Shown here: one piece after another, positions 1-64,000 of the stretch
Position numbering within the stretch: position 1 is the first letter of the stretch
Layout of the letters: each line of letters opens with the position of its first letter
Origin: Candidatus Nomurabacteria bacterium RIFCSPLOWO2_01_FULL_39_18
GTDB taxonomy: Bacteria; Patescibacteriota; Minisyncoccia; Phycocordibacterales; UBA9973
Length of the DNA: 64,000 nucleotides
Direction: 5' to 3'
Assembly: GCA_001787005.1 (NCBI GenBank)
Contig: MFUV01000010.1
Location: 9,955 to 73,954, forward strand
The notes under the pieces: model-generated
Database searches by the model: none
Told to the model about the DNA's origin: nothing
The model's input: only the letters and a program-made list of their open reading frames with translations
Translations under genes and position numbers: made by a program

Positions 1-528
<528 letters not shown>

Positions 529-639
529 AAATTCAAAATAGCTTCTCTTGAAAAGCAATCTATCTAGCAAAGCTTTGCTAGCGAACTGCTCGGCGCGTCC
601 GCCTGCGCAAGGCTTTTCTCAAGAACTATTTTGAATTTT
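529..639. repeat. ~110-bp imperfect palindromic element in the atpD-atpC spacer
   Basis: Outer arms aaaattcaaaatagcttctcttgaaaagc / gcttttctcaagaactattttgaatttt are reverse complements with 3 mismatches; internal perfect 18-bp palindrome ctagcaaagctttgctag plus GC-rich core cgcctgcgca. Confidence 0.5.
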
Positions 640-647
640 AAAAATAT

Positions 648-1094
648 ATGTCTAAGCAATTAAAATTAAAAATAATCACTCCAGAAAGATTAGTTTTAGA
701 GGAAATGGTGGATCAAGTGAGCTTGCCCACGACCTTGGGCGAAATCACCGTTTTGCCTGACCATATTCCTCTCATTACGGGCTTGACCTCGGGGGATGTT
801 GTTGCTCTTGTAAATGGTGAACATGTGCCGATGGCAGTCGTAGGGGGGTTCATCGAAGTAAAATCGAACAAAAAAAATATCACAGAAGTCGCTATTCTTG
901 CTGATTTTGCCGAGCATGTGTCAGAACTAACGGAAGAAAAGATTGAACAAGCGAAAACTCGCGCGGAAGAATTAAAAAAACAAGCAGAAAACAAAGAAGT
1001 AGTGGACTTTGAACATTTTGAAGCCGAGCTAGAACGTTCTCTCACTCGAGTAAAAATCGCAGACAAGTGGCGAACTAAGAAATACAGGAAGTAA
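648..1094 (+). CDS. atpC: F0F1 ATP synthase epsilon subunit
   Basis: 148 aa, directly after atpD, N-terminal beta-sandwich sequence IITPERLVLEEMVDQVSLPT..GEITVLPDH typical of epsilon. Confidence 0.85.
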   Translation: MSKQLKLKIITPERLVLEEMVDQVSLPTTLGEITVLPDHIPLITGLTSGDVVALVNGEHVPMAVVGGFIEVKSNKKNITEVAILADFAEHVSELTEEKIEQAKTRAEELKKQAENKEVVDFEHFEAELERSLTRVKIADKWRTKKYRK

Positions 1095-1101
1095 TATCAC
1101 G

Positions 1102-1782
1102 ATGTCTAAATTTTATGTAGTTGCCACGCCGATAGGGAACATGGGAGATATCACACTCCGAGCAATTGAGACGCTGAAAAGTGTGGATTTGATTTTGTGT
1201 GAAGATACGCGAGAGACAAAAAAGATTCTAGAGAAATATAATATAAATAAGCCCACGATGAGCTACCACGCTCAAAGTAAACTTGCAAAAGTAGATAAAA
1301 TTTTTGCGCTTCTAAAAGAAGGGAAAGATTTGGCGCTTGTTTCTGACGCTGGCACGCCAGGTATTTCTGATCCAGGGGCACTGTTGATTTCAAGAATTAA
1401 AGAAGACACACATTTACGCGATAGCGTAAATGTGATTCCTGTACCAGGACCCACTGCTCTTGTAGCTGCGCTGTCAGCATCGGGTTTACCTACACACGAA
1501 TTTACTTTCCTTGGTTTTTTACCACACAAGAAAGGGCGAGAAACTTTATTTAAAGAAATTGCGCAAGCAAAAAGAACGATAGTATTTTATGAATCTCCGC
1601 ACCGAATTTTAAAAACTCTCGAATCATTAGTTAATTTTTGTCCAAACAAAAAAATCTGTATAGCCAGAGAGCTGACAAAAATTTATGAAGAATTCAAAAC
1701 CGGCTCACCGGAGGAAATTCTAGAATATTTAAATAGAAATAAAGAAAAACAAAGAGGGGAGTTTACGGTAATAGTTGCCTAA
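1102..1782 (+). CDS. rsmI: 16S rRNA (cytidine1402-2'-O)-methyltransferase, tetrapyrrole-methylase fold
   Basis: YVVATPIGNMGDITLRAIETLKSVDLILCEDTR motif typical of RsmI. Confidence 0.8.
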   Translation: MSKFYVVATPIGNMGDITLRAIETLKSVDLILCEDTRETKKILEKYNINKPTMSYHAQSKLAKVDKIFALLKEGKDLALVSDAGTPGISDPGALLISRIKEDTHLRDSVNVIPVPGPTALVAALSASGLPTHEFTFLGFLPHKKGRETLFKEIAQAKRTIVFYESPHRILKTLESLVNFCPNKKICIARELTKIYEEFKTGSPEEILEYLNRNKEKQRGEFTVIVA

Positions 1783-1787
1783 CTCAT

Positions 1788-1817
1788 TATTCTAGTCTTT
1801 TGCAAAACACTAGAATA
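1788..1817. promoter_or_regulatory. 30-bp palindrome tattctagtcttttgcaaaacactagaata between the convergent rsmI and lysA genes; member of the TTCTAGTGTTTTGCAAAA motif family
   Basis: Near-perfect inverted repeat with one mismatch, centred on TTTTGCAAAA; related copies at 39838 and 56897. Confidence 0.45.
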
Positions 1818-1855
1818 GCAAAATGCAAAGAGAAAACCCGTCCGGAGGCATAATA

Positions 1856-3010
1856 TCAAATTTTTATAATTTTATTTTGTATAATCATAAATTCTTCTGG
1901 TTTCGGACGAGAGTTATATTCTGAAGACATTACATAGCCATAAGCTCCGACATTTTTGATTGCTAAAATATCTCCAATTTTGGGTTTTGCAATCATTCTG
2001 TTTTTTGCGAAGACGTCTCCCGATTCGCAAATATTTCCTGCGATAGTGACTTTCTCTTTTTTGCTCCCAGCGTTGCTAGTATTTAATATTTCATGATATG
2101 AACCATACATCGCCGGGCGGATTAGATGATTCAATCCTGAATCCACACCCACGAAAGTTTTAGTTGGATTCTTTTTAATGTCAGTTACTTTCACAAGTAA
2201 ATATCCCGCCTCGGCAACTAAATATCTTCCGGGTTCAAAAGAGAACTTAATTTTTCTTCCGTACTTTTGTATAAAATTTAAAATTGTCTTTTTTATTTTA
2301 ATCCCAAGTATCTTTATATCCAGCCTTCTTTCTTTTGGTTTATAAGGTATGCCAAATCCTCCACCAAAATCCAGGTGTTTCAAATCAGGGAAAAGCAAGG
2401 CAGTTTTAAAGAGTGCATCTATTGCTCTTAGAAATATAGGAACACTTAAAATATTTGAGCCAATATGCTGATGGAGTCCCGTAATGCGAAGTTTATATTT
2501 TTCCGCCAATCTTTTGAGTTGTTTAATCTGGGATATATCAATCCCAAATTTACTATCGGGTCCTTCTGTAATAACATGCGAATGATACCCCGCACCAATA
2601 TTTAGATTTAGCCTTACTGAGATTTCTTTTCCAGGAAAGTTTTGACCGAAAATTTCTACTTGATGTAGAGAATCAAGGTGAACCCTAATTCCTTGTTTTA
2701 CAACAGATACAAGCTCTTTCTCATCAATACTTCCGCATGTAAATGTGATTTTTGAAATCGGTATTCCCGCCTTATGAGCTATCTTAATTTCTCCCGGACT
2801 GACTGTTTCTATCCCAAAACCTTCATTGTAGATAAGCTTTATAATTTCAGGATTCGTGTTTGCTTTGCATGCATAGTACAAATTTACCCCAGGCAAATTT
2901 TTCTTCAATTCTCTGCATTTTTCTTTTATTATTTTGCTGTCGTAGATGTATACAGGAGTTCCGAGTTTTATTCCTGTGGCTTTTAACAGTAACCGCCTTT
3001 TCTTTTCCAT
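1856..3010 (-). CDS. lysA: PLP-dependent fold-III decarboxylase, most likely diaminopimelate decarboxylase
   Basis: YYACKANTNPEI..GFGIETVSPGE and C-terminal ESGD, AYG motifs of Orn/DAP/Arg decarboxylase family. Confidence 0.7.
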   Translation of the reverse strand: MEKKRRLLLKATGIKLGTPVYIYDSKIIKEKCRELKKNLPGVNLYYACKANTNPEIIKLIYNEGFGIETVSPGEIKIAHKAGIPISKITFTCGSIDEKELVSVVKQGIRVHLDSLHQVEIFGQNFPGKEISVRLNLNIGAGYHSHVITEGPDSKFGIDISQIKQLKRLAEKYKLRITGLHQHIGSNILSVPIFLRAIDALFKTALLFPDLKHLDFGGGFGIPYKPKERRLDIKILGIKIKKTILNFIQKYGRKIKFSFEPGRYLVAEAGYLLVKVTDIKKNPTKTFVGVDSGLNHLIRPAMYGSYHEILNTSNAGSKKEKVTIAGNICESGDVFAKNRMIAKPKIGDILAIKNVGAYGYVMSSEYNSRPKPEEFMIIQNKIIKI

Positions 3011-3013
3011 ACT

Positions 3014-3400
3014 TTATATTTTTATCCTTGGTGGAACAAATTTATCTCTTATGAATGCTGGGATAGATTCGGCAAATAACGCTAAACTTCCCGCTAAGAT
3101 TGCAATGTCTCGCACAGTTACATCATTAATCCCGCTTACTACGAGAACCATGACCAGGTGGCCAGCAGCCAATATTGCCCCTAGCCAAACTAACACGTCG
3201 AACAGAAGTAGTGCACCGATTATTATATCGAGCCAGGCTGTTGCGACCATCATTTGCTCGACGGGCGCAGGCATTAGCTTCATCGCCCAGGGTGCGATGA
3301 ATCCTCCCCAGGCTCCCGGATTTTTTAATATCAAAATACCAATCCATAAAAATGTTATAGCCAACCCGACCCTTAAAACATGAAATGAAGTTCTATTCAT
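3014..3400 (-). CDS. DoxX-family membrane protein
   Basis: 128 aa, four hydrophobic segments, LRVGLAITFLWIGILIL..G pattern resembling DoxX. Confidence 0.5.
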   Translation of the reverse strand: MNRTSFHVLRVGLAITFLWIGILILKNPGAWGGFIAPWAMKLMPAPVEQMMVATAWLDIIIGALLLFDVLVWLGAILAAGHLVMVLVVSGINDVTVRDIAILAGSLALFAESIPAFIRDKFVPPRIKI

Positions 3401-3404
3401 AAAA

Positions 3405-3851
3405 TTAAATATTTTTACTTACTAATAATATCACCAACATAAGCCAAATAGTAGAGGCCGACATCAAACACCAGAAACACCAAGCTCGAATGACGCGCCA
3501 CTGAAGGTAAGTGAAGAAAAATGACACAAGCGACATGGCGATAATCATAATTATCAAGAAAACTTTCCAGAAACCCTGTGGTCCAACTTCAACAACCAAA
3601 AAAGCTGAAATTATAGAAAGAATAATATAAGCAAAGAGTCCAAGCAAGTCGTTAGGAATCAAAAAAATCTTGCTGTATCTGCTACTTAGAACAACGGCGC
3701 AATCTTTACCGATAGGGCACAGAGGTTGCTCCAAGGCAACTCTCTTCCTTATGAGATACATCGTCTCGCTGATGCCAATTGCTGAAAGTGTAAAAATTAA
3801 AGCAAGCGCTGTCATAGAGAGTATTGTATCAAAATAAAAAATTTGCGACAA
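3405..3851 (-). CDS. Vitamin K epoxide reductase (VKOR) family membrane protein, a DsbB analogue
   Basis: Loop cysteines CPIGKDC and CFWC (CxxC active site) in a polytopic membrane protein. Confidence 0.65.
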   Translation of the reverse strand: MSQIFYFDTILSMTALALIFTLSAIGISETMYLIRKRVALEQPLCPIGKDCAVVLSSRYSKIFLIPNDLLGLFAYIILSIISAFLVVEVGPQGFWKVFLIIMIIAMSLVSFFFTYLQWRVIRAWCFWCLMSASTIWLMLVILLVSKNI

Positions 3852-3868
3852 TTCATTCTTTATACAGA

Positions 3869-4195
3869 CTACAAACTTAATTTATGTTTCAAGCAAGTAA
3901 TAATAGACCAGTCGAACCCTCCTTTTTCGGCGAGGTATTTCATTTTGTCCAGCGCCCAGATGCAGTCGTCTAGGACTTCATTACAGGCCGTGTAGAGCAT
4001 TTTGGCTTCCTTGGCGAGCTTGTTGTAGGCGTATCTTCCCGTATAAAATTCTTTCGGCATTTTTTCCCAGCCATTCATTTTGTAGTAGCAGTTTACTATT
4101 TCATGTACCGGATTTACAGCCTGTTTATGCTTTTTCAGATTCGCAAGATATCCCTTAAATGGATTTTGTAAAGCATTTTCTTCGCTGTCTCGCAT
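3869..4195 (-). CDS. hypothetical protein (108 aa, 5 Cys)
   Basis: ORF only; no recognised motif. Confidence 0.35.
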   Translation of the reverse strand: MRDSEENALQNPFKGYLANLKKHKQAVNPVHEIVNCYYKMNGWEKMPKEFYTGRYAYNKLAKEAKMLYTACNEVLDDCIWALDKMKYLAEKGGFDWSIITCLKHKLSL

Positions 4196-4231
4196 GCTTT
4201 TATTTTAGCATAAATGTGATATATTTCTTTA

Positions 4232-5245
4232 ATGTCATTGTTTACGAGGAAATTGGGAATTGATCTGGGCACTGCCAATACTTTGGTGTTTTTACCAGGG
4301 AAAGGAGTAGTCTTAAATGAGCCTTCAGTGGTGGCAGTTTCTGAGCAAGACAACAAGATTGTAGCTATCGGCTTCGACGCTAAAGGCATGATAGGCAAGA
4401 CGCCAGAATCTATTATTACCTACTGTCCAATGAAAGATGGAGTGATTGCTGACTATCGCGTGACAGAGGCCATGCTTCGTTATTTTATAAATAAAGCCTT
4501 GGGAAAATTTAATATTTTTAAACCCGACGTGATGGTTTCGGTGCCGGCGGGAGTGACGAGTACAGAGAGGAGGGCAGTCGTAGAAGCAGCCATACGCGCG
4601 GGCGCGAAGAATGCCTACGTGGTGAAAGAGCCTATACTCGCCGCTATCGGCGCGGGGATTCCAATTTATGAATCGAAAGGCCATATGATCGTCGACATAG
4701 GCGGAGGTACGACAGATGTGGCGGTGATATCTCTGGGTGGAATCGTGGCTTCGACTTCAGTTAAATGCGCTGGAAATAAAATTGATCAAGCCATAGCGGA
4801 CTACATCAAGAAAACTTTTAATTTAGCGATAGGGGACCGAACAGCCGAAGAAGTAAAAATAAAAATCGGCGCAGCAGTAGCGCTCGAGGAAGAACTGCAT
4901 GTAACGATAAAGGGCAGGGATTACATTCAAGGACTACCGAGATCAGCACAAGTTTCAACCAACGAAATAGTGCGCGCAATCGATGGAGAATTAAAGCGAA
5001 TAATTAAGGCAATCAAAGAAGTGTTACAAGAAACTCCCCCAGAACTTGCTTCTGACATTATGGACTATGGCATTATTATGACCGGAGGCTCTTCGCTTCT
5101 GCGTAATTTCCCTGATTTGGTGTATAGGAAGACTGGAGTAAAAGCGAGCTTGGCGGAAGACCCTCTTTTTTGTGTAGTGAAGGGTACAGGTCTTGCGCTC
5201 GAACACCTGGATGTGTATAAAAAGACAGTTTTAAGTAAGAAGTAA
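4232..5245 (+). CDS. mreB: rod shape-determining actin homologue MreB
   Basis: LGIDLGTANTLVF..DIGGGTTDVAVISLGG actin-fold phosphate motifs. Confidence 0.9.
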   Translation: MSLFTRKLGIDLGTANTLVFLPGKGVVLNEPSVVAVSEQDNKIVAIGFDAKGMIGKTPESIITYCPMKDGVIADYRVTEAMLRYFINKALGKFNIFKPDVMVSVPAGVTSTERRAVVEAAIRAGAKNAYVVKEPILAAIGAGIPIYESKGHMIVDIGGGTTDVAVISLGGIVASTSVKCAGNKIDQAIADYIKKTFNLAIGDRTAEEVKIKIGAAVALEEELHVTIKGRDYIQGLPRSAQVSTNEIVRAIDGELKRIIKAIKEVLQETPPELASDIMDYGIIMTGGSSLLRNFPDLVYRKTGVKASLAEDPLFCVVKGTGLALEHLDVYKKTVLSKK

Positions 5246-5247
5246 TT

Positions 5248-5964
5248 ATGATTTTAAAGTATTTAGACAAAAACAATTTACACCACGCATATTTGATAGA
5301 AGGTTCTGGACTTGAGATTGTTCCGGAAATTTTAAAATTTATAAGAAGTTTGGGCATTGAGACAATCGGCAATGCGGATGTTTCTCACATAATGCTCGAC
5401 TCCTTTAAAATTGAAGATGCGCGCAATTTGAAATCTTACGCAGGAGAGAGAGGGACAACATCCGGTAAAAAAATATTTATAATTTCCACCAATAGCTTTT
5501 TATTAGAGGCGCAAAACAGCTTGCTCAAAATGTTCGAAGAGCCGATAGAGAACACGCATTTTTTCTTGGTTGTGCCGGATGTAAATGCCTTCCTCCCAAC
5601 CTTTATTTCAAGATTTTATTTAATTAAACCTGAAGCGGAATCCAGCCGTGAATTAGAAGAAGCGGAGAAATTTATCAGTATGCCATTGAAAGCTAGAATT
5701 GATTTCATTAAGGAATTATTGACTGAAGCGGAGGAACAAGACGAAGAAGGAAACGAAATTACTACTCTTGACTCTGCTCGATCTAGAGCCCTTAATTTTT
5801 TAAATGCTGTTGAATCTACCTTGCATAAAAAGACTATGTCAAAGACGGTCTTTGACATTGATTCTTTCGAGCAAATTTTTAAAGTTCGTGAATTTCTCCG
5901 CATGCCTGGAAGCTCTACAAAAACCCTTATGGAGTCGGTGGCATTGGCAATACCTGTGCTATAA
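5248..5964 (+). CDS. holB: DNA polymerase III delta-prime subunit-like AAA+ protein
   Basis: HAYLIEG..KKIFIIS..FEEP motif pattern of delta'. Confidence 0.6.
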   Translation: MILKYLDKNNLHHAYLIEGSGLEIVPEILKFIRSLGIETIGNADVSHIMLDSFKIEDARNLKSYAGERGTTSGKKIFIISTNSFLLEAQNSLLKMFEEPIENTHFFLVVPDVNAFLPTFISRFYLIKPEAESSRELEEAEKFISMPLKARIDFIKELLTEAEEQDEEGNEITTLDSARSRALNFLNAVESTLHKKTMSKTVFDIDSFEQIFKVREFLRMPGSSTKTLMESVALAIPVL

Positions 5965-5972
5965 TAGTGATT

Positions 5973-6062
5973 ATGCAATCCCGTACGAAATCTTATTAAA
6001 TTAGTTTCGTGTAAGGGATAAGTCAGTTTATAAATTTAATGAAATTTCGTACGGGATGCAAT
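5973..6062. promoter_or_regulatory. Inverted-repeat pair whose downstream arm overlaps the frr start codon
   Basis: Arms 5973-5991 (tgcaatcccgtacgaaat) and 6044-6062 (atttcgtacgggatgcaat) are complementary with a 1-nt bulge. Confidence 0.5.
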
Positions 6063-6607
6063 ACAACTTTTCAAATCTTAAAACGGAACTTAAAAAAGTG
6101 GAAGAATTCTTGGGTAAAGAATACAGCCAGCTTAATATTGGACGTGCCTCACCGATGGTTTTGGATGGGGTTTCGGTAGAGTCCTATGGCGCGCGGATGC
6201 CACTGAAGAATGTCGCTTCCATTTCTATCGAAGATCCGAAGACTCTGCGAATCGCACCTTGGGACAAGAACCAGATAAAAGATATTGAGAAGGCAGTTAA
6301 TGCTTGCAATTTAGGCTTATCTCTCGCAACCGATGATTTGGGCATAAGGGTTATTTTTCCTCAATTAACAACAGAGTCGAGACAAACCCTTATAAAAGTT
6401 CTAAAAGAAAAATTGGAAGAAGCAAGAATTACGGTTCGTCGAGAGAGAGAAATAGTTTGGAAGGACGTGGAGACAAAAGAAAAAGAGGGGAAACTAACAG
6501 AAGATGAAAAATTCCGCGCCAAAGATGAATTACAGAAAATTATTGATGAAGTGAATAAGAATTTAGAAACGAACTTTGAGAAAAAAGAGAGGGAAGTAAT
6601 AGGATGA
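6056..6607 (+). CDS. frr: ribosome recycling factor
   Basis: 183 aa; IGRASPMVLDGVSVESYGARMPL..TLRIAPWD hallmark sequence. Confidence 0.9.
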   Translation: MQYNFSNLKTELKKVEEFLGKEYSQLNIGRASPMVLDGVSVESYGARMPLKNVASISIEDPKTLRIAPWDKNQIKDIEKAVNACNLGLSLATDDLGIRVIFPQLTTESRQTLIKVLKEKLEEARITVRREREIVWKDVETKEKEGKLTEDEKFRAKDELQKIIDEVNKNLETNFEKKEREVIG

Positions 6608-7695
6608 ATATATTGATTTTTTTGATAATACTATTAGTGCTGGTTCTTGTCCACGAGTTTGGGCATTTTTTTACAGCAAAAAGATTTGGTATCAGAGTTG
6701 ATGAATTCGGATTCGGTTTCCCGCCAAAATTATTTGGGATAAAAAAAGGAGAAACAGAGTATACTTTCAACCTTCTACCTTTGGGTGGTTTTGTTAAAAT
6801 TTTTGGTGAGAACCCAAACGAAGAGAACACAAATGGACCAGATGCGGATAGAAGCTTTATCAATAAACCTAAATGGAAGCAAGCAGTAGTCCTCTTTGCC
6901 GGAGTGCTGATGAATTTTTTATTGGCATGGGTGTTGTTTTCTTTTGGATTTATGTCTGGACTTCCAACTTCAGTCGGAAGCGGAGTTGGGAATGGAGAAC
7001 TCACAGATGTGAACTTGGTGGTAGTCTCTGTTTCACCGAATTCTCCCGCAGAAACTTCCGGACTAAAATCTGGCGATAAAATAGTTTTTATCGGGAAGGG
7101 TGGTCTTTCTACAACCTTTATTAGCCCAGAAACAGTGCGGTCTTTCGTAGCAGGAGGCGGAGAAATAGAAATAGGATACTTGCGTGGAGGAAATAAAACA
7201 GAAAATTTTACTAAAATTTATCCAAAAAAAAATGGGGGCGAGGAATATGTCATCGGAATAGCCATGGATCAAATAGGCATAGCCAGATTACCTGTTTTTA
7301 CCGCACTTTGGGAAGGAATGAAGTTAACCCTGCTTTTAACCAAAAGCACTGCGGTGGGGCTCTATACGCTTGTTGTGGAAGGATTGAAGGGCCAAGGAAG
7401 CCTAGATAGTATTACCGGTCCGATAGGTATGGTGGGGATTGTAGGGGATGCTTATGAATTTGGTTTTGTTTACCTGTTGTCTTTCGCGGCGCTAATTTCT
7501 ATTAATTTATCAATCATAAATCTTGTTCCATTTCCAGCGCTTGATGGCGGACGACTTTTCTTTTTGCTGATTGAAAAAATAAAAGGTTCACGGATCAATC
7601 CAAAAGTCACCAACATGACCAACATGATTGGTTTCGGTATTTTAATACTCTTAATGCTTGTTGTGACTTATCATGATGTGGTGAAGTTGTTTTAA
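6604..7695 (+). CDS. rseP: RIP site-2 zinc metalloprotease with PDZ domain
   Basis: HEFGHFF zinc motif, PDZ segment, C-terminal LDGG motif, multiple TM segments. Confidence 0.85.
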   Translation: MNILIFLIILLVLVLVHEFGHFFTAKRFGIRVDEFGFGFPPKLFGIKKGETEYTFNLLPLGGFVKIFGENPNEENTNGPDADRSFINKPKWKQAVVLFAGVLMNFLLAWVLFSFGFMSGLPTSVGSGVGNGELTDVNLVVVSVSPNSPAETSGLKSGDKIVFIGKGGLSTTFISPETVRSFVAGGGEIEIGYLRGGNKTENFTKIYPKKNGGEEYVIGIAMDQIGIARLPVFTALWEGMKLTLLLTKSTAVGLYTLVVEGLKGQGSLDSITGPIGMVGIVGDAYEFGFVYLLSFAALISINLSIINLVPFPALDGGRLFFLLIEKIKGSRINPKVTNMTNMIGFGILILLMLVVTYHDVVKLF

Positions 7696-7698
7696 AGC

Positions 7699-7742
7699 AC
7701 ATAAGTCAGACATGTGGGAACTCCCACATGTCTGACTTATGT
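7699..7742. repeat. 44-bp near-perfect palindrome; ACATGTGG palindromic-element family
   Basis: 20-bp arms cataagtcagacatgtggga / tcccacatgtctgacttatg; related copy in-frame inside topA at 22052. Confidence 0.6.
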
Positions 7743-7753
7743 AGTATAAAAGT

Positions 7754-8506
7754 ATGAAAACGAAGTTAATTCACGAAATCAGGGCGGTCAAAACAAAAAA
7801 AGAACTCGCTAATATAATAAAAGCGCAGAGAATCAGCGAGAAGGTGCTCCAGGATACTTTAGTAAAATTAAAAACTGGGATGACAGAATTTGCGGCCGCA
7901 AAATTTATCACTAAAAGATTTATAAAATACGGCGCGTCGATTTTAGCCTTTCCGCCAATAGTCGCTTTCGGTAAAAATACTGCAAATATTCACCACCAAC
8001 CAGGTAAAACAAAATTAAAAAGAGGAAACGCAGTCATGTTTGATTTTGGATGTACGGTTCATCACTATTGTTCAGATATGACTCGCACTTATTTCTGGGG
8101 AAAGCCGAGCGCTAAGCAAAAGAAGGTTTATCTAGCAGTACTAGAGGCTCAAAATCGCGCGCTAAAAAAATTACAAAAAGGGGAGAAAAGGGCCAGGATA
8201 ATAGATAAAGTTGCGCGAGAATTTTTAACTAGAAAGTTTAAAAATAATCCTGCCCGGCCTTTGGACGGGTTCAAGCATGGACTTGGTCATGGTGTTGGCA
8301 CTGCCATTCACGAGTGGCCAAATTTTAAGCCTAAAAGCGAAGATATTTTGCCGGTAGGTTGTGTGATGACTGTGGAGCCTGGGCTATATTTTAAAGGTTT
8401 CGGCGGAGTTCGTATTGAAGACATGGTTTTAATCACCAAGAGTGGCTGTAAAAATTTGACGAATACCCCTAAAAACTTAAAAAACGTAATATTACAGTCT
8501 AGATAA
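7754..8506 (+). CDS. map: M24-family metallopeptidase, probably methionine aminopeptidase
   Basis: 250 aa; DFGCTVHHYCSDMTRT, HGLGHGVGTAIHEWP, TVEPG and RIEDMV metal-ligand motifs in MetAP spacing. Confidence 0.6.
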   Translation: MKTKLIHEIRAVKTKKELANIIKAQRISEKVLQDTLVKLKTGMTEFAAAKFITKRFIKYGASILAFPPIVAFGKNTANIHHQPGKTKLKRGNAVMFDFGCTVHHYCSDMTRTYFWGKPSAKQKKVYLAVLEAQNRALKKLQKGEKRARIIDKVAREFLTRKFKNNPARPLDGFKHGLGHGVGTAIHEWPNFKPKSEDILPVGCVMTVEPGLYFKGFGGVRIEDMVLITKSGCKNLTNTPKNLKNVILQSR

Positions 8507-8603
8507 ATTTTTGCAAAAAATTTAGAGTTATCCACAGTTTTTTTGACTTTGTGATTTTTATCCTTTAGAATAAAGGGTAGGTTAAGAATAATTTTTTGCA
8601 AAA

Positions 8604-11006
8604 ATGACTATAAAAATTTATAAAAATAAAACCAGAGTGGCGTTGCTCTGTGGCGGACCATCGCTTGAGCGAGGGATATCATTGAACTCTGCTCGAAGCT
8701 TACTTGATCATTTGGGCAGTTTAGACGTGGATATTATTCCTATTTATTTCAACGAACAAAAAAAGCCATACAAAATATCTACTGCACAACTTTACTCTAA
8801 CACCCCGAGCGATTTTGATTTCAAGCTGGGCGGAACAAGCAAGGAACTTTCTCTGTCTGCTCTAGTTCGTATCTTGAAAAATGTTGACATTGTTTTTCCA
8901 TGTATGCACGGCAGTTTCGGTGAAGATGGGAGAGTTCAAAGTTTTCTTGAGAAATATGATATTCCATTTATTGGTTCTTCCTCAAAATCTTGCAAAATGG
9001 CTTTTGATAAATATAAAGCCAATGAATATATCCGTTCACTTGGATTTTATGCGCCCAATTCTATTGTTATTAAAATTACCGACACAAAAAAAGAAATTGA
9101 GAAAAAAGTAAAACAGTTTTGGAAAACTGAAAGAATCACTCGCGCCATAGTGAAGCCTGCTTCTGGTGGCTCAAGTATCGGCGTGTTTTCTGTGGCAAAT
9201 GAAAAGGACGCAATGGAAGCTATCGAGAAATTATTTAGCAAACGCATGGACACTCGAGTGGTAGTGGAACATTTTGCGAAAGGCAAAGAATTCACGGTGA
9301 TTATTTTACAAAACAGATTCAATATGCCCGTCGCTATTTTGCCGACAGAAATGGAAATGGATTACGAGAAACATCAGTTTTTTGATTTTCGAAAAAAATA
9401 TTTACCGACCAGACAGGTAACCCATCATTGTCCACCAAGATTCAAAAACGAAATAATCGAAAAAATACAGATAGAAGCGGAGCAACTCTTCTCCGTCCTG
9501 GGAATGCGGGACTTCGCCCGCTTCGATGGCTTCTTAATGCCTGACGGCAATATCTGGTTTTCTGATTTTAATCCGATTTCTGGCATGGAACAAAATAGTT
9601 TTTTATTTCAACAAGCTTCCAGAATCGGCTTTTCCCACCAAGATCTTTTTCGCTTTATAATGAATAACGCATGTCTTCGACGAAATATTCCCATACAAAT
9701 TAAAAATAAATTTACAAGTGGGAAACGCAAGTCTGTTGCAGTAATTTTTGGTGGGGAAACGGCAGAAAAACAAGTCTCACTGATGAGCGGAACAAATGTT
9801 TGGTTAAAATTGCGCGGGTCGGAGATTTATAAACCTTTTCCTTATTTATTAACGAAGAATAAAGAAGTCTGGGAGCTCCCGTATTCTTATATCCTCAATC
9901 ACACTGTTGAAGAAATAGTTGAAAATGCTCAGAATGCCAAAAGAGATATCGAGAGACTTTTTTTCTTAATTGAAAAGGTAAAAATTAAATTATTTTTAAA
10001 TCAATCCGATACTACTGAAGAGTTTTTTATGCCAAAGAAATTTCAACTAAATCAGATATTAAAAAAGCACCCGTTTATTTTCCTTGCTTTGCATGGCGGA
10101 GTTGGTGAAGATGGTACCTTACAAAAAGTTCTAGAGAACAAAAAAATAAAATTTAATGGTTCGGGAAGTGTTGCGTCTCATTTGTGTATGGATAAATGGG
10201 AAACAAATGAAACGATTGGACAAGCCGAAATAAAAGGGGTGGGCGTGGTAAAACATGTATTATTTAAAATAAAAGATGTTCCTGAAAATTTTAATAATGA
10301 ACTCTTAGAAGCACACTGGAGAATGTTGATGCAGCGATTGGACGCAAAAACCATAATCGGTAAACCCCGGGGCGATGGCTGCTCGGCTGGCGTAGTCAGA
10401 CTTTTTAATAGAAAGGATTTAGCTACTTATATAACTCTGATCAGAAAAAAAGTTCCAGTAGCACTTCCAAATACTTTTACCAATCAGATGAACAGTATTG
10501 ATATGCCAGAAGGAGAAGTGCAGGATATAATTTTTGAATCCTTCGTCGAGACAGACAGATTAAAAGTTCATGGCAGTAAAATTATGTATACTCTAAAAAG
10601 TGGATATGTAGAAATGACTGTTGGCGTGTTGGAAGATCATGGACGAATCAAATCTTTCTCACCTTCAATTACTGTGGCAGAAATGGCGATACTTTCTGTG
10701 GAAGAAAAATTTCAAGGCGGCACGGGAGTTAATATTACGCCACCACCTCATGAAATTGTTTCCAATAAAAGTCTCAATAAGATAAAGAGTTTAGTCGAAA
10801 AAGTTAGCGAATGTGTCGGTATTCGTGGCTATGCGAGGATAGACATATTTGCTCATGTTAAAACCGGTAATATTATTGTGATTGAAATCAACACCTTGCC
10901 GGGGCTTACCCCTTCAACTGTGCTCTTTCATCAGGCATTAGCAGAAAATCCGCCAATTTATCCATTACAACTATTTGAGAAAATTATAAAAAATGCTAGA
11001 TATTAA
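8604..11006 (+). CDS. ddl: tandem-duplicated D-alanine--D-alanine ligase-like ATP-grasp protein (Ddl-Ddl fusion)
   Basis: 800 aa; N-half has the Ddl N-domain and ATP-grasp (IVKPASGGSSIGV..). C-half repeats the N-domain (KRKSVAVIFGGETAEKQVSLMSG) and has a second grasp core (KPRGDGCSAGV..ARIDIF..EINTLPGLTP). Confidence 0.7.
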   Translation: MTIKIYKNKTRVALLCGGPSLERGISLNSARSLLDHLGSLDVDIIPIYFNEQKKPYKISTAQLYSNTPSDFDFKLGGTSKELSLSALVRILKNVDIVFPCMHGSFGEDGRVQSFLEKYDIPFIGSSSKSCKMAFDKYKANEYIRSLGFYAPNSIVIKITDTKKEIEKKVKQFWKTERITRAIVKPASGGSSIGVFSVANEKDAMEAIEKLFSKRMDTRVVVEHFAKGKEFTVIILQNRFNMPVAILPTEMEMDYEKHQFFDFRKKYLPTRQVTHHCPPRFKNEIIEKIQIEAEQLFSVLGMRDFARFDGFLMPDGNIWFSDFNPISGMEQNSFLFQQASRIGFSHQDLFRFIMNNACLRRNIPIQIKNKFTSGKRKSVAVIFGGETAEKQVSLMSGTNVWLKLRGSEIYKPFPYLLTKNKEVWELPYSYILNHTVEEIVENAQNAKRDIERLFFLIEKVKIKLFLNQSDTTEEFFMPKKFQLNQILKKHPFIFLALHGGVGEDGTLQKVLENKKIKFNGSGSVASHLCMDKWETNETIGQAEIKGVGVVKHVLFKIKDVPENFNNELLEAHWRMLMQRLDAKTIIGKPRGDGCSAGVVRLFNRKDLATYITLIRKKVPVALPNTFTNQMNSIDMPEGEVQDIIFESFVETDRLKVHGSKIMYTLKSGYVEMTVGVLEDHGRIKSFSPSITVAEMAILSVEEKFQGGTGVNITPPPHEIVSNKSLNKIKSLVEKVSECVGIRGYARIDIFAHVKTGNIIVIEINTLPGLTPSTVLFHQALAENPPIYPLQLFEKIIKNARY

Positions 11007-11805
11007 GAAAAAAAAGATAAATAATAGACCAATAGGTGTCTTTGATTCGGGGGTCGGGGGGCTCTCCATTTTTGTTGAACTAAAAAAACTTCTTCCTCAT
11101 GAGAATTTTGTATTTTTTGCAGATCAAAAAAATGTGCCTTATGGGGAAAAAAGCAAAAAAGAACTAGTTGGTTTTATGTACAAAGTAGTTGATTACCTGA
11201 AAGATAAGCATGACATCAAGATGTTTGTCATCGCCTGTAACACCGCTACCTGCTTTACAATAAAAGGACTTAGAGCAAGATATGCTATGCCTATGGTCGG
11301 CACAGAGCCTGCCGTTAAACCAGCCTCACAGGGTACCAAGACAGGCACAATCGCCATTATCTCAACCCCCGCTACATCAAAAAGTAAGACTGTAAAAAAA
11401 CTCATTAATGATTACGGAAATGGGATTACTGTATTGAATATCGGCTGTAAGAATCTAGAAAATACGGTAGAAAAGGGGAATCTCGAAAACCCCGAAGTCA
11501 ATAAATTACTCAGGAAATATCTAAAAGAAGTCAAAAATTCTAATACCGATCAGCTCGTCCTGGGCTGCACACATTATCCATTTCTTAAAATAGCGATAGA
11601 AAAAATTCTTGGCCCAAGCGTTAAGCTAGTTGATTCAGGTCAGGCAATTGCTCGACATACGAGGAGCTTATTGCAAACCCATAAAATTTTAAGTAAGGGA
11701 AAAGGTACAACGGCCTACTTTACTACTGGCAGTGCAAAAAAATTCTCAAAAGTCGCAAGTGAATTATTAAAGCATAAAATTAAAGCAAATAAGATCAAGC
11801 TTTAA
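10993..11805 (+). CDS. murI: glutamate racemase
   Basis: IGVFDSGVGGLSIF..ACNTAT..GCTHYP catalytic Cys motifs. Confidence 0.85.
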   Translation: MLDIKKKKINNRPIGVFDSGVGGLSIFVELKKLLPHENFVFFADQKNVPYGEKSKKELVGFMYKVVDYLKDKHDIKMFVIACNTATCFTIKGLRARYAMPMVGTEPAVKPASQGTKTGTIAIISTPATSKSKTVKKLINDYGNGITVLNIGCKNLENTVEKGNLENPEVNKLLRKYLKEVKNSNTDQLVLGCTHYPFLKIAIEKILGPSVKLVDSGQAIARHTRSLLQTHKILSKGKGTTAYFTTGSAKKFSKVASELLKHKIKANKIKL

Positions 11806-11810
11806 TTATA

Positions 11811-11830
11811 ATCTACGCCATGGCGTAGAT
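11811..11830. terminator. perfect 20-bp palindrome after murI
   Basis: atctacgcca/tggcgtagat immediately 3' of the murI stop; no T-tract. Confidence 0.4.
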
Positions 11831-11886
11831 GAATAGAATGTAAATTCATGATTGCTTTTTGGGAGTTTTTAATATAATATCATCCT

Positions 11887-12045
11887 ATGTCACAAGATAG
11901 ACTTATAAAACTTGCCTGCGGAACGTGCAAACGGATAAATTACTGGTCCAGTAAAAATAAAAAACTTGTAACTCAAAAAATTGAGCTCAAAAAATTCTGC
12001 AAATGGTGCAGGAAGCAGACAAAACATAAGGAAATCAGGAAGTAG
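11887..12045 (+). CDS. rpmG: 50S ribosomal protein L33 (52 aa; absent from the >=60-aa ORF track)
   Basis: MSQDRLIKLACGTCKRINYWSSKNKKLVTQKIELKKFCKWCRKQTKHKEIRK has the C-x2-C...C-x2-C zinc ribbon and L33 consensus. Confidence 0.75.
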   Translation: MSQDRLIKLACGTCKRINYWSSKNKKLVTQKIELKKFCKWCRKQTKHKEIRK

Positions 12046-12058
12046 GTAGATGTTATTG

Positions 12059-12086
12059 AAAATCCCCAGTTGGGGATTTTCTTTTT
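12059..12086 (+). terminator. rho-independent terminator after rpmG
   Basis: aaaatcccc-agtt-ggggatttt stem-loop followed by cttttt. Confidence 0.65.
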
Positions 12087-12134
12087 CTCCTTATATAGTA
12101 TAATAGTCATGTAACTTAATATATAGGTTCTATT

Positions 12135-12791
12135 ATGAAAAAGGATCTAGAGATAAAAGCTAAAAAATTACGCATAAAAGGATATTCAGTTAAAGAACTT
12201 CATCAAATACTTGGAGTATCAAAGAGCACGGTTTCTGGGTGGATTCAAGGTGTTAAACTTTCAGAAAAAGCTCAAATGCGTTTGAGGAAAAATTATACAA
12301 ATGGTCAACTTGCTTCTCAAAAAACTATAAAAGAAAAAACTCACCAGAAAAATATTATTGCCGATAATTTTGCTAGGGAAATCTTAAGTAAGATGAATTA
12401 CACAACAGCAGATCTAGCATTATTGTGCTCCATGATATATTTTTGTGAAGGAAATAAATCATTAAAAAGTCTTGTAACTTTTACAAATTCTGATCCTGAT
12501 CTAATTACTACTTTTATTTTTTTATTCAGAAACTCTTTCAAATTAGATGAATCGAAATTTAGAGTTTTAATGCACTTACATAAGTATCATAATGAAAAAA
12601 CAGAAAAAGATTTTTGGTCGAAAATTACAAAAATTCCACAAAATCAATTTAATAAAACTTATCTTAAACAAAATAGTGGAAAATATAAAAAAGAAGGATA
12701 TCAAGGTTGCATTAAAATATATTACGGAGATGTTTCTATTGCCAGAAAATTAAGGTCTATTGCAAAAATGTTCATGGAAAGGTATAAATAG
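12135..12791 (+). CDS. hypothetical protein with an N-terminal helix-turn-helix and a degenerate LAGLIDADG-like motif (possible homing-endonuclease relic)
   Basis: N-terminal YSVKELHQILGVSKSTVSGW resembles an HTH; IYFCEGNKS resembles a decayed LAGLIDADG; inserted between rpmG and tRNA-Trp. Confidence 0.3.
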   Translation: MKKDLEIKAKKLRIKGYSVKELHQILGVSKSTVSGWIQGVKLSEKAQMRLRKNYTNGQLASQKTIKEKTHQKNIIADNFAREILSKMNYTTADLALLCSMIYFCEGNKSLKSLVTFTNSDPDLITTFIFLFRNSFKLDESKFRVLMHLHKYHNEKTEKDFWSKITKIPQNQFNKTYLKQNSGKYKKEGYQGCIKIYYGDVSIARKLRSIAKMFMERYK

Positions 12792-12797
12792 AGTAAC

Positions 12798-12868
12798 GGG
12801 TGATTAGTTTAGTGGTAGAACGAAGGCCTCCAAATCCTTTGGCGGGGGTTCGATTCCCTCATCACCCG
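12798..12868 (+). tRNA. tRNA-Trp (anticodon CCA)
   Basis: Manual fold: acceptor gggtgat/atcaccc, T-loop ttcgatt, anticodon loop ctCCAaa; 71 nt to the discriminator, no encoded CCA. Confidence 0.8.
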
Positions 12869-12901
12869 CAGTTGATATTAGAAATTATAATTAAAAAATT
12901 T

Positions 12902-13243
12902 ATGGGAAAAACAGGTAACCCAACATTTGGAATAGATGAAAAACTGCCTCGCCCCAAGTCTCTCAGGGAGTTTTATAATTTAGTAATTAAGATATGTCCA
13001 GATGCCAATCATAGTGAAGATAAATTTTTTGATTTTGTGATAGAGTCTCTTAAAAAACCTCATATTGAATTACAATATAGAGCGCAGAGACAAGAAATAG
13101 AAAGTGAGAGGTTTGAATATAAATTTGGTAACAGATCTCTTAATGAATATTGGAGCGCCGCAGAAGAATATCTTAAAGGTCTTGGTGTCCAGAAAGAAAA
13201 AATTGATGGATTTAATATAATTATGAGTCGTGGTTTTAGATAA
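12902..13243 (+). CDS. hypothetical protein (113 aa)
   Basis: ORF starting MGKTGNPTFG; the longer track ORF from 12800 would overlap tRNA-Trp, so this shorter start is preferred. Confidence 0.4.
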   Translation: MGKTGNPTFGIDEKLPRPKSLREFYNLVIKICPDANHSEDKFFDFVIESLKKPHIELQYRAQRQEIESERFEYKFGNRSLNEYWSAAEEYLKGLGVQKEKIDGFNIIMSRGFR

Positions 13244-13254
13244 AAGTACAAAAA

Positions 13255-13524
13255 ATGGAAGAACGCATAAAAAATTTAGAGAAAGAAGTAGAGGAAATAA
13301 AAGAACGAAATGCTCGAGTGGAAGATGATAAGGGCTGGGAAATCAGCTACACCAGGTGGCTATTTATAGCCGTAAGTACTTACATTGTCGCTGGTGTTTG
13401 GCTTGTTGTAATTCATGACAGCTTTCCTTGGCTAAAGGCATTTGTGCCATCGGCTGGATATTTACTCTCAACTCAATCCCTTCCATTCATCAAAAAGTGG
13501 TGGAAAAAGAATCACAACAAATAG
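13255..13524 (+). CDS. hypothetical membrane protein with N-terminal coiled-coil
   Basis: EERIKNLEKEVEEIKERNARVEDDK followed by hydrophobic segments. Confidence 0.35.
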   Translation: MEERIKNLEKEVEEIKERNARVEDDKGWEISYTRWLFIAVSTYIVAGVWLVVIHDSFPWLKAFVPSAGYLLSTQSLPFIKKWWKKNHNK

Positions 13525-13527
13525 TTT

Positions 13528-13869
13528 TTATTCCTCCTTTTCAAAGGAGTGAAGTACGGCGCCTACTATTGCAAGCACGATACCGAAGAGCAGTGCCCAC
13601 CAGAAGCTAGCTACGGTAAATCCAGGTACGATGTATGAGGCCAGGAGAACAAGAAGTGCGTTGATAACTAATACAAAAAGTCCAAGAGTTAATACAGTGA
13701 TAGGCAGGGTGAGGATCACCAGAATCGGGCGCAGAAACATGTTTATGGCGCCGAGGACCACGGCGAGGATAAGTGCCGCAACAAAACCATCCACATGTAC
13801 TCCCGGCAAAATGTACGCAGTGATTAAAATAGCAAGAGCCGAAATAATCCAATGTATTATCATTCTCAT
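13528..13869 (-). CDS. DUF360/YvlD-like (holin superfamily IV-like) membrane protein
   Basis: 113 aa, 4 TM; ILPGVHVDGF..LRPILVILTLPITVLTLGLF..VIN pattern typical of the family. Confidence 0.5.
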   Translation of the reverse strand: MRMIIHWIISALAILITAYILPGVHVDGFVAALILAVVLGAINMFLRPILVILTLPITVLTLGLFVLVINALLVLLASYIVPGFTVASFWWALLFGIVLAIVGAVLHSFEKEE

Positions 13870-13972
13870 ATTTTTTTTTGTTAAACTAATAATCTATATA
13901 TGATACACTATTTATACCTATAATGTCGAAAGAGAGAAATTATTATTACACAATAAATTATAAACTATAATA

Positions 13973-14626
13973 ATGTCTAAGCCTAAATACAAAGCTGTTA
14001 TCTTTGATTTTGACGATACACTTGTGGAAACTCGTCTGATTAAAATGGCGCATCACATAGCAGTCGCTAAAAAGTTTTATGACATTAATTTAACTGAAGA
14101 AGTATTTTTAGAGCATTATGGTAAACCCTTTAATACTTTAATAAAGACACTTTATCAGGATTCTGACACTCTAGAAAACATGATTGCAGCGAATGTTACG
14201 ATGAGAAATGATTTTTTGAAAAAAGTGTATCCAGCATCGGTAGATGTAGTAAAAACACTTCTGGATCATGACATAAAAATAGGAATACTATCAGCAACCA
14301 ATAGAGATTTTGTCATGAATGATTTGAATAGACTTAATTTTCCTGTCGATCGTATGAGTGTAGTACAAGGTGCAGACGAGACAGAAGTACATAAACCAGA
14401 TCCAAATGTTTTTATGCCCATTTTGGATAAATTAAAAAAGCAGGGGATTGAAAAAGAGGATATAGTTTACGTTGGAGATTCTTTAAGCGATCTTAAAGCA
14501 ACGACCGCAGCCGGTATTGATTTTATTGCAGTTACGACTGGATTGTACTCACAAGAAGATTTCAAAAACAATGGAGCGGAGGTTATAATAAAAGAGATAA
14601 AAGAGGTTGTAGAGAAAATAATATGA
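13973..14626 (+). CDS. HAD-superfamily hydrolase
   Basis: VIFDFDDTLVET (DxDxT motif I), ILSATN motif II, YVGDSLSD motif IV. Confidence 0.7.
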   Translation: MSKPKYKAVIFDFDDTLVETRLIKMAHHIAVAKKFYDINLTEEVFLEHYGKPFNTLIKTLYQDSDTLENMIAANVTMRNDFLKKVYPASVDVVKTLLDHDIKIGILSATNRDFVMNDLNRLNFPVDRMSVVQGADETEVHKPDPNVFMPILDKLKKQGIEKEDIVYVGDSLSDLKATTAAGIDFIAVTTGLYSQEDFKNNGAEVIIKEIKEVVEKII

Positions 14627-15267
14627 AAAAACTAATTAAAAATTTAATAAACTTTCATAAAAAAGCGGAAAAGTTGAAAACTACCACTCGGCATTCTTGG
14701 CTGAGTGATTCTAAAAGGCAAGAAAGTGTGGCTGAACATTCTTGGATGTTATGTCTTCTTGCAGTTATTCTGGAAGACAAATTGAAAAAGAAAGTAAATT
14801 TGCTGAAAATTTTAAAAATGTTACTTATTCACGATCTTGCGGAGTCGGTTACAGGAGATATTCCAGTGCATGAGGTTTCTGCTCGTCAGAATAGGAAATA
14901 TGAATCAGAAAAAAAAGTTTTTAAAAAGCTCGTCAAAAACCTACCCAATAAAAATGCAAAAGAAATTATTTCCTTGTGGGAAGAATTTGAGGAGAACAAA
15001 ACCAAAGAAGCTAAGTTTGCTAACTCACTAGACAAAATGGAAGCAATCATGCAGCATAACCTGGCCGATATCAGCACATTTGATCAAGGGGATTTCGATG
15101 TCCATCCGTATTATAAAGATGAGTACTTTTATTATGACAGTTTCATTAGAGCTTTTAAGGACGTAGTTGATATTCAGTCAATGGAAAAGATAATAGAGGC
15201 AAAAGCCGCACACAGAATAGAAGCAAAACATTTAGAAAAATATAGAAGATTAAAAAATAAAAAATAA
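14623..15267 (+). CDS. HD-domain phosphohydrolase, YfbR-like 5'-deoxynucleotidase
   Basis: HSWMLC..LLIHDLAESVTGDIP H...HD...D signature. Confidence 0.65.
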   Translation: MKKLIKNLINFHKKAEKLKTTTRHSWLSDSKRQESVAEHSWMLCLLAVILEDKLKKKVNLLKILKMLLIHDLAESVTGDIPVHEVSARQNRKYESEKKVFKKLVKNLPNKNAKEIISLWEEFEENKTKEAKFANSLDKMEAIMQHNLADISTFDQGDFDVHPYYKDEYFYYDSFIRAFKDVVDIQSMEKIIEAKAAHRIEAKHLEKYRRLKNKK

Positions 15268-15268
15268 T

Positions 15269-15520
15269 ATGAAAAAATATCTAACATTTAATAATATTGC
15301 CCAGGTTAGCCTCGTAACTTTTACAATACTGGGATTTTTGCTGACTTCATTAAAACTCCCTCAATATGGATTACTTTCGAATTTAATTGGTCAGGTTTTC
15401 TGGTTTTATAGCGCATATAAGGCATGGAAAGAGGCAAATCAGATCGGTATTTTCATAACCACAACCATAATTGCTTTTATATTAATATTCGGCGTCATTA
15501 ACTATTGGTTTTTACAATAA
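15269..15520 (+). CDS. small membrane protein (83 aa)
   Basis: ORF with two hydrophobic helices. Confidence 0.3.
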   Translation: MKKYLTFNNIAQVSLVTFTILGFLLTSLKLPQYGLLSNLIGQVFWFYSAYKAWKEANQIGIFITTTIIAFILIFGVINYWFLQ

Positions 15521-16116
15521 TGACCCAACTTTTTGACATTCCATATTTGATTACTACCTATGGATACCTAGGTATTTTTATTATTGTCTTTTTGGAGTCT
15601 GGAATTTTCTTTGCCTTACCAGGAGACAGCTTGCTTTTCACTGCCGGGCTTTTTGCTTCTATTTTTAGTTTACAAATTTACTTTTTGATACCTTTAATAT
15701 TTTTTGCCACTTTTTTAGGGGGATTGGCGGGTTATGAAATAGGCGCTAATTTAGAGAGACTGAAAAGGTATTCCATTTTTAGAAAAATTCTAAAGGAAGA
15801 GTACGTAGCAAGGACGCATGAATTCTTCGATCGGCATGGAAAATTTACAATTATACTTTCTCGTTTTGTCCCTATCGTGCGGACTTTTGTCCCAATAGTG
15901 GCGGGAGTGGCTCAGATGCCATATAAATTATTTGTGAAATATAGCTTAGTCAGTTCAATTTTATGGTCGACGATTGTAACACTATCGGGGTATTTTTTAG
16001 GGCAGATTTTCCCTCATATTAAAGACTACATGTCGATTGTTATCCTACTAATTGTGGTTATTTCTACTTTGCCAATTGTTTTTGAAGCCATGCGAAAGCA
16101 GAAGAAGGACTTGTAA
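15505..16116 (+). CDS. DedA/SNARE-associated family membrane protein
   Basis: GYLGIFIIVFLESGIFFALPGDSLLF motif of DedA. Confidence 0.7.
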   Translation: MVFTIMTQLFDIPYLITTYGYLGIFIIVFLESGIFFALPGDSLLFTAGLFASIFSLQIYFLIPLIFFATFLGGLAGYEIGANLERLKRYSIFRKILKEEYVARTHEFFDRHGKFTIILSRFVPIVRTFVPIVAGVAQMPYKLFVKYSLVSSILWSTIVTLSGYFLGQIFPHIKDYMSIVILLIVVISTLPIVFEAMRKQKKDL

Positions 16117-16912
16117 ACCATCTAATTTTTTTGTCCCGTTTAAACCAAGTCATTTGTCGTTTGGCGTACTTTAGAGTTTGGCTCACCACCTTTTCATAAG
16201 TTGGGTTGAAGTATTCAAAGCCGAGCTTTTCTAGCCTCTTGTTAGAAACCCCAGCTTTTTTTAAATTTTTAATTTCATTAAGCAGTCCATCCTGAAACAT
16301 TTTTTTGACTCTTTTTTCTATTCTTTTCTTTAATTTATCTGCCGGTAAATACAAACCAGTTTTTATAAATTTATAATTTTGCGGGAAGATCTTCGGACGG
16401 GGGACTTTGCCTAGGGCTTTGGCGATTTCGATTGCCCGAATTAAGCGTACACCATTTTTTGAATCAATATTTTTTGCGCGAGCGGAGTCAAGTTTTTTAA
16501 GTATGACGAATAATGCGGCCGCTGATTTCGTCATCAGCTGGCGGCGTAGTTTCTGGTTGAGCGGAACTTCTGGGAGAATAATACCATTTACCACTGTATC
16601 AATATAGAATCCCGTTCCTCCACAAATTATTGGAATTTTTCCTCTTTTAATAATCTCCGCCATGGCGGAGATTGCGTGTTTTTGGTACTCGGCCACAGAA
16701 AACCCCCTTTTCGGATTCACAACATCAAGCAGATGATGCGGTATGCCCCGCATTTCTTTTTGAGTAATTTTCCCCGTGCCAATATCAAGACCTTTATAGA
16801 CCTGCCTAGAATCAGCAGAAATTATTTCTCCATTTATTTTCTTAGCAATTTTTACCGCTAGATCACTTTTCCCTGTGGCAGTTTGACCAAGAATCAAGAT
16901 AACTTTTTTCAT
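16064..16912 (-). CDS. miaA: tRNA dimethylallyltransferase
   Basis: ILGQTATGKSDLAV P-loop, ISADSRQVYKGLDIGTGK. Confidence 0.85.
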   Translation of the reverse strand: MKKVILILGQTATGKSDLAVKIAKKINGEIISADSRQVYKGLDIGTGKITQKEMRGIPHHLLDVVNPKRGFSVAEYQKHAISAMAEIIKRGKIPIICGGTGFYIDTVVNGIILPEVPLNQKLRRQLMTKSAAALFVILKKLDSARAKNIDSKNGVRLIRAIEIAKALGKVPRPKIFPQNYKFIKTGLYLPADKLKKRIEKRVKKMFQDGLLNEIKNLKKAGVSNKRLEKLGFEYFNPTYEKVVSQTLKYAKRQMTWFKRDKKIRWFTSPSSAFAWLQKQLAK

Positions 16913-16918
16913 TATTAA

Positions 16919-18247
16919 TTATAGTCTTTTAATATTCGCACCAAGATCAGTGAGTTTCTCAACAATATTCTCATAACCCCTGTCTATGTGATTTTGTGGG
17001 TCATTAATTATGGTTTTTCCTGGAGCCACCAATCCCGCAAGAAGCATATCAATTCCGGCTCTTACATCATGCGAATTCATTTCTGCCGGCTTAAATTTTG
17101 TGGGACCATAGATTGTAACAGCGTAAGATCCGCTCGGCTGGTACTCTGAATTATTAAAATTGTAAAAATCAGCGGTGTGGTTTTTAGGGTGAAAAAGAGT
17201 ATATTTTACACCTATTTTTTTTAGTTCATCTAGATATCTCCAGCGAGTTTCAAAAATTCGCTCATGAATAATTGATTTTCCCTTTGACATGTATGCTAAC
17301 AATAAAGTAAAGATGGGTTGCCAATCTGTCATAAATCCTGGATGCACATTGGTTGTGATATTTGTAGTCTTCAGCGGATTTCTAATTTTAGTTATGCTCG
17401 CAATTTTATTTTTAAATCTTACTTCCACTCCGACATCATTAAGCGCATCCGTAAATTTTTCTAAAAGCTTTGGCATTGCGTTTTTCACACGGATATTTCC
17501 TCCCATCATTGCTGATAGTATCAGGGCCGTGGCAGCTTCAAGACGATCAGGAATTCCCGTTATCTCTACTCCAGAGAGGAGTGGCTTTACTCCAATAATC
17601 TCGATTGTACGCGGGGCAACTCTTTTTATTTTTGCGCCCATGTTATTGAGGCAGTCAATCAGATTATCCACCTCGGGCTCTTCGGCGGCGTTTTTAAGGA
17701 TAACCTTGCCTCGATTAAAAACAGAAGCAAGAATTAAATTTTCTGTGCCACAGTGAGTATTTTTTTCAAAAGTATAGGTCATTGAACGAGGACGCTTCGG
17801 CATAAATATTTCTAAGCGATTATTGTTTTTTTTGACGATTTTTCCGCCGAGAGCTTCGATTCCAAGCAGGTGTCGATTGATGGGGCGTTTACCAATAGTG
17901 TCGCCTTTCGGAGGATAGAGAATGACATGCCCAGTGCGAGCTAAAGTCGCGCCAATAAATATCACCGACTGCCGAGCGGACATTGCTTCCAAAGGAATTT
18001 CTGAAGAATAAATATCAGAACAATCTACCACAACTGAATTTTTTTTAATAAATTGTACTTTAGCTCCGAGAGAGGCGAGAGCATCGATGCTCCGATAGGT
18101 GTCAGAAAGTCTGGCTATGTTATGGAAAACGCACTTCTTTTTTGTTAAAAGAGAAGCTATCAGTAATTTTGGAGACGCATTTTTTGCACCAGAGACCGTA
18201 TAGGTACCTCTTAATTTTTTCCCACCCTGAATAATAAATTTACTCAT
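16919..18247 (-). CDS. murA: UDP-N-acetylglucosamine 1-carboxyvinyltransferase
   Basis: MSKFIIQGGKKLRGTYTVSGAKNA.. EPSP/MurA fold; start set at Met36 of the track ORF because the longer ORF overlaps tRNA-Leu. Confidence 0.85.
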   Translation of the reverse strand: MSKFIIQGGKKLRGTYTVSGAKNASPKLLIASLLTKKKCVFHNIARLSDTYRSIDALASLGAKVQFIKKNSVVVDCSDIYSSEIPLEAMSARQSVIFIGATLARTGHVILYPPKGDTIGKRPINRHLLGIEALGGKIVKKNNNRLEIFMPKRPRSMTYTFEKNTHCGTENLILASVFNRGKVILKNAAEEPEVDNLIDCLNNMGAKIKRVAPRTIEIIGVKPLLSGVEITGIPDRLEAATALILSAMMGGNIRVKNAMPKLLEKFTDALNDVGVEVRFKNKIASITKIRNPLKTTNITTNVHPGFMTDWQPIFTLLLAYMSKGKSIIHERIFETRWRYLDELKKIGVKYTLFHPKNHTADFYNFNNSEYQPSGSYAVTIYGPTKFKPAEMNSHDVRAGIDMLLAGLVAPGKTIINDPQNHIDRGYENIVEKLTDLGANIKRL

Positions 18248-18262
18248 AAATATTTTTCTATG

Positions 18263-18346
18263 TGCCCAGGGAGAGAATCGAACTCTCATGATGTTGCCAT
18301 CAATAGATTTTGAGTCTATCGCGTCTACCAATTCCGCCACCTGGGC
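18263..18346 (-). tRNA. tRNA-Leu (anticodon CAA), type II with long variable arm
   Basis: Reverse complement folds as gcccagg..ggaattggtaga..atagaCTCAAAAtctat..long variable arm..gagagttcgattctctc..cctgggc+a. Confidence 0.8.
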
Positions 18347-18419
18347 AGTCAATACAATATACTAGGAAATTAACACTAAATCAACATTTTGTTTTTTAAA
18401 AATATGTTAGAATAAGCTT

Positions 18420-19421
18420 ATGTCTAATTTATATTCCAATTCAATTTTTTGGATTGACACCGATAAAATAAAACCAAATCCATTCCAACCCAGACGAGAC
18501 TTCGACGAAGCGCGTCTTTCTGACTTAGCTATGTCGATCAAGCAATATGGAGTCCTCCAGCCGCTCACGGTCTCTCGAGTAGAAGTAGAGAAAGAGGGCG
18601 GGGGCCTCGTAACAGAATATGAATTAATCGCTGGAGAACGCAGACTTCGCGCGTCTCGGCTGGCGGGAGTCTCGCAAGTACCAGTAATAATTCGTACCGG
18701 GGATACAGCTACTATGAAGCTCGAACTCGCTATTATAGAAAATTTACAAAGAGAGGACCTAAATGTTGTAGACCGCGCGAGGGCATTCTTGCGACTAGTA
18801 AATGAATTTAAATTTACCCATAATGAAGTCGCGAAGAAGATTGGCAGAAGCAGAGAATATGTAACAAATTCTTTGCGAATTTTAACTTTGCCAGAAGAAA
18901 TAATTATTGGGTTATCGGAAGGCAAAATTACTGACGGCCATACTCGGCCACTTCTAATGCTCGCGGATCATCCGGAAGAGCAATTAGTGTTGTTTAAAGA
19001 AATTGTTTACAAAAAAATAACTGTACGCGAGGCAGAGAGGCTGGCCAGGCGGATAGCTTTCGATCGTGTTCGCAAAAAGGAGTTTATGCCTGACCCAGAA
19101 ATCACCGAGCTGGAAGAAGAATTTCAAGAGAAATTGGGAACCAGAGTCCACATAGACAGAAGCGAGCTAGGTGGACAGATTAAAATTGATTTTTTTTCTA
19201 CTGAAGACTTACGTTCTATTCTTGATTTAATTAAAAAATCAGAATTAAGTGGAAAACCCAGCCTACCTGCTCAAGCGGAAATGCTTGAAAAACACATTGC
19301 TAGTATGTCGGCGCAAGCGGGTAAGGAAGAAGATGACATACCTCTAGACGATCGAACAAAAGACGAAATCCAAAAGGCTGATGAGGCAGATCTGTATAAT
19401 ATTTCCAATTTTACCGTTTAA
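18420..19421 (+). CDS. parB: ParB/Spo0J-family partition protein (no adjacent parA)
   Basis: PNPFQPRRDFD, LIAGERRLRAS, HTH region NEVAKKIGRSREYVTN. Confidence 0.8.
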   Translation: MSNLYSNSIFWIDTDKIKPNPFQPRRDFDEARLSDLAMSIKQYGVLQPLTVSRVEVEKEGGGLVTEYELIAGERRLRASRLAGVSQVPVIIRTGDTATMKLELAIIENLQREDLNVVDRARAFLRLVNEFKFTHNEVAKKIGRSREYVTNSLRILTLPEEIIIGLSEGKITDGHTRPLLMLADHPEEQLVLFKEIVYKKITVREAERLARRIAFDRVRKKEFMPDPEITELEEEFQEKLGTRVHIDRSELGGQIKIDFFSTEDLRSILDLIKKSELSGKPSLPAQAEMLEKHIASMSAQAGKEEDDIPLDDRTKDEIQKADEADLYNISNFTV

Positions 19422-19422
19422 A

Positions 19423-19449
19423 CTGAGAAGCTAAGCTTCTCAGTTTTTT
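19423..19449. terminator. bidirectional rho-independent terminator between the convergent parB and rel genes
   Basis: ctgagaagc-taa-gcttctcag followed by tttttt. Confidence 0.65.
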
Positions 19450-20959
19450 AAGAACGACCAAAGGATTTTAGCTTAGAAAGCAGGCTGTTTTTTTCTAGGT
19501 ATGATTTAATATGTTTCTTAGCGATAGTCGTCTTGACGTATTCCAGCCATTTTGAAGAGGGGTGAGAATCTTTCTTCTTTATTATCTCAACTATGTCTCC
19601 ATTCTTTAGTTTCGAAAAAATTTGCGACATTTTTCCATTTATTTTTGCTCCAGCGGTATGATATCCAATATCAGAGTGGATAGAATAAGCGAAATCAATC
19701 GGACATGAGCCGTCCGGCAAATCAATAACATCTCCCTTTGGAGTAAAAATAAAAATTCGATCATTAAAGAAGTCTGTTTTTAAATGCTCGATAAATTTCT
19801 TTGGTTCTTCTTGGGTACGATGCAAGTCTTGCAACTCTTCTATCCACTTGAACTTTGATTGGTCATCTTTCGCTTTTTTCCCCTCACTTTCTTTATAAGC
19901 AAAATGCGCGGTGATACCATAAGCCGCTTCCGCATGCATTTCTTTAGTTCTTATCTGAATTTCCGCAATTCCGCCAAAGCCGGTAAAAATGGTGGTGTGG
20001 ATGGAACGATAGCCATTGGGTTTCGGTACGGCAATATAATCCTTTATTCGCCCAGGAAGAGGCTTCCAGACAGAGTGGATGATACCCAGAACTCTATAGC
20101 AATCCTCAATACTTTCCACCACCACACGAAGCGCCACGATATCATAAATCTTCTCTATATCCATATCGCGCTTTGTAAGCTTTTTCCATAAGCTATATTT
20201 ATGCTTCATCCGAGAATCTATTTCGACAACTTTTACTTTATTCTTTTTTAACTCTTTTTCTAACTCTTTTTGCACTTGAGCTAAATTTTCTTGGTATGAT
20301 CTTTTTTTCTCTTTTATTATTTCTTCAATTTGAGCATGCTCCTTCGGATAAACATAAGGGAAAGCCGCGTCTTCTATCTCGCTTTTTAGCTTCCCCATAC
20401 CAAGGCGGTTCGCTAGCGGCGCGTAGACTTCAATGGATTCCATCGCTATCCTACGCCTTTTATCTTCTCTAACAAACTGCAATGTTTGCAAATTGTGCAA
20501 TCTGTCGGCAAATTTTATAATAACTACGCGCAAATCATTAGTCATTGCCACAAAGAATTTCCTCAAACTCTCCACATGCCTTTCGTGTCCGCGATATTTT
20601 AAAGTTCCAAGCTTCGTTACTCCTTTTACTAAAAACAAAATGTTCCCGCCGAATTCTTTTTCCACAACTTCTTCTTTGATTTCGGTATCTTCTAAAATGT
20701 CATGCAGAAGCCCCGCGGCAATGGTCTCTGTGTCCATCCCAAGTTTGGCAAGAATTTTCGCAGTTTCAAATACATGAAAAAAGTACGGGTCCCCATTCAT
20801 TCTCTTTTGATTCAAATGCCCGCGCAGAGCAAAATCATAGGCTTTTAATATAAGCTCCTCGTCCTTCTTGTTTATTTTGCCCATTATATCCAGTAATTCT
20901 CGAACATTTGCCATAATGGGATTATAGCAATAAACGAGAGGCGTATACAAACCTGTCAT
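19448..20959 (-). CDS. rel: bifunctional (p)ppGpp synthetase/hydrolase, short HD-Synth-TGS form
   Basis: HD domain (HDILED), synthetase domain (YRSIHTTI), TGS domain; 503 aa, lacks an ACT/CC tail. Confidence 0.85.
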   Translation of the reverse strand: MTGLYTPLVYCYNPIMANVRELLDIMGKINKKDEELILKAYDFALRGHLNQKRMNGDPYFFHVFETAKILAKLGMDTETIAAGLLHDILEDTEIKEEVVEKEFGGNILFLVKGVTKLGTLKYRGHERHVESLRKFFVAMTNDLRVVIIKFADRLHNLQTLQFVREDKRRRIAMESIEVYAPLANRLGMGKLKSEIEDAAFPYVYPKEHAQIEEIIKEKKRSYQENLAQVQKELEKELKKNKVKVVEIDSRMKHKYSLWKKLTKRDMDIEKIYDIVALRVVVESIEDCYRVLGIIHSVWKPLPGRIKDYIAVPKPNGYRSIHTTIFTGFGGIAEIQIRTKEMHAEAAYGITAHFAYKESEGKKAKDDQSKFKWIEELQDLHRTQEEPKKFIEHLKTDFFNDRIFIFTPKGDVIDLPDGSCPIDFAYSIHSDIGYHTAGAKINGKMSQIFSKLKNGDIVEIIKKKDSHPSSKWLEYVKTTIAKKHIKSYLEKNSLLSKLKSFGRS

Positions 20960-23269
20960 TTAGTCTGCGATCTTTTTCATTTTATCTGGTCGAAAGTTGG
21001 GACACGCCTTATTTGAACAGCGTTCAGGAATGGTTTTCGTGCCCTCCATCATTAGGCTTCCGCATTTGTCGCAGATTTTGCCGGTTGGCTTAGCTTTGAT
21101 TGCAAATTTACAATTTGGATAATTTGAACAGGAATAAAAAATTCCAAACCTGCCGCGACGTTCCGAGATGTCGCCCTTCTTGCAAGTGGGACAAATTACC
21201 CCTGTTCTTTTTTTAGCCTCTTCGGCTTCGTCTTTTTTAATAAATTTACATTTCGGATAACGCGAGCAAGAGATGAACGAGCCCGTGCCATCGCGCCTTT
21301 CTTTTACTACCAATTTTCCTCCATATACTTTTTTCTTTTTTTCGCCTGCCTGCGCAGGCAGACCACAGTCTGGGCACGTTTCGCCGGTTTCTTCTGGACC
21401 TTTTAGTTCCGTACCGTCTAGCATTAACGCGCCATTACATTCTGGAAACTTTTCACAAGAATAGAATTTGCCCCCACGAGAAAGTTTGATAATCATTTTT
21501 GCCCCGCATTTCGGACATTTTATATTCTCTGGAGCATTGCCCAGATTTGTGGCCTTTTCCAATTTTTCCTTTGATTTAACATCTTTGGAAAATGGTCCAT
21601 AGAAGTCTCGCAGGGTCTTTTCATATTCTCTTTCGCCTCGAGCTATCTCGTCTAGTTCATCTTCCATCTCGGCCGTGAAAGTGTCAGAGATATAATTTGC
21701 AAAATGTTTTTCTAAAAAGTCTGACACAACTTCTCCCACGTCGGTGGGGAACAAGGTCTTGCCTTCTTTCTTGACATAATCCCTCTCTTCAATCGTTCTC
21801 ATAATAGACGCATAGGTACTGGGTCTGCCGATGCCCCTTTGCTCCAATTCTTTAATAAGTCCCGCTTCACTATATCTGCCTGGCGGCTCGGTGAACTTCT
21901 CTTCGCTGGTTAAATCAAGCAACTTTAATTTCTCTCCCGCCTTACATAGAGGTAGTTCAACATCCTCACCCCGAGCTCCAGTGTCTACCGCAAGCCACCC
22001 TCCAAAAAGAAGTCGTGAACCAGTGGCAGAAAAATTCGGAAAGTCAAAGTCCCCACATGTCGGACATGTGGAGTCCACATGTCCGACATGTGGGACAACA
22101 TTTGCCGTAATTTTGGTCTTTAGTAATTTAGCATCAGTCATTTGAGAAGATACAGCACGCTCCCAGATGAGCCGGTAGAGCCTATCTTGGTCATCGCTCC
22201 CTGTGTGTAACTTTTCAACATGCGTCGGACGGATAGCTTCGTGCGCTTCCTGGGCATTTTTTGACTTAGTTTTATAAATTCTATTATGTGCATATTTGTC
22301 ACTGTATTCTTTTTTTATAAAAGATAATATTTGGTTTTGGGCGACAACGCCAAGATTCGTACTGTCCGTACGCATGTAGGTAATATGCCCCGCTTCGTAA
22401 AGTTTCTGCGCTATCTGCATTGTCCGCGAAGGAGAGTAGCCAAGCCGTGAACTGGCGGTTTGTTGAAGTGTTGAAGTAGTAAAGGGCGCACGAGGAACTC
22501 TTTTTTGTTCTGATTCTTTCACGTCTTTAACTACCCAATTTCCATTTTCCCCCGTCTCTAAAATCTTTTCAACCAATTTCTGATCACGAGGCTCTTCGGA
22601 ACATTCCAAAGTAATTTTTTCCCCTCCTGCCTGAGGAGGGGTGCCCTTTAGGGTGGGGTGGTGGGAGGTCTCGAAAAGTCCTAATATTTTCCAATATTTT
22701 TCTGGAACAAAAGCGCGGATTTCTCGTTCACGTTCCATTATTATGCGAAGCGCAGGGGATTGCACACGCCCGGCCGAGAGTCCATAACGAACTTTTTTCC
22801 AAATCAACCCAGAAAGATCGTAGCCAACCAATCGGTCTAAGACTCGCCGCGCTTCTTGTGCTTTGCGTAAATTTGTGTCAATTTTCCTCGGATTCTTTAG
22901 CGCTTCTTCTACAGCTTCTTTTGTAATCTCATGAAAGGCGACTCTTTCTATCGGCGCCTTAACCTTCTTATCTTCATCCAGAAGCGTTTCTATGTGCCAG
23001 GCAATAGCCTCTCCTTCACGGTCGGGATCTGTTGCTAAGATTATTTCACTTGCTTTCTCTGCCAAGACTCTCAAATCGTGAACAACTTTTTCTTTTCCCT
23101 TGGAAATTTCATAATGCGGAATAAAACCTCCTTCAATATTGATCGCTTGTTTGTTTGATTTCGGCAAATCGCGAATATGCCCGACTGACGCACGCACGGC
23201 AAATGCGCCCTCGAGATATTTTTCAATAGTCTTTGCTTTTGATGGTGATTCAACAATTAATAATTTCAT
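20960..23269 (-). CDS. topA: DNA topoisomerase I with C-terminal zinc ribbons
   Basis: Toprim MKLLIVESPSKAKTI, catalytic Tyr region GHITYMRTDS, multiple CPxCG ribbons. Confidence 0.9.
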   Translation of the reverse strand: MKLLIVESPSKAKTIEKYLEGAFAVRASVGHIRDLPKSNKQAINIEGGFIPHYEISKGKEKVVHDLRVLAEKASEIILATDPDREGEAIAWHIETLLDEDKKVKAPIERVAFHEITKEAVEEALKNPRKIDTNLRKAQEARRVLDRLVGYDLSGLIWKKVRYGLSAGRVQSPALRIIMEREREIRAFVPEKYWKILGLFETSHHPTLKGTPPQAGGEKITLECSEEPRDQKLVEKILETGENGNWVVKDVKESEQKRVPRAPFTTSTLQQTASSRLGYSPSRTMQIAQKLYEAGHITYMRTDSTNLGVVAQNQILSFIKKEYSDKYAHNRIYKTKSKNAQEAHEAIRPTHVEKLHTGSDDQDRLYRLIWERAVSSQMTDAKLLKTKITANVVPHVGHVDSTCPTCGDFDFPNFSATGSRLLFGGWLAVDTGARGEDVELPLCKAGEKLKLLDLTSEEKFTEPPGRYSEAGLIKELEQRGIGRPSTYASIMRTIEERDYVKKEGKTLFPTDVGEVVSDFLEKHFANYISDTFTAEMEDELDEIARGEREYEKTLRDFYGPFSKDVKSKEKLEKATNLGNAPENIKCPKCGAKMIIKLSRGGKFYSCEKFPECNGALMLDGTELKGPEETGETCPDCGLPAQAGEKKKKVYGGKLVVKERRDGTGSFISCSRYPKCKFIKKDEAEEAKKRTGVICPTCKKGDISERRGRFGIFYSCSNYPNCKFAIKAKPTGKICDKCGSLMMEGTKTIPERCSNKACPNFRPDKMKKIAD
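21347..21360. repeat. 14-bp perfect palindrome tgcctgcgcaggca inside a topA zinc-ribbon loop (encodes LPAQAGEKK)
   Basis: Self-complementary; sequence context ttttttcgcctgcctg resembles the element at 22621. Confidence 0.4.
22052..22094. repeat. 43-bp perfect palindrome embedded in-frame in topA; ACATGTGG element family
   Basis: cccacatgtcggacatgtgga-g-tccacatgtccgacatgtggg; encodes the symmetric peptide PHVGHVDSTCPTCG. Confidence 0.6.
22621..22670. repeat. GC-rich palindromic element embedded in-frame in topA
   Basis: cccctcct-gcc-tgaggagggg tgcc... closely resembles the dus insertion cccctctcct-tgaca-aggagagggg tgcc; encodes GTPPQAGGEKI. Confidence 0.5.
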
Positions 23270-23331
23270 AGAGTGTTAAGTATTACATGAAATAGTTTTC
23301 AAAAGCAAACATAAGAGCAAATTTATTAAAA

Positions 23332-24192
23332 TTATACTAATCTAATTTCGCCGAGCTCTTCTTTAATTAATTCTTTTATTTCCATCACAGAAAGTATGGC
23401 ATTGGCTGTCGGGATTGGCATCTTCATGGCACGAATCAAATCATCTCGCGGTATTGGTTCCCGCAATAAATTTGCCACCATTTTTTCCTCCGGTGATAAA
23501 TCAATAACAAGTTTTTGCTGTTTTTCTTCATCTTTTTCTATTTCAAAACCAAGCGCCTCGAGAACGTCTTCAGCGGACGTGACTGGAGTTGCTCCTTGTC
23601 GGAGTAATTTATTAGTGCCCTTAGAATTTGGAGAGAAAATTGAACCAGGCACAACCAATAAATCCCTATTGTATTCTGCTGTGAGCCGGGCAGTGATGAG
23701 CGTCCCCGATCTTTCGCTGGCTTCTATTACAAGCGTTGCCTTGGAAATTCCAGCCATTAGGCGATTTCTCATCGGGAAACTCCACAGGGTTGCTCTGAAA
23801 TTTGGTTCAAATTCTGAGATTAAGCCTCCGCCCTGTCGCACGACTTCTTCCGCTAATTTCACGTTTGTTTTCGGATACATTGCTTCTTTAGACAGCCCTG
23901 ATCCAGGAAAAACTAAAGTTTTCAAGCCGACAGAGAGCGCCTTTTGGTGCGCTATTGCATCAATGCCCATTGCAAGTCCAGAAACTATTACTATCGGATA
24001 GCCCTTAAGTCCAGCAATTATTTTTTCACATGCTTCCTTACCGTAAGAAGTAAACTTACGCGGGCCTACCACGCATAGATGTACCAGTTTTTCATCCGGC
24101 ATTTCACCCGTAATCCATAAATCAAGAGGTGGCTGTGGAATCTCTAGTAGCGCTTTGGGAAATTTATTTTTTGGTAATTTTTTAATTTGCAT
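23332..24192 (-). CDS. dprA: DNA-processing protein A (Smf)
   Basis: VVGPRKFTSYG..VSGLAMGIDAIAHQ Rossmann-like DprA core. Confidence 0.85.
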   Translation of the reverse strand: MQIKKLPKNKFPKALLEIPQPPLDLWITGEMPDEKLVHLCVVGPRKFTSYGKEACEKIIAGLKGYPIVIVSGLAMGIDAIAHQKALSVGLKTLVFPGSGLSKEAMYPKTNVKLAEEVVRQGGGLISEFEPNFRATLWSFPMRNRLMAGISKATLVIEASERSGTLITARLTAEYNRDLLVVPGSIFSPNSKGTNKLLRQGATPVTSAEDVLEALGFEIEKDEEKQQKLVIDLSPEEKMVANLLREPIPRDDLIRAMKMPIPTANAILSVMEIKELIKEELGEIRLV

Positions 24193-24344
24193 ACATAGCA
24201 GTTACGGAAAGAATTTTTTAAAAGCATTGCGCAGGCTGACGAGCCGAGCATAGCAAATTTTCAGCAGAAAATTATGTGCGGTTTTAAAAAGTTACTTTCC
24301 GCAACTGCTTCACATTATAGCAACTTTCATATATAATATAAAAC

Positions 24345-25610
24345 ATGCTGGATATAAAATTCATCCGTGAAAATAAGGACATTGTGCAGGGAGGCGCAAA
24401 GCAAAAACATGTTGAAATAGACATCGAAAAGCTCACCGCGGTGGATGATGAGCGTCTGAAAATATTGAAAGAGGTAGAAGAGCTTCGTGGTGAAATAAAT
24501 AAAGTTTCAAATAATATTGCTCGCGACCAAAATCCGGCATTAAAGCTCCAATTGATTGAGGAAATGCGCGTAGTTAAAGAAGATTTAAAAACCAAAGAAG
24601 AAAAATTGAAAACGATTATGGATGAATGGCGACAGATGATGCTCCAAGTGCCCAACGTCCCAGACATGACAGTGCCAGAAGGGAAGGGGGAAGAAGATAA
24701 CAAGGAAGTTCTCACCTGGGGAGAAAAAACAAAATTTGATTTTACTCCTAAAGATCATGTGGAATTGATGTTGAAACTAAATATGGTTGATTTCGAAAGA
24801 GGTGTAAAGGTTCATGGTTTTAGAGGATATTTTTTGAAGCAGGACGGAGCGGAGCTGTCATGGGCGATTTGGAACTACGCGCGTGATTTTTTTGGAGCAA
24901 AAAACTTCATTCCGTTTATCGCCCCAGCTGTCGTGCATAAGCAACATTTATATGGTACGGGGCATTTACCAGGAGGTGCGGAAGATATTTACCAAACCCA
25001 AGACGGAGATTATTTGTCTGGTACGGCGGAAATTCCAATGATGGGATACCACAGCGGAGAAATTATTCCTCGAGAGGAATTACCCAAGCGCTATCTGGCA
25101 TTTTCCCCATGTTTCAGACGAGAAGCGGGCGCGCACGGAAAAGATACAAAAGGGCTCATACGAGTACAAGAATTTTTTAAATTGGAGCAACTCATACTCT
25201 GCGAAGCAAGCCATGAGGAATCGGTAAAATATCACGAAGAAATAAACAAAAATTACGAAGAATTCATCGAGTCGCTTGGCATTCCTTATCGCAGATTAGA
25301 AATTTGCACCGGGGATTTAAAATCTGCTCATGTAAAAAGCTATGACACCGAAGCCTGGATTCCATCGCAGAATCAATATCGTGAGCTATCCAGCGCATCA
25401 TACTATCATGACTTTCAATCAAGGCGTTTTAATATTCGTTACAAAGACAAAGAGGGAAATTCTCTTTTTGTTCATTCATTGAATAGCACCGCGGTAGCAA
25501 CTCCGAGAATTTTAGTGGCAATAGTGGAAAATTTCCAGCAAACCGACGGTTCGGTTAAGATTCCAGAAGTTTTAAGGAAATACATGGGAGGTAAGGAATT
25601 TATTACCTAG
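24345..25610 (+). CDS. serS: seryl-tRNA synthetase
   Basis: N-terminal coiled coil, class II motifs (FRREAG, GTGHLPGGAED). Confidence 0.9.
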   Translation: MLDIKFIRENKDIVQGGAKQKHVEIDIEKLTAVDDERLKILKEVEELRGEINKVSNNIARDQNPALKLQLIEEMRVVKEDLKTKEEKLKTIMDEWRQMMLQVPNVPDMTVPEGKGEEDNKEVLTWGEKTKFDFTPKDHVELMLKLNMVDFERGVKVHGFRGYFLKQDGAELSWAIWNYARDFFGAKNFIPFIAPAVVHKQHLYGTGHLPGGAEDIYQTQDGDYLSGTAEIPMMGYHSGEIIPREELPKRYLAFSPCFRREAGAHGKDTKGLIRVQEFFKLEQLILCEASHEESVKYHEEINKNYEEFIESLGIPYRRLEICTGDLKSAHVKSYDTEAWIPSQNQYRELSSASYYHDFQSRRFNIRYKDKEGNSLFVHSLNSTAVATPRILVAIVENFQQTDGSVKIPEVLRKYMGGKEFIT

Positions 25611-25632
25611 CCATTAATTCTACCAAATAAAT

Positions 25633-26523
25633 ATGATACAGAAACGAGATCTTTTAAATTCCCCCCGTCTTTTAGAATTAGATAAGAAAAGGCGAAAAAT
25701 TTTTCTCAAGAAATTTTCTATCTTGATGCTTGGATTGTTGGTGACCCTCATTTGCTTGGCTTATGTTTCCCGTATTGAAAAATTAAATATCAGTGGAGTA
25801 GAAATTTCAGGTAATAAAATAATTGATACGCAGGCAATAAAAGATGCAGTGGATGGGAAGCTTGCTGAAAAGTATTTGTGGTTTTTTCCAAAAACAAATA
25901 TATTCTTCTACCCTAAAAATGATATAAAAAATAATTTATCTGGTGAATTTAAGAGACTTGAAGATATAGAACTTTCCGTAAAAGAAGACAGGGTTCTCCA
26001 TATTTCCCTAACTGAACGAAGAGCTTTGTATACTTGGTGCGGAGAAAAAATTGATTTAAAAGAAGAGCCTGTATTTGAAAACGGAGCTCCGATAAATAAA
26101 TGCTATTTCTTAGACAAAAATGGATTCATTTTCGACGAGGCTCCATATTTTTCTGGAGAAGTTTATTTTAAGTTTTACGGAAAACTGCAATCAGATCCGC
26201 CTCTGGGGTCGTTCTTTTCAGAAACGAATTTTGGGAATTTAATTTTATTTAAAGAAACACTAGAGGATATGGGGTTACGGCCAGTAGCAATATATATTAT
26301 AGAAAATGAAACTATAAAAATATATCTCTCTAATGAATCTCAGCTATCGATGGGACCAGAAATTATATTAAAATCAAATGCCAATTTTCAAAAAGTGGCG
26401 GAAAATTTACAAGCGGCGCTAGCGACAGAACCTTTGCAGTCAGATTTTAAAAATAAATATTCATCCCTCTTGTATATAAACCTCCAATTTGGGAATAAGG
26501 TGTATTATAAGTTTCGCCAATGA
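25633..26523 (+). CDS. ftsQ: FtsQ/DivIB-like cell-division protein (TM + POTRA)
   Basis: Single N-terminal TM, then IEKLNISGVEISGNKIIDTQAIKDAV POTRA-like start. Confidence 0.45.
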   Translation: MIQKRDLLNSPRLLELDKKRRKIFLKKFSILMLGLLVTLICLAYVSRIEKLNISGVEISGNKIIDTQAIKDAVDGKLAEKYLWFFPKTNIFFYPKNDIKNNLSGEFKRLEDIELSVKEDRVLHISLTERRALYTWCGEKIDLKEEPVFENGAPINKCYFLDKNGFIFDEAPYFSGEVYFKFYGKLQSDPPLGSFFSETNFGNLILFKETLEDMGLRPVAIYIIENETIKIYLSNESQLSMGPEIILKSNANFQKVAENLQAALATEPLQSDFKNKYSSLLYINLQFGNKVYYKFRQ

Positions 26524-27572
26524 AAAGTTTTTGGGCAAAACTTAGCAGACCTATCTTCTGCTTGGCGCCGATGGCAGATGTAACGGACTGCGCCTTCAGG
26601 CAAATAATTGCGAAGTATAGCGCAGATACCCGCCCGACCGAACGGTCGTTCGGGCGGGTTTTTTTTACTGAATTTGTCTCAGCAGATGGATTAGCCCATC
26701 CCATAGCCAGAGAGAAACTTTTAATTGATTTAAAATATGGGCAAAACGAGCATCCAATAGTGGCGCAAATTTTTGGCGGGAAACCAGAAAATATAAAAAT
26801 AGCTTCTACGCTATGCAAGAATCTTGGCTTTGATGGCATCGATATCAATATGGGCTGTCCGGATAAATCTGTAGAAAAACAATGCGCTGGCGCCGCGTTG
26901 ATGAAAGATCCCATGCTTGCAAGAGAAATAATCCGCGTGGCCAAGGAGGGCGGGGGTGGACTACCCATTTCAGTAAAAACTCGTGTTGGCTACAACCCGC
27001 CCGGCGGATATGCCAGTCGGGCAGGCAAAAATGAAATGGAATCATGGGTAAAAACACTTCTCTCTGAAGATTTGGCGGCGTTAACTATACATTTACGCAC
27101 TCGCAAAGAGATGAGTCTCGTTCCCGCGCATTGGGATCTAATGAAGAGGATAGTTGAGATTAGAAATGAAATGAAGGTAGAAACTTTAATAATTGGTAAT
27201 GGTGACGTCATGGACACTGACGAAGCAAGGAGGAAGTGTGAAGAAACTGGGTGCGATGGGGTAATGTTGGGTAGAGCGATGTTTGGGAATCCGTGGCTGT
27301 TCACCTCACCCCCAACCCCTCTCCTTGACAAGGAGAGGGGTGCCAAAGGCGAGGTGAGGTCAATCCAGGAAAAGCTACAAGTCATGCTTGAGCACACCAA
27401 ACTTTTTGAAGAAATGCTGGGAAAGCACAAAAATTTCGCTATAATGAAAAAACATTTTAAGGCGTATGTCAGTGGCTGGGATGGCGCTAAAGAACTTCGA
27501 ATGAAGCTAATGGAGACAGAAAATGCCTCGCGGGTAGAAGCCATAGTTAATGATTTTTTAAGTAAAACCTGA
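26520..27572 (+). CDS. dus: tRNA-dihydrouridine synthase (carries two in-frame palindromic insertions)
   Basis: LAPMADVTDCAFR, IDINMGCPDKSVEKQCAGAALM catalytic Cys region, GRAMFGNPWLF. Confidence 0.8.
   Translation: MKSFWAKLSRPIFCLAPMADVTDCAFRQIIAKYSADTRPTERSFGRVFFTEFVSADGLAHPIAREKLLIDLKYGQNEHPIVAQIFGGKPENIKIASTLCKNLGFDGIDINMGCPDKSVEKQCAGAALMKDPMLAREIIRVAKEGGGGLPISVKTRVGYNPPGGYASRAGKNEMESWVKTLLSEDLAALTIHLRTRKEMSLVPAHWDLMKRIVEIRNEMKVETLIIGNGDVMDTDEARRKCEETGCDGVMLGRAMFGNPWLFTSPPTPLLDKERGAKGEVRSIQEKLQVMLEHTKLFEEMLGKHKNFAIMKKHFKAYVSGWDGAKELRMKLMETENASRVEAIVNDFLSKT
26628..26666. repeat. GC-rich hairpin followed by a T8 run, embedded in-frame in dus
   Basis: acccgcccg..cgaacg-gt-cgttcg..gggcgggt then tttttttt; encodes ADTRPTERSFGRV, which sits where Dus proteins normally have a short loop. 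Confidence 0.45.
27301..27362. repeat. 62-bp nested GC-rich palindromic element embedded in-frame in dus
   Basis: Outer stem acctcacc/ggtgaggt, inner stem cccctctcctt-gac-aaggagagggg; encodes the extra peptide TSPPTPLLDKERGAKGEVRS between the conserved PWLF and IQEKL. Confidence 0.55.
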
Positions 27573-27650
27573 TAGAATATTTTTATGCACGATTTAGCTT
27601 TACCCCGAACTAAAGCAGAGCTTAGTACGGGGCAGGTATCGTAAATATTT

Positions 27651-28718
27651 ATGGAACAACATTTAGCATTATATAGGAAGTATCGCCCCAAGACTTTCAG
27701 TGAAGTCTTGGGACAAGACCATATTGTCAAAGTTTTAGAGAGCTCGATTGATACCAAAAAGGTCTCACATGCATACCTTTTTGTTGGCTCTCGTGGCACA
27801 GGTAAGACTTCTGTCGCCAGGATTTTCGCCTCTGAAATCGGTGTATCTCCAAACGATCTCTATGAAATAGACGCGGCTTCAAATAGGGGAATTGAAGATA
27901 TAAAATTACTGCGCGATGGTGTGCGTGTTTTACCTTTTGATTCAAAATATAAAGTCTACATCATTGATGAAGTCCATATGCTTTCCAAGGATGCTTGGGG
28001 GGCGCTTTTAAAAACTCTCGAGGAGCCGCCCAAGCACGTCATCTTTATTCTTGCTACCACCGAATTTCACAAAGTTCCCGAGACTATCATTTCTCGCTGC
28101 CAAGTTTTTACTTTTAGGAAAGCTTCGGATGCTGTAAATAAAAAAATGCTCCTGGATGTGGCAAAAAAAGAAGGTTTTGAATTAGAAAGTAGCGGGGCTG
28201 AACTTTTAGCAATTCTAGGAGATGGATCTTTCCGTGATGCGCAGGGTGAGCTTCAGAAGGTATTAAATTTTTCCCTCGGCCATAGACCTACGGGCGAGGC
28301 AAAAGGTAAGAAAATAAATAGAGAAGATGTAGAGAAAATAACCGGCGCTCCTAAAACAACCCTGGTGAATAATTTTATTTCTGCTATCGCTGAGAAAGAT
28401 TTAGAGAAGGGAATTTCAGCGGTAAAAGTGGCAGTGCAAGAGAACTTAGATATGAAGCTTTATTTAAAACTCATTATTGAAAAGCTACGAATCGTAATAA
28501 TTCTAAAATATGCACCAAAAATAAAAGACGAAATGGCGGGGGACTTAAGTGGAACGGATTTAGAATTTTTGAAGGGTTTGGTAAAAGAAGATAAAACCGG
28601 CATGCTCCGCTCCCAAGCACTTGCTACTCTGCTTGAAGCATATCAAAACATGGATAATGCGTTTATCACGGAATTGCCACTCGAACTTGCGTTGGTGAAA
28701 ATAATAAGTAAAGAATAA
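27651..28718 (+). CDS. dnaX: DNA polymerase III gamma/tau subunit (short form)
   Basis: YRPKTFSEVLGQ, GSRGTGKTS Walker A, DEVHML, SRC sensor motifs. Confidence 0.85.
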   Translation: MEQHLALYRKYRPKTFSEVLGQDHIVKVLESSIDTKKVSHAYLFVGSRGTGKTSVARIFASEIGVSPNDLYEIDAASNRGIEDIKLLRDGVRVLPFDSKYKVYIIDEVHMLSKDAWGALLKTLEEPPKHVIFILATTEFHKVPETIISRCQVFTFRKASDAVNKKMLLDVAKKEGFELESSGAELLAILGDGSFRDAQGELQKVLNFSLGHRPTGEAKGKKINREDVEKITGAPKTTLVNNFISAIAEKDLEKGISAVKVAVQENLDMKLYLKLIIEKLRIVIILKYAPKIKDEMAGDLSGTDLEFLKGLVKEDKTGMLRSQALATLLEAYQNMDNAFITELPLELALVKIISKE

Positions 28719-28728
28719 ATTTTTTTTG

Positions 28729-28799
28729 CTGGGAGACTTGGAATCGAACCAAAATTTTCTGCTTCAAAGGCAGACGTCCTACCGTTAGACGATCTCCCA
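28729..28799 (-). tRNA. tRNA-Gln (anticodon TTG)
   Basis: Reverse complement folds: acceptor tgggaga/tctccca, anticodon stem tctgc/gcaga, loop cTTTGaa, T-loop ttcgatt. Confidence 0.75.
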
Positions 28800-28888
28800 A
28801 TATTCTTACAGAGTATAGCAGTTTTACTTAATTTTGAGAATAGTCCCATACTTTGCAAATTTTTCAGTAATAGAATACTATTGCGTAT

Positions 28889-29329
28889 ATGAAGGAATCA
28901 CGATCTCGGATAGAACAAAAGAAATTAATAGAAGTTGTCGGGGATCTCAATTTGACTAGAAGAAAATTAACAGAAAAACCAGGGCTTGCTGTTGCGTTTT
29001 TGTTATCTGATAAAGACTTTAAGGTTTACGTTTCTCCAGATAATTCTCATGAAAAAGCAGCAAAAATGGCAGGATTACCAAGTAATAACTCAAAAGAGGT
29101 TTTAATAAAGGGCCGTATTTCACCAAAAATTTCGGCTTTTTTATTTGAAGAAAAAGGAAAAAACCCTGGAGATTTTTTAAGAGGAGATGTAGATTCAAAT
29201 TTAATTAATGCTCTTGTTCCTGGAGTAGCATCTGCCTTGAAGGAGTGGTTGGGAAAAGATTTTGAGAATTACAGCACCAGCTATAAAAATAGATCTAGCC
29301 CAACTAGACCCCCACAATCTATTGCTTAA
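28889..29329 (+). CDS. hypothetical protein (146 aa)
   Basis: ORF only; a decayed copy of its internal segment recurs at 31102. Confidence 0.4.
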   Translation: MKESRSRIEQKKLIEVVGDLNLTRRKLTEKPGLAVAFLLSDKDFKVYVSPDNSHEKAAKMAGLPSNNSKEVLIKGRISPKISAFLFEEKGKNPGDFLRGDVDSNLINALVPGVASALKEWLGKDFENYSTSYKNRSSPTRPPQSIA

Positions 29330-29352
29330 TTTTCTGTTATACTAGTTTATAC

Positions 29353-30180
29353 ATGAAAAAATTATTTTATATTTTTTTTATAATATTTATTTTATTTCCT
29401 CCCACATTCAGGGCCTTTGCGCAGTCGGGTGGCTCCGCAACGCCCCCTCTAGAACCTGCAACAGGGGGGTCAGTACCCACCCCAACACCAACTCCTTCTC
29501 CTACAACACCGAAGTCTATAACCCCTGCACCCACCCCGAAACCAATCTTGCCAGTTACCGCCGAATCTCTTAATGGCCCGATACCTAGAGCACCTTCTTC
29601 TAATAGTTCTAATCTTTTTATTTTCGTCGTAGCAGTTGCTTTAGGCATCTTTGGATTTTTTGTGTCGAAGATAAGAAAGAATAAAAAAGATAATCCTTGC
29701 GGGGAAATCAAGAAGCAGTGTGATAAAAAAAGTGTAGAACTTAATGACGTTAGAAACAAATTTTCTTTACAAGAAGCATTGGTTCTCAAAATTAAGCAAG
29801 AGATAGAGGAGGCAAAGGGAGAAATGGAAAAATATCTGGAGCAGGAGCTAAAAGATGAAATGCTTAAAACAATGGGAAGCAATGCCGTATCCGAAGCGGT
29901 AAAATTATTTGAGAAAGCGAAAAAAGAATATGATGATTTTACGGAAAAATATGAAAAAGCAAAAAATTTACTAGAAATCTTGCGAAAGAAAAAAGGAAGA
30001 CTAGCGGGTGAATTAGAAACTTTGGAATTGAATTATCGACAATGTGTATTAAATACAGTCGGTGAAACTGTAACTTTAAAGGATGAAGTAAAGTTAGCAT
30101 TTCCAAATGGAGAAAATACGCAAGAAACTACTCTCCTTTATCTTTATAAACCACAGGAAAAGAAAATCCTTTTGGGATGA
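29353..30180 (+). CDS. secreted/membrane-anchored protein: signal peptide, Pro/Thr-rich linker, TM helix, coiled-coil tail
   Basis: N-terminal hydrophobic signal then AQSGG, TPTPTPSPTTPKSITPAPTPKP linker, TM FIFVVAVALGIFGFFV, K/E-rich heptad region. Confidence 0.45.
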   Translation: MKKLFYIFFIIFILFPPTFRAFAQSGGSATPPLEPATGGSVPTPTPTPSPTTPKSITPAPTPKPILPVTAESLNGPIPRAPSSNSSNLFIFVVAVALGIFGFFVSKIRKNKKDNPCGEIKKQCDKKSVELNDVRNKFSLQEALVLKIKQEIEEAKGEMEKYLEQELKDEMLKTMGSNAVSEAVKLFEKAKKEYDDFTEKYEKAKNLLEILRKKKGRLAGELETLELNYRQCVLNTVGETVTLKDEVKLAFPNGENTQETTLLYLYKPQEKKILLG

Positions 30181-30587
30181 AAAAACGTCGTTTTGGCACA
30201 GGAAAGTGGAATGGAATCGGAGGAAAATTAAAAAGGGGAGAAATCATCGCAGAGGCTTTAGTGAGAGAAACAAAAGAAGAAATAAATGTAGTGATAAGCG
30301 GGGATGATTTAGTTCAAGTGGCAACTTTAAATTTCTCCTTTAAAGACAACCCAGACTGGGATCAGCAAGTCCATGCATTCATCATAGAAAAATGGAAAGG
30401 GGAGCCAAAGGAAACCGAAGAAATGAGTCCCAGATGGTATCCAATTAAAAAACTCCCCTTTGAGGATATGTGGATTGACGATATTCATTGGTTGCCGTTG
30501 GTGCTGGAGGGCAAAAAAATAAATGCTTCATTTAATTTCGACAAAACAGGCGACAAAATTTTAAATATGAAAGTTGAAGAAATATGA
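30177..30587 (+). CDS. NUDIX hydrolase
   Basis: Nudix box GGKLKRGEIIAEALVRETKEEINV. Confidence 0.7.
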   Translation: MKKRRFGTGKWNGIGGKLKRGEIIAEALVRETKEEINVVISGDDLVQVATLNFSFKDNPDWDQQVHAFIIEKWKGEPKETEEMSPRWYPIKKLPFEDMWIDDIHWLPLVLEGKKINASFNFDKTGDKILNMKVEEI

Positions 30588-30598
30588 TAAAATAGTAT

Positions 30599-30632
30599 AC
30601 ATACTAACATACTGGAGTTTGTAAGAATATTA
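30599..30632. promoter_or_regulatory. 34-bp conserved motif ACATACTAACATACTGGAGTTTGTAAGAATATTA ending 17 bp upstream of the ArsR-family gene
   Basis: Near-identical copy at 41623-41656 upstream of purQ; inverted partial copy at 30946-30966 downstream of the same gene. Confidence 0.5.
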
Positions 30633-30648
30633 TGTAATAATAAATAAA

Positions 30649-30939
30649 ATGACAAAAAATATAAAAACAGCAAGACAGATGGAACGACATTTGAAGGGGA
30701 TAGCAAATCACCATCGCATCGCAATTATTTTATTGATTGATAAATGTAGTGGTATCACCTTAGATCAAATCATCACTACACTTAATGCGAATGCGAAAAC
30801 TTTAGGTGAACACACAAGGAGGCTTTGCCAAGCAGGATTAGTTAATAAAAGATACAGGGGAAAATTTGTAGAACATACTTTATCACCATATGGAAAAATG
30901 TTTGCACGTTTTTTAAAATCTTTCCAATCCATTAAATGA
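30649..30939 (+). CDS. ArsR/SmtB-family winged-helix transcriptional regulator
   Basis: 96 aa; HRIAIILLIDKCSGITLDQIITTLNANAKTLGEHTRRLCQAGLV HTH pattern. Confidence 0.55.
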   Translation: MTKNIKTARQMERHLKGIANHHRIAIILLIDKCSGITLDQIITTLNANAKTLGEHTRRLCQAGLVNKRYRGKFVEHTLSPYGKMFARFLKSFQSIK

Positions 30940-30945
30940 CAATAT

Positions 30946-30966
30946 CATACTTACAAACTCCAGTAT
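30946..30966. promoter_or_regulatory. inverted partial copy (17 nt) of the ACTGGAGTTTGTAAG motif downstream of the ArsR-family gene
   Basis: catacttacaaactccagtat is the reverse complement of atactggagtttgtaag. Confidence 0.45.
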
Positions 30967-31101
30967 TTAAGGGTAAGTTACGATTGTAAATTGTTTATGC
31001 AAAAAATTAAAAGGAACAGATTTTCAGAAGCTTTCCGTCGCAAGGACGGAGAAATGAGCGACACTAAAAAACCAAAAATGATATAATGGAACTGGCTCAT
31101 T

Positions 31102-31156
31102 ACCAGGGTTTAGTGTTGCGTTTTTGTTGTCCGAAATGGCAAGATTACCAAGCAAT
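31102..31156. pseudogene. decayed duplicated fragment of the 28889-29329 gene
   Basis: accagggtttagtgttgcgtttttgtt..aatggcaagattaccaagcaat matches 28978-29011 and 29064-29086 at about 85% identity, with about 55 bp deleted between the two pieces. Confidence 0.4.
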
Positions 31157-31562
31157 GTCTAGAACATTTAAAATAAATCAAATAAATTCAAACCTGATTT
31201 TCTTTTTTCCAATAATCACAAGCTATTTGGATGGGGATGCCATTTATTGTTTTTTATCAATAATAATGATTATATGCGCTAGCACCTTCTACCACTTTTT
31301 TAGAGAGAAAAAACACAGTAATTTTTTTATAAAATTCCTGAGATATGCAGATGTGTGCATCGCTTCGATGTCTTATCTTTATATGTTTTATTTCGTGCAC
31401 AGTTCCAATGGTAACAGTAAATTTTTTCTATATTTTTTGCTCGCACTAAGTATATTTACTTATATTTTAGGGGAAAAAAGATTCGCAGAAAAATACAACA
31501 TTCATTCTTATTTTCATTTATTTATAGGTATAATTGCAGGAATAATTCCTATTTTTGCATAA
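31155..31562 (+). CDS. hypothetical polytopic membrane protein (start uncertain; the track ORF begins at 31086)
   Basis: Hydrophobic segments; the N-terminal extension from 31086 derives from the duplicated fragment. Confidence 0.3.
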   Translation: MSRTFKINQINSNLIFFFPIITSYLDGDAIYCFLSIIMIICASTFYHFFREKKHSNFFIKFLRYADVCIASMSYLYMFYFVHSSNGNSKFFLYFLLALSIFTYILGEKRFAEKYNIHSYFHLFIGIIAGIIPIFA

Positions 31563-31611
31563 AATTCTAGAAATTAAGATGATCGGCATGTAATTTTGAT
31601 ATAATAAATTT

Positions 31612-31983
31612 ATGGAAAAAATATACATCGATAAACTAGCTTTTATTGAACTTAAGAATAGAAAAGTTTTAGAAACAAAAAGTAAGGGGAAGGACATTTG
31701 GTATATTCCGGGCGGTAAGCGCAATGCTGGAGAAAGTGACGAGCAAGCTCTTGTTCGGGAGGTAAAGGAAGAATTAAATATAAACTTTGAGGCTCAAGCA
31801 CACGGCAAGCCAGAAGGTATTATGGTTAGAATGACTTGCTATCGAGCAAAATATCGAGGAGAATTAATTTCAAACGCAGAAGTTGAAAAAATAGATTGGT
31901 TTAATTACTCCCAAAAAGAACTCACCTCTCCCGTGGATCATCTTATTTTCGAGGATCTGAAAGCTAAGAATTTGATTGATTAA
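31612..31983 (+). CDS. NUDIX hydrolase
   Basis: Nudix box GGKRNAGESDEQALVREVKEELNI. Confidence 0.7.
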   Translation: MEKIYIDKLAFIELKNRKVLETKSKGKDIWYIPGGKRNAGESDEQALVREVKEELNINFEAQAHGKPEGIMVRMTCYRAKYRGELISNAEVEKIDWFNYSQKELTSPVDHLIFEDLKAKNLID

Positions 31984-32025
31984 GAGTTAAGATGGTCCCA
32001 GCATTGTACTAAACAGCCAGTAATC

Positions 32026-32316
32026 ATGAAAAAAATTAATATTGAAAAATTAGATGGTACAGCTTTTCAGAAAAAGGTCTGGAGGGAAATTTGTAAAATT
32101 CCAAAGGGTAAAACTATCACATATCAAGAGCTAGCTAAGAAGATAGGTAAACCCAAAGCTGTAAGGGCAGTAGGGAATGCTGTGGGAGCGAATCCTCTGG
32201 CTGTTATAATCCCTTGCCATAGGGTAGTGCGGAGCGACGGCTCCCTTGGTGGATATTCTGGAAAGGGTGGAATGAGAACAAAAAGAATTCTTTTGAAAAA
32301 AGAAGGAGCTTTGTAA
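32026..32316 (+). CDS. ogt: methylated-DNA--protein-cysteine methyltransferase, C-terminal DNA-binding/active-site domain only
   Basis: TYQELAKKIGKPKAVRAVGNAVGANPLAVIIPCHRVV with the PCHR active site. Confidence 0.75.
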   Translation: MKKINIEKLDGTAFQKKVWREICKIPKGKTITYQELAKKIGKPKAVRAVGNAVGANPLAVIIPCHRVVRSDGSLGGYSGKGGMRTKRILLKKEGAL

Positions 32317-32348
32317 AAGAATTTTTTATGTTATAGTGTATCTAAATT

Positions 32349-33833
32349 ATGGCAGTTAAAAAGTCGACAACTAAAAACACTCCAAGGAACTTGGGGCAGG
32401 GGCTCACTTTTGACGATGTCCTGCTGGTGCCGAATTACAGCGAAGTTCTGCCGAAAAACGTCACCACCAAGACCCGTCTGACAAAAAACATCTCTTTAAA
32501 TATTCCCTTTATGTCAGCGCCAATGGACACAGTGACAGAAGCCCCGATGGCAATAGCCATGGCGCAACAAGGTGGTATCGGTATTATTCACAAAAATTTA
32601 TCGATTGTTGATCAAGCGAAAGAAGTAGAGCGCGTAAAGAGGTACGAAGCTGGACGAATTGCCAATCCCGTTACCCTTAGCGTTGGTCAAACAGTAGGCG
32701 ATGCATTTGCCATACAAAAAAAATATCATTTCGGCGGTTTTCCTGTTTTAAATAAAAATGGCGTTTTGGTGGGAATTGTTACAAATCGCGATCTCCGTTT
32801 TCAGAAAAACGAATCTACTCCGATAGAGGAAGTTATGACTACTAAATTAATAACTGGAGGACCAAATACATCTATTGAAGAAGCAAATGATCTGTTTAAT
32901 AAACACGCCATAGAAAAGCTCCCATTGGTTGATAAAAATAATAAATTAGTAGGACTCATCACTTATCGTGATATCGCAAAGTCGAAAGAATATCCAAATG
33001 CTACCAAAGATACCTTAGGTAGGCTTCGTGTTGGAGCTACGGTGGGAGTTGGGAAAGATGTTTTACAGCATGTTAAGGCATTAGTTAACAGTAATGTTGA
33101 TATAGTCTGTGTTGAGACCGCTCATGGACATTCGCGAGGCGTACTGGACGCCGTAAAAAGAATTCGTAAAGCATATCCGAAGTTAGATATTATTGCTGGA
33201 AATATTGCAACAGGTGAGGCGGCAAGGACTCTTATAGACGCTGGAACCAATGCAGTAAAAGTCGGCATCGGACCCGGCTCAATATGCACGACACGAGTTG
33301 TCTCAGGCGTTGGCGTGCCACAGCTCTCTGCGGTTTCTGCCGTTTATGAAGTTTGTAAAAAACTTAACATTCCAGTTATTGCCGACGGTGGAATCAAACA
33401 TAGCGGAGATGTAGTGAAAGCTCTCGTCTTTGGGGCTGATGTTGTAATGGGCGGATCAATGTTCGCCGGCACCGATGAATCCCCGGGAGACACCATTGCA
33501 ATGAATGATCAGAAATTTAAAAAATACCGAGGCATGGGTAGTTTAGGCGCAATGCAGAGGGGATCTAAGGATCGTTATTTTCAAGGTGATGAATATGACA
33601 TGACCAAGTTGGTTCCCGAAGGTGTTTCGGGACATGTAGCTTATAAGGGCGCGCTTTCTGAAGTGATTCATCAATTCGTCGGCGGACTCCGAGCGGGTAT
33701 GGGCTATCTAGGAGCAGAGACTATTTCAAAATTACGAAATGCTTCGTATTATACAATTACATCTGCCGGATTAAATGAAAGTCATATCCATGATATTTTC
33801 ATGGTTAAACCTTCGCCCAACTACAAAAAATGA
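32349..33833 (+). CDS. guaB: inosine-5'-monophosphate dehydrogenase
   Basis: [14 protein letters not shown] pair, catalytic [11 protein letters not shown] loop. Confidence 0.9.
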
Positions 33834-35218
33834 AATTAAAAAATAAATCAAAAATCACTCCTCTCATTGGCTTACAGTGGGGCGACGAGGGGAAGGGCAA
33901 GGGCGTCGCCCGAATCGCTTCTAGCTTGTCTAAAAATGATTTAATCGTGCGTTTCCAGGGTGGAAATAATGCCGGACACACCATTTGGCAAGGAGGCAAG
34001 TCTTATGTTTTTAAGCTGATTCCTTCGGGAATTTTTGGGAGGGCGCAAATTCACCTAGGCGCTGGCATGGTGGTCAATCCAAGCGCGTTTTTTAATGAAA
34101 CTAAAACCATCCCAAAAAATATTTCTTTTTTAAAAAGGTTGTCAGTTTCCCCTCATGCCGTATTGATTTTACCTACACACGTTTTGCTTGACTCTGTTTC
34201 AGAAACAAAAAAGGGTGACAAGAAGATTGGCTCGACAGGCAGAGGCATAGCGCCTGCATATACTGACCTGGTGTCGAGAAATGCCTTGCGAGTTGGCGAT
34301 ATATTTCAAAAAGATTTTAAAAAACGTTACCAAGTATTGTGCGACCAGCATAAAAAAATCCTTCTTAATTTATATAAATATAAAGTTAGCAGTGAGAAAT
34401 TTAAAAAAAGCGAAGGAAACTTTTTCTCTGGAATTAAATTTTTAAAGTCATTAACAATAAAAAATTCTGCTGATTTGGTTGCAGAAATATTGGCAAAGGG
34501 AGGGAAGATAATTGCCGAGGGGGCACAGGGCACATTTCATGATATTAGATTTGGCAATTACCCATTTGTCACATCTTCACATACTATTGCGGGCGGTGTG
34601 GCTACGGGTTTGGGCATACCTCCGTCCTGGATTGGTGGAGCAATTGGAATTTGTAAAGCCTATGCCACCAAGGTAGGCGAAGGACCTTTCCCGACGGAGC
34701 TTGGGGGAGAGAGGTCCGCTGTCTGGTGCCGAGATAAAAAATTCAATTATGAAAAAGAAAAATTCCCCAACCCCGGCCCGAACAGTAAGGATGAATTTAG
34801 GCAAGGAGTGGCGCTTCGCCGGCTTGGAAATGAAATTGGTGCAGTTACGGGGCGGCTTCGCCGCACCGGCTGGCTAGACATCCCGCTTATAAAATATGCG
34901 ATAAAAATAAACAACGCGACAGAGCTTGTATTAACGAAGCTGGATGTGTTGGATAATTTTAAAAAAATAAAAGTCTGCACTCACTATATTATCAACGGCA
35001 GAAGAACGACAGATATTCCATTTGATCTTTCTCGAGAGAAAATAAAATGCGTGTATAAATCTTTTCCTGTCTGGAGAGGGAAGTTGGAAGATTATGATAA
35101 TAAGCTTCCAAGAGAAGCACTTGATTATGTCCGATATTTAGAAAAAACTCTCGGCGTAAAAATTATCTACGTCGGCACCGGTCCCGAAGAGCATCATGTG
35201 GTAGAGCGATATTGGTAA
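33830..35218 (+). CDS. purA: adenylosuccinate synthetase
   Basis: GLQWGDEGKGK P-loop, GNNAGHT, TKLDVLD motifs. Confidence 0.9.
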   Translation: MKLKNKSKITPLIGLQWGDEGKGKGVARIASSLSKNDLIVRFQGGNNAGHTIWQGGKSYVFKLIPSGIFGRAQIHLGAGMVVNPSAFFNETKTIPKNISFLKRLSVSPHAVLILPTHVLLDSVSETKKGDKKIGSTGRGIAPAYTDLVSRNALRVGDIFQKDFKKRYQVLCDQHKKILLNLYKYKVSSEKFKKSEGNFFSGIKFLKSLTIKNSADLVAEILAKGGKIIAEGAQGTFHDIRFGNYPFVTSSHTIAGGVATGLGIPPSWIGGAIGICKAYATKVGEGPFPTELGGERSAVWCRDKKFNYEKEKFPNPGPNSKDEFRQGVALRRLGNEIGAVTGRLRRTGWLDIPLIKYAIKINNATELVLTKLDVLDNFKKIKVCTHYIINGRRTTDIPFDLSREKIKCVYKSFPVWRGKLEDYDNKLPREALDYVRYLEKTLGVKIIYVGTGPEEHHVVERYW

Positions 35219-35247
35219 AAAAGCTAATTTTATATTAATATAGTTAT

Positions 35248-38145
35248 ATGATTTCCCGAATATTCGTAATGCTGAAAAATGGGGCGACGAGAGCAGATTC
35301 TTATCTTATCGATTCTAAATTCTTGAAAAAAGAGTTAATCAAACTTGCGGAAGCGCTGACTAATCCGATCCTAGAAAATTTCTCTATCAACAACTTGGAG
35401 GTCTTGCCTCCAAATGGAGGCAAGACCTCCAAGTTTACTTATGCGATTGAAATTGGTTTCAAGCCTGGGGTGACCGATAATGTTGGACACACCGTCGAGG
35501 AAATTGCCAGAGATCTGCTTGGTGTAAAAAAGAATCCTGACTTCCACGTGTATACTTCAAAAATTGTTTTCATCTCTCTTTCAAAAAAAGATGCGGAAAA
35601 ATACGCTCTTACTTTGTATAACCCACTAATTGAAAAATCACTGATAGTACCAGTGAAGAACAAAAAGATAAGTTTGCCTAAAAAAGTGCCAAAGGTTGTC
35701 CTTAAAAAAAGAAAACCGGTTATAAATGTTTCTCTTAAGGTTTCTGATGAAGAACTCATTAAAATCGGCAAAGAGGGAATAAAGGATGGAGACGGCACAC
35801 GCAGAGGGCCATTGGCGCTCGACCTGGCATCTATGAAAACCATTCAGGGATATTTTAAAAAATTAAAAAGAAGTCCGACAGATATAGAACTTGAGTCCCT
35901 GGCGCAAACTTGGTCGGAACATTGCAAACATACCATTTTCGCCAATCCGATTGATAATATAAAAGATGGCTTATATAAAACTTATATAAAAGGCGCAACC
36001 AATTTAATACGCAAACAAAAAGGTAAAAATGATTTCTGCGTTTCTGTTTTCTCTGACAACTCTGGTGGAATTATTTTTGATAAGGACTATTTAATCACAC
36101 ATAAGGTTGAGACGCACAACAGCCCCTCGGCACTTGACCCGTTTGGCGGAGCTATTACCGGCATCGGAGGGGTAAATCGTGATGCCATTGGCTTCGGACT
36201 TGGCGCCAAACCAGTTGCGAATACTTATGGATTCTGCCTCGCTCCACCAGATGAAAAAAGAAAATTATTTAGGGATAAAGACAGAACTCAAGCCTTGCTA
36301 CCCGCAAAAAGAATTATGGAAGGAGTAATAAAGGGGATTAATGTCGGAGGAAATTGTTCCGGTATTCCGACTCTTTCCGGATTTATTAAATTCGATGACA
36401 GATTTAGAGGCAAACCTTTAGTTTTCGCTGGAACAGTTGGATTAATCCCGAGAAAGAATGGTAGTAAACTTCTACACGAGAAGAAGGCAAGGGTGGGGGA
36501 CTATATTGTGATGGTTGGCGGAAAGGTAGGGCTTGATGGTATACATGGAGCGACTTTTTCTTCGGTAACTCTTGATTCAACTTCGCCCGCAACCGCAGTG
36601 CAAATTGGCGACCCCATAACTCAAAAAAAGTTAAGCGATGCGATAGTCAAAGAAGCCAGGGGATTAAATTTATACAACAGCATCACGGACGACGGCGCGG
36701 GAGGACTGTCTTGTTCCGTGGCAGAAATGGCAAAAGAATGTGGTGGAGCAAAAGTAATGCTTGAAAAGGTGCCCTTGAAATACCCAGGACTGCGCCCTTG
36801 GGAAATCTGGATTTCGGAATCCCAGGAGCGGATGACACTCTCTGTGCCAAAAAAAAAGTGGAAGAAGTTTAATGAATTGATGAAAAGTCGGGGAGTAGAA
36901 GCTACGGTGATAGGAAAATTCACAAATTCAGGGAATTGTGTTGTGAATTATAAAGGCAAAAAGATAATGGACCTAGATATGGAATTCCTGCATAATGGAC
37001 TTCCCAAACAGCATTTAACCACGATTCCATATTTACAAAATAATAAAGAGCCTCAAATTCCCAAAAATTCATCACTTACAAAAACTTTGGAAAATTTGCT
37101 GGGAAATAATAACATCAGCGGTTTTTCTTATATCTCACAACAATATGACCATGAGGTGCAAGCGTCTTCTGTATTAAAACCTCTCTCGGGCAGGGGTCGC
37201 ATCAACACCGATGCGCAAGTTTTCCGGCCAGTTCTAAGTTCGGAAAAGGGCGTTATTCTGTCTACCGGAGTTTATCCTTCATATGGAGACATCAATACTT
37301 ATTACATGGCGGCTTGCGCGTTAGATACAGCAATTCGAAATATTATTGCTTCTGGTGGGTCACTATCTAATCTTGCGATCTTGGATAATTTCTGTTGGTG
37401 CTCGTCGTATGATAAAACTCGCTTGGCACAGCTTGTGGACGCAGTAAAGGCATGCTACGACTACGGAGTGGGCTACGGCACGCCTTTTATATCCGGTAAG
37501 GACAGCATGTTTAATGATTTTAGGGGTTATGATGAGAAGGGTAATCCTATCGCTATTTCTATCCCGCCAACACTGCTCATCTCGGCAATTGGAGTGGTGC
37601 CTGATATTTATAAAATAATTTCTCCTGAATTTAAAAATGTTGGAGACGTGATTTACTTGCTCGGAAAGACGGATGATGAGCTTGGTGGAAGTGAGTACTA
37701 TAAATCACTAAAGGCGGTTGGGAATGATGTGCCGAAAGTTAATTTGGAAAAAAATTTAAAAACATATTTAGCGCTTGAAAGGGCTATCCAGAAAGAATTG
37801 GTTGCTTCTTCGATTTCTGTAACTTCTGGGGGACTGGCAATAGCGCTGGCTAAGACATGTGTCGGTGGAATGCTCGGATGTAATATTAGCGTCAGGGGCA
37901 TGCCTGGAAGTTCAAAATCGGCCGATGCGAAGCTTTTTTCCGAAAGCCAGGGAAGGATTCTGGTATCTATATCGCCCCAAAATATAAGCGCATTTGAAAA
38001 AATCATAAAAAATATTCCTTATGCTAAAATGGGGAAAGTTGTAAAAGACGGAAAATTCACAATTACAGACAAAACAAAAATAGTTAAAACCGATGTTAAA
38101 AAACTGTACAAAATTTATCACAGATTTTCAGAAAAAATGAAATGA
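35248..38145 (+). CDS. purL: phosphoribosylformylglycinamidine synthase subunit PurL with N-terminal PurS-like domain
   Basis: 965 aa; N-terminal segment FKPGVTDNVGHTVEEIARDLLG resembles PurS; AIR-synthase-related repeats follow (ETHNSPSALDPFGGAITGIGG). Confidence 0.85.
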   Translation: MISRIFVMLKNGATRADSYLIDSKFLKKELIKLAEALTNPILENFSINNLEVLPPNGGKTSKFTYAIEIGFKPGVTDNVGHTVEEIARDLLGVKKNPDFHVYTSKIVFISLSKKDAEKYALTLYNPLIEKSLIVPVKNKKISLPKKVPKVVLKKRKPVINVSLKVSDEELIKIGKEGIKDGDGTRRGPLALDLASMKTIQGYFKKLKRSPTDIELESLAQTWSEHCKHTIFANPIDNIKDGLYKTYIKGATNLIRKQKGKNDFCVSVFSDNSGGIIFDKDYLITHKVETHNSPSALDPFGGAITGIGGVNRDAIGFGLGAKPVANTYGFCLAPPDEKRKLFRDKDRTQALLPAKRIMEGVIKGINVGGNCSGIPTLSGFIKFDDRFRGKPLVFAGTVGLIPRKNGSKLLHEKKARVGDYIVMVGGKVGLDGIHGATFSSVTLDSTSPATAVQIGDPITQKKLSDAIVKEARGLNLYNSITDDGAGGLSCSVAEMAKECGGAKVMLEKVPLKYPGLRPWEIWISESQERMTLSVPKKKWKKFNELMKSRGVEATVIGKFTNSGNCVVNYKGKKIMDLDMEFLHNGLPKQHLTTIPYLQNNKEPQIPKNSSLTKTLENLLGNNNISGFSYISQQYDHEVQASSVLKPLSGRGRINTDAQVFRPVLSSEKGVILSTGVYPSYGDINTYYMAACALDTAIRNIIASGGSLSNLAILDNFCWCSSYDKTRLAQLVDAVKACYDYGVGYGTPFISGKDSMFNDFRGYDEKGNPIAISIPPTLLISAIGVVPDIYKIISPEFKNVGDVIYLLGKTDDELGGSEYYKSLKAVGNDVPKVNLEKNLKTYLALERAIQKELVASSISVTSGGLAIALAKTCVGGMLGCNISVRGMPGSSKSADAKLFSESQGRILVSISPQNISAFEKIIKNIPYAKMGKVVKDGKFTITDKTKIVKTDVKKLYKIYHRFSEKMK

Positions 38146-39833
38146 AAACTGAAAATAAAAAATGCGAAAGTTGTAAAAAGGATTTCACTATCGAGCCGGA
38201 TGATTTTGGATTCTATGAACAAATGAAGGTCCCGCCGCCGGTCTGGTGTCCGCATTGCAGACTTCTGCGACGAATGGCTTGGTATGGCTACCGAATTTTA
38301 TATAAGCGCAAATGCGATTTCACCGGAGAAAATATTATCACGTTTTACCATCCGGATTTACCAGTCAAAGTCTACAAGCAAGATGTTTGGTGGGGCGATG
38401 GCTGGGATCCAAAAAGTTATGGGTGTGACTATGATTTCAATAGGCCTTTTTTCGAGCAGTATAAAGAATTATTGGATGAAGTGCCGAAGGCATCGCTCCA
38501 CACAGAATACAGCACTATGATAAACAGTGAATACTGCAACGCCGCCAGCTTTCAGAAAAATGGCTACTTGTGTTTCAAACATATTACCGGTGAAGATTCC
38601 GCATATACAAATGTTGCCTTAAATACGAAAGATTCTCTCGACCTGGCTTATTCCGCCGATCCTGAGCTTTGTTATGAAATTGTTGACGTGCGGAAGTGTT
38701 TTCAGACATTTTTTTCTCAGGATTGCGAGAATTGCCAAAATGTTTATTTTTCTCGAGACTTAGTGAATTGCGGCGATTGCTTTGGATGCACTTCTCTAAG
38801 AAATAAAAATTATTATATCTTTAACGAACAATATACACGAGAAGAATATATGAAAAAACTCAAGGAATTTAATCTTGGTTCAATGAAAAATGTACAGAAG
38901 TTCAAAAAGCAGGCATATGCCCTCTCGTTAAACTTTCCTCGTCGTTCCACGATGGGTCGTAATAATACAAATGTTTCTGGTGAATATATTTATAATTCTA
39001 AAAATACTCATGATTCATACTTCATTGCAGATTCAGAAAACGTCAGATATTGTCAATTGTTTTTAAAAGGCGGGGTGCATAACTGCTATGATTTCACGGC
39101 TTTTGGCTCTGCTTCAGAATGGGTTTACGAAGCGACGTGGACTGGGCTTAATACCTCCAATGTAAAATTCAGTATTTGGAATTATCGCAATCATGATACT
39201 GAATATACCTTTGGTTGCCATGGATGCGCTTATTTATTTGGTTGTGTCGGACTCCGAAAGGCGGAATATTGCATTTTCAACAAGCAATACACTAAGGAAG
39301 AATATTTTCCACTGGTTGAGAAAATAAAAAAGCAGATGGATGACATGCCATTCGTGGACAGAAGGGGATTAGAACATAGATATGGCGGGCAAATGCCTAT
39401 AGATCTTTGTCCTTGGGCATACAATGAAACTACCGCTTACGAATTTTTTCCACTCACCAAAGAAGAAGCATTGGCAAAAGGCTTTGCCTGGCGCGACCCT
39501 GACGAACGAGAATATCTTCCAGCCACCATTGTCGTGCCTGACCATATTAAAGATGTAACAGATGATATAACAAAAGAAGTTTTGAAGTGCGAAGCTTGTG
39601 GCAAAAATTATCAAATTATTCAAAAAGAACTTCAATTTTTGAAACGATTTAATCTTCCCATCCCTATCCATTGCCCGCTTTGTCGTGACAGGGCCCGCAT
39701 TAAACAATTAAACCCAATACAAAGCTATAATCGCAAATGTGATAAGTGCGATGTGACCATCCAAACTTCCTACGCTCCCGACCGACCAGAAATAGTGTAT
39801 TGCGAGAATTGTTACAAACAAGAAGTATATTAA
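38142..39833 (+). CDS. large cysteine-rich protein of unknown function, paralog 1 (zinc-ribbon-like modules at both termini)
   Basis: 563 aa, >35 Cys; N-terminal CESCKK..FYEQMKVPPPVWCPHCRLLRR, C-terminal CEACGK..IHCPLCRDRAR..YCENCYKQEVY; two internal C-x2-C..FGC..FN.QYT.EEY repeats; overlaps the purL stop by 4 nt. Confidence 0.5.
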   Translation: MKTENKKCESCKKDFTIEPDDFGFYEQMKVPPPVWCPHCRLLRRMAWYGYRILYKRKCDFTGENIITFYHPDLPVKVYKQDVWWGDGWDPKSYGCDYDFNRPFFEQYKELLDEVPKASLHTEYSTMINSEYCNAASFQKNGYLCFKHITGEDSAYTNVALNTKDSLDLAYSADPELCYEIVDVRKCFQTFFSQDCENCQNVYFSRDLVNCGDCFGCTSLRNKNYYIFNEQYTREEYMKKLKEFNLGSMKNVQKFKKQAYALSLNFPRRSTMGRNNTNVSGEYIYNSKNTHDSYFIADSENVRYCQLFLKGGVHNCYDFTAFGSASEWVYEATWTGLNTSNVKFSIWNYRNHDTEYTFGCHGCAYLFGCVGLRKAEYCIFNKQYTKEEYFPLVEKIKKQMDDMPFVDRRGLEHRYGGQMPIDLCPWAYNETTAYEFFPLTKEEALAKGFAWRDPDEREYLPATIVVPDHIKDVTDDITKEVLKCEACGKNYQIIQKELQFLKRFNLPIPIHCPLCRDRARIKQLNPIQSYNRKCDKCDVTIQTSYAPDRPEIVYCENCYKQEVY

Positions 39834-39837
39834 AATG

Positions 39838-39874
39838 CTATTCTAGTGTTTTGCAAAAAACTGAAATAAGAAAA
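39838..39874. promoter_or_regulatory. copy of the TTCTAGTGTTTTGCAAAA-ACTGAAATA motif between the two Cys-rich paralogs
   Basis: ctattctagtgttttgcaaaaaactgaaataagaaaa; about 95% identical to 56897-56934 and related to the palindrome at 1788. Confidence 0.45.
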
Positions 39875-41619
39875 TGGAGAATAAAAAAGAAAACAAAATA
39901 TGCCAGAATTGTAAAAAGAATTTCGTCATTGAACCGGATGATTTTTCTTTTTATGAAAAGATGCGGGTACCGCCGCCGACCTTTTGCCCGGAGTGCAGAT
40001 TTCAAAGAAGACTATTGTTCAGAAATAATCGGGTTTTTTATAGGCGAGAGTGCGCTTTATGTAATAAATCAATATTGAGTGTGTACAACAAGAAAAAGTC
40101 TTACACTATTTTTTGTCATGAATGTTGGCTTTCTGATAAATGGGATCCAATGGACTATGGCCGCGAATATGATTTTTCCATTCCATTTTTCAGCCAATTT
40201 CGCTCACTGCAATCAAAAGTCCCCAGGGCGAATTTATATAGAGAAAATTTTATATTAAGTGATTACTGCAACTACGGTCTTGATTTTAAAGAATGCTATT
40301 TATTGTTTGGTGGACAAAATAACGAAAGAGTATATTTTGGAAACCAAATTTTTGATTCACACGATTCTTTTGATATAGCTTTTTCTGAAAAAGTAGAATT
40401 CAGTTATGAAATTTTTGAATGCGCCAGAACCAATCTTTTGTTCTTCAGCCACCATTCAAATGACTGCATTGATAGTTTTTATTTAGCAGACTGTAGAAAC
40501 TGCATGAATTGTTTTGGTTGTGTTGGGTTAGTGAACAAACAATATTATGTTTTTAATAAACCATACACCAAAGAACAATATCAAAAATTTATAAAATCAA
40601 ATAATATTGGAAGTTTCAAAAATCATCAGGAATTCCTTAAAAAACTCAAAGAATTAGAATCAAAAATACCTCATCGTTATGCTCGTATTTATAAATCAGT
40701 GAATTCTGACGGTGACGACTTGTCAGAAGCTAGAAGTACTCATAACTCTTTTAGCTCTCGCCAAGCTGAAGATTCTAAATATTTATTTTTCTGCAGGCAT
40801 AGGTCAAAAGATTGCTATGATAATTCGTTTAATGGCGTAAACGCTGAACTTCTTTATGAGATTGCTCATGGTTTTGGAGGATCAAATGGAGCCTTCAGCA
40901 TGAGAAATTTTGATAACCAAGATTTTTTCTATAACGAAGAATGCCATAACTGCCATAATATTTTCGGATGTGAAGGTCTACGCAAGAAACAGTACTGTAT
41001 TTTAAATAAACAATACAACAAAAAAGAATATGGAGAGATTTTGCCAAAAATAATCAAGCACATGAATGATATGCCGTATCATGACCAGAAAGGAAGAACC
41101 TATAAATACGGAGAGTTTTTCCCGGCGGAACTTTCGCCTTTTGCTTATAATGAAAGTATCGCTCAAGAATATTTCCCCTTAACAAAGGAAGAAGCTTTAG
41201 AACAAGAATATAAATGGGAAGATGGAGAAACGAGGAATTATAAAATTGATATAGATAGTAAAGATATCCCAGACCACATAAAAGATGTTGGGGAGGATAT
41301 TGTGGGTAAAGTTATCGCTTGTGAACATGCGGGAGGATGCAAAGACCAATGCACTGAAGCATTTAAGATTGTTCCAGAAGAATATAAATTTTATAAAAGA
41401 TTCAACTTGCCACTACCCAGGTTGTGTTCAAATTGCCGGCATTATCAGCGAATCGGATTAAGAAATCCACTAAAGCTCTGGGATAGAAAGTGCATGTGTG
41501 ATAAAGAAGGTCATTTCCATGAAAAAGAAAAATGTGTAGTAGAATTCAAAACAAGTTACGCTCCCGATCGACCAGAAATCATTTTTTGTGAAAAATGTTA
41601 CCAGCAAGAAATTTATTAG
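39874..41619 (+). CDS. large cysteine-rich protein of unknown function, paralog 2
   Basis: 581 aa; same architecture as paralog 1 and roughly 40-45% identical by eye (CQNCKKNF..FYEKMRVPPPTFCPECRFQRR .. FCEKCYQQEIY). Confidence 0.5.
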   Translation: MENKKENKICQNCKKNFVIEPDDFSFYEKMRVPPPTFCPECRFQRRLLFRNNRVFYRRECALCNKSILSVYNKKKSYTIFCHECWLSDKWDPMDYGREYDFSIPFFSQFRSLQSKVPRANLYRENFILSDYCNYGLDFKECYLLFGGQNNERVYFGNQIFDSHDSFDIAFSEKVEFSYEIFECARTNLLFFSHHSNDCIDSFYLADCRNCMNCFGCVGLVNKQYYVFNKPYTKEQYQKFIKSNNIGSFKNHQEFLKKLKELESKIPHRYARIYKSVNSDGDDLSEARSTHNSFSSRQAEDSKYLFFCRHRSKDCYDNSFNGVNAELLYEIAHGFGGSNGAFSMRNFDNQDFFYNEECHNCHNIFGCEGLRKKQYCILNKQYNKKEYGEILPKIIKHMNDMPYHDQKGRTYKYGEFFPAELSPFAYNESIAQEYFPLTKEEALEQEYKWEDGETRNYKIDIDSKDIPDHIKDVGEDIVGKVIACEHAGGCKDQCTEAFKIVPEEYKFYKRFNLPLPRLCSNCRHYQRIGLRNPLKLWDRKCMCDKEGHFHEKEKCVVEFKTSYAPDRPEIIFCEKCYQQEIY

Positions 41620-41622
41620 TAC

Positions 41623-41656
41623 ACATACCAACATACTGGAGTTTGTAAGGATATTA
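41623..41656. promoter_or_regulatory. second copy of the 34-bp ACATAC-AACATACTGGAGTTTGTAAG-ATATTA motif, ending 5 bp upstream of the purQ ATG
   Basis: 32/34 identical to 30599-30632. Confidence 0.5.
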
Positions 41657-41661
41657 AAATT

Positions 41662-42477
41662 ATGGAAAAGAAAAATAAATCAAAAAATAAAAAACCGAAA
41701 ATCATTGTCCTCTCTGGGTATGGACTTAATTGCGAAGAAGAAACGAAGTTTGCTTTTGAGTCTGCGGGTGCAAAAAAAAATGTAAGAGCGGACATCGTGC
41801 ACATCAATGACTTGATTGCTAAACCGAGAATGTTGCAGAAGTATGACGTCATGGCTTTTCCAGGTGGATTTTCTTATGGTGATGATACGGGAAGCGGGAA
41901 AGCTTATGCTAATAAATTCAAAAATTATTTAGCAAAAGAACTGGAAGAATTTTTAGCGCGTGATACTCTTGTTATTGGCATTTGTAATGGATTTCAAATA
42001 ATCACAAACTTAGGAATTCTGCCCGGAGCGCTAACATATAATAAAAATGGAAGATATCTTGATCGTTGGGTTGATTTGAAAGTAACGGGACGAAGTCCTT
42101 GGCTCAAGGATATTAAAAAAATATCTCTTCCCATAGCGCACGGTGAGGGACATTATGTTATTTCACCTAAAGAATACAAAAAAATACAAAAGGATAAACA
42201 AATAGCATTTAAATATATAAAAGGGGAAATCTGTAAATTCCAAAATTTGGAACATAACCCAAATGGATCAGACTATGACATTGCGGGTGTTTTGGCTTAT
42301 AATGGAAGGGTTCTTGGATTGATGCCTCACCCTGAGCGAGCAATGTTTTCTCATCAAAACCCTTTGTGGCATATAAATAAAAACACACCAAAAGAAGGGA
42401 GGGGATTGCAGGTTTTTAAAAATGCTATAAATTATTTTTCCGCCCGAGGCGGATCCGCCTATGGCGGAAAGAAATAA
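41662..42477 (+). CDS. purQ: phosphoribosylformylglycinamidine synthase glutamine amidotransferase subunit
   Basis: Class I GATase: GICNGFQI catalytic Cys, HPE at the C-terminus. Confidence 0.85.
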   Translation: MEKKNKSKNKKPKIIVLSGYGLNCEEETKFAFESAGAKKNVRADIVHINDLIAKPRMLQKYDVMAFPGGFSYGDDTGSGKAYANKFKNYLAKELEEFLARDTLVIGICNGFQIITNLGILPGALTYNKNGRYLDRWVDLKVTGRSPWLKDIKKISLPIAHGEGHYVISPKEYKKIQKDKQIAFKYIKGEICKFQNLEHNPNGSDYDIAGVLAYNGRVLGLMPHPERAMFSHQNPLWHINKNTPKEGRGLQVFKNAINYFSARGGSAYGGKK

Positions 42478-43885
42478 ACCACGAAACATGAGCGACCTTA
42501 AAGAAAAATGCGGGATTGTTGGTATTTATGGCAAAGGTTTGCCGGTTTCAAGGCTTGCCTTTTTTTCTTTATTTGCTCTCCAGCATAGAGGCCAGGAAGC
42601 TTCTGGCATAACAACCAATGATGATGACAAACTTCACACACACAAGGGCGTAGGACTTGTGGCCCAAGTTTATAAAGAGAAGGATATAGAAAAATTACAC
42701 GGATATATCGGGATAGGACATAACAGGTACTCCACTTCAGGCGGAGGAGCGTTAGATCATGCTCAACCAGTTCTAAATAGTGATTTTTCTTTCGCTCTTG
42801 CCCATAACGGAAATTTGCCGAGTGTTAAAGCGCTAGAAAAATTTCTTTCATCCAAAAAAAAATTAAAAAGGGATCGTTCAGATTCAGAGCTTATTGCTGA
42901 TGCTATTGATTTCTATATTAAAAAAGGGAACTCGGTATCAGAAGCAGTTAAAAAAATTTTTCCGCTTATTACTGGAGCCTTTGCCCTAGTAATGATGGAT
43001 AAAGATACGCTGGTTGCGGTACGAGATATTTATGGTATGAGGCCGCTTTCGCTCGGAAAGATAGGCGGGGGATATATCTTCGCATCAGAGACATGCGCTA
43101 TTTCTACTGTCGGGGCAAAGTTTGTTCGGGATGTAAATCCGGGAGAAATGATTGTTATAAATAAAAATGGCATAAAAAGTATAACATTGGCAAAGGCAAA
43201 TCCAAAACATGATATTTTTGAATATGTATATTTCGCTCGACCCGATAGTACGATGAATGGAAAATTAATTTACCAAGTTAGGAAAAATTTCGGCAAGGAG
43301 CTAGCGCATGAATTTAATTTAAATGTTGACACAGTGGTGCCGGTGCCGGACACGGCAATGCCCGTTGCCTTGGGTTATAGCGAAGTTTCTGGCATTCCCA
43401 TGGAAATGGCATTAGTGAAGAATCGTTACGTGCATCGGACATTCATTGAACCGGATCAAAAATCTCGTCGGAATAGCGTCGCCCTTAAATTAATACCCCT
43501 AAGGGAAATATTAAAAGGGAAAAAAATCGCAGTCATTGATGATTCTATTGTTCGTGGTAACACAAGCAGAAAATTAGTCAAGACATTGTTTAAATCCGGG
43601 GCAAAAGAAGTGCATTTATTGATTTCCTCGCCGCCTATCCGCTATCCAGACTTTTATGGAATCGACACCCCAAAACAAAAAGAATTGATCGCTTCAAGTA
43701 AAACAGTCGAGCAAATTAGGAAATTTTTAGGTGCTACTTCACTACATTTTTTATCTCTTGATGGCTTAATAAAGTCCATTGGCTTGCCAAAAGACAAGCT
43801 TTGCACTTCATTCTTTACCGGCGTTTATCCGATTGATCTAAAAGAACGAAAAAAAGAAATAAATTATGACGTCCCAAAAACCTAA
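42461..43885 (+). CDS. purF: amidophosphoribosyltransferase
   Basis: N-terminal CGIVGIYG Ntn nucleophile, PRTase motif VIDDSIVRGNT. Confidence 0.9.
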   Translation: MAERNKPRNMSDLKEKCGIVGIYGKGLPVSRLAFFSLFALQHRGQEASGITTNDDDKLHTHKGVGLVAQVYKEKDIEKLHGYIGIGHNRYSTSGGGALDHAQPVLNSDFSFALAHNGNLPSVKALEKFLSSKKKLKRDRSDSELIADAIDFYIKKGNSVSEAVKKIFPLITGAFALVMMDKDTLVAVRDIYGMRPLSLGKIGGGYIFASETCAISTVGAKFVRDVNPGEMIVINKNGIKSITLAKANPKHDIFEYVYFARPDSTMNGKLIYQVRKNFGKELAHEFNLNVDTVVPVPDTAMPVALGYSEVSGIPMEMALVKNRYVHRTFIEPDQKSRRNSVALKLIPLREILKGKKIAVIDDSIVRGNTSRKLVKTLFKSGAKEVHLLISSPPIRYPDFYGIDTPKQKELIASSKTVEQIRKFLGATSLHFLSLDGLIKSIGLPKDKLCTSFFTGVYPIDLKERKKEINYDVPKT

Positions 43886-44507
43886 AATAAAGTTGGCGAT
43901 TCTTATTTCTGATGCTGGCACTGGCACGAACTTGAAAGCAATAATCGATGGGGTTAATGCGGGAACAATTAACGCAGAAATTGTCGCAGTAATTTCTGAT
44001 ACAATAGAGGCGCTAGGATTAGAATATGCTAGAAAAAATAATTTAAGAATCGAAATTTGCGGAAAAAAAGAAGTCCTACTCTCGATTTTACAAAAATTAA
44101 ATCCCGATTATGTTTGTTTGGCTGGCTGGAAGCAAATAATTCTTAACGAAGTTATACTTGCATATCCAAACAAAATTCTGAATCTACACCCCGGACTGGT
44201 TCCTGATACAATCAATGGAAGCCTGCCTGCGCAGACAGGTGTAAAAAACCCTGATGGTACAAACGCGCTTTGGAATAAGGGAATGCTAACCACAAAAGCT
44301 ATCAGAAATTTCTTAGACCAGAAAAAAACTTATGCTGGGTCATCTATTCACTTTTTAACCTTGGATTTCGACTTTGGACCGGTTTTAGGCAGAACTTTTG
44401 AAAAAGTTGAACCCCATGATAATGTTGAATCATTGTATTCAAGACTTAAGAAAAAAGAAAATCAGCTGTATGTCGAAGTTTTAGAAAAATTATGTAAAAA
44501 ATTATAA
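43866..44507 (+). CDS. purN: phosphoribosylglycinamide formyltransferase
   Basis: KLAILISDAGTGTNLKAII, NLHPGLVP motif (formyl transferase His/Asp region). Confidence 0.8.
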   Translation: MTSQKPKIKLAILISDAGTGTNLKAIIDGVNAGTINAEIVAVISDTIEALGLEYARKNNLRIEICGKKEVLLSILQKLNPDYVCLAGWKQIILNEVILAYPNKILNLHPGLVPDTINGSLPAQTGVKNPDGTNALWNKGMLTTKAIRNFLDQKKTYAGSSIHFLTLDFDFGPVLGRTFEKVEPHDNVESLYSRLKKKENQLYVEVLEKLCKKL

Positions 44508-44511
44508 TCGA

Positions 44512-45234
44512 ATGGGTAATGCGATAGAAAACAAAAATATTACTTTCAAAAAAGATACTGGAAGAGAAACAGTTGTTGGAGTAATCAGTGAGATACAAAT
44601 TAACCAGGGATCATATAGCACAATATTTGATAGTATTGTCGATGTTGCTGGACATAAAAAGAGATTTATAATAAAGAAATATAAAGATACTATGGGAGCC
44701 TCCGCGGCCAAAAATGCTGATAAGGCGTTTAAAAATTATTCTTTAGCCAAAAAAGCCGGGTTGAAAATTTTTCCTACTTTTAGGGTAAGTGAAAATAAAA
44801 AAAACATATTGATGACTACTGGTTTTTCTAATGGTCAGATATGTGTAGGAAGTAATAATGACATTACTGTAACTGAACTTGGACGACCACTTATTTGTGA
44901 AATACAAAATGTTGATAAATTTTTATCAGATTTTTTTAATGAACATCTTAAGGCGGCTAAACACGGGATCCGATTTTGGATTGATGTTTTCTTTTTTATT
45001 CTTAGTAGAAACGAACCCACTAAAATAGATTTCGTTGTAGGTGATTTAGATAACTCAGCAGAAATGGAACCTTCAAAATCAATAGGACTTCGCAATATGG
45101 AATATGCAAGAACAACCCTTATTGCATTTTGTGAAAAGAATATAAACACAAATTTTGCATACAAATTCAGAGAAAAAGTTGAAGCTTATTACGAACAAGG
45201 TGTTAATGCTGTAAATGCGAGTGAGCTAAATTAA
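44512..45234 (+). CDS. hypothetical protein inside the purine operon, possibly protein-kinase-like fold
   Basis: 240 aa; glycine-rich stretch INQGSYSTIF followed by FIIKKYK (VAIK-like lysine) and VVGDLDNS (DFG-like); weak, motif-level only. Confidence 0.3.
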   Translation: MGNAIENKNITFKKDTGRETVVGVISEIQINQGSYSTIFDSIVDVAGHKKRFIIKKYKDTMGASAAKNADKAFKNYSLAKKAGLKIFPTFRVSENKKNILMTTGFSNGQICVGSNNDITVTELGRPLICEIQNVDKFLSDFFNEHLKAAKHGIRFWIDVFFFILSRNEPTKIDFVVGDLDNSAEMEPSKSIGLRNMEYARTTLIAFCEKNINTNFAYKFREKVEAYYEQGVNAVNASELN

Positions 45235-45243
45235 AATAATAAT

Positions 45244-46539
45244 ATGCAGAAACAAAAAATTTTAATAGTTGGCTCGGGTGGAGGCAGAGAACATGCAATA
45301 GGGTGGAAACTGGCGCAGTCGCCCAATGCCGGTGAAATATTCTTTGCTTCTGGAAATGCAGGTACAGCAAAAATGGGAACAAACCTTGAAATAAAAGCAG
45401 ACGACATCACCAGCCTGATAGAATTTGCCAAAAAAGAAAGTATTAACTTGACACTCGCTACATCAGATAATGTTCTGGCTTCCGGTGTGGTAGATGAATT
45501 TAAAAAAGTAGGATTGAAAATTTGGGGTCCGACGAAGGCTGCGAGCCAGATTGAATGGTCGAAAACATTTTCGAAGGATTTCATGCGCAGGCATAACTTG
45601 CCTACGGCAAAATTTGAAACTTTTAATGATTATGGGCAAGCAAAAAAATATATTGCGAATCATTCCTTACCGATAGTTATCAAAGCAGATGGTCTAGCTT
45701 TCGGTAAAGGAGTTGTAATTTGTCAAAGTCAAAAAGAAGCAGAAAAAACACTTGAAGATATCATGGTGAAAAAAATATTCGGGGATTCGGGGAATGAAGT
45801 GGTAATAGAAGAATTTCTCATAGGCCCGGAGATTTCAATTCACGCGCTTTCGGACGGGAAGAGTTACAAAATCTTTCCGAGCTCGCAAGATCACAAGAGA
45901 ATTGGTGACGGAGATAAAGGACTAAATACTGGCGGGATGGGGGTAATTGGTCCGCTTCCGTTTGTGAGTAAAGAAATGATGGAAAGAATTGAAAAAGAAA
46001 TTGTCGCTCCGGCACTAAAAGGAATGTCAGATGATGGAACCCCATTTGAAGGAATTTTATATCCAAGTTTGATGCTGACTGCAGATGGGCCGAAGATTAT
46101 TGAGTTCAACGCGCGCTTTGGTGACCCAGAGTGCCAGGTTTATATGCGCCTACTTGACTCAGATTTACTAGAAATTATAAATGCCTGCGTTGATAAAAAA
46201 TTAGAAAAAGTAGAGATTGAATGGAAAAATGTTTTCGCCTGTAACATTGCGCTTGCTTCCGGCGGTTACCCCGGAAATTATGAAAAGGGGAGATTAATCT
46301 CGGGGATCGATAAGGCAGGTCTTGAGCAAGAGATTGTTGTATTTCATGCTGGTACAACTATCAAAGACGGAAAAACAGTTACCAACGGCGGACGAGTCTT
46401 GGGGGTCAGCGCAACAGGGAACACTCTAGAGAAAACGCTTGGAAAAGCTTATAAAGCCATTGAGAAGATTTCTTTTGAGGGAATGCAGTACAGGAAAGAT
46501 ATAGGCAAGAAAGCCCTTTCATTAAAAAAACAAAGGTGA
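45244..46539 (+). CDS. purD: phosphoribosylamine--glycine ligase
   Basis: KILIVGSGGGREHAIGWKL, ATP-grasp core. Confidence 0.9.
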   Translation: MQKQKILIVGSGGGREHAIGWKLAQSPNAGEIFFASGNAGTAKMGTNLEIKADDITSLIEFAKKESINLTLATSDNVLASGVVDEFKKVGLKIWGPTKAASQIEWSKTFSKDFMRRHNLPTAKFETFNDYGQAKKYIANHSLPIVIKADGLAFGKGVVICQSQKEAEKTLEDIMVKKIFGDSGNEVVIEEFLIGPEISIHALSDGKSYKIFPSSQDHKRIGDGDKGLNTGGMGVIGPLPFVSKEMMERIEKEIVAPALKGMSDDGTPFEGILYPSLMLTADGPKIIEFNARFGDPECQVYMRLLDSDLLEIINACVDKKLEKVEIEWKNVFACNIALASGGYPGNYEKGRLISGIDKAGLEQEIVVFHAGTTIKDGKTVTNGGRVLGVSATGNTLEKTLGKAYKAIEKISFEGMQYRKDIGKKALSLKKQR

Positions 46540-46551
46540 TAGTATGAATTC

Positions 46552-47100
46552 ATGAAAAAGACTATCTCGGTGGGAATAATCATGGGTTCGGATTCAGATT
46601 TGGCGGTTATGGCTGAAGCTGGTACGGTTATAGAAGAATTTGACATATCATATGAAATTACCGTGGCTTCAGCCCATCGTAGTCCAGAGTTGGTGCATAA
46701 ATATGTAACTACCGCCAAAGAACGGGGAATAAAAGTTATTATCGCCGGAGCAGGCGGAGCAGCACATTTGGCAGGAGTAGCGGCCTCGCTCACTACACTT
46801 CCGGTTATCGGTATACCAATAAAAACAAAAAGTTTGGACGGGCTTGATTCACTTCTGTCCACCATAAGTATGCCTCCGGGGGTGCCGGTGGCAACCGTTG
46901 GTATCAATGCCGGCAAAAATGCCGGACTCCTTGCGGTGCAAATCCTTGCAATAGGTAATAAAAATTTGGAAAGTAAATTAATTGCCTACAAAGAAAAAAT
47001 GAATATTGAGATAAAGATAAAGGGTGAAAAGCTTTCCGAAATCGGATATAAAAAATATTTGGCCTCGCCCGTGGACGACCTACGGCCGAGGGAGAAATAA
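46552..47100 (+). CDS. purE: (N5-carboxy)aminoimidazole ribonucleotide mutase/carboxylase PurE
   Basis: [26 protein letters not shown] motifs. Confidence 0.85.
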
Positions 47101-47102
47101 AA

Positions 47103-47945
47103 ATGTTAGAATTGATTGATGCAATAATTAAAACAAGAGAAACGGTGGCCGACATTTTTGTGAAGTCGTTGGTCAACCTTGAAGGAAATTCAGAGGTTGA
47201 AATTGTGAAAAAAATCCTTACTGAAATTAAAAATCACAACGAAATATTCCCCGAAGGGTGGTACAGTCCTCCACCAGCGGGAGTTGCAGTCTTGCTAGAC
47301 CAAAAACCATTTGAACGCTTGAAATATGACTCATTACGAAATCCTGATTTTTGGCCAAAAGAAAACTTGCGTCTGGAGAAAGAGACTGTCGGACTAATTT
47401 TTTTCTCACCAATTGATCGGAAAACAAATATGATAGGAGACATTGGTTTTACTCTATATAGAGGAAATAATGAAGAAATAAAACAACATCTAAGAAAAGC
47501 TTATAAAAATATATTGGAAGTTGCGAAACATGCGGAAGTTGGAATGAGGTTTTCTGATTTGTGTATGTTTGCCATTAATTTGTTTCAAGACAAATTTAAG
47601 ATAACTAGATGGGCCTCAATAAGTTCCGACCCAAATGTATCTATAAACATCGGACATTCAGTTCCGGGGTCTTTTGAAAATAATCCTACTTTTGGAAATA
47701 CTTTTGAAAAAATAAAAGAAAGTATTAGAACAAAACGAGTTCATCTTATTGGGACTGAAAATTTTTATATTCCAAAGACATGTGCGTTTACCGTTGAATC
47801 AAGATTGGAAAATTTCGATAATCCAAACCTACCAAGTACCTATTTTCATTTTATCGTGTGTTTCGATAATGGCAAGAAAACAATTTTAGAAAATTATAGT
47901 GAAATTTTTAAAACAGTCGGAATGGATTATATGAACGTAAAATAA
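47103..47945 (+). CDS. hypothetical protein inside the purine operon with an M24 'pita-bread'-like motif pattern (possibly non-peptidase)
   Basis: 280 aa; motif order resembles the map gene at 7754 (IDRKTNMIGDIG, INIGHSVPG, FTVESR, FIVCFDNG) but the metal ligands are partly substituted. Confidence 0.35.
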   Translation: MLELIDAIIKTRETVADIFVKSLVNLEGNSEVEIVKKILTEIKNHNEIFPEGWYSPPPAGVAVLLDQKPFERLKYDSLRNPDFWPKENLRLEKETVGLIFFSPIDRKTNMIGDIGFTLYRGNNEEIKQHLRKAYKNILEVAKHAEVGMRFSDLCMFAINLFQDKFKITRWASISSDPNVSINIGHSVPGSFENNPTFGNTFEKIKESIRTKRVHLIGTENFYIPKTCAFTVESRLENFDNPNLPSTYFHFIVCFDNGKKTILENYSEIFKTVGMDYMNVK

Positions 47946-47949
47946 TCAC

Positions 47950-49110
47950 ATGAGCAAATCATCAAAAAAGAAAATTTATTCTCAAGATGGTGTTGATGTG
48001 GAAGAAGAAGCTTCGTTTAGTAGTTTCGCCGGGTCAATTTGCAAGAAAAGTTATAAGAATTCACCCTTTGTTAAAGTTCATGATTTCTCGGGCGGAGGAT
48101 TTCGTGGTCCTCGGCCTTTTACTCTGAAGAATCTTCCGAAAGGATATTTTATTGAAGCTTCAACAGACAGCATCGGTACCAAAGGTATTTTGATCGATGC
48201 AGCAAAAACTCATCATCTAGCGGCTCACGACCTCATCGCCATGACCGCAAGCGACATCACTCGCTTTGGTGGAGTGCCTTTAGTTGTGGTAAATATACTT
48301 GATGTTGATTCGGTAGGAACGAAAGGAGACAAAGTTAGTAAAATATGTAAAAGCGCAATTTCTGGACTGGGTGAAGTTGCAAAAAAATCTAAAATTGTGG
48401 TATTAAAAGGAGAGACTGCTCAGATGGGCAATGCCTTGGGTGGGGAGGATGCACATTCGAAAACAAAGTTGAATTGGGGAGCCACTATGATTGGCGCTTA
48501 TCATAAAAATAAAATGATTACCGGGGAAAATTTATCAGCCGGACAGGTTATTATTGCGCTTAAAGAAAACGGTTTCCGATGCAATGGCATAAGCTCAGTG
48601 CGTAAAGCATTGAAACAAAAATTTGGTAAAAGTTGGTGGAAAAATCCTAGAGCAAAAGAAAGCATAAAACAAGCGGCAACTCCTTCGATGCTCTATGACA
48701 TGTTCATAAACACTCTGCATGGCTGGTTTAGTAAGAACTTTAAGCCAGAAATTCCTATCCATGCTATCGTTCATTTATCCGGCGGAGCTTTTAAGGAAAA
48801 ATTGGCAAAAGATATTCTTTTTCCAAAAAAACTTTCCGCAGAACTTTTTGATTTATGGGAACCACTCCAAATTATGAGAGAATGCGCAGAATGGCGAAAA
48901 ATTAATGATGAAGAATTCTATGAAGTTTGGCATGGAGGGCAAGGTATGTTATTGGTTATAAATGCGAAAGATGCCCCATACTGCATAAAGAGGGCGAAAG
49001 ATTTTGGGATTAAAGCAAAAATTGCAGGTAAAATTACTAAAACAAAAAATTCAAAAGTTACTATAATTTCTAAATTAACAAAAAATAAAAAAATAATATA
49101 TAATCAATGA
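47950..49110 (+). CDS. purM: phosphoribosylformylglycinamidine cyclo-ligase (AIR synthase)
   Basis: PurM-like N- and C-domains; position between purE and purC. Confidence 0.75.
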   Translation: MSKSSKKKIYSQDGVDVEEEASFSSFAGSICKKSYKNSPFVKVHDFSGGGFRGPRPFTLKNLPKGYFIEASTDSIGTKGILIDAAKTHHLAAHDLIAMTASDITRFGGVPLVVVNILDVDSVGTKGDKVSKICKSAISGLGEVAKKSKIVVLKGETAQMGNALGGEDAHSKTKLNWGATMIGAYHKNKMITGENLSAGQVIIALKENGFRCNGISSVRKALKQKFGKSWWKNPRAKESIKQAATPSMLYDMFINTLHGWFSKNFKPEIPIHAIVHLSGGAFKEKLAKDILFPKKLSAELFDLWEPLQIMRECAEWRKINDEEFYEVWHGGQGMLLVINAKDAPYCIKRAKDFGIKAKIAGKITKTKNSKVTIISKLTKNKKIIYNQ

Positions 49111-49113
49111 TGT

Positions 49114-50049
49114 ATGAACATCCTAGAAAAAACGGATTTTAAAAACTTAGGAGAGAAGTATGTCGGCAAGGTACGCGATGTTTATATTCAGCCCGATAGA
49201 GTCATTATGGTCTCCACCGACAGGTACTCCGCTTTTGACCGCAACTTAGCACTAATACCTTGCAAGGGCCAAGTGCTGACACAAGTCAGTAAATTCTGGT
49301 TCGAGCAAACGAAGGATATTGTGCCAAATCATGTCATTGATTTTCCTGATCCAAATGTGGTGGTGGGAAAGAAATGCGAAGTTTTGCCGGTAGAAATAGT
49401 GCCTCGAGGCTACATTACCGGAGTTACCGGAACTTCGTTGTGGACCTTATATCAGAAAGGCCAGAGAGATTTCGGTGACTTTACTTTACCGGATGGAATG
49501 AAAAAAAATCAGAAACTGGAAAAAGTTGTGCTTACGCCTACTACTAAACACGAAACGCACGATCGACCCCTCTCCAGCAAAGAAGTTGTTGACGGTGGCT
49601 ATATGACCAAAGATCAATGGGAAAGAGTTTCTGATATCTCTTTGAAATTATTCAAGCGAGGGCAAGAAATCGCCCTACAAAAGGGATTAATCTTAGTAGA
49701 TTGTAAGTACGAATTTGGAATAGACGAAAAGGGTGAATTAATGCTAATAGATGAATTGCACACCCCGGATTCTTCCCGTTATTGGCAAGCTAATTCTTAT
49801 CAAGCAAGGATAGAACAGGGGCTTGAGCCGGAAAATTTTGATAAAGAGTTTTTACGTCTGTGGTTTAAAGACAACTGCGATCCGTACAAAGATGAAAAGC
49901 TGCCAGAAGCTCCGGCGGAAATGGTAAATGAGCTTTCTCGAAGATATGTAAAAATTTGCGAGCAAATCACCGGAATGCCTTTTGAGGTAGAATCAGGCGA
50001 TATTGAAAAAAGAATCGAAAATAATCTAAAAAAATACGAATTAAAATAA
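49114..50049 (+). CDS. purC: phosphoribosylaminoimidazole-succinocarboxamide synthase
   Basis: SAICAR synthetase motifs (GKVRDVY, LILVDCKYEFG). Confidence 0.85.
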   Translation: MNILEKTDFKNLGEKYVGKVRDVYIQPDRVIMVSTDRYSAFDRNLALIPCKGQVLTQVSKFWFEQTKDIVPNHVIDFPDPNVVVGKKCEVLPVEIVPRGYITGVTGTSLWTLYQKGQRDFGDFTLPDGMKKNQKLEKVVLTPTTKHETHDRPLSSKEVVDGGYMTKDQWERVSDISLKLFKRGQEIALQKGLILVDCKYEFGIDEKGELMLIDELHTPDSSRYWQANSYQARIEQGLEPENFDKEFLRLWFKDNCDPYKDEKLPEAPAEMVNELSRRYVKICEQITGMPFEVESGDIEKRIENNLKKYELK

Positions 50050-50050
50050 T

Positions 50051-51439
50051 ATGCCCCTAAATTCGATCTCTCCAATAGACGGACGATATGAGAAATACAC
50101 CAAACCTCTGGTGCCATATTTTAGCGAATCTGCCTCGATGAAATACAAAATCCTTATGGAGTGTGAATATTTAATTGCTCTATCAGAAACCAAGGGAGTA
50201 AGATTGCGAAAATTGAGCGCAAAAGAAAAAAGTTTGATAAGAAATGTCTATGAAAAGTTTTCATTAATAGACGCGCAAATTATTACCGATATCGAATTAA
50301 AGGGTTACAAAAACATCAAAGCCACCAATCATGATTTTAAGGCGATAGAATATTTCACGAAAGATAAGTTAAAAACAACAAGTTTAAAAAACTGCTTAGA
50401 ATGGGTCCATTTTGCATTAACTAGCGAAGATGCAAGTAATATTGCCTATGCCCTGATGTTAAGTGAAGGCTTGCGAGATGTATTCTTGCCAGCCCTGGAG
50501 GAAGTTATAAAAAAAATTGGACAGTTGGCTAAAACAAATAAAAATATGCCTATATTGGCTCGTACACATGGTCAACCAGCTTCTCCGACTACTTTTGGCA
50601 AGGAATTTAAAATTTTTTATTCGAGACTCAACAGACAGCTAGGACAATTAAAGAAATATCGCCCGCAAGCAAAGTTAAACGGGGCTACTGGCAATTATAA
50701 TGCCTTGGCTGTGGCATATCCCCGTATTGACTGGGTAAAATTTTCTGAAAAATTTATTAGACAGATAAATAAACAAAGGAAAAACAATTTAGAAGCGAGC
50801 TTGCTAACAACCCAAATAGAATCAAGTGATAGTTATGCAGAACTTTTTGACATTATCCGTCGTGTAAACACTATTCTAATTGATTTCAACCAAGATGTCT
50901 GGCGTTACATTAGCGACGATTGGATTGGTCAGAAATTAAAAGAGGGAGAAGTAGGTTCATCTACCATGCCCCATAAGGTAAACCCTTGGTTTTTGGAAAA
51001 TAGTGAGGGAAATTTAGGTATAGCTAATTCGCTATTTGAATTTTTTAGCAGAAAATTACCAGTATCTCGATTGCAAAGAGATCTGTCAAATTCCACAGTG
51101 TTGCGAAATATTGGTACCGCATTCGGACATTCTTTGATTGGATATAAATATCTTATAAATCAACTTGGCAGGCTTCAGATAAACAAACAAAAAACTTTGG
51201 AAGACTTAAAAAAACACCCGGAAATAATCGCGGAAGCTATTCAGACCATTTTGCGTAGAGAGGGCGTAAAAATGCCTTATGAAAAATTAAAGGAACTAAC
51301 TCGGGGCAAACAAGTTACGCTAGATGATATTCATAATTTTATAAATTCTTTAGACATCAATAAAAAAATTAAAAAAGAATTATTGAAAATTACTCCAGAG
51401 AATTACATAGGGCTGGCGTCAAAACTCGCTTCAATGTAA
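50051..51439 (+). CDS. purB: adenylosuccinate lyase
   Basis: Fumarase/ASL family signature GSSTMPHKVNP. Confidence 0.85.
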   Translation: MPLNSISPIDGRYEKYTKPLVPYFSESASMKYKILMECEYLIALSETKGVRLRKLSAKEKSLIRNVYEKFSLIDAQIITDIELKGYKNIKATNHDFKAIEYFTKDKLKTTSLKNCLEWVHFALTSEDASNIAYALMLSEGLRDVFLPALEEVIKKIGQLAKTNKNMPILARTHGQPASPTTFGKEFKIFYSRLNRQLGQLKKYRPQAKLNGATGNYNALAVAYPRIDWVKFSEKFIRQINKQRKNNLEASLLTTQIESSDSYAELFDIIRRVNTILIDFNQDVWRYISDDWIGQKLKEGEVGSSTMPHKVNPWFLENSEGNLGIANSLFEFFSRKLPVSRLQRDLSNSTVLRNIGTAFGHSLIGYKYLINQLGRLQINKQKTLEDLKKHPEIIAEAIQTILRREGVKMPYEKLKELTRGKQVTLDDIHNFINSLDINKKIKKELLKITPENYIGLASKLASM

Positions 51440-51448
51440 GATAAGAAG

Positions 51449-51712
51449 ATGGTTAAGAGAATTCTGGCTTTTATGATACTTTTGCTTTCCATACTTTTTA
51501 TGCCCTTTTGGGTGTCTGCCATATTGGCATTTGCGGGCATGGTATATTTTTCTTTCTTTGCGGAGGCTGTTGTTCTGTTTTTCTTATCTGATTTGCTTTA
51601 TGGAGCAAGAGAGGCAAAATTTTTTAATATAGTTTTTGTTTCTTTAATCATTTCGGTTTTAACCCTATTTGTCTTAGAATTTTTAAAGAAAAAAATTAAA
51701 TTTTACCCATAA
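51449..51712 (+). CDS. small membrane protein (87 aa)
   Basis: ORF with 3 hydrophobic segments immediately upstream of mrdA (MreD-like position; speculative). Confidence 0.3.
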   Translation: MVKRILAFMILLLSILFMPFWVSAILAFAGMVYFSFFAEAVVLFFLSDLLYGAREAKFFNIVFVSLIISVLTLFVLEFLKKKIKFYP

Positions 51713-53445
51713 TGATATTGCGAATTTTTAAAAAAAGAAAACGGAAAAATACCGAAGTTGCTCCTGATGAGATTTTTCTTGATTCAGAAAATCAGCAGAA
51801 TTTCGACCGTCAGCAATTCGAGGGCCGGATAGAAAAACCGATTTCTAAAAAAAATATTTTGTTTCTCGGTGTTTTGTTTTTTATATTTGCCGGGTTGTTC
51901 GGGGGACGTCTTGCATATCTGCAAATACATAAGGGAGAAGCCTACTTAGAAAGGAGCGAAAATAATATTCTAGAAAAAGTAATTATTTTCACTGAAAGGG
52001 GAATAATTAATGACCGTAACAACAAAGAATTAGCTTGGAATGAGCCTGTGCGCAACTCTGAAGATACCGTAACGATGGATGGTAAAAAAGAATTACCGGA
52101 AACACTTTCTAATCGTATCTATTTATCACCTGGATTTTCGCATTTATTAGGATATGTAAGTTATCCAGCCAAAGATAAAGATGGGAATTTTTGGCAGAGT
52201 GAATTCATGGGCAAGGACGGACTTGAAAAAGAGTATGATAATAAAATCAAGGGTGAAAATGGATCGAAGATAATAGAAACCGACGCATTGGGAGAAATTG
52301 TTTCAGAAAATGTTGTAAATACTCCCAAACGTGGTCCAGATCTGAAAACAACGATTGACTCGCAAGTCCAGAAAGAATTATTCACCTTGATAAAAAATTT
52401 ATCAGAAAATAACTCATTTACTGGCGGAGCGGGAATATTAATGGATATTCAAAATGGCGAAATAATAGCCTCCACCAGCTTCCCGGAATATGATGCGGAA
52501 ATTCTTTCGTTGGGAGATGATACGGTAAAAATTAATAATTATATAAATAATGAAAGAAAATTTTTTCTAGACAGAACAATCTCTGGACTTTATACTCCAG
52601 GTTCAATCGTAAAGCCATTTCTCGCAATGGGAGCTTTGACGGAAGGTATTATCGACCCTTATAAAAAAATTCTTTCTACGGGATCAATTTCAATTCCGAA
52701 TCCATATTTTAAAGATCAGGAGAGCATTTTCAAAGACTGGAGAGCGCACGGCTGGACGGATATGGCGCAAGCTCTTGCCGTCTCGAGCGACGTCTATTTT
52801 TATTCAATCGGAGGAGGCTTTGAAGATCAGACGGGTCTTGGAATCTCAAATATTGAAAGGTATGCTCGACTTTTCGGAGTTGGAGAGAAAACAGGAATTG
52901 ACTTGCCAGATGAAAAAGCGGGCATTATCCCAAATCCAAAATGGAAAGAAGAAAATTTTAATGGGGATCCATGGCGTCTCGGAGATACTTATCATACCGC
53001 TATCGGACAATACGGATTCCAGGTTACTCCAATCCAAATGGCACGTGCTGTATCAGCCATAGGAAATTACGGAAAACTTGTAACCCCGCATTTTATATTA
53101 GGTGATATGGAAAAGGAAAATCAAATTTTAATGACAGATTTTCCAAAAGAAAATTTCGATGTTATTCATGAAGGGATGAGGCAAGCTGTTACTTATGGCA
53201 CAGCGGTAACTCTAAATGTGCCTTATGTAAAAGTTGCCGCAAAAACTGGTACAGCTCAACTTGGCGTAAATAAAAATAAGGTTAACTCGTGGGTTATTGG
53301 TTTTTTCCCATATGAAAATCCGCGATATGCTTTCACCGTAATGATGGAAGCCGGTCCTTCGGCCAACAGCGCCAGCGCTTCATCTGTTATGCGAGGACTG
53401 TTAGACTGGATGTATATCTACACTCCAGAGTACTTCAGCCAGTAA
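51712..53445 (+). CDS. mrdA: penicillin-binding protein 2-type peptidoglycan transpeptidase
   Basis: N-terminal TM, dimerisation domain, transpeptidase SIVKPF (SxxK), SSD (SxN), KTGT (KTG) motifs. Confidence 0.8.
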   Translation: MILRIFKKRKRKNTEVAPDEIFLDSENQQNFDRQQFEGRIEKPISKKNILFLGVLFFIFAGLFGGRLAYLQIHKGEAYLERSENNILEKVIIFTERGIINDRNNKELAWNEPVRNSEDTVTMDGKKELPETLSNRIYLSPGFSHLLGYVSYPAKDKDGNFWQSEFMGKDGLEKEYDNKIKGENGSKIIETDALGEIVSENVVNTPKRGPDLKTTIDSQVQKELFTLIKNLSENNSFTGGAGILMDIQNGEIIASTSFPEYDAEILSLGDDTVKINNYINNERKFFLDRTISGLYTPGSIVKPFLAMGALTEGIIDPYKKILSTGSISIPNPYFKDQESIFKDWRAHGWTDMAQALAVSSDVYFYSIGGGFEDQTGLGISNIERYARLFGVGEKTGIDLPDEKAGIIPNPKWKEENFNGDPWRLGDTYHTAIGQYGFQVTPIQMARAVSAIGNYGKLVTPHFILGDMEKENQILMTDFPKENFDVIHEGMRQAVTYGTAVTLNVPYVKVAAKTGTAQLGVNKNKVNSWVIGFFPYENPRYAFTVMMEAGPSANSASASSVMRGLLDWMYIYTPEYFSQ

Positions 53446-53485
53446 GATTTGTAGTGAATTCGCGGTATTTGCATTTTTTGTCTCC

Positions 53486-53752
53486 ATGAAATACAATATA
53501 ACTATGCGTAGAGCATATATATTTTTGTTTTTAGGCATTTGGGTGGCGATTCTGCCATATTTGGGTTTTCCGCATTCTTGGAAGAATATCTTATTTACTA
53601 TCTCTGGTTTAGGAATTATTTACTTCAGTTTTATATTGTACGGAGAATACAAAGGTAAGGAAAAACAAGTAAAAACCTTTGATAATTTTTCAGAAAACAA
53701 TAACTTTGGTGAAAAAGAAAAGGGTGGCGAAGAAAAATCAGAAGAAAAATAA
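53486..53752 (+). CDS. small membrane protein with acidic tail (88 aa)
   Basis: ORF only. Confidence 0.3.
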   Translation: MKYNITMRRAYIFLFLGIWVAILPYLGFPHSWKNILFTISGLGIIYFSFILYGEYKGKEKQVKTFDNFSENNNFGEKEKGGEEKSEEK

Positions 53753-53758
53753 TACAAA

Positions 53759-54985
53759 ATGTCAGAATTTTTTAAAACAAGATATGTCACTGGTGTTGTT
53801 TTATTTATAACTCTCTTTTTCATTCTGGGTGTTTATGTGGGCTTCAACCATCGCTCCGAGATAGAAAAAGTTGCAAACCTTTCTGGAAAAGAAACTGCGG
53901 TAGCGACAGAAGCCGATTTTTCTCCTTTTTGGAAAGTTTGGAATCTTATAAATGAAAAATATCCAAGTGTCAGCGAAGTAACAGACCAGGAGCGGATTTA
54001 CGGCGCGATTTCGGGCTTAATGAGCTCCCTTGATGACCCTTACAGCGTATTTTTTGATCCAGAAGAAGCAAAAATGTTTCAAGATGAAATAGCCGGCAAT
54101 TTTAGTGGAGTTGGCATGGAAGTAGGCAAAAAAGATGGAGTGCTCACCGTCATAGCACCCCTGAAAGACACTCCAGCTTATCGAGCCGGCATAAAATCAG
54201 GAGATAAAATTTTAAAAATTGATCAAGTCATTACTATCGATTTCACTGTCGAGCAAGCTGTTAGATTAATAAGAGGGGAGAAAGGTACGGAGGTCACGCT
54301 CACCATACTACACGATGGAGAGAGAGAACCGGTAGAAATAAAAATTGTCCGGGATGTCATCAATCTGCCGACCCTAGACACAGAATTACGTCCTGATGGA
54401 ATTTTTGTAATAAAACTTTATAGTTTTTCGGCTATTTCCACTCCTTTGTTTCGTAATGCTATGAAAGAATTTGCTTCAGCGAAAACTGACAGACTTGTGC
54501 TTGACTTGAGGGGGAATCCCGGCGGATACTTGAGCGCCGCTGTGAATATAGCCAGCTGGTTCCTGCCAGAAGGAAAGATTGTTGTAACGGAAGATTATGG
54601 AAACAATAAAGATCCAGTAGTATTCAGAAGCAGGGGTTATGGCATATTTAGCGATAAATTTAAATTCGTAGTCCTAATAGATGGTGGATCCGCTTCAGCG
54701 TCTGAGATCGTAGCGGGCGCATTGCAAGATCATAAACAAGCAATTCTCGTGGGCGATAAGAGCTTCGGTAAAGGCTCTGTACAGGAAGTTGAAGATGTGA
54801 CGGCCGACACGATTTTGAAAATTACGGTTGCTAAGTGGCTTACACCTAATGATCATTTAATTGCTGAGACGGGCCTCACTCCAGACTATCCGGTTAAATT
54901 TACCAGAGAAGACGCAAATGCAAAGAAGGACCCTCAAATGGATAAAGCGGTAGAGTTGTTAAATAGTTGGCCGGGTATAAAATAA
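53759..54985 (+). CDS. ctpA: carboxy-terminal processing protease (S41) with PDZ
   Basis: GVGMEVG PDZ start, S41 catalytic GGSASASEI..K dyad region. Confidence 0.8.
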   Translation: MSEFFKTRYVTGVVLFITLFFILGVYVGFNHRSEIEKVANLSGKETAVATEADFSPFWKVWNLINEKYPSVSEVTDQERIYGAISGLMSSLDDPYSVFFDPEEAKMFQDEIAGNFSGVGMEVGKKDGVLTVIAPLKDTPAYRAGIKSGDKILKIDQVITIDFTVEQAVRLIRGEKGTEVTLTILHDGEREPVEIKIVRDVINLPTLDTELRPDGIFVIKLYSFSAISTPLFRNAMKEFASAKTDRLVLDLRGNPGGYLSAAVNIASWFLPEGKIVVTEDYGNNKDPVVFRSRGYGIFSDKFKFVVLIDGGSASASEIVAGALQDHKQAILVGDKSFGKGSVQEVEDVTADTILKITVAKWLTPNDHLIAETGLTPDYPVKFTREDANAKKDPQMDKAVELLNSWPGIK

Positions 54986-54993
54986 AAAATATG

Positions 54994-55102
54994 AATCCCG
55001 TTAGAAATTTACAAAACGGGATGAGATTATAAGATTAACAATAATCATCTATCTTTATTTATAAAAATATAAGTACGAATAGTATGATTTCTAAACGGGA
55101 TG
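54994..55102 (+). promoter_or_regulatory. inverted-repeat module AATCCCGTTAGAAAT ... ATTTCTAAACGGGATG; downstream arm contains the rplI start codon
   Basis: Arms 54994-55008 and 55087-55102 are complementary and separated by 78 nt; the first arm also forms a local hairpin atcccgtt/aacgggat after ctpA. Confidence 0.55.
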
Positions 55103-55564
55103 AAAGTGATATTTCTGCGCGATGTGCCCAGAGTTGGGAAAAAATATGATGTCAAAGAAGTCAATGACGGCTACGCCATGAATTTTTTATTTCCTAGAAA
55201 ATTAGCGCAAAATGCCACACCAAAGGCGCTAGCAGAACTTGAAACCCGAAAAAAAGATATCATATTAGAAAGGGAAGTGCAGGCAGACCTTTTAATGAAA
55301 AATTTGGAAGAAATAAAAGGAAAAGTCCTGCATATTAAAGCCAAGGCAGATGATAAGGGTCATTTATATTCCCAAATCCATGAAAAAGAAATCGTGGAAG
55401 CAATGAAGAGCGAACACCGGGCTGACATTACGGAAGAATTTATTGTATTAGAAAAACCGATTAAAGAAGTAGGGGAGTTCGAAATTCCGATAGAAATCAA
55501 GACCGCCGCCGGTGGCGAGGTAAGCAAAAAATCTTCGTTTAAACTCGTGGTGGAGGGAAATTAA
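55100..55564 (+). CDS. rplI: 50S ribosomal protein L9
   Basis: [36 protein letters not shown]. Confidence 0.85.
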
Positions 55565-55566
55565 AT

Positions 55567-64000: not shown

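Follow-up and report, generated by a model that had tools for sequence, protein, structure and literature searches.

A widespread tandem Ddl-Ddl protein with two different active sites, the second of putatively altered specificity

D-Ala-D-Ala ligase (Ddl), the target of D-cycloserine, has long been a model target for antibiotics, and Ddl specificity decides vancomycin sensitivity. A gene in the window, the whole stretch of 64,000 nucleotides from Candidatus Nomurabacteria bacterium RIFCSPLOWO2_01_FULL_39_18 analyzed here, raises the question of what two Ddl-like modules in a single chain make and whether they make the same thing. According to the ORF listing of the window, the gene opens with an ATG and runs for 800 codons without an internal stop or frame change (Table 1); because its stop-to-stop frame begins at 8592, the ATG at 8604 is the earliest possible start. 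Pfam matched Dala_Dala_lig_N and Dala_Dala_lig_C in the N-half (E = 2.8e-23 and 2.6e-32) and again in the C-half (E = 7.5e-19 and 1.3e-15), all far above chance level and with PF01820 followed by PF07478 in each module; a match to CPSase_L_D2 was marginal (E = 0.052). These results bear out the fusion of two Ddl-like modules that the original prediction had read from the DNA, including the repeated Ddl N-domain in the C-half, where KRKSVAVIFGGETAEKQVSL lies at aa 374 to 393 and FLALHGGVGEDG at aa 493 to 504, and the second ATP-grasp core, which is the Dala_Dala_lig_C match found there. Against TIGR01205, the whole protein scored 355.8 bits, the sum of its two modules; alone, the N-half reached 226.6 bits and the C-half 128.6 bits, each below the curated whole-protein cutoff of 245.65 bits. 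The second module is indeed the more divergent, as had been claimed, and its lower score is mostly due to three insertions. Identity between the N- and C-modules is 24%.

The murI gene begins before the tandem gene ends, with a 14-nt overlap up to the end of the stop codon; therefore, the two genes are probably cotranscribed and translationally coupled. The terminator-like hairpin beyond murI is a possible end of this ddl-ddl-murI unit. The promoter-like site upstream of the ATG matches the consensus weakly, and such sites are no more numerous in the region than shuffling would lead one to expect. Besides MurI, peptidoglycan genes of the window encode MurA, MurG, MraY, FtsW, and PBP2.

Table 1. 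Features of the tandem gene and its surroundings, with positions counted from the first nucleotide of the window
Feature	Position	Strand	Description
Promoter-like site TTGACT-17-TAGAAT	8543..8571	+	33 nt upstream of the ATG; weak consensus match
Tandem Ddl-Ddl gene	8604..11006	+	800 aa plus stop; one ORF; Pfam N- and C-domains twice; 115 full-length homologues
N-module	8604..9680	+	aa 1-359; complete Ddl fold; aligned with EcDdlB and VanA
N-module residues			Glu22, His102, Lys136, Lys184, Ser190-Ser191, Lys265-Tyr266, Arg306, Asp308, Asp321 (Glu270 site), Asn323, Ser332-Phe333
Asp321 codon, N-module	9564..9566	+	Site of Mg2+ ligand EcDdlB Glu270
Intermodule linker	9681..9728	+	aa 360-375, RNIPIQIKNKFTSGKR; coil in model
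C-module	9729..11003	+	aa 376-800; complete, divergent Ddl fold
C-module residues			Glu388, His497, Lys531, Lys587, Cys593-Ser594, Leu697, Lys702-Phe703, Arg745, Asp747, Glu761, Asn763, Thr772-Val773
C-module N-domain insertion	9882..10070	+	aa 427-489; from alignment
Cys593 codon, C-module	10380..10382	+	EcDdlB Ser150 site (P-loop and triad)
Two C-module central-domain insertions	10437..10607	+	aa 612-640 and 649-668; aligned with EcDdlB, VanA, and the N-module
C-module omega-loop	10671..10748	+	aa 690-715, TVAEMAILSVEEKFQGGTGVNITPPP; Leu697 = Tyr210 site, Lys702-Phe703 = Lys215-Tyr216 sites
Thr772-Val773 codons	10917..10922	+	EcDdlB Ser281-Leu282 sites, D-Ala2 carboxylate loop
murI (glutamate racemase)	10993..11805	+	TIGR00067, 5.4e-71
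Terminator-like hairpin	12058..12081	+	10 pairs plus T-run, 3' of murI

An AlphaFold2 model of the full chain (pLDDT 92.4, pTM 0.92) displays the three-domain Ddl fold in each module, and all structural matches obtained with Foldseek were Ddl-family ligases (Ddl, VanA, VanG, and LmDdl2), with TM-scores relative to the target of at most 0.90. The region of lowest confidence is the omega-loop of the C-module (pLDDT 64 to 67, aa 691 to 710), as expected of a mobile lid. DSSP assigned the linker as coil (block pLDDT 89 to 92), and the linker is poorly conserved (column conservation of 0.57 for aa 361 to 380). Homodimers recur across the Ddl family (PMC6899670). Whereas canonical Ddl is a homodimer, the tandem holds two modules in one chain; from the model, we infer that it forms a fixed pseudo-dimer in place of the usual Ddl homodimer.

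The protein is far from unique to this genome. Full-length homologues of ~800 aa numbered 115 (59 to 83% identity), with a mean column conservation of 0.82 in the N-half and 0.76 in the C-half. At E ≤ 1e-30, 286 representatives of the C-type module were retrieved, nearly all of them located at residues ~360 to 790 of ~800-aa proteins in N-then-C order. At least 8 phyla contain tandems, with complete genomes and cultured strains represented (80 of 576 genome-collection loci listed), and the hosts comprise Patescibacteria, Dependentiae, Parachlamydiaceae (MAGs L019 and L047), Bdellovibrionota, Planctomycetota, Verrucomicrobiota, Clostridia, and cultured actinomycetes (Dactylosporangium and Pseudofrankia), the last being free-living with replicons of 8 to 13 Mb. 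The tandem is carried, for example, by CP129486.1 (Bdellovibrionota), OY970310.1 (Babeliales), NZ_CP192032.1, Dactylosporangium matsuzakiense GCA_039535355.1, and the long Patescibacteria contig Ga0376277_0000371. This reach far beyond Patescibacteria had gone unnoticed in the original prediction. All C-modules form one clade, and the two modules are ancient, nonidentical paralogues that were locked together before several phyla diverged. The ~740-aa tandems of Dependentiae were considered as an independent fusion and rejected; both of their modules carry the same signature, and only the insertions are missing. Split N and C genes, considered as evidence of a heterodimer, were also set aside, because the "C-only" proteins were almost all incomplete gene calls on short contigs; P0135 (locus L086), with an unrelated gene upstream, is the sole apparently real stand-alone C-type gene. 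No C-type module was found on plasmids, and the search for phage-borne copies yielded none, apart from one generic 24% match in a phage contig.

Residues are hereafter numbered as in E. coli DdlB (EcDdlB) unless the protein's own aa number is given. In both modules, the equivalents of Glu15, His63, Lys97, Lys144, Glu187, Lys215, Arg255, Asp257, and Asn272 are invariant, and that of Glu180 is nearly so. Over the 12 ATP, Mg2+, and D-Ala1 sites, which include Glu270 and Gly276, the one exception is conservative, namely, Glu270 to Asp in the N-module, and the D-Ala1 site (Glu15, His63, Arg255, and Gly276) is intact in both modules. The N-module residues of Table 1 are invariant in the 115 close and ~115 distant homologues. 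Judged by these residues, each module appears to be a catalytically competent ATP-grasp ligase with binding sites for ATP/Mg2+ and the first D-alanine. The suggestion that the second half could be a degenerate regulatory copy does not agree with these data: it has retained all ATP-grasp catalytic residues, and they are invariant across phyla.

The positions that are invariant in a module-specific manner are concentrated within three loops (P-loop, omega-loop, and D-Ala2 loop), and the resulting signature is common to tandems throughout, with few exceptions. The N-module keeps Ser150 and Tyr216, and hence the Glu15-Ser150-Tyr216 triad of dipeptide-type enzymes, but has Asp for Glu270 (115 of 115 close homologues and 107 of 111 tandems) and Phe for Leu282, so that its D-Ala2 loop reads Ser-Phe instead of Ser281/Leu282. 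Thus, the N-half is a complete Ddl in fold, as predicted, but with these two invariant changes it is not fully canonical. The C-module replaces Ser150 by Cys (115 of 115 close homologues and 141 of 146 distant representatives, with Ser at two Clostridia loci), Tyr210 by Leu, Tyr216 by Phe (115 of 115 and 145 of 147), Ser281 by Thr (115 of 115 and 142 of 144), and Leu282 by Val (114 of 115 close homologues; Val or Cys across phyla). Its triad is therefore Glu-Cys-Phe and its D-Ala2 loop Thr-Val; the omega-loop is glycine-rich and near-invariant along its columns, and about eleven other positions lining the pocket carry invariant changes specific to the C-module. Inspection of the omega-loop and second-substrate pocket, which had been proposed as a check, thus revealed family-invariant changes in the omega-loop triad and the D-Ala2 loop. 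In 22 single-module Ddl enzymes, Ser150, Tyr216, and Glu270 were present in all, Ser281 was present in 21, and position 282 was always Leu, Met, or Ile.

Canonical Ddl (E. coli DdlB/DdlA, EC 6.3.2.4; PDB 2DLN, 3I12, and 7U9K) shares its fold, its PF01820 and PF07478 domains, and its ATP, Mg2+, and D-Ala1 residues with each tandem module; it differs from the N-module at Glu270 and Leu282, and from the C-module in the five substitutions above and the three insertions. The VanA/VanB and VanC/VanG ligases likewise have the same fold and catalytic core. However, VanA has Glu-Val (Glu246-Val247) at 215/216 and Arg at 282, where the C-module has Lys-Phe and Val, and VanG (4FU0) aligns with EKY and SHSR, that is, Lys-Tyr and Arg at 282; this Arg is missing from both tandem modules. 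All Van-specific NCBIfam models remained far below their cutoffs (for VanA/VanB, NF000206 with 167 versus 550 and NF012217 with 120 versus 775; for VanC/VanG, NF000091 with 249 versus 495). Alignment to Ddl, VanA, and VanG, as had been recommended, therefore shows a C-module whose omega-loop and position 282 resemble neither Van type, and its identity as a VanA-type ligase or as a VanG-type D-Ala-D-Ser ligase is unlikely.

To our knowledge, Lys-Phe in the omega-loop is otherwise found only in depsipeptide ligases. Phe703 of the C-module aligns with EcDdlB Tyr216 and corresponds to LmDdl2 Phe261; the Leuconostoc mesenteroides D-Ala-D-lactate ligase LmDdl2 (PDB 1EHI), which has Lys-Phe at the Lys215-Tyr216 site as the C-module does, was among the best Foldseek matches. 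In the lactic-acid-bacterial DdlA-type enzymes in which the rule was established, Phe or Tyr at this omega-loop site decides between depsipeptide and dipeptide activity (LmDdl F261Y and L. reuteri F258Y; PMC5996685). In contrast to the tandem, the Phe-type depsipeptide ligases have a single module, and the C-module loop, KFQGGTGVN, does not share the sequence of the lactic-acid-bacterial DdlA-type loops. PDB 1IOW, the E. coli DdlB Y216F mutant, was also among the Foldseek matches. By analogy, the nearest precedent for the C-module would be the Phe-type depsipeptide ligase together with this mutant.

For the arrangement of the chain, the carbamoyl-phosphate synthetase large subunit (CarB) has two ATP-grasp modules, each catalyzing a different step, and offers a precedent for ATP-grasp duplication followed by division of labor in one polypeptide, although it belongs to another ATP-grasp subfamily with other chemistry. 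A literature search for a Ddl-Ddl tandem found no paper on one, in keeping with the earlier remark that no characterized example was known; the only Ddl fusion found was MurC-Ddl. In the chlamydial MurC-Ddl fusion, as it appears where McCoy and Maurelli 2005 is cited in PMC12283558 and PMC5814848, Ddl is also joined to a peptidoglycan-precursor enzyme, but the partner is a Mur ligase and not a second Ddl. The tandem has no Mur-ligase domain in Pfam, and its NF011171 score of 176 is far from the 1015-bit cutoff.

The recurrent neighbor of the tandem is alanine racemase (alr), not murI. In ~14 of 50 tandem loci, from several phyla, alr lies within three genes, and in 11 it is adjacent, frequently separated from the tandem, or overlapping it, by a few bases; canonical Ddl also has the link to alr. 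The reported adjacency to murI stands for the window but not as a general trait, as murI adjoins the tandem in 1 of 52 loci, which is the window itself, and murI as a conserved partner pointing to a D-Glu-using module was rejected on this count. The actinomycete loci encode, within ~3 kb of the tandem, a class-I aminotransferase as well as a fusion of MurF-like and Alr parts (MurF-like-Alr; NF008897, ~530 bits). A PF00155 enzyme encoded close to the tandem of Dactylosporangium was considered as an orthologue of the fused domain of P0079 and rejected, with just 28% identity and generic class-I aminotransferase matches. The gene neighborhoods suggest that the tandem acts after alanine racemase and before MurF, in the branch that supplies D-Ala to peptidoglycan precursors. 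Neither a D-2-hydroxyacid dehydrogenase nor a VanX-like dipeptidase turned up in the annotated ORFs of the window or in the neighborhoods examined, and these neighborhoods had no biosynthetic-cluster genes close by.

The best explanation, in which we place moderate confidence, is a covalent pseudo-heterodimer in which one module is a D-Ala-D-Ala ligase and the other has an altered specificity for the second substrate. Two ancient, nonidentical Ddl paralogues share one polypeptide, with a short variable linker between them. The N-module, having kept the Glu-Ser-Tyr triad, would most likely make D-Ala-D-Ala, and the C-module, whose triad is fixed as Glu-Cys-Phe and whose omega-loop and D-Ala2 loop are rebuilt, would most likely couple the D-alanyl-phosphate intermediate to another second substrate or to a wider range of them; a single protein could in this way supply two kinds of stem-peptide termini. 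The different substrate originally suggested for the second module accordingly leads among the candidates on the strength of the invariant changes in the triad and the D-Ala2 loop, but D-Ala-D-Ser of the VanG type, like a VanA-type product, appears unlikely. The N-module is itself noncanonical at 270 and 282, so that the role of the ordinary ligase may belong to either module or to neither. More specifically, we tentatively propose that the C-module makes a noncanonical D-Ala-X terminus (D-Ala-D-lactate, or another D-amino or hydroxy acid) and that the tandem is a dual-product enzyme feeding peptidoglycan precursors; in actinomycetes, D-Ala-X might be handed on via the neighboring MurF-like-Alr fusion. 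Since known resistance systems remove D-Ala-D-Ala, an enzyme making both D-Ala-D-Ala and D-Ala-D-Lac fits poorly.

It is possible, if rather doubtful, that the tandem is instead a covalent dimer of isozymes. Both modules would then be ordinary D-Ala-D-Ala ligases, the fusion would stabilize an obligatory dimer or fix stoichiometry, and the module-specific substitutions would tune kinetics (D-Ala affinity, product inhibition) with the product unchanged. Such an enzyme would account for the retention of all catalytic and D-Ala1-site residues in both modules, for alr as the main neighbor, and for neighborhoods in which no hydroxy-acid dehydrogenase was seen. E. coli and Salmonella each have a pair of Ddl isozymes that make one and the same product, and according to Park, Lin and Walsh (1996), D-Ala-D-Ala synthesis reportedly survives the Y216F mutation of E. 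coli DdlB. However, the C-module has identical Cys, Phe, and Thr in lineages that are ~28% identical overall, at sites where single-module Ddl enzymes almost always keep Ser150, Tyr216, and Ser281. The same replacements across distant lineages therefore point to selection for a different state and not to relaxed drift, and the further C-specific changes in the pocket likewise argue against an unchanged product.

The remaining explanations are less probable. That the product is something other than the peptidoglycan dipeptide, whether through sequential sites (dipeptide and then tripeptide), transfer of D-Ala onto another acceptor, or an accessory secondary-product enzyme in large genomes, we consider improbable. 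Both modules do depart from canonical Ddl at 282 and elsewhere in the pocket, both carry invariant acidic motifs (NTPSDF and HTVEEI), and the free-living actinomycetes with the tandem almost certainly have a standard ddl as well; yet the conserved partners, Alr and the MurF-like ligase, represent the steps flanking Ddl, biosynthetic-cluster genes were not seen near the tandem, the intact D-Ala1 sites come with no evident pocket for a large acceptor, and retention of the tandem in the strongly reduced genomes of Patescibacteria and Dependentiae indicates a core function. It is very unlikely that one module is a noncatalytic structural or regulatory partner, as might be supposed from the large insertions and low score of the C-half (128.6 bits against the 245.65-bit cutoff) or from the replacement of the Mg2+ ligand Glu270 in the N-module. 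Asp retains the carboxylate, and pseudo-enzymes normally lose catalytic or binding residues, whereas the ATP-, Mg2+-, and D-Ala1-binding residues are invariant in both modules across >250 sequences from many phyla. Finally, an artifact in which a frameshift in the reads or a false join in the assembly fused adjacent ddl genes can practically be dismissed. We found no evidence for either: the frame is uninterrupted, the junction is common to the 115 independent ~800-aa homologues, the same junction and length recur in independent assemblies by the hundreds, complete chromosomes and cultured strains among them, and the C-only proteins were nearly all incomplete gene calls.

These data define a large and apparently unstudied Ddl family with two different active sites in one chain, whose signature is sharp enough for members to be recognized by sequence alone. 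The "complete peptidoglycan pathway" of genome-reduced lineages currently relies on this tandem, annotated as an ordinary Ddl; if an alternative terminus comes from the second site, the reconstruction of peptidoglycan precursors would change for CPR bacteria, Dependentiae, and environmental chlamydiae. Should the D-Ala-X proposal be true, Patescibacteria, Dependentiae, environmental Chlamydiae, Bdellovibrionota, and some actinomycetes would build alternative stem-peptide endings and be intrinsically less glycopeptide sensitive, and the tandem would represent an old chromosomal route to, and reservoir of, glycopeptide-insensitive chemistry with no relation to the van operons. With D-Ala-D-Ala as the product of both sites, the family would still be a natural test of the Ddl dimer requirement. 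The cultured hosts Dactylosporangium matsuzakiense and Pseudofrankia make the question directly testable.

In Dependentiae C-modules (375 aa), the N-domain insertion is absent or far shorter. The N-domain insertion of each module bears its invariant acidic motif, NTPSDF in the N-module and, in near-invariant columns at aa 433 to 438, HTVEEI in the C-module.

The tandem Ddl-Ddl protein is encoded by a single, unbroken frame in the ORF listing of the window, starting at the first ATG past an in-frame stop. Both peptides quoted in the original prediction were recovered, at aa 374 to 393 and 493 to 504, and the predicted presence of two Ddl-like modules in one chain was borne out by the Pfam domains Dala_Dala_lig_N (N-half, 2.8e-23; C-half, 7.5e-19) and Dala_Dala_lig_C (ATP-grasp; N-half, 2.6e-32; C-half, 1.3e-15), each matched twice. 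Each half also matched solved Ddl structures in sequence. The NCBIfam matches were generic Ddl models only; the whole protein reached 355.8 bits with TIGR01205 and passed the cutoff of 245.65 only as a two-module sum (N-half alone, 226.6 bits; C-half alone, 128.6 bits). By fold and catalytic core, the tandem belongs to the Ddl superfamily. None of the frames of the 64-kb window holds a second Ddl-like ORF. The downstream murI (TIGR00067, 5.4e-71) overlaps the tandem stop codon by 14 nt, and a ddl-ddl-murI unit is possibly bracketed by a promoter-like site and a strong terminator-like hairpin, both weak consensus matches.

Coordinates of the tandem gene and of associated features
Feature	Locus	Coordinates	Remark
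Ddl-Ddl tandem	window	8604..11006 (+)	800 codons
In-frame stop	window	8589-8591	before the start codon
Promoter-like site	window	8543-8571	upstream of tandem
Terminator-like hairpin	window	12058-12081	
NTPSDF motif	window	8799-8816	N-module aa 66-71
HTVEEI motif	window	9900-9917	C-module aa 433-438
murI start	window	10993	
M24 peptidase	window	7754-8506	250 aa
HTH_23 protein	window	12135-12791	218 aa
HTH_23 protein	L002	13907-14563	218 aa
HTH_23 protein	L003	4282-4938	218 aa
Tandem with aminotransferase domain (P0079)	L004/L005	6001-9543	
MurF-like-Alr fusion	L087	14927-17413	actinomycete tandem locus
MurF-like-Alr fusion	L088	5020-7521	actinomycete tandem locus
TraT-like gene	L020	8543-9295	1.2e-51
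Partial C-module copy	L017	9348-10376	342 aa
Apparent stand-alone C-type gene (P0135)	L086	368-1630	420 aa
Purine de novo cluster	window	32349-51439	
ORFs without Pfam or NCBIfam match	window	38142-39833, 39874-41619, 44512-45234, 47103-47945	inside purine cluster

A search of a 5.8-billion-protein collection retrieved >100 full-length homologues (~780 to 830 aa, 59 to 83% identity) from Patescibacteria MAGs (Nomurabacteria, Paceibacterota, and Taylorbacteria), labeled "hypothetical protein," "ATP-grasp domain-containing protein," or "D-alanine--D-alanine ligase." Across 115 aligned homologues, both halves were strongly conserved, with a mean column conservation of 0.82 for the N-half and 0.76 for the C-half, and only the N terminus, the linker (~aa 360 to 375), and some surface segments varied. 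When the C-half alone served as the query in an exhaustive profile-free search, 286 cluster representatives were obtained at E ≤ 1e-30; of the 150 listed, almost every one carried the C-type module at ~residues 360 to 790 of an ~800-aa protein, and HMMs built for each half returned a fixed order, N-type then C-type. The tandem is neither an artefact nor a local oddity. An assembly or frameshift artefact was rejected, as the unbroken ORF and the >100 full-length homologues speak against it. Almost all "C-only" proteins proved to be truncated gene calls whose starts fall within the tail of the N-module or at the edge of a contig. One stand-alone C-type gene, P0135, does look genuine and has the complete Cys/Leu/Phe/Thr/Val signature; its contig is only 1.6 kb, an N-type gene may lie elsewhere, and the preceding gene is unrelated, with a C terminus resembling phosphatidylserine decarboxylase.

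We scanned one genome per GTDB species, which confirmed 576 related loci. Among the best 80 of these, full-length tandems occurred well outside Patescibacteria, in Dependentiae/Babeliales, Parachlamydiaceae, Planctomycetota, Verrucomicrobiota, Alphaproteobacteria, Bdellovibrionota (including the complete chromosome CP129486), Clostridia and Ruminococcus, Acidimicrobiia, Solirubrobacteraceae, Mycobacteriales, and Dactylosporangium (complete chromosome). A second protein search found the tandem in Pseudofrankia and in many cultured strains of Dactylosporangium, D. matsuzakiense among them; the actinomycete tandems are annotated as hypothetical or "Ddl family protein." No C-type module was found on plasmids. 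In a neighbor-joining tree, all C-modules formed one clade and most N-modules another, with the Dependentiae N-modules branching apart; the two modules of the window protein are 24% identical. The simplest history would be one ancient duplication-fusion followed by division of labor and vertical or horizontal spread. Within the best 80 loci the distribution is patchy across at least eight phyla (L006 to L058), and species living as epibionts, intracellular parasites, or predators (Patescibacteria, Dependentiae, Parachlamydiaceae, Bdellovibrionota, and Micavibrio) make up many of the hosts; free-living actinomycetes and Clostridia are hosts too. Some MAGs, such as those labeled "Francisella," "Desulfohalobiaceae," and "Gammaproteobacteria," have tandems 50 to 53% identical to Patescibacteria proteins and look mis-binned. 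A TraT-like conjugal-transfer surface-exclusion gene directly 3' of the tandem in a MAG labeled Pseudomonadota could reflect horizontal transfer or mis-binning. In the verrucomicrobial "Ca. Moanabacter" (L017), a partial copy 71% identical to the C-module of the same locus lies ~950 bp downstream of the tandem; it lacks the N-domain and the Glu15 and His63 equivalents and may be a pseudogene.

Both modules were aligned to E. coli DdlB (from the MG1655 record; its numbering is used) and to VanA, whose sequence was checked as 100% identical to annotated vanA. All ATP, Mg2+, and first-D-alanine residues are kept in both: Glu15, His63, Lys97, Lys144, Glu180, Glu187, Lys215, Arg255, Asp257, Asn272, and Gly276. 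Little or no variation occurs at these positions in 115 close homologues, ~150 distant representatives, and 27 tandems of different phyla; therefore, the degenerate second copy that the original prediction had entertained is ruled out. The modules differ at other pocket positions, and these differences are as fixed across tandems as the catalytic residues.

Pocket residues in 22 single-module Ddl proteins and in the two tandem modules
DdlB residue	Single-module Ddl	N-module	C-module
Ser150	Ser 22/22	Ser190	Cys593 (Ser in two Clostridia)
Tyr210	Tyr or Phe	Phe260	Leu697
Tyr216	Tyr 22/22	Tyr266	Phe703
Glu270	Glu 22/22	Asp321	Glu761
Ser281	Ser 21/22	Ser332	Thr772
Leu282	Leu, Met, or Ile	Phe333	Val773 (Cys in Dependentiae)

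A column scan found module-specific near-invariant changes concentrated in the pocket, namely, E148D, S150C, Y210L, A214E, Y216F, T221G, Y223N, M259F, M277L, S279P, and S281T in the C-module and V258G, E270D, L282F, and P284F in the N-module. The substitution pattern extends to the Dependentiae tandems, which have an overall identity of only ~29% and no C-module insertions. The C-module lacks the triad and D-Ala2-loop features of dipeptide-forming Ddl, and neither module fits a Van-type or MurC-Ddl model. The near-invariant acidic motifs NTPSDF and HTVEEI occupy the same alignment position in an N-domain insertion, where most single-module Ddl proteins sampled have a gap; they may form an interface or touch the substrate.

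AlphaFold2, run on the full 800-residue chain with a 95-sequence alignment, gave a mean pLDDT of 92.4 and a pTM of 0.92, the latter high enough, for a two-module protein, to make the position of one module relative to the other a confident prediction. Inside the chain, confidence was lowest in the C-module omega-loop (aa ~691 to 710; pLDDT, 64 to 67), as would be expected of a mobile lid. Foldseek matched only single Ddl, VanG, VanA, and LmDdl2 chains in the PDB, one module each (target-normalized TM-scores reached 0.90, and query-normalized ones were no higher than 0.40), and no solved tandem was among them. Because Ddl enzymes recurrently crystallize as homodimers (PMC6899670), the tandem is predicted to be a covalent pseudo-heterodimer.

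Both modules would activate D-alanine as an acyl-phosphate. The N-module, with its Glu-Ser-Tyr triad intact, would make D-Ala-D-Ala. The remodeled lid and D-Ala2 loop of the C-module, together with its Glu-Cys-Phe triad, suggest that it accepts another nucleophile or a wider range of them. We give an even chance to this reading, one D-Ala-D-Ala ligase module joined to one of altered second-substrate specificity in a covalent pseudo-heterodimer. The chief alternative has D-Ala-D-Ala as the product of both sites; it agrees with the shared catalytic residues, is opposed by the fixed C-module substitutions, and appears less likely.

To our knowledge, Lys-Phe at the C-module's omega-loop site is found among characterized enzymes only in the depsipeptide-forming Ddl of Leuconostoc/Lactobacillus, besides the E. 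coli DdlB Y216F mutant. That mutant reportedly gains depsipeptide activity (Park, Lin and Walsh, 1996), and its structure, 1IOW, was among the Foldseek matches. In the Leuconostoc/Lactobacillus enzymes, Phe versus Tyr decides between D-Ala-D-Lac and D-Ala-D-Ala (PMC5996685). Unlike the C-module, VanA has Glu-Val and VanG has Lys-Tyr, each with Arg282. That the altered second substrate is specifically D-lactate seems improbable. Against it, neither the window nor the neighborhoods examined showed a hydroxy-acid dehydrogenase or a D-Ala-D-Ala dipeptidase, one protein making both termini matches no known resistance logic, and the N-module is itself noncanonical. Full-text literature searches returned no description of a Ddl-Ddl tandem, the chlamydial MurC-Ddl being the only Ddl fusion found, and no NCBIfam model is specific to such tandems. 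The family, though present in databases, is unnamed and, in the literature searched, uncharacterized.

In close relatives, the upstream order is mreB, holB, frr, rseP, and then the tandem, whereas what follows it differs: the window has murI, L002 and L003 have alr, and proteins P0064 and P0079 continue into a fused class-I aminotransferase domain. The murI adjacency originally noted is thus true of the window but not general, occurring there only among 52 tandem loci; in the same set, alr lies within three genes in ~14 loci of several phyla and is adjacent in 11, and overlaps or spacings of just a few bases are common. The tandem of D. matsuzakiense and that of Pseudofrankia each adjoin an ~830-aa protein matching NF008897 (MurF-like-alanine racemase fusion) at ~530 bits, under the 804-bit cutoff, with a PF00155 aminotransferase and an AsnC regulator also nearby; 725- to 851-aa neighbors in alr clusters of Mycobacteriales and Acidimicrobiia (L026, L027, and L071) are probably the same fusion. 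Therefore, the conserved partners are the steps just before (Alr) and after (MurF-like) the Ddl reaction. Genes for MurA, MurG, MraY, FtsW, PBP2, MurI, CtpA, and an M23 peptidase are likewise present in the window, which indicates that peptidoglycan is made by this organism.

The Pseudofrankia neighborhood lies between glmS and tsaE-tsaB-rimI-tsaD; in mycobacteria, alr sits beside tsaE. The third, C-terminal aminotransferase domain of P0079 and P0064 (PF00155, 8e-57; 1,173 to 1,180 aa in total) is only 28% identical to the actinomycete neighbor and could supply L-Ala upstream of racemization or be a read-through gene call. Elsewhere in the window is a near-complete purine de novo cluster, unusual for Patescibacteria (guaB, purA, purL, purQ, purF, purN, purD, purE, purM, purC, and purB); no purH or purK was seen in it, so its four match-less ORFs may be replacements. 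The M24 peptidase directly upstream of the tandem is missing at this position in the related loci L002 and L004, and its motifs (HGLGHGVG and GGVRIED) look by eye closer to the Xaa-Pro peptidase branch than to methionine aminopeptidase. Close relatives keep a 218-aa protein with a weak HTH_23 match as the second gene after the tandem, with either murI or alr in between.

Follow-up and report, generated by a model that had tools for sequence, protein, structure and literature searches.

Palindromic elements of probable REP/REPIN type translated within the topA gene of a Nomurabacteria bacterium

Known palindromic repeats in genes and genomes

The closest described counterparts of the elements analyzed here are those of the REP/REPIN-RAYT systems, in which imperfect palindromes of 20–25 bp, dispersed and mostly extragenic, occur as inverted doublets able to fold into a long hairpin. 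The same units flank the gene of a Y1/HUH transposase (RAYT), and the repeat co-varies with the transposase lineage. REPINs were described by Bertels and Rainey in 2011 (PMC3116915). Two described REP superfamilies carry a GTAG or a CGTC end tag, and binding and cleavage of the single-stranded repeat is known only for the RAYT of E. coli, in vitro (PMC3733652). REPs lying in frame inside genes, most of them dimers and with replication and repair genes overrepresented, were compiled by Di Nocera and coworkers in 2013, and the RPEs of Rickettsia are an earlier in-frame example (PMC3733652). Both RPE-1 and RPE-4/6, as well as the intragenic REPs, are in-frame palindromes residing in conserved, often essential genes, frequently as dimers, with a bias toward DNA metabolism, and they are tolerated as surface peptides; the elements reported below resemble them in these respects, although their position at the protein surface is only predicted. 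Since in-frame REPs and RPEs have already been described, the topA elements belong to a known kind.

Two other groups of elements are similar in part. MITEs such as Nezha and Correia/NEMIS are likewise non-autonomous, palindromic, dispersed, and at times co-translated, but they are 70–300 bp long and have terminal inverted repeats and target-site duplications generated by DDE transposases, none of which were seen here. The MITE identity was rejected, since our elements are only 18–58 bp in size and show no consistent target duplication. The double-hairpin elements found in mitochondria of Allomyces and the GC clusters of their yeast counterparts are short G+C-rich sequences in an A+T-rich genome that form one long or two short hairpins and are sometimes in-frame coding. 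They differ in being organellar and unrelated in sequence, and no transposase dedicated to them is known.

Three in-frame palindromes in topA

The analyzed window is a 64-kb stretch of DNA from a Nomurabacteria (Patescibacteria) bacterium with a tiny genome. The topA gene (positions 20960–23269, minus strand), identified by its ORF, Pfam domains, and TopA homology, encodes a DNA topoisomerase I of 769 aa with Toprim, Topoisom_bac, and three Zn_ribbon_Top1 domains, which matches E. coli TopA (4RUL) with an E-value of 1.6e-136. Three in-frame palindromes reported within this gene in the initial annotation were all found in place. Chance is excluded as the source of the long palindromes: eight hairpins in the window have stems of 13 bp or more versus 0.17 expected, and four have stems of 17 bp or more versus none across 30 dinucleotide shuffles. 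The palindromes of 10–11 bp at 27687–27712 (the RPKTFSEVLGQ motif of DnaX) and 16652–16673 (MiaA) were judged to be ordinary coding sequence and not insertions.

The element F1 (22052–22094) had been described as a perfect 43-bp palindrome, and its 21+1+21 structure was verified. It consists of two inverted copies of the 21-bp unit CCCACATGTCSGACATGTGGG (22052–22072 and 22074–22094), a REPIN-like arrangement, and each arm is a 9+1+9 palindrome in its own right. As single-stranded DNA it folds with an energy of -25.8 kcal/mol (z = -7 to -9), and the corresponding RNA fold has -40.6 kcal/mol. The minus (coding) strand of F1 encodes the peptide PHVGHVDSTCPTCG, corresponding to residues 393–406 of TopA.

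The second element, F2 (22621–22670, plus strand), can be aligned with a dus copy and an intergenic copy of this genome, as well as with a REP located upstream of a RAYT gene. It comprises the hairpin CCCCTCCT-GCCTG-AGGAGGGG followed by TGCCCTTTAGGG and the tail GGTGGGAGGTC. The hairpin, CCCCTCCTGCCTGAGGAGGGG, occupies 22621–22641 and has an 8-bp stem and a 5-nt loop, while the G-rich tail extends up to 22670; the 5' outer arm is missing in the topA copy. The peptide is SHHPTLKGTPPQAGGE (residues 202–217), the hairpin and tail encode (S)HHPTLKGTPPQAGGE, and the gene is here about 36 nt longer than the empty orthologues. Taken alone, the fold of this copy is non-significant (z about -1.2 to -1.6), and for this reason F2 was judged by its membership in a family rather than by energy.

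The third element, F3 (21345–21362), is an 18-bp palindrome, CCTGCCTGCGCAGGCAGG, with one mismatch in topA and a perfect 16-mer at 21346–21361; like that of F2, its fold is no better than those of shuffled sequences. It encodes LPAQAG (residues 637–642), and the allele containing it is exactly 18 nt longer than the short one. The placement of the palindrome at 21347–21360 in the loop of the CPDC(G) zinc ribbon was borne out, while the supposed echo of the PPQAGGEK peptide came down to a shared CAGGCAGG. The evidence also favors three element families instead of the two proposed, the 18-bp LPAQAG palindrome having its own dispersed copies.

Comparison with about 200 TopA orthologues (75%–92% identity) revealed that the three element positions are indel hot spots that are mostly empty. 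The modal length of TopA is 737–738 aa among 120 homologues with 80%–89% identity, and the surplus in the 769-aa protein maps to these hot spots. Site A (F2) was empty in 89, site B (F1) in 79, and site C (F3) in 74 of 121 orthologues, and the inserts are mostly missing even from the closest ones (89%–92% identity). E. coli TopA has a 16-residue gap opposite site B; none of the three insert peptides was found in this protein, nor are they conserved in distant TopA sequences lacking palindromes. In a predicted AF2 model the inserts fall between strand pairs 191–200/218–223, 381–392/413–421, and 626–631/652–657, with a pLDDT below 50 for the inserts and a poor overall average of 56.7; built on an alignment of 30 sequences, the model was used for strand and loop topology only. 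Going by the E. coli TopA domain boundaries, sites A and B presumably lie in domain D2, and the third site belongs to the C-terminal zinc ribbon.

Among 80 orthologous loci, the DNA of site B comprised more than 12 unrelated perfect palindromes. Some orthologues differed by compensated fourfold DNA variants, encoding PHVGHV..TCPTCG versus PHVRHV..ICLTCG versus PQVRLV..TSLTCG. These variants show palindromy being kept by compensatory changes while the peptide is altered, as would result from selection acting on the DNA and not on the peptide. The junctions of filled and empty alleles, compared at site B and for F3 (preceded by GGC/GAC and followed by GAA), revealed no consistent target-site duplication, target motif, or signature. 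The sequence GCGGAAGCAAAA in one orthologous locus (L015) could conjecturally be an excision footprint. TopA alleles bearing LPAQAG have common flanking residues (EKKKKVYGG versus EKKGKSGGG); therefore, recombination or repeated loss, rather than independent insertion, may explain some of the scatter. Five assemblies of the source population were identical base for base at the elements, with no presence/absence polymorphism. One assembly, L215, departs directly after the F2 element, which could reflect recombination or an assembly chimera.

Dispersed copies and their association with RAYT genes

The F1 unit matches the window solely at 22052–22094, with no matches expected. A related intergenic doublet with a GTCAGAC variant is located between the gene of an rseP-like M50 peptidase and map (7690–7751, core 7699–7742; -22.8 kcal/mol, z = -11.6). 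Its kinship with F1, noted initially, is supported by the common sequence GTCNGACATGTGGGA. F1 is not abundant in the window, whose 64 kb contain a single doublet plus a second, diverged one. Across metagenomes, the F1 19-mer CCACATGTCGGACATGTGG occurs in at least 119 contigs (139–145 sites); a viral origin was rejected, only one viral contig containing it. Just 21% of the sites are within ORFs of at least 200 aa, which account for 66% of bases; the family is thus mostly extragenic, whereas all three topA copies are intragenic. The unit ends TTCCC/GGGAA are conserved across contigs, and across other genes the F1 DNA is translated in all three frames.

A full-length F2 copy is present in frame in dus (27303–27360, plus strand), with the outer arms ACCTCACC/GGTGAGGT, the inner hairpin ACCCCTCTCC..GGAGAGGGGT, a peptide of about SPPTPLLDKERGAKGEVR, and a significant fold (-21.6 kcal/mol, z = -6.0). 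The relationship between the topA and dus elements suggested earlier proved correct: both contain the hairpin, TGCC, a mini-hairpin, and the GGTGAGGTC tail. A near-identical intergenic F2 is located on the same contig about 5 kb past the right end of the window (L207, 8825–8915), which brings the F2 copies of the source genome to three within about 84 kb. F2 modules also occur at TopA sites A and B in either orientation. Another palindromic in-frame insert in dus, ACCCGCCCGACCGAACGGTCGTTCGGGCGGGT (26628–26659, plus strand), was revealed by the palindrome scan; opposite its peptide TRPTERSFGR, the Dus protein of T. maritima (1VHN) has a gap of 10 aa.

Three TopA sites carry the F3 18-mer, which was also found in purN and a DnaX orthologue, and an F3-like copy is present in scpA. 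In-ORF copies are read in the LPAQAG frame in 14 of 17 cases, or in 16 of 17 when M/PPA[HQ]AG variants are included. The second copy in the window, CCTGCCTGCGCAGACAGG (44222–44239), encodes SLPAQTG in frame in a 213-aa ORF (43866–44507), read as purN-like from a single motif, HPGLVP. The affiliation of F3 among mobile elements is uncertain. The palindrome scan also revealed a 44-bp perfect palindrome in frame in purL (35392–35435, plus strand), a doublet of TTGGAGGTCTTGCCTCCAA encoding NLEVLPPNGGKTSKF; with a compensated G/C change, it recurs at TopA site B in two orthologous loci (L044 and L050).

Scanning the window against Rfam yielded three tRNAs only, and the elements match no RNA family. 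Arrays with a period of about 75–81 nt that contain the F1 unit were observed in three other contigs (L141, L145, and L176). They prompted a CRISPR/TIGR-like reading of F1, which was rejected for topA, in view of the single doublet, the absence of arrays from the window, and the lack of an Rfam match.

Units of F1 were found 10–47 bp from both ends of RAYT-type transposase genes in contigs of related Patescibacteria (L087, L120, L189, and L144/L092). The transposase is represented by a 232-aa protein with the motifs YHIYNRG, MPNHFHL, and YIHLNPV, in which HUH and Tyr motifs are present. It scored 47.5 bits (E = 1.6e-12) against the NCBIfam model REP_Tyr_transpos, for which the curated cut-off is 80 bits. 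Scores against Pfam Y1_Tnp (cut-off 23 bits) were 27.9 bits for L090 and 22.2 and 21.0 bits for L087 and L189, most homologues being just below or at the cut-off; comparison with PDB sequences gave only spurious matches to TRPV4. At least 7,500 RAYT homologues exist, some labeled RayT by JGI, and NCBI records of them include Ca. Nomurabacteria. All five RAYT loci selected by protein homology alone (L201, L203, L204, L205, and L206) had flanking and internal co-varying palindromes; in L201, L203, L204, and L205, co-varying variants are placed around the gene as the F1 units are. The GTCAGAC variant of the intergenic doublet at 7690–7751 agrees with the REPs that border the RAYT gene of Nomurabacteria in L201. 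The link of F2 to RAYT is formed by one short contig, L206, in which a hairpin resembling F2 and sharing the GGTGAGGTC tail of the dus copy lies upstream of the gene. Judging from these matches, at least two of the three topA palindromes appear to belong to repeat families that flank RAYT genes in related bacteria. For F3 and the other site B families, a motif search among 270 RAYT homologues found no such link. Searches by tblastn with eight RAYT queries detected no RAYT in the 64-kb window, about 20 kb of the adjoining contig, or the topA loci L001–L080, and the cognate transposase in the source genome is therefore unproven.

The RAYT genes themselves contain an in-frame copy of their own REP about five residues past the catalytic HUH motif, and this copy co-varies with the flanking REPs. 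It is missing from more distant RAYT relatives. Such an internal, co-varying copy distinguishes these genes from the described REP/REPIN systems and appears to be new. Several other features also differ. The F1 consensus TTCCCACATGTCSGACATGTGGGAA, the F2 consensus, and the F3 18-mer have no GTAG or CGTC end tag; the doublet spacer is 0–6 nt instead of tens of nucleotides; the host belongs to the Patescibacteria and has a very small genome; and the transposase is no more than a distant relative of the curated RAYTs, scoring below the NCBIfam cut-off. Compared by size, the elements are 18–58 nt (43, 50, and 18 bp in topA) versus 100–150 nt for RPE-1. Furthermore, a single gene harbors three inserts, its loops are occupied by many different families in close relatives, and there is a transposase link, while none is visible for RPEs or CGTC REPs.

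Origin and significance of the insertions

We consider it likely that the three topA palindromes represent small mobile elements of the REP/REPIN type, non-autonomous and kept only in permissive beta-hairpin tips. Judging by its structure, F1 joins two 21-bp REP units in inverted orientation, and F2 is likewise best described as a REP consisting of a hairpin and a tail. The elements were considered REP/REPIN-like because the F1 unit is dispersed and mostly outside long ORFs, and because F1 and a relative of F2 flank RAYT genes. The suggestion that an essential gene tolerates insertions of dispersed palindromes agrees with their absence from most orthologues and the presence of copies in other genes and intergenic DNA. 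Three such insertions were initially regarded as striking; the insertions themselves are confirmed, while in-frame REPs and Rickettsia RPEs provide a precedent (PMC3733652).

Origin in place, without transposition, was considered as an alternative, in which strand switching on a hairpin template would, as the DNA is replicated, extend and perfect a short quasi-palindrome in a loop-coding segment. The arms are perfect and evolve in concert, they are palindromes themselves, as snap-back synthesis could produce, the same loops are repeatedly hot, and target duplications were not seen. Nevertheless, this scenario is unlikely, since elements of 40–58 nt that are identical or nearly so are shared by unrelated loci and intergenic regions within this genome, and the F1 unit, with its conserved ends, recurs in numerous contigs and flanks RAYT genes. 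Still less probable is an assembly or amplification artefact, to which we assign a negligible chance. Chimeric inverted joins in metagenomes make palindromes a known class of artefact, and some population contigs stop or switch haplotype right after F2, but the same elements at the same codons, always in frame, were recovered in independent MAGs and assemblies of many studies, and the five population assemblies agree in every base.

Selection on the gene or its product could also be invoked. The inserts might be selected protein features, with palindromy as a by-product: PHVGHVDSTCPTCG has an HxxH...CxxC pattern with H-x2-H-x5-C-x2-C spacing suggestive of a metal site in a zinc-ribbon enzyme, and PAQAG could be a flexible linker, consistent with the nearly constant reading frame of F3. 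This is very improbable given that the peptides differ radically across orthologues with palindromy retained, compensated changes alter at least two residues, most orthologues, including the closest, lack the inserts, and other genes translate this DNA in each of the three frames. A functional nucleic acid signal in topA under selection for expression, such as a translation pause, an RNase or attenuator site, or protein-binding DNA, merits equally little credence. The F1 hairpin would be very stable in mRNA, topA is itself a supercoiling gene, and REPs elsewhere have been proposed to act in mRNA stability and supercoiling (PMC3733652). Against this, close relatives differ in whether an element is present and in its sequence, nothing specific to a position being conserved, no Rfam family was matched, and the folds of F2 and F3 do not exceed those of shuffles.

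If the elements are mobile REPs, RAYT would recognize the single-stranded hairpins, cut, and rejoin them, as the E. coli enzyme does in vitro, so that units and doublets could spread. Most landings in genes would be lethal and purged. The survivors would be those with a length that is a multiple of three, no stop codon, and a position at a permissive beta-hairpin tip, where they would be translated as neutral or near-neutral surface peptides. Resident elements probably attract later ones or are overwritten by them, which would create hot spots with fast turnover.

REP/RAYT elements are a known sort of selfish DNA, not previously described in the Nomurabacteria/Patescibacteria lineage, in which the present results place them; for the Candidate Phyla Radiation, the literature searched contained no report of REP/REPIN-RAYT systems. 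Within genomes nearly devoid of intergenic space, such elements would persist by being translated inside essential genes, which could account for much of the otherwise puzzling differences in length that close orthologues show in topA, dus, dnaX, and further genes. Annotators and users of structure predictors should be aware that these loop peptides probably represent selfish DNA and not functional motifs. Rates of REP gain, loss, and replacement could be estimated in a natural setting at the topA hot spots, and the RAYT-internal REP may serve as a handle by which the loop peptide predicts the cognate repeat of a lineage. It is conceivable, although we regard it as rather doubtful, that this internal REP is functional and not a hitch-hiker, acting in autoregulation or as a master or template that sets the REP of the lineage, and that the REP families overwriting loops of topA, dus, dnaX, purL, and other genes form a self-specifying transposase-repeat system and a major ongoing cause of variation in protein length within such minimal genomes.

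Palindromic elements in topA and their copies in the genome

The topA gene (20960-23269, minus strand) encodes a 769-aa protein with Toprim, Topoisom_bac, and three Zn_ribbon_Top1 domains, which matched E. coli TopA with E = 1.6e-136. The three in-frame palindromes reported in it by the initial annotation were found at the given coordinates, and that reading is supported by our data, although the elements represent three families rather than two. F1 (22052-22094) is a perfect 21+1+21 inverted repeat, each arm being itself a 9+1+9 palindrome, and encodes PHVGHVDSTCPTCG on the coding strand. F2 (22621-22670) comprises an 8-bp stem with a 5-nt loop (to 22641) followed by a G-rich tail and encodes SHHPTLKGTPPQAGGE, while F3 (21345-21362) is an 18-mer family unit containing a perfect 16-mer (21346-21361) and is read as LPAQAG. 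The fold of F1 had energies of -25.8 kcal/mol (ssDNA) and -40.6 kcal/mol (RNA), and no shuffle was equally stable. Folds of F2 and F3 showed no advantage over shuffles, and therefore the reality of these elements depends on family membership. In the window, eight hairpin stems of at least 13 bp were observed versus 0.17 expected, and four of at least 17 bp versus none in 30 dinucleotide shuffles. The G+C content of the elements was 58%–72% versus 38% for the window. The F1 doublet (TopA aa 393-406) encodes a H-x2-H-x5-C-x2-C motif within PHVGHVDSTCPTCG, whose spacing could bind metal; it is probably incidental, since it is lost in variants from other genomes.

All three belong to dispersed repeat families. 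A 44-bp perfect palindrome in purL (35392-35435, AACTTGGAGGTCTTGCCTCCAAATGGAGGCAAGACCTCCAAGTT), in frame near the N-terminus and encoding NLEVLPPNGGKTSKF, also occurs, with one compensated change, within topA of two relatives (L044 and L050) at the position of F1. The topA copy of F2 lacks one outer arm; a full-length copy is present in frame in dus (27303-27360, outer arms ACCTCACC/GGTGAGGT), and a nearly identical intergenic one lies on the same contig about 5 kb past the right end of the window (8825-8915 of the adjoining segment L207). Relative to T. maritima Dus, dus has two more insert-like segments, namely, a palindrome with a 13-bp stem (26628-26659, TRPTERSFGR) and a decayed G+C-rich quasi-palindrome (26997-27026, PPGGYASRAG). 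Three TopA positions, a DnaX orthologue, and a window ORF resembling purN (44222-44239, SLPAQTG) contain the F3 18-mer, and an F3-like compound copy occurs in scpA of the same genome (L207:3282-3310, CCTGCCCGCGCAGGCGGGGCGCAGGCAGG). Of 17 in-ORF copies of F3, 14 read as LPAQAG and 16 are in the LPAQAG frame. Orthologues of neighboring genes contain more lineage-specific inserts, in which palindrome-derived peptides recur (e.g., PARNASGIADAGG, TTDVGRLDPGRPTS, and ASTRGDSSTRGG).

The C-terminal tail of ParB (19250-19340) reads SLPAQAE...SAQAGKE, with MPAQAG, PPAQAG, or MPAHAG there in orthologues; these segments look like decayed F3 copies. An intergenic perfect palindrome with a 17-bp stem (57198-57234, GTGGATTGTGCGACATT-GAA-AATGTCGCACAATCCAC; -20 kcal/mol, z = -9) had no relatives in the fetched loci. 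A 22-bp palindrome in miaA (16652-16673, AATCTCCGCCATGGCGGAGATT, AISAMAEI) occupies the same, apparently orthologous, position in L001, L011, L015, and L070, and appears to be conserved coding sequence rather than an insertion.

Insertion hot spots among TopA orthologues

The set of 120 TopA homologues, named as Ca. Nomurabacteria, Paceibacterota, or Patescibacteria, showed 80%–89% identity (83%–92% over a 30-sequence MAFFT alignment) and lengths of 733–799 aa with a mode of 737–738. Nearly all length variation was restricted to a few alignment positions, and F2, F1, and F3 lie exactly on three of these: site A (query residues about 202–217), site B (about 393–408), and site C (637–642), with the short allele present in 89, 79, and 74 of 121 orthologues, respectively. 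By alignment with E. coli TopA, in which 16 residues are missing at site B, sites A and B presumably fall within domain D2; the tip of a C-terminal zinc ribbon forms site C. In the AF2 model, which was poor overall (mean pLDDT 56.7), every insert had a pLDDT below 50 and was flanked by two strands that pair with each other; the variable positions occupied in frame are thus probably beta-hairpin tips. The closest relative (P0001, 89%–92% identity) has none of the three inserts and carries at site C another palindromic insert, unlike that of the window. When the hot spots were left out of a neighbor-joining tree, the states of A, B, and C were scattered on it and freely combined. Since LPAQAG alleles have the flanking residues EKKKKVYGG in common, recombination or repeated loss may add to this scatter, beside new insertion.

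Codon alignment of 80 orthologous genome loci showed that the perfect palindromes at site B differ between genomes, with more than 12 sequence types, including ttgcggatgtcggacttccgc-aagcta-gcggaagtccgacatccgcaa, tgcggaagccttgcttccgcg-tact-..., gccccaaagacggtcttcgggga-gc-..., tcagcggttgaaccgctgggta, tcggacgttggacgtcc, F2-type hairpins, and F2 modules in both orientations (PLLNKEGVGGGNS and HLALKGTPPKKGGE). F1 variants showed fourfold compensation, both arms changing from CCCACATGTCGGACATGTGGG to CCCACAAGTCAGACTTGTGGG, which turns the peptide PHVGHV..TCPTCG into PQVRLV..TSLTCG. The DNA hairpin is maintained by compensation, and conservation at the F1 site concerns palindromy, not the peptide. 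Almost all long elements are inverted doublets of a self-palindromic unit, the architecture of REPINs (PMC3116915).

In another assembly of the source population (L215:2410-3120), the start of topA equals the window over 659 nt save one mismatch; identity ends 9 nt beyond the end of F2 and is followed by 15 mismatches in about 50 nt, which could mean that recombination took place at the repeat or that the assembly is chimeric there. Two further contigs of this population stop shortly past F2.

Association with RAYT transposases and origin of the inserts

The F1 19-mer CCACATGTCGGACATGTGG matched at least 119 metagenome contigs. Among the matches listed, contigs mostly had 32%–40% G+C, the conserved consensus was TTCCCACATGTCSGACATGTGGGAA, and 21% of sites were within ORFs of at least 200 aa, versus 66% of bases. 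All three frames are used in long ORFs (PHVGHVG, SHMSDMWE, and PTC[RP]TCG). Clustering of ORFs adjoining F1 units revealed a 232-aa protein with the motifs YHIYNRG, MPNHFHL (HUH), and YIHLNPV (Tyr). It matched NCBIfam REP_Tyr_transpos with E = 1.6e-12 and 47.5 bits (curated cut-off 80) and Pfam Y1_Tnp with 21–28 bits (cut-off 23). Among its at least 7500 homologues, several bear the JGI name "REP element-mobilizing transposase RayT," and NCBI records include Ca. Nomurabacteria, Paceibacterota, and Zambryskibacteria. F1 units lie 10–47 bp from its gene on both sides (L087, L120, L189, and L144/L092), a REPtron arrangement. All five further loci picked by RAYT homology alone had flanking palindromes co-varying with lineage: the GTCAGAC variant known from window 7699-7742 in L201 (Nomurabacteria), CCCACCAGTCSGACTGGTGGG in L203, AGCCATAAGTCGGACTTATGGCT in L204, CCCCTCCCCGACACCTGGTGTCGGGGAGGGG in L205, and CCCCCCTGCGTAGCAGGGGG then ..GGTGAGGTC in L206. 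In related bacteria, the link of F1 to RAYT is thus firm, and that of F2, whose architecture and tail are present in the L206 repeat, is tentative; for F3, no such link was found. RAYT genes were absent from the window, 20 kb of adjoining contig, and the 80 topA loci. Arrays with a period of about 75–81 nt (L141:1-600, L145:1900-2120, and L176:660-840), where the F1 unit alternates with the related CCACAGGTCCGACCT... and other conserved blocks, are not obviously CRISPR-like.

These data support the view that the topA elements are mobile palindromes of the REP/REPIN type, which have settled in permissive loops and are translated there. The evidence agrees less well with in-situ hairpin-templated growth, a selected function of the peptides, regulatory hairpins, or assembly artefacts. 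By analogy with the E. coli enzyme, the only one for which this action has been demonstrated (summarised in PMC3733652), RAYT would act on single-stranded hairpins. Intragenic landings of the mobile palindromes would be purged by selection unless their length is a multiple of three and they are stop-free and in a permissive loop; new elements would cluster at or overwrite older ones, producing hot spots.

Intragenic REPs, including Rickettsia RPE-4/6, are known in several species; more than half are dimers or groups encoding 20–30 aa, and many are within replication and repair genes (Di Nocera et al. 2013, PMC3733652). The topA inserts are of the same kind but differ in lineage (Patescibacteria, for which the literature searched contained no report of such elements), in lacking GTAG or CGTC tags, in the near-zero doublet spacer, and in density, a single essential gene having three inserts and one of its loops being occupied by more than 12 families across close relatives.

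REP copies within RAYT genes

A more novel lead than the topA inserts is a REP copy inside the RAYT gene, of which no earlier description was found in the literature searched. About five residues past HUH, this RAYT clade has a loop 8–15 aa longer than that of distant relatives (PNHFH-LLVREKxEGG-IS.FM.K), and the extra residues derive from an in-frame copy of the REP belonging to that lineage, which is either functional or a hitch-hiker. The loop peptides are PHMSDMWG (encoded by CCCACATGTCGGACATGTGGG), SHQSDWWE (CCCACCAGTCGGACTGGTGGG), SHKSDLW (...ATAAGTCGGACTTAT...), PSPTPGVGEG (CCCCGACACCTGGTGTCGGGG), and TPLLRRGVKG (F2-like REP). Internal and flanking REPs co-vary at the DNA level in six loci, the internal copies being at L189:413-433, L201:3273-3297, L203:680-704, L204:2773-2791, L205:814-846, and about codons 90–100 of the L206 RAYT.

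Follow-up and report, generated by a model that had tools for sequence, protein, structure and literature searches.

Three in-frame palindromic insertions in the dus gene of a Candidatus Nomurabacteria genome are probably copies of short mobile repeats

Palindromic insertions in dus

The window, the 64,000-nt stretch of DNA that we analysed, is densely coding and has a GC content of 38%; its gene matches point to Candidatus Nomurabacteria (Patescibacteria/CPR), and a DUF559 protein that it encodes has 100% identity to one from Ca. Nomurabacteria bacterium RIFCSPLOWO2_01_FULL_39_18. Between positions 26520 and 27572 on the plus strand lies an open reading frame of 350 aa for a tRNA-dihydrouridine synthase (dus; Pfam Dus, E 2.8e-59), the start of which overlaps the stop codon of the gene upstream and the best homologues of which carry the names Nomurabacteria or Paceibacterota. 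This gene is host to three in-frame palindromic insertions, one more than the original prediction had counted. The palindrome load of the window exceeds chance: 19 GC-rich palindromes with at least 8 pairs were present, 13 of them intragenic, compared with 1-5 in shuffled sequences.

The first insertion, hairpin 1, is the 30-nt element CCCGCCCGACCGAACGGTCGTTCGGGCGGG (26629-26658, plus strand), referred to here as E30 or the 30-mer, which encodes (T)RPTERSFGR. The palindrome itself reaches 26628-26659, with 14-nt arms that are 93% complementary (one mismatch), and its RNA fold has a free energy of -24.8 kcal/mol (z -3.6 relative to shuffles). Directly after it comes a run of eight T residues (T8; 26659-26666, plus strand), as had been predicted. 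In codon alignments with the DNA of relatives, the empty site reads GAT/GTT TTT TGG and the filled site in the window reads GAT/ACCCGCCCGACCGAACGGTCGTTCGGGCGG/GTT (slashes mark the junctions). The extra residues are in frame, as the original prediction had it, but the net insert is exactly 30 nt (TRPTERSFGR) and does not comprise the whole of ADTRPTERSFGRV, the peptide that had been assigned to it. We aligned 26 Dus orthologues (69-79% identity, lengths 313-405 aa), most of which read KY-GKPD-VFW at this site (site 1) and a minority of which read ...RPTERSFGR....

The insertion that had been missed is a GC-rich hairpin of 30 nt at site 2 (26997-27026, plus strand; -17.8 kcal/mol, z -2.9), which adds PPGGYASRAG after GYN. 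Its junction reads AAC/30 nt/AAA, most orthologues have GYN-KNE at this position, and relatives carry either a 33-nt variant with the same ends or no insert. Hairpin 2, at site 3 (27300-27363, plus strand), is composed of a head, CACCTCACC(CCCAA), an inner hairpin (27315-27341), a spacer and an inverted head, GGTGAGGTC, and encodes TSPPTPLLDKERGAKGEVRS. It is nested, as originally described, with inner arms at 27315-27327 and 27329-27341 (13 nt, 100%) and outer arms at 27300-27310 and 27353-27363, and none of 200 shuffled sequences folded as well as it does (-37.3 kcal/mol, z -5.3). Hairpin 2 occupies a hypervariable linker after PWLF, in which the insert varies from 0 to ~70 residues among the 26 orthologues.

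All of the length differences among these orthologues are confined to a few hot spots, and most orthologues lack the elements present in the window. The dus gene of one relative, L081, contains the 30-mer twice; the second copy lies elsewhere in the gene with a clean junction (GATG/30 nt/GCGCC), and empty orthologues read GAT GGC GCC there. Comparison of empty and filled sites (site 1, site 2 and the second L081 copy) revealed no target-site duplication. Lineage-specific insert segments from 83 dus genes (n=78) folded with z < -2 in 37% of cases, and their mean dG/nt was -0.25, compared with -0.14 for control segments. The codon alignments bore out the prediction that the two hairpins it described are insertions that preserve the reading frame, and the orthologues indicated that both peptides are lineage-specific and encoded by palindromic DNA.

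In an AlphaFold2 model of Dus (pLDDT 76, pTM 0.77), the pLDDT falls below 50 over the three inserts (residues 36-44, 157-171 and 269-277); apart from these, low confidence is restricted to 113-126, the known flexible loop. Each insert falls between secondary-structure elements in the model, and neither the site-1 nor the site-2 peptide is present in 1VHN, the structure of T. maritima Dus. The three inserts are therefore predicted to occupy low-confidence loops of the protein.

The 30-mer and other palindromes at unrelated loci

A search for further copies, which the original prediction had proposed, placed both of the hairpins it described in repeat families with members at other, unrelated loci. 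An exact scan of metagenome contigs for the 30-mer returned 62 loci, which together with the copies in the window and L081 represent 51-52 distinct flanking contexts; 38 of 51 contexts (~75%) lie inside ORFs of at least 150 aa. The host genes include carB (two sites), purL, gyrA, RNase R, lepA, uvrD, pyrG, infB, prfA, uvrC, tkt, tpiA, mreC, holB and gatC. The 30-mer has six peptide readings (PARPNGRSGG, xRPTERSFGR, PPDRTVVRAG, PARTTVRSGG, RPNDRSVGR and PPERPFGRAG), and the use of the corresponding frames is skewed (20, 5, 0, 2, 9 and 2 copies, p = 3e-8), as would be expected if the encoded peptide were under selection. The GC content of the host contigs is 31-59%, and the same 30-mer is present in Ca. 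Peribacter riflensis (L137, 59% GC), a member of another CPR class than Nomurabacteria. One high-GC contig, L121, was considered as a host outside the CPR, the sole sign of which was a borderline Por_Secre_tail match, and we make no claim of spread across phyla.

The 30-mer is identical at 30/30 positions in the window, L081 and L144, the dus genes of which are 66-72% identical overall and 42-50% identical at third codon positions; the scan required an exact match, so this conservation is partly a matter of ascertainment, as L144 was found in that way, while the comparison of the window with L081 is unaffected. These sequence comparisons suggest that the 30-mer is younger than its host gene, or has been homogenised relative to it, and that intact copies either arose recently or are kept uniform by some process. 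The site-1 copy in L082 has 4-5 mismatches and folds weakly (z -1.7), and both the ORF and a similar peptide are kept, suggesting that copies decay once they are in place. At a resolution of 60 nt, no tract of raised identity indicative of recombination was detected around the elements shared in dus and topA.

Sequences flanking the 30-mer have weak preferences only, for an A-rich 5' side (A, G or T at position -1 and mostly A at -3) and for G(G/T)A(T) on the 3' side, and these may derive from Lys/Asp-rich loops. Neither a fixed target motif nor a target duplication was found among the flanking contexts. At one site in purL, which is empty in the window, L089 carries the 30-mer in forward orientation and L136 carries it reversed at the same nucleotide position, an arrangement that could have arisen by repeated insertion at a preferred site or by inversion in place. 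No exact copy of the 30-mer or of the hairpin-2 core was found in scans of viral contigs, and BLAST searches of the 30-mer against phage and plasmid collections returned chance partial matches in Gordonia phages, or none.

Several other palindromes lie within genes of the window. An 18-nt family, E18 (CCTGCCTGCGCAGGCAGG, 1 mismatch), is represented in frame in topA (21345-21362, minus strand) and by a second copy in purN (44222-44239, plus strand); the 18-mer CCTGCCTGCGCAGGCAGG encodes PACAGR and is inserted twice in the dus gene of L082. Two additional palindromes are located in topA: a perfect palindrome of 43 nt, in frame (VPHVGHVDSTCPTCG; 22052-22094, minus strand), the site of which is empty in L084 and filled by a different hairpin in L081, and a GC-rich hairpin insertion (SHHPTLKGTPPQAGG; 22613-22678, minus strand) that neither L081 nor L084 has. 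A hairpin insertion in dnaX (CCTCGGCCATAG..ACGGGCGAGG, encoding SLGHRPTGEA; 28274-28299, plus strand) has a second hairpin of its family in the C-terminal tail of purE (47063-47091, plus strand), and purL contains a perfect palindrome of 44 nt, in frame (LEVLPPNGGKTSK; 35392-35435, plus strand), that is missing from the L089 orthologue. In-frame insertion is thus found in topA and dnaX as well as in dus, and probably in purL, purN and purE. Another palindrome in dnaX (27685-27714) was rejected as an insertion because it falls in the conserved YRPKTFSEVLGQ motif. Rfam searches with the elements produced nothing above the gathering score and sub-threshold chance matches only.

Hairpin 2 and the repeats flanking a DUF559 gene

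Apart from hairpin 2, the only hairpins in the window with one pyrimidine arm and one purine arm are those that flank a gene for a DUF559 endonuclease (Vsr-like, PD-(D/E)xK; 60252-60632, minus strand), which is located between gltX and murG and is a candidate partner of the head+hairpin repeats. One doublet of head+hairpin units lies directly 3' of the gene (60173-60265) and another lies directly 5' of it (60646-60731). The gene is syntenic (murG / gltX) in four lineages, and units with the pattern CAACCCCTCC-NN-[CCYCCCC TTGTCA GGGGRGG], often arranged as inverted doublets, flank it in 6/6 loci examined. One of these flanking units consists of a head, a hairpin and an inverted head, which is the architecture of hairpin 2. 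Across four DUF559 loci of 5.4 kb that we fetched, 10/12 such hairpins lie no more than 250 nt from the gene; L125 contains a solo doublet without the DUF559 gene.

Using a covariance model built from 17 DUF559-flanking units, we found that hairpin 2 was the best non-training match in the window, but with a score of 11.2 bits and an E value of 0.56. The site-3 insert in the dus gene of L004 gave two matches (E 7.5e-7 and 5.4e-6), which form an inverted doublet in frame, and the site-3 inserts of L009 and L084 gave E values of 0.05 and 0.22, respectively. The core of hairpin 2, together with the same CCTCACCCC lead, recurs in L084 topA, within an ORF of L112, and in L142 and L009. The covariance matches show that DUF559-associated units sit in frame at the hairpin-2 hot spot in another genome, L004, and suggest that hairpin 2 of the window is a diverged relative of the DUF559-flanking family, by architecture and not by significant score. 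Because the E value of hairpin 2 is only 0.56, its assignment to the family rests on the shared architecture and on the intermediates at the same site in L084 and L009.

Whether the endonuclease takes part in repeat movement is, at this stage, only a lead. As it is syntenic in four lineages, DUF559 may be a gene of the ordinary kind, with flanking hairpins that act in its own expression, and, because the 3' arm of the 5' hairpin (GGGAGG) lies 6-8 nt before the ATG, that hairpin could simply mask the gene's own ribosome-binding site. Our scan of viral contigs found no relatives of DUF559. A more far-reaching proposal, which we put forward as a tentative and rather doubtful one, is that Patescibacteria possess a new REP/RAYT-like system in which the single-copy DUF559 gene mobilises the repeats that flank it, and in which families including the 30-mer move from one CPR class to another and routinely reshape the surface loops of essential proteins. 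If this proposal is correct, then the forward and reverse copies of the 30-mer in purL would reflect a hairpin-based (flip/flop) insertion chemistry.

Origin of the elements and comparison with known repeats

The dus hairpins are, with high probability, copies of GC-rich palindromic repeats of 18-62 nt that are mobile now, or were recently, in Patescibacteria (CPR). Elements are present in some orthologues and absent from others, they are inserted exactly and without duplication at many unrelated sites, in all six frames and in loops, and old copies decay. We regard the elements as selfish, REP-like mini-palindromes that are tolerated in coding DNA. Their persistence could be explained by two properties: each length is divisible by three, and a GC-rich palindrome is nearly free of stop codons in any frame, so that insertion into a gene would only add a short peptide rich in Pro, Gly, Arg and Ser, and copies would survive where that peptide falls in a surface loop. 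Hairpin 1 represents one copy of the 30-nt family, which is identical across distant CPR lineages, and hairpin 2 represents a head-hairpin-inverted head unit with a REP/REPIN-like architecture, the canonical units of which flank the conserved DUF559 gene. The elements would probably spread in trans via an enzyme with DNA hairpins or cruciforms as its substrates, with DUF559 as a candidate for the head+hairpin family.

Alternatively, the DNA or RNA structure could be kept for a role and the peptide carried along as a passenger. The structure might attenuate or terminate transcription within dus, affect the stability of the mRNA, make ribosomes pause, bind a protein or act as a DNA-uptake signal. 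The original prediction had remarked on the resemblance of hairpin 1 to a terminator, and the form is real: located 110-150 nt into the dus ORF, hairpin 1 and the U8 that follows have the shape of an intrinsic (Rho-independent) terminator, in which a GC-rich stem-loop is followed directly by a U-tract. The T-run, however, is composed of native Val-Phe-Phe codons and is already present in empty sites as Val-Phe-Phe/Trp codons (GTT TTT TGG), and orthologous copies of hairpin 1 have weaker T-runs; because of this, termination would be a by-product at most and not the reason for the presence of the element, and the terminator look is most likely incidental. Terminator-like sites are also not enriched in the region of the window (22, compared with 15.6 +/- 3.3 in shuffles). 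A conserved role would account for the perfect conservation of the 30-mer in diverged host genes, and for the orthologue of hairpin 2 in L082, the fold of which (-39.3 kcal/mol, z -5.9) has survived several changes, among them a swap of G-C to A-T. Such a role fits poorly with the absence of the elements from most orthologues, with the L082 copy of hairpin 1, which has lost most of its fold while the gene is intact, and with the occurrence of copies in dozens of unrelated genes, in every frame and either orientation, at no common position relative to the gene ends. We consider it improbable that a function of this kind accounts for the hairpins.

Still less probable is a local origin, in which template switching during replication, or hairpin-mediated repair, would have created the palindromes in place by inverted duplication of neighbouring sequence. 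Several orthologues do contain unique palindromes at dus site 3, one arm of which overlaps native coding sequence (for example, L007, with KRSDL...KRSDL, and L013, with 17-nt arms), and the hot spots recur in the same loops; several of these unique palindromes in other genomes could be of local origin. For the elements in the window, however, comparison of empty and filled sites indicated that the arms of hairpin 1 are not copies of the flanking dus sequence, hairpin 1 is identical at its 51-52 unrelated sites, and the 18-mer and the hairpin-2 units also recur at unrelated loci.

It is also conceivable that the hairpins are intervening sequences that are excised from the mRNA or that the ribosome skips, as happens with the byp elements of yeast mitochondria and the bypassed segment of T4 gene 60. 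The hairpins are compact and stable, and the rRNA genes of CPR bacteria carry unusual insertions. Every insert that we saw, however, keeps the frame and is free of stop codons, and 0/80 dus loci fetched from genome contigs have a frame break between their first and last match. The strong skew in frame use of the 30-mer and the decayed, poorly folding copy that is still in frame likewise argue against untranslated sequences; we infer that the inserts are translated and regard removal or bypass as very improbable. An assembly or sequencing artefact, which the original prediction had named as a possible refutation, is ruled out for practical purposes, as the exact 350-aa Dus protein is present on 13 contigs from independent assemblies that differ in samples and assemblers, two of these contigs match the window over 3 kb with 0 and 1 nt of difference, and orthologous copies of the hairpins were found in many other genomes.

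To our knowledge, in-frame palindromic selfish DNA is represented by essentially one textbook case, that of Rickettsia. A 2024 review only speculates on in-frame palindromes beyond this genus (PMC10969869). The palindromic elements of Rickettsia (RPE-1 to RPE-10; Ogata et al. 2000), which that review summarises, are ~100-150 bp long and confined to Rickettsia (Alphaproteobacteria); they resemble the elements described here in being multi-copy palindromes located in frame in unrelated housekeeping genes, in adding peptide segments that are compatible with the protein fold and in not being known to encode a transposase (PMC10969869). The CPR elements differ from RPEs in that they are 18-62 nt long (30, 30 and ~60 nt for the dus inserts), strongly GC-rich in a genome of 38% GC, and present in Patescibacteria; one 30-mer is identical in sequence across CPR classes, and a single gene may contain several elements. 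The original description of RPE-like behaviour in an unrelated lineage is therefore fair as a functional one, since both hairpins are in-frame palindromes from repeat families at unrelated loci, but the differences in length and host make the CPR elements analogues of RPEs and not members of that group.

Our literature search found no description of in-frame palindromes in CPR/Patescibacteria, nor of a link between DUF559 and repeats. RPE-type behaviour here occurs in the CPR in a more extreme form, with elements as short as 18-30 nt, several of them per gene, in core replication, translation and nucleotide-synthesis genes, and with one 30-mer identical in lineages of 38% and 59% GC. Such elements would account for a large part of the puzzling variation in length among CPR proteins and serve as a warning that segments of this kind are not functional domains. 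They could also be used as natural markers with which to trace recent exchange of DNA between uncultured episymbionts, and the DUF559 gene with its flanking repeats offers a tractable lead to how very small palindromes move.

REP sequences have a GTAG or CGTC head, are extragenic, and have a Y1 HUH transposase (RAYT) as their partner (PMC3733652). The elements described here share with REPs and REPINs the form of imperfect palindromes of 20-40 nt, the arrangement in inverted doublets, and a single-copy nuclease gene flanked by repeats, which in this case is DUF559 (PMC3733652). Unlike REPs, they have no GTAG or CGTC head (the flanks of the 30-mer are variable, and the head of the other family is C-rich and CAACCCCTCC-like, or absent), the copies are mostly intragenic, as for the 30-mer in long ORFs, and the flanked gene is of the PD-(D/E)xK / Vsr-like type. 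A tblastn search for IS200-type Y1 TnpA gave no match within the 64-kb window, though RAYTs are divergent. An IS200-type Y1 transposase in L084, which has unrelated end hairpins of its own, was rejected as a partner, as it has no homologue in the window or at the other loci.

IS200/IS605-derived elements require a Y1 TnpA and a fixed target of 4-5 nt located 5' of the element. Palindromes derived from them are similar to the CPR elements in being hairpin-based, in leaving seamless empty sites and in producing no target-site duplication; they differ in that the tblastn search found no such transposase in the window and the flanks of the 30-mer have only weak preferences. The lack of a target-site duplication, when empty and filled sites are compared, also led us to reject an identity as MITEs.

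A likeness of form exists with the GC clusters of yeast mitochondria and the hairpin-forming elements of sponges, which are short GC-rich hairpins of several families in AT-rich, compact organelle genomes (PMC2800124). Although these elements reside in organelles and not in bacteria, and are mainly intergenic, they too are invading hairpins that are occasionally located inside coding regions (PMC2800124).

Repeats flanking the DUF559 gene

A DUF559/Vsr-like endonuclease gene lies on the minus strand between gltX and murG (60252-60632), and doublets of repeats, each repeat made of a C-rich head and a hairpin, are present on both sides of it (60173-60731). The gene and its bracketing repeats recur as an arrangement in four other lineages, as well as at a second locus (L154). 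In the upstream hairpin, the 3' arm is a GGGAGG box positioned 6-8 nt ahead of the start codon of the DUF559 gene.

Palindromes within and between genes

The spacer between the M50 peptidase gene and map contains a 44-nt perfect palindrome (7699-7742) that has a GACATGTGG..CCACATGTC core in common with the 43-nt palindrome located in frame in topA (22052-22094, minus strand). The shared core indicates that these palindromes belong to one family with both genic and intergenic copies.

Additional palindromes are present in the window. A 37-nt palindrome (57198-57234), with further TGTCGCACAAT / ATGTCGCA copies upstream of it (57150-57190), is located within a 366-nt non-coding stretch (57095-57460) that could be an operator or origin-like region. 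miaA contains a 22-nt perfect palindrome, AATCTCCGCCATGGCGGAGATT (16652-16673). A 30-nt near-palindrome in dnaX (27685-27714) sits within the conserved N-terminal motif of that gene (YRPKTFSEVLGQ) and is no insertion; some coding palindromes in the window, therefore, are not elements.

An IS200-like Y1 transposase gene at a locus from another genome or contig (L084, 15380-15940) has its own subterminal hairpins, with a CGGCTTGCCGCG core, and these bear no sequence relationship to the in-frame palindromes.

Copies of the 30-nt repeat at other loci

The 30-nt GC-rich palindromic repeat that forms the first hairpin of dus (the 30-mer) was also found elsewhere. At one nucleotide position in purL, it is present in forward orientation in one locus (L089) and in reverse orientation in another (L136), while purL of the window (35248-38145) is empty at that position; the opposite orientations look like either flip/flop or repeated insertion at a single site. 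At three other loci (L093, L114 and L116), the 30-mer lies within or adjoins head-and-hairpin units of the other repeat family, and in the latter two it is placed between the head and the hairpin of the unit. These nested arrangements are elements inserted into elements. An ORF at L125 (3540-4322) contains QPARPDPARQNHSGGGRSGGE, which appears to derive from PARPNGRSGG, one of the six peptide readings of the 30-mer, as a composite or in expanded form.

An intergenic 30-mer is also present at L121 (7200-8200); it lies upstream, by 315 nt, of a DUF559 homologue that is distantly related (43% identity). The L121 contig has a GC content of 54%, and one of its products, a protein of 2010 aa, gives a borderline match to a T9SS sorting domain; this copy may represent the element outside the candidate phyla radiation (CPR).

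The purine-biosynthesis cluster

The window contains a large purine-biosynthesis cluster (33830-49110) that includes purA, purL, purQ, purF, purN, purE and a purM-like gene; the genome belongs to the CPR, whose members are usually described as being without de novo nucleotide synthesis. Several genes of this cluster carry hairpin inserts.

Follow-up and report, generated by a model that had tools for sequence, protein, structure and literature searches.

Genetic organization of the locus

The window, that is, the whole 64-kb stretch of DNA analysed, contains a gene for a small winged-helix regulator bracketed by two copies of a palindromic motif, and a third copy of this motif in front of purQ. 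The 5' neighbour of the regulator gene is a Nudix gene. On its 3' side the order is a small membrane protein gene, a second Nudix gene, an ogt-like gene, guaB, purA and purL, and after purL come two Cys-rich paralogs followed by purQ, purF and purN. The features considered here are the following:

30599..30630, + strand: O-up, a 32-bp palindrome (ACATAC ta ACATAC tgga GTTTGT aa GAATAT) of the GG-centre ('P') type
30633..30642, + strand: putative -10 of the regulator promoter, TGTAATAAT, 6-7 nt before the ATG, assigned by homology
30649..30939, + strand: regulator gene, coding for a 96-aa ArsR/SmtB-like winged-helix protein of the P subfamily
30945..30976, - strand: O-down, which begins 5 nt after the stop codon and has a CC centre on the + strand
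41623..41654, + strand: O3 (ACATAC ca ACATAC tgga GTTTGT aa GGATAT)
41662..42477, + strand: purQ (Pfam GATase_5, 1.6e-70; homologues named PurQ)

As read in the sequence, the O-up copy ACATACTAACATACTGGAGTTTGTAAGAATATTA (30599-30632) is located 16 nt 5' of the ATG at 30649 and the O-down copy catacTTACAAACTCCAGTAT (30946-30966) 6 nt 3' of the TGA at 30937-30939. The third copy, ACATACCAACATACTGGAGTTTGTAAGGATATTA (41623-41656), lies 3 nt past the stop codon (41617-41619) of the second Cys-rich gene and 5 nt 5' of the purQ ATG (41662). An earlier note on this DNA had described a motif that flanks the regulator gene and precedes purQ; all three copies were found, and the offsets given were correct within 1 nt. 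The window has three exact copies of the 17-nt core ATACTGGAGTTTGTAAG, at 30609-30625 (+), 30950-30966 (-) and 41633-41649 (+). When up to 3 mismatches were allowed no fourth match appeared in the window (chance expectation 0.18), and none of 100 shuffles reached three. O-up and O3 form a direct repeat with 93% identity over 40 nt (30593-30632 against 41617-41656). Scored with a PWM built from 130 sites of other genomes, O-up, O-down and O3 reach 36.8, 31.5 and 41.5 bits, respectively, the family median being 47, and nothing else in the 64 kb reaches 8 bits.

O-down reads TCATAC tt ACAAAC tcca GTATTT aa GGGTAA on the + strand and TTACCC tt AAATAC tgga GTTTGT aa GTATGA on the - strand. The description of this copy as inverted was right as to the opposite strand, but each copy is near-palindromic and therefore O-down differs from a direct copy mainly by its central CC in place of GG. 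An invertible segment was discarded as an explanation, since the +/- arrangement of the window reduces to a GG versus a CC centre and in most loci both copies are +.

The regulator protein

The window protein shares 100% identity with P0001 of Candidatus Nomurabacteria RIFCSPLOWO2_01_FULL_39_18, and its relatives comprise at least 1343 clusters at the 90% level. Among the 120 matches listed, identities range from 68 to 82% and the organisms named are Nomura-, Sung-, Portnoy-, Staskawicz- and Paceibacterota MAGs. In the searches the family carried names of candidate phyla radiation (CPR) organisms only, and its degree of conservation is unusual; an alignment of 25 sequences contains 39 invariant columns.

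The AF2 model (mean pLDDT 83) has the topology a1-a2-a3-a4-b1-b2-a5, comprising helices at 8-18, 21-33, 38-45, 49-61 and 80-93 and strands at 65-70 and 73-78. The top Foldseek matches are SqrR, HlyU, SmtB, CadC, PagR and CzrA (TM 0.68-0.77, probability 1.00; 0.70-0.75 for the first four), with sequence identities of 17-26% for the top structural matches. HlyU is also the best sequence match among solved structures in a PDB profile search (E 1.4e-4). Profile scores are lower than the cut-offs in two libraries: 20.8 bits for Pfam HTH_24 (cut-off 21.9) and 31 for NCBIfam HTH_metalloreg (ArsR/SmtB; cut-off 55), and many homologues carry precomputed PF01022 (HTH_5) matches. The name ArsR-family given to the protein earlier agrees with the predicted ArsR/SmtB fold (AF2, Foldseek); the matches of the window protein to the ArsR profiles are sub-threshold.

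Metal or metalloid ligands and a redox Cys pair were sought in the regulator family and no conserved Cys was found; the a5 helix (80-93, PYGKxFVRFLKSFQ) has no His/Asp/Glu cluster and no metal site. Because it lacks both conserved Cys and an a5 ligand cluster, the regulator is not a canonical metal sensor. Two invariant His residues, His55 and His76, belong to the recognition helix and the wing, respectively. According to the model, then, this is an ArsR-fold protein that is not recognisable as a metal or persulfide sensor. Defence-system and phage profile libraries gave generic winged-helix matches only, and no second paralog owning another palindrome family was found in the window. A search of literature full text found no description of this regulator family or of the motif. 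A paper on regulation in Patescibacteria, in the form in which it is cited in PMC7739468, concerns LexA.

Design and distribution of the palindrome

Each copy is a palindrome of about 32 bp formed by four ACAWNC hexamers in the arrangement -> -> <- <-, a point absent from the earlier note. The hexamers have centre-to-centre spacings of 8, 10 and 8 bp, and the site is of the 15-2-15 form. The family site is ACATCC tt ACAAAC t[g/t]ga G[tt/aa]TGT aa GGATGT, of which the window copies are degenerate versions. The least variable positions are central (C14, T15, G17, A18 and G19), and the centres fall into two discrete types, CTTGAGAAT and CTGGAGTTT.

An exact scan for the 17-mer in GTDB (one genome per species, 596 Gb, both strands) identified 57 loci, approximately the number due to chance (roughly 70 expected). 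About 15 of the 57 are from CPR/Patescibacteria, and palindromic flanks were present in these only, the core sitting inside a long palindrome such as ACATCCTTAC-ATACTGGAGTTT-GTAAGGATGT. In seven independent CPR loci (L012, L021, L023, L027, L030, L046 and L049) the palindrome adjoins a gene whose 96-aa product has about 70-80% identity with the window protein. One of them, L046, comes from the sister genome RIFCSPLOWO2_01_FULL_39_17, which has the same +/- pair 338 nt apart and shares the CC-centre arrangement.

The association of gene and palindrome was measured in 80 metagenomic loci (69 distinct) picked by protein similarity alone. A palindrome is present 5' of the regulator gene in 67 of the 69 distinct loci, most often 16 nt before the ATG, and 3' of it in 63, of which 45 have it at -1 to +4 nt relative to the stop codon. 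The orientation is gene-like for 64 of the 67 upstream copies and 57 of the 63 downstream copies. In 48 of 57 loci the regulator and the gene 3' of it have the same direction, and in 24 the two are no more than 60 nt apart; as the next gene is mostly co-directional, the downstream copy is well placed to gate read-through. The distance between the centres of O-up and O-down has its mode at 335-336 bp, close to 32 helical turns. This distance is largely set by the conserved gene length. Judged by these comparisons, a module consisting of a gene between two palindromes recurs in many CPR bacteria.

Further strong sites, about two dozen in 558 kb around regulators, are found mostly within about 1 kb of a regulator gene. 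The complete module of site, TATAAT and ATG was identified 5' of a SWIM-domain gene in three loci (L085, L090 and L103), and in a fourth (L115) the SWIM-domain gene has the site and lacks the canonical -10. Such site and promoter modules before nearby genes have the look of a small regulon. Other extra sites are located at gene ends, and several are within TspO genes, where they are in frame, have a fixed position and encode the peptide HPYILENVRML.

Fusion of the upstream copy to a promoter

The upstream sites contain a -35-like TTGAGA at site positions 15-20, followed by a 16-nt spacer and then TATAAT. The TATAAT is perfect in 48 of 64 flanks and matches in at least 5 of 6 positions in 59; its distance to the ATG is 6 nt in 45 of the 64 orthologous upstream flanks. 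The palindrome covers the -35 and spacer in 64 of the 69 loci. With these elements covered and TATAAT near the ATG, transcription is expected to begin at the start codon or right beside it, giving a leaderless mRNA. An operator placed over the -35 and spacer is in the textbook position for an autorepressor, and the upstream copy implies an autoregulated leaderless promoter, as far as can be predicted from its layout. The family -10 is absent behind the downstream sites, where just 4 of 57 reach 4 of 6 positions. A symmetric operator model alone does not explain why the centres of these downstream copies are oriented, there being no -10 next to them.

The promoter in the window is weaker (-35 TGGAGT, -10 TAATAAT). 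The sister genome L046 has TAAAAT at the -10 position, and it is by homology with this locus that we infer the -10 of the window.

Two subfamilies with different palindromes

A search with a second type of regulator protein (Q) identified another large subfamily, paralogous to that of the window (P) and about 60-65% identical to it. Two loci, L084 and L101, contain a Q homologue (about 60% identical) about 1 kb from the P gene, and the two genes have different palindrome types, each that of its subfamily. The Q palindrome is also present on both sides of the gene in five more Q loci, which are from Brenner-, Wolfe- and Pacebacteria and other MAGs, and in these its downstream copy overlaps the last codons and the stop codon. 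This palindrome, ACATTC ca ACATTC ttga GAATGT tg GAATGT, thus flanks the Q genes in 7 of 7 loci.

The positions that discriminate P from Q (120 versus 120 sequences) are G53S, K72R, L15F and L89I, the first being part of the predicted recognition helix and the second of the wing. The best argument for a reading of the palindrome by the protein is the presence of Q sites at all seven Q regulators and of P sites at 67 of the 69 P regulators. The pattern is one of co-variation between the protein and its putative operator.

Weighing of the explanations

The conserved anatomy of the locus, the promoter fusion and the co-variation of protein and palindrome all fit one explanation: the 34-mer is probably the DNA binding site of the ArsR-like regulator that it brackets. 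This had been one of two readings offered in the earlier note, and the comparison of loci supports it strongly (67/69 upstream, 63/69 downstream, the TATAAT fusion, 7/7 for Q), while the corollary for purQ fared worse, as described below. From the anatomy, the fusion and the co-variation we infer the binding, the sign of the regulation and the roles of O-down and O3.

A second explanation, which we regard as unlikely, is that the palindromes are RNA or single-stranded DNA hairpins (terminators, 3' stabilisers or processing sites) and the winged-helix protein is not their ligand. The family consensus does form a hairpin of 14-17 bp with -19 to -25 kcal/mol (z -6 to -7), and sites are typically found exactly at gene ends, the stop codon often being within the outer arm. 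A run of at least 4 T follows 15 of 63 downstream copies and 0 of 67 upstream copies. The copies in the window, however, have only -6 to -7 kcal/mol (z -0.1 to -0.7), no better than shuffles, yet their core is perfectly conserved, and no terminator-like call was obtained at any of the three. An intrinsic terminator was rejected on the same grounds, with no calls at the sites and T-runs after those 15 downstream copies only.

Pairing of the arms points the same way. In 94 unique sites the arms vary almost independently, with 8.0 of 10 Watson-Crick pairs within a site versus 7.5 with random partners, although the former value is above all 1000 shuffles; for arms of the same locus the pairing is 8.28 within a site and 7.95 across sites. 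Mixed-arm sites such as CATACCAAC...GTAAGGATG are common, and the most conserved part is the centre, i.e., what would be the loop of a hairpin. An initial impression from 13 GTDB matches, that of a conserved hairpin with a covarying stem, was given up in view of these near-independent arms and the unfolded window copies. The -10 to which the upstream copies are fused, moreover, puts the transcription start on their 3' side, and a hairpin function leaves the subfamily-specific palindrome types unexplained. Rfam has no matching family: there was nothing at the gathering threshold in the window and none at E up to 1 in 30500-31100 and 41500-41800. Sequence, not pairing, is what is kept.

The other reading of the earlier note was a mini-element with terminal repeats carrying the regulator gene. 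In its wider form the palindrome-gene-palindrome unit would be, or derive from, a mobile or dispersed element (REP/RAYT-like or MITE-like), with the solo and in-gene palindromes as its progeny. Several observations are in line with mobility: neighbour genes differ in almost every locus, many loci are in defence or mobile islands (R-M, Mrr, NERD, PIF1, toxin-antitoxin and GIY-YIG genes), some genomes have the module in duplicate (L067, L099/L107 and L012/L023), the palindromes inside TspO and purB are in frame like the Rickettsia palindromic elements, and O3 is a near-exact copy of O-up. The same note had proposed a check in related genomes for presence or absence of the module. In L140 the module is absent beside guaB, where both the window and L046 have it, and no solo palindrome remains there as a footprint.

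Against these stand the absence of any transposase or recombinase within the module or consistently beside it, and of target-site duplications of 3-6 nt at the outer edges (0 of 62 loci). The flanking repeats are not terminal inverted repeats, since they are self-palindromic and the two copies are mostly in the same orientation. Copy number is low: 3 in 64 kb, 0 in the 74 kb of related pur loci and few at more than 1 kb from a regulator in the 558 kb. Finally, the precise and conserved promoter fusion indicates a regulatory function. For all the variability of the neighbourhoods, the mini-element is therefore not upheld in the form proposed, and a mobile origin of the unit seems to us distinctly unlikely.

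It is highly improbable that the sites are centromere-like or chromosome-organising sequences bound by the protein, and not transcriptional operators: AspA of plasmid pNOB8, an ArsR-fold centromere binder of a palindrome beside its own gene, does appear in the fold comparison (TMq 0.68-0.70), and promoterless sites exist inside genes and at gene ends, but the neighbours of the module included no partner genes of the ParA/ParB type, the fusion of the upstream site to a promoter is precise, and the nearer matches in fold and sequence are the transcription factors SqrR, HlyU, SmtB and CadC.

The copy before purQ

O3 takes up most of the 42 nt that separate the second Cys-rich paralog from purQ, and its right arm holds the likely purQ Shine-Dalgarno AAGGA (41646-41650). 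No -10 was identified at the family offset, and there is no promoter-like or terminator-like call at O3. Four related pur operons obtained through PurQ homologues (L138-L141; PurQ 76-83% identical) contain no site in 74 kb. Two of the four have unrelated hairpins in the same gap between the Cys-rich gene and purQ, so this slot may simply want a hairpin, a point that would favour the hairpin explanation for O3. In the sister genome RIFCSPLOWO2_01_FULL_39_17 the exact core is found at the regulator only. The left arm of O3 has one difference from O-up and that of the L046 ortholog has five; being nearer to O-up than O-up is to its ortholog, O3 is probably a recent intragenomic copy of O-up. The third copy before purQ seems peculiar to this genome.

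The earlier proposal that the regulator controls purQ and the pur genes after it fares poorly, O3 having no promoter and no counterpart in the four related operons; a conserved purQ control was discarded because of the latter. For this genome the regulation of purQ is kept as a candidate, plausible if somewhat doubtful. Any such control would operate by roadblock or by occlusion of the ribosome-binding site, not by promoter repression. In another Nomurabacteria genome (L017) purB contains a site in frame, and in L131 the regulator follows a purM-like gene; there is thus a loose, repeated association with purine genes.

Proposed mechanism

Under the operator explanation, the regulator bound to O-up would shut off its own synthesis (negative autoregulation), to judge from the position of the site. 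An ArsR dimer normally covers about 26 bp (12-2-12). The 32-bp site of four hexamers would be long enough for a dimer of dimers, and its 8-bp spacing between inner and outer hexamers would need either an unusual stoichiometry or extensive wing contacts. O-down, located at the stop codon and with no promoter behind it, would most likely be an additional operator. As a roadblock or insulator it could keep read-through from entering the gene that follows, which is usually co-directional, or it could form a loop with O-up over a distance of some 335 bp, about 32 helical turns. A stable 3' RNA hairpin could also form from it in many lineages, but not in this one. O3, if occupied, could be a roadblock to transcription coming from purL and the Cys-rich genes; its overlap with the purQ ribosome-binding site would likewise tie purQ, purF and purN to the regulator, in this lineage only.

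A broader proposal is that of a portable CPR cassette whose palindromes spread and rewire genes to paralogous mini-repressors (P, Q and further types), which we hold to be rather unlikely. If true, it would be a partnership of the REP/RAYT kind in which the cognate protein is a repressor and not a transposase, and the new positions would include coding frames (TspO and purB) and spaces between operon genes (purQ).

Significance and comparison with known systems

To our knowledge, almost nothing is known about the control of transcription in CPR organisms, which are not growable alone and have very few regulators. The module is a concrete candidate for a regulator/operator pair, formed by a protein of about 95 aa and a DNA site of 32 bp, little changed across many Parcubacteria-type lineages and accompanied by a second subfamily of switched specificity. 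It suggests that leaderless promoters with embedded operators exist in CPR organisms, that operator copies can occupy stop codons and even gene interiors in frame, and that lineages recruit genes by site copying, here possibly purQ-purF-purN. Such a pair would offer a handle for reporter systems and for the reading of CPR metatranscriptomes.

We regard the locus as a real and apparently undescribed operator/regulator module with a familiar mechanism and an unusual two-flank architecture. The nearest systems are those of HlyU, SqrR/BigR and PagR, which are alike in length (about 95 aa), in the predicted winged-helix fold and in having the gene beside a palindromic site. The window protein is about 23-26% identical to them and lacks the Cys pair of SqrR/BigR/HlyU. 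The 12-2-12 operators of SmtB and CzrA are imperfect long palindromes over an autoregulated -35 and spacer with room for two dimers. The likeness to the window is in the long imperfect palindrome over the regulator's own -35 and spacer, whereas the 15-2-15 design with four hexamers (8-10-8), the copy at the stop codon and the predicted leaderless mRNA are particular to the present module.

Auxiliary operators in or after genes, acting through DNA looping or as roadblocks, are those of LacI (O2), GalR (OI) and DeoR. These share with the window two operators a few hundred bp apart, one of them promoterless, but here the auxiliary site brackets the regulator's own gene and not a target gene. REPIN/RAYT systems are similar in that a gene is flanked by a palindromic repeat found elsewhere too, at gene ends; they differ in that the protein here is a 96-aa winged-helix protein and not a Y1 transposase, the repeats amount to a handful and not hundreds, and they are fused to promoters. 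Mechanistically, the regulator is predicted to be a classical autoregulated ArsR-fold repressor. What distinguishes it from these systems are the four-hexamer site, the stop-codon copy, the predicted leaderless promoter, the in-frame copies and the paralogs with switched sites, so that the surprise lies in the architecture and distribution, not in the principle.

The Cys-rich genes and the purQ gap

The pur operon of the window contains two Cys-rich paralogs, placed between purL and purQ:
38142-39833, Cys-rich protein of 563 aa
39874-41619, Cys-rich protein of 581 aa

Neither protein matched a Pfam or NCBIfam family. One or two such genes stand at the same place in the related Nomurabacteria pur operons L138, L140 and L141 and in the sister genome (L046), but none does in the pur operon L139. 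The conserved insertion suggests that these proteins are an uncharacterised component, probably one that binds zinc, with a link to the FGAM synthase step. The gap between the Cys-rich gene and purQ was occupied in two of the relatives by hairpins or palindromes unrelated to the proposed operator of the regulator:
L138, 9950-10000, TACTTATAA...TTATAAGTA
L140, 9955-10000, TATTCTACAAT...ATTGTAGAATA

From these unrelated elements, the slot seems to hold some kind of palindrome in several lineages.

Copies of the proposed operator inside coding genes

A P-type site scoring 34.5 bits (position weight matrix of the family sites) was identified in frame within purB of another Nomurabacteria pur operon (L017, MFTV01000010.1, 5609-5640), and the length of this purB is unchanged with respect to another PurB. 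The site ties the palindrome to purine genes for a second time, independently. Copies in frame were also identified in TspO/MBR genes adjoining the regulator, always about 212 nt from the start of the gene:
L083, 8541-8572
L103, 1647-1678
L113, 8722-8753
L124, 3488-3519
L125, 225-256

Within TspO the P-type copy encodes the peptide HPYILENVRML and the Q-type copy, present in paralogous TspO genes, HSHILENVRML or HSNILENVRML. In TspO genes lacking the site the loop at that position is shorter.

Duplicated and paired modules

The palindrome-regulator-palindrome module was identified twice in some genomes or contigs, these being L067 (1297-1596 and 6808-7092), L099/L107 and L012/L023. At two loci, P-type and Q-type regulator genes of the same genome were found about 1 kb apart, each surrounded by its own palindrome type:
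L084, 288-572 and 1454-1720
L101, 1340-1624 and 2578-2886

The right inner hexamer of the commonest P-family centre (CTTGAGAAT) is the Q hexamer, GAATGT, and there are almost no intermediates between the two centre types.

A second palindrome family

The window also contains a separate family of palindromes of about 32 bp (TTCTAGTGTTTTG/CAAAACACTAGAA), unrelated to that of the regulator and present at three places:
1787-1820, between convergent rsmI-like and lysA-like genes
39836-39869, occupying the gap that separates the two Cys-rich paralogs
56895-56926, in frame within the ORF 56711-57094

No paralog that could own this family is encoded in the 64 kb. Because ACACTAGAATAG is common to these copies and to the palindrome located 5' of a distant regulator paralog (35% identity) in the comparison locus L121, the second family may be the operator of a different winged-helix paralog.
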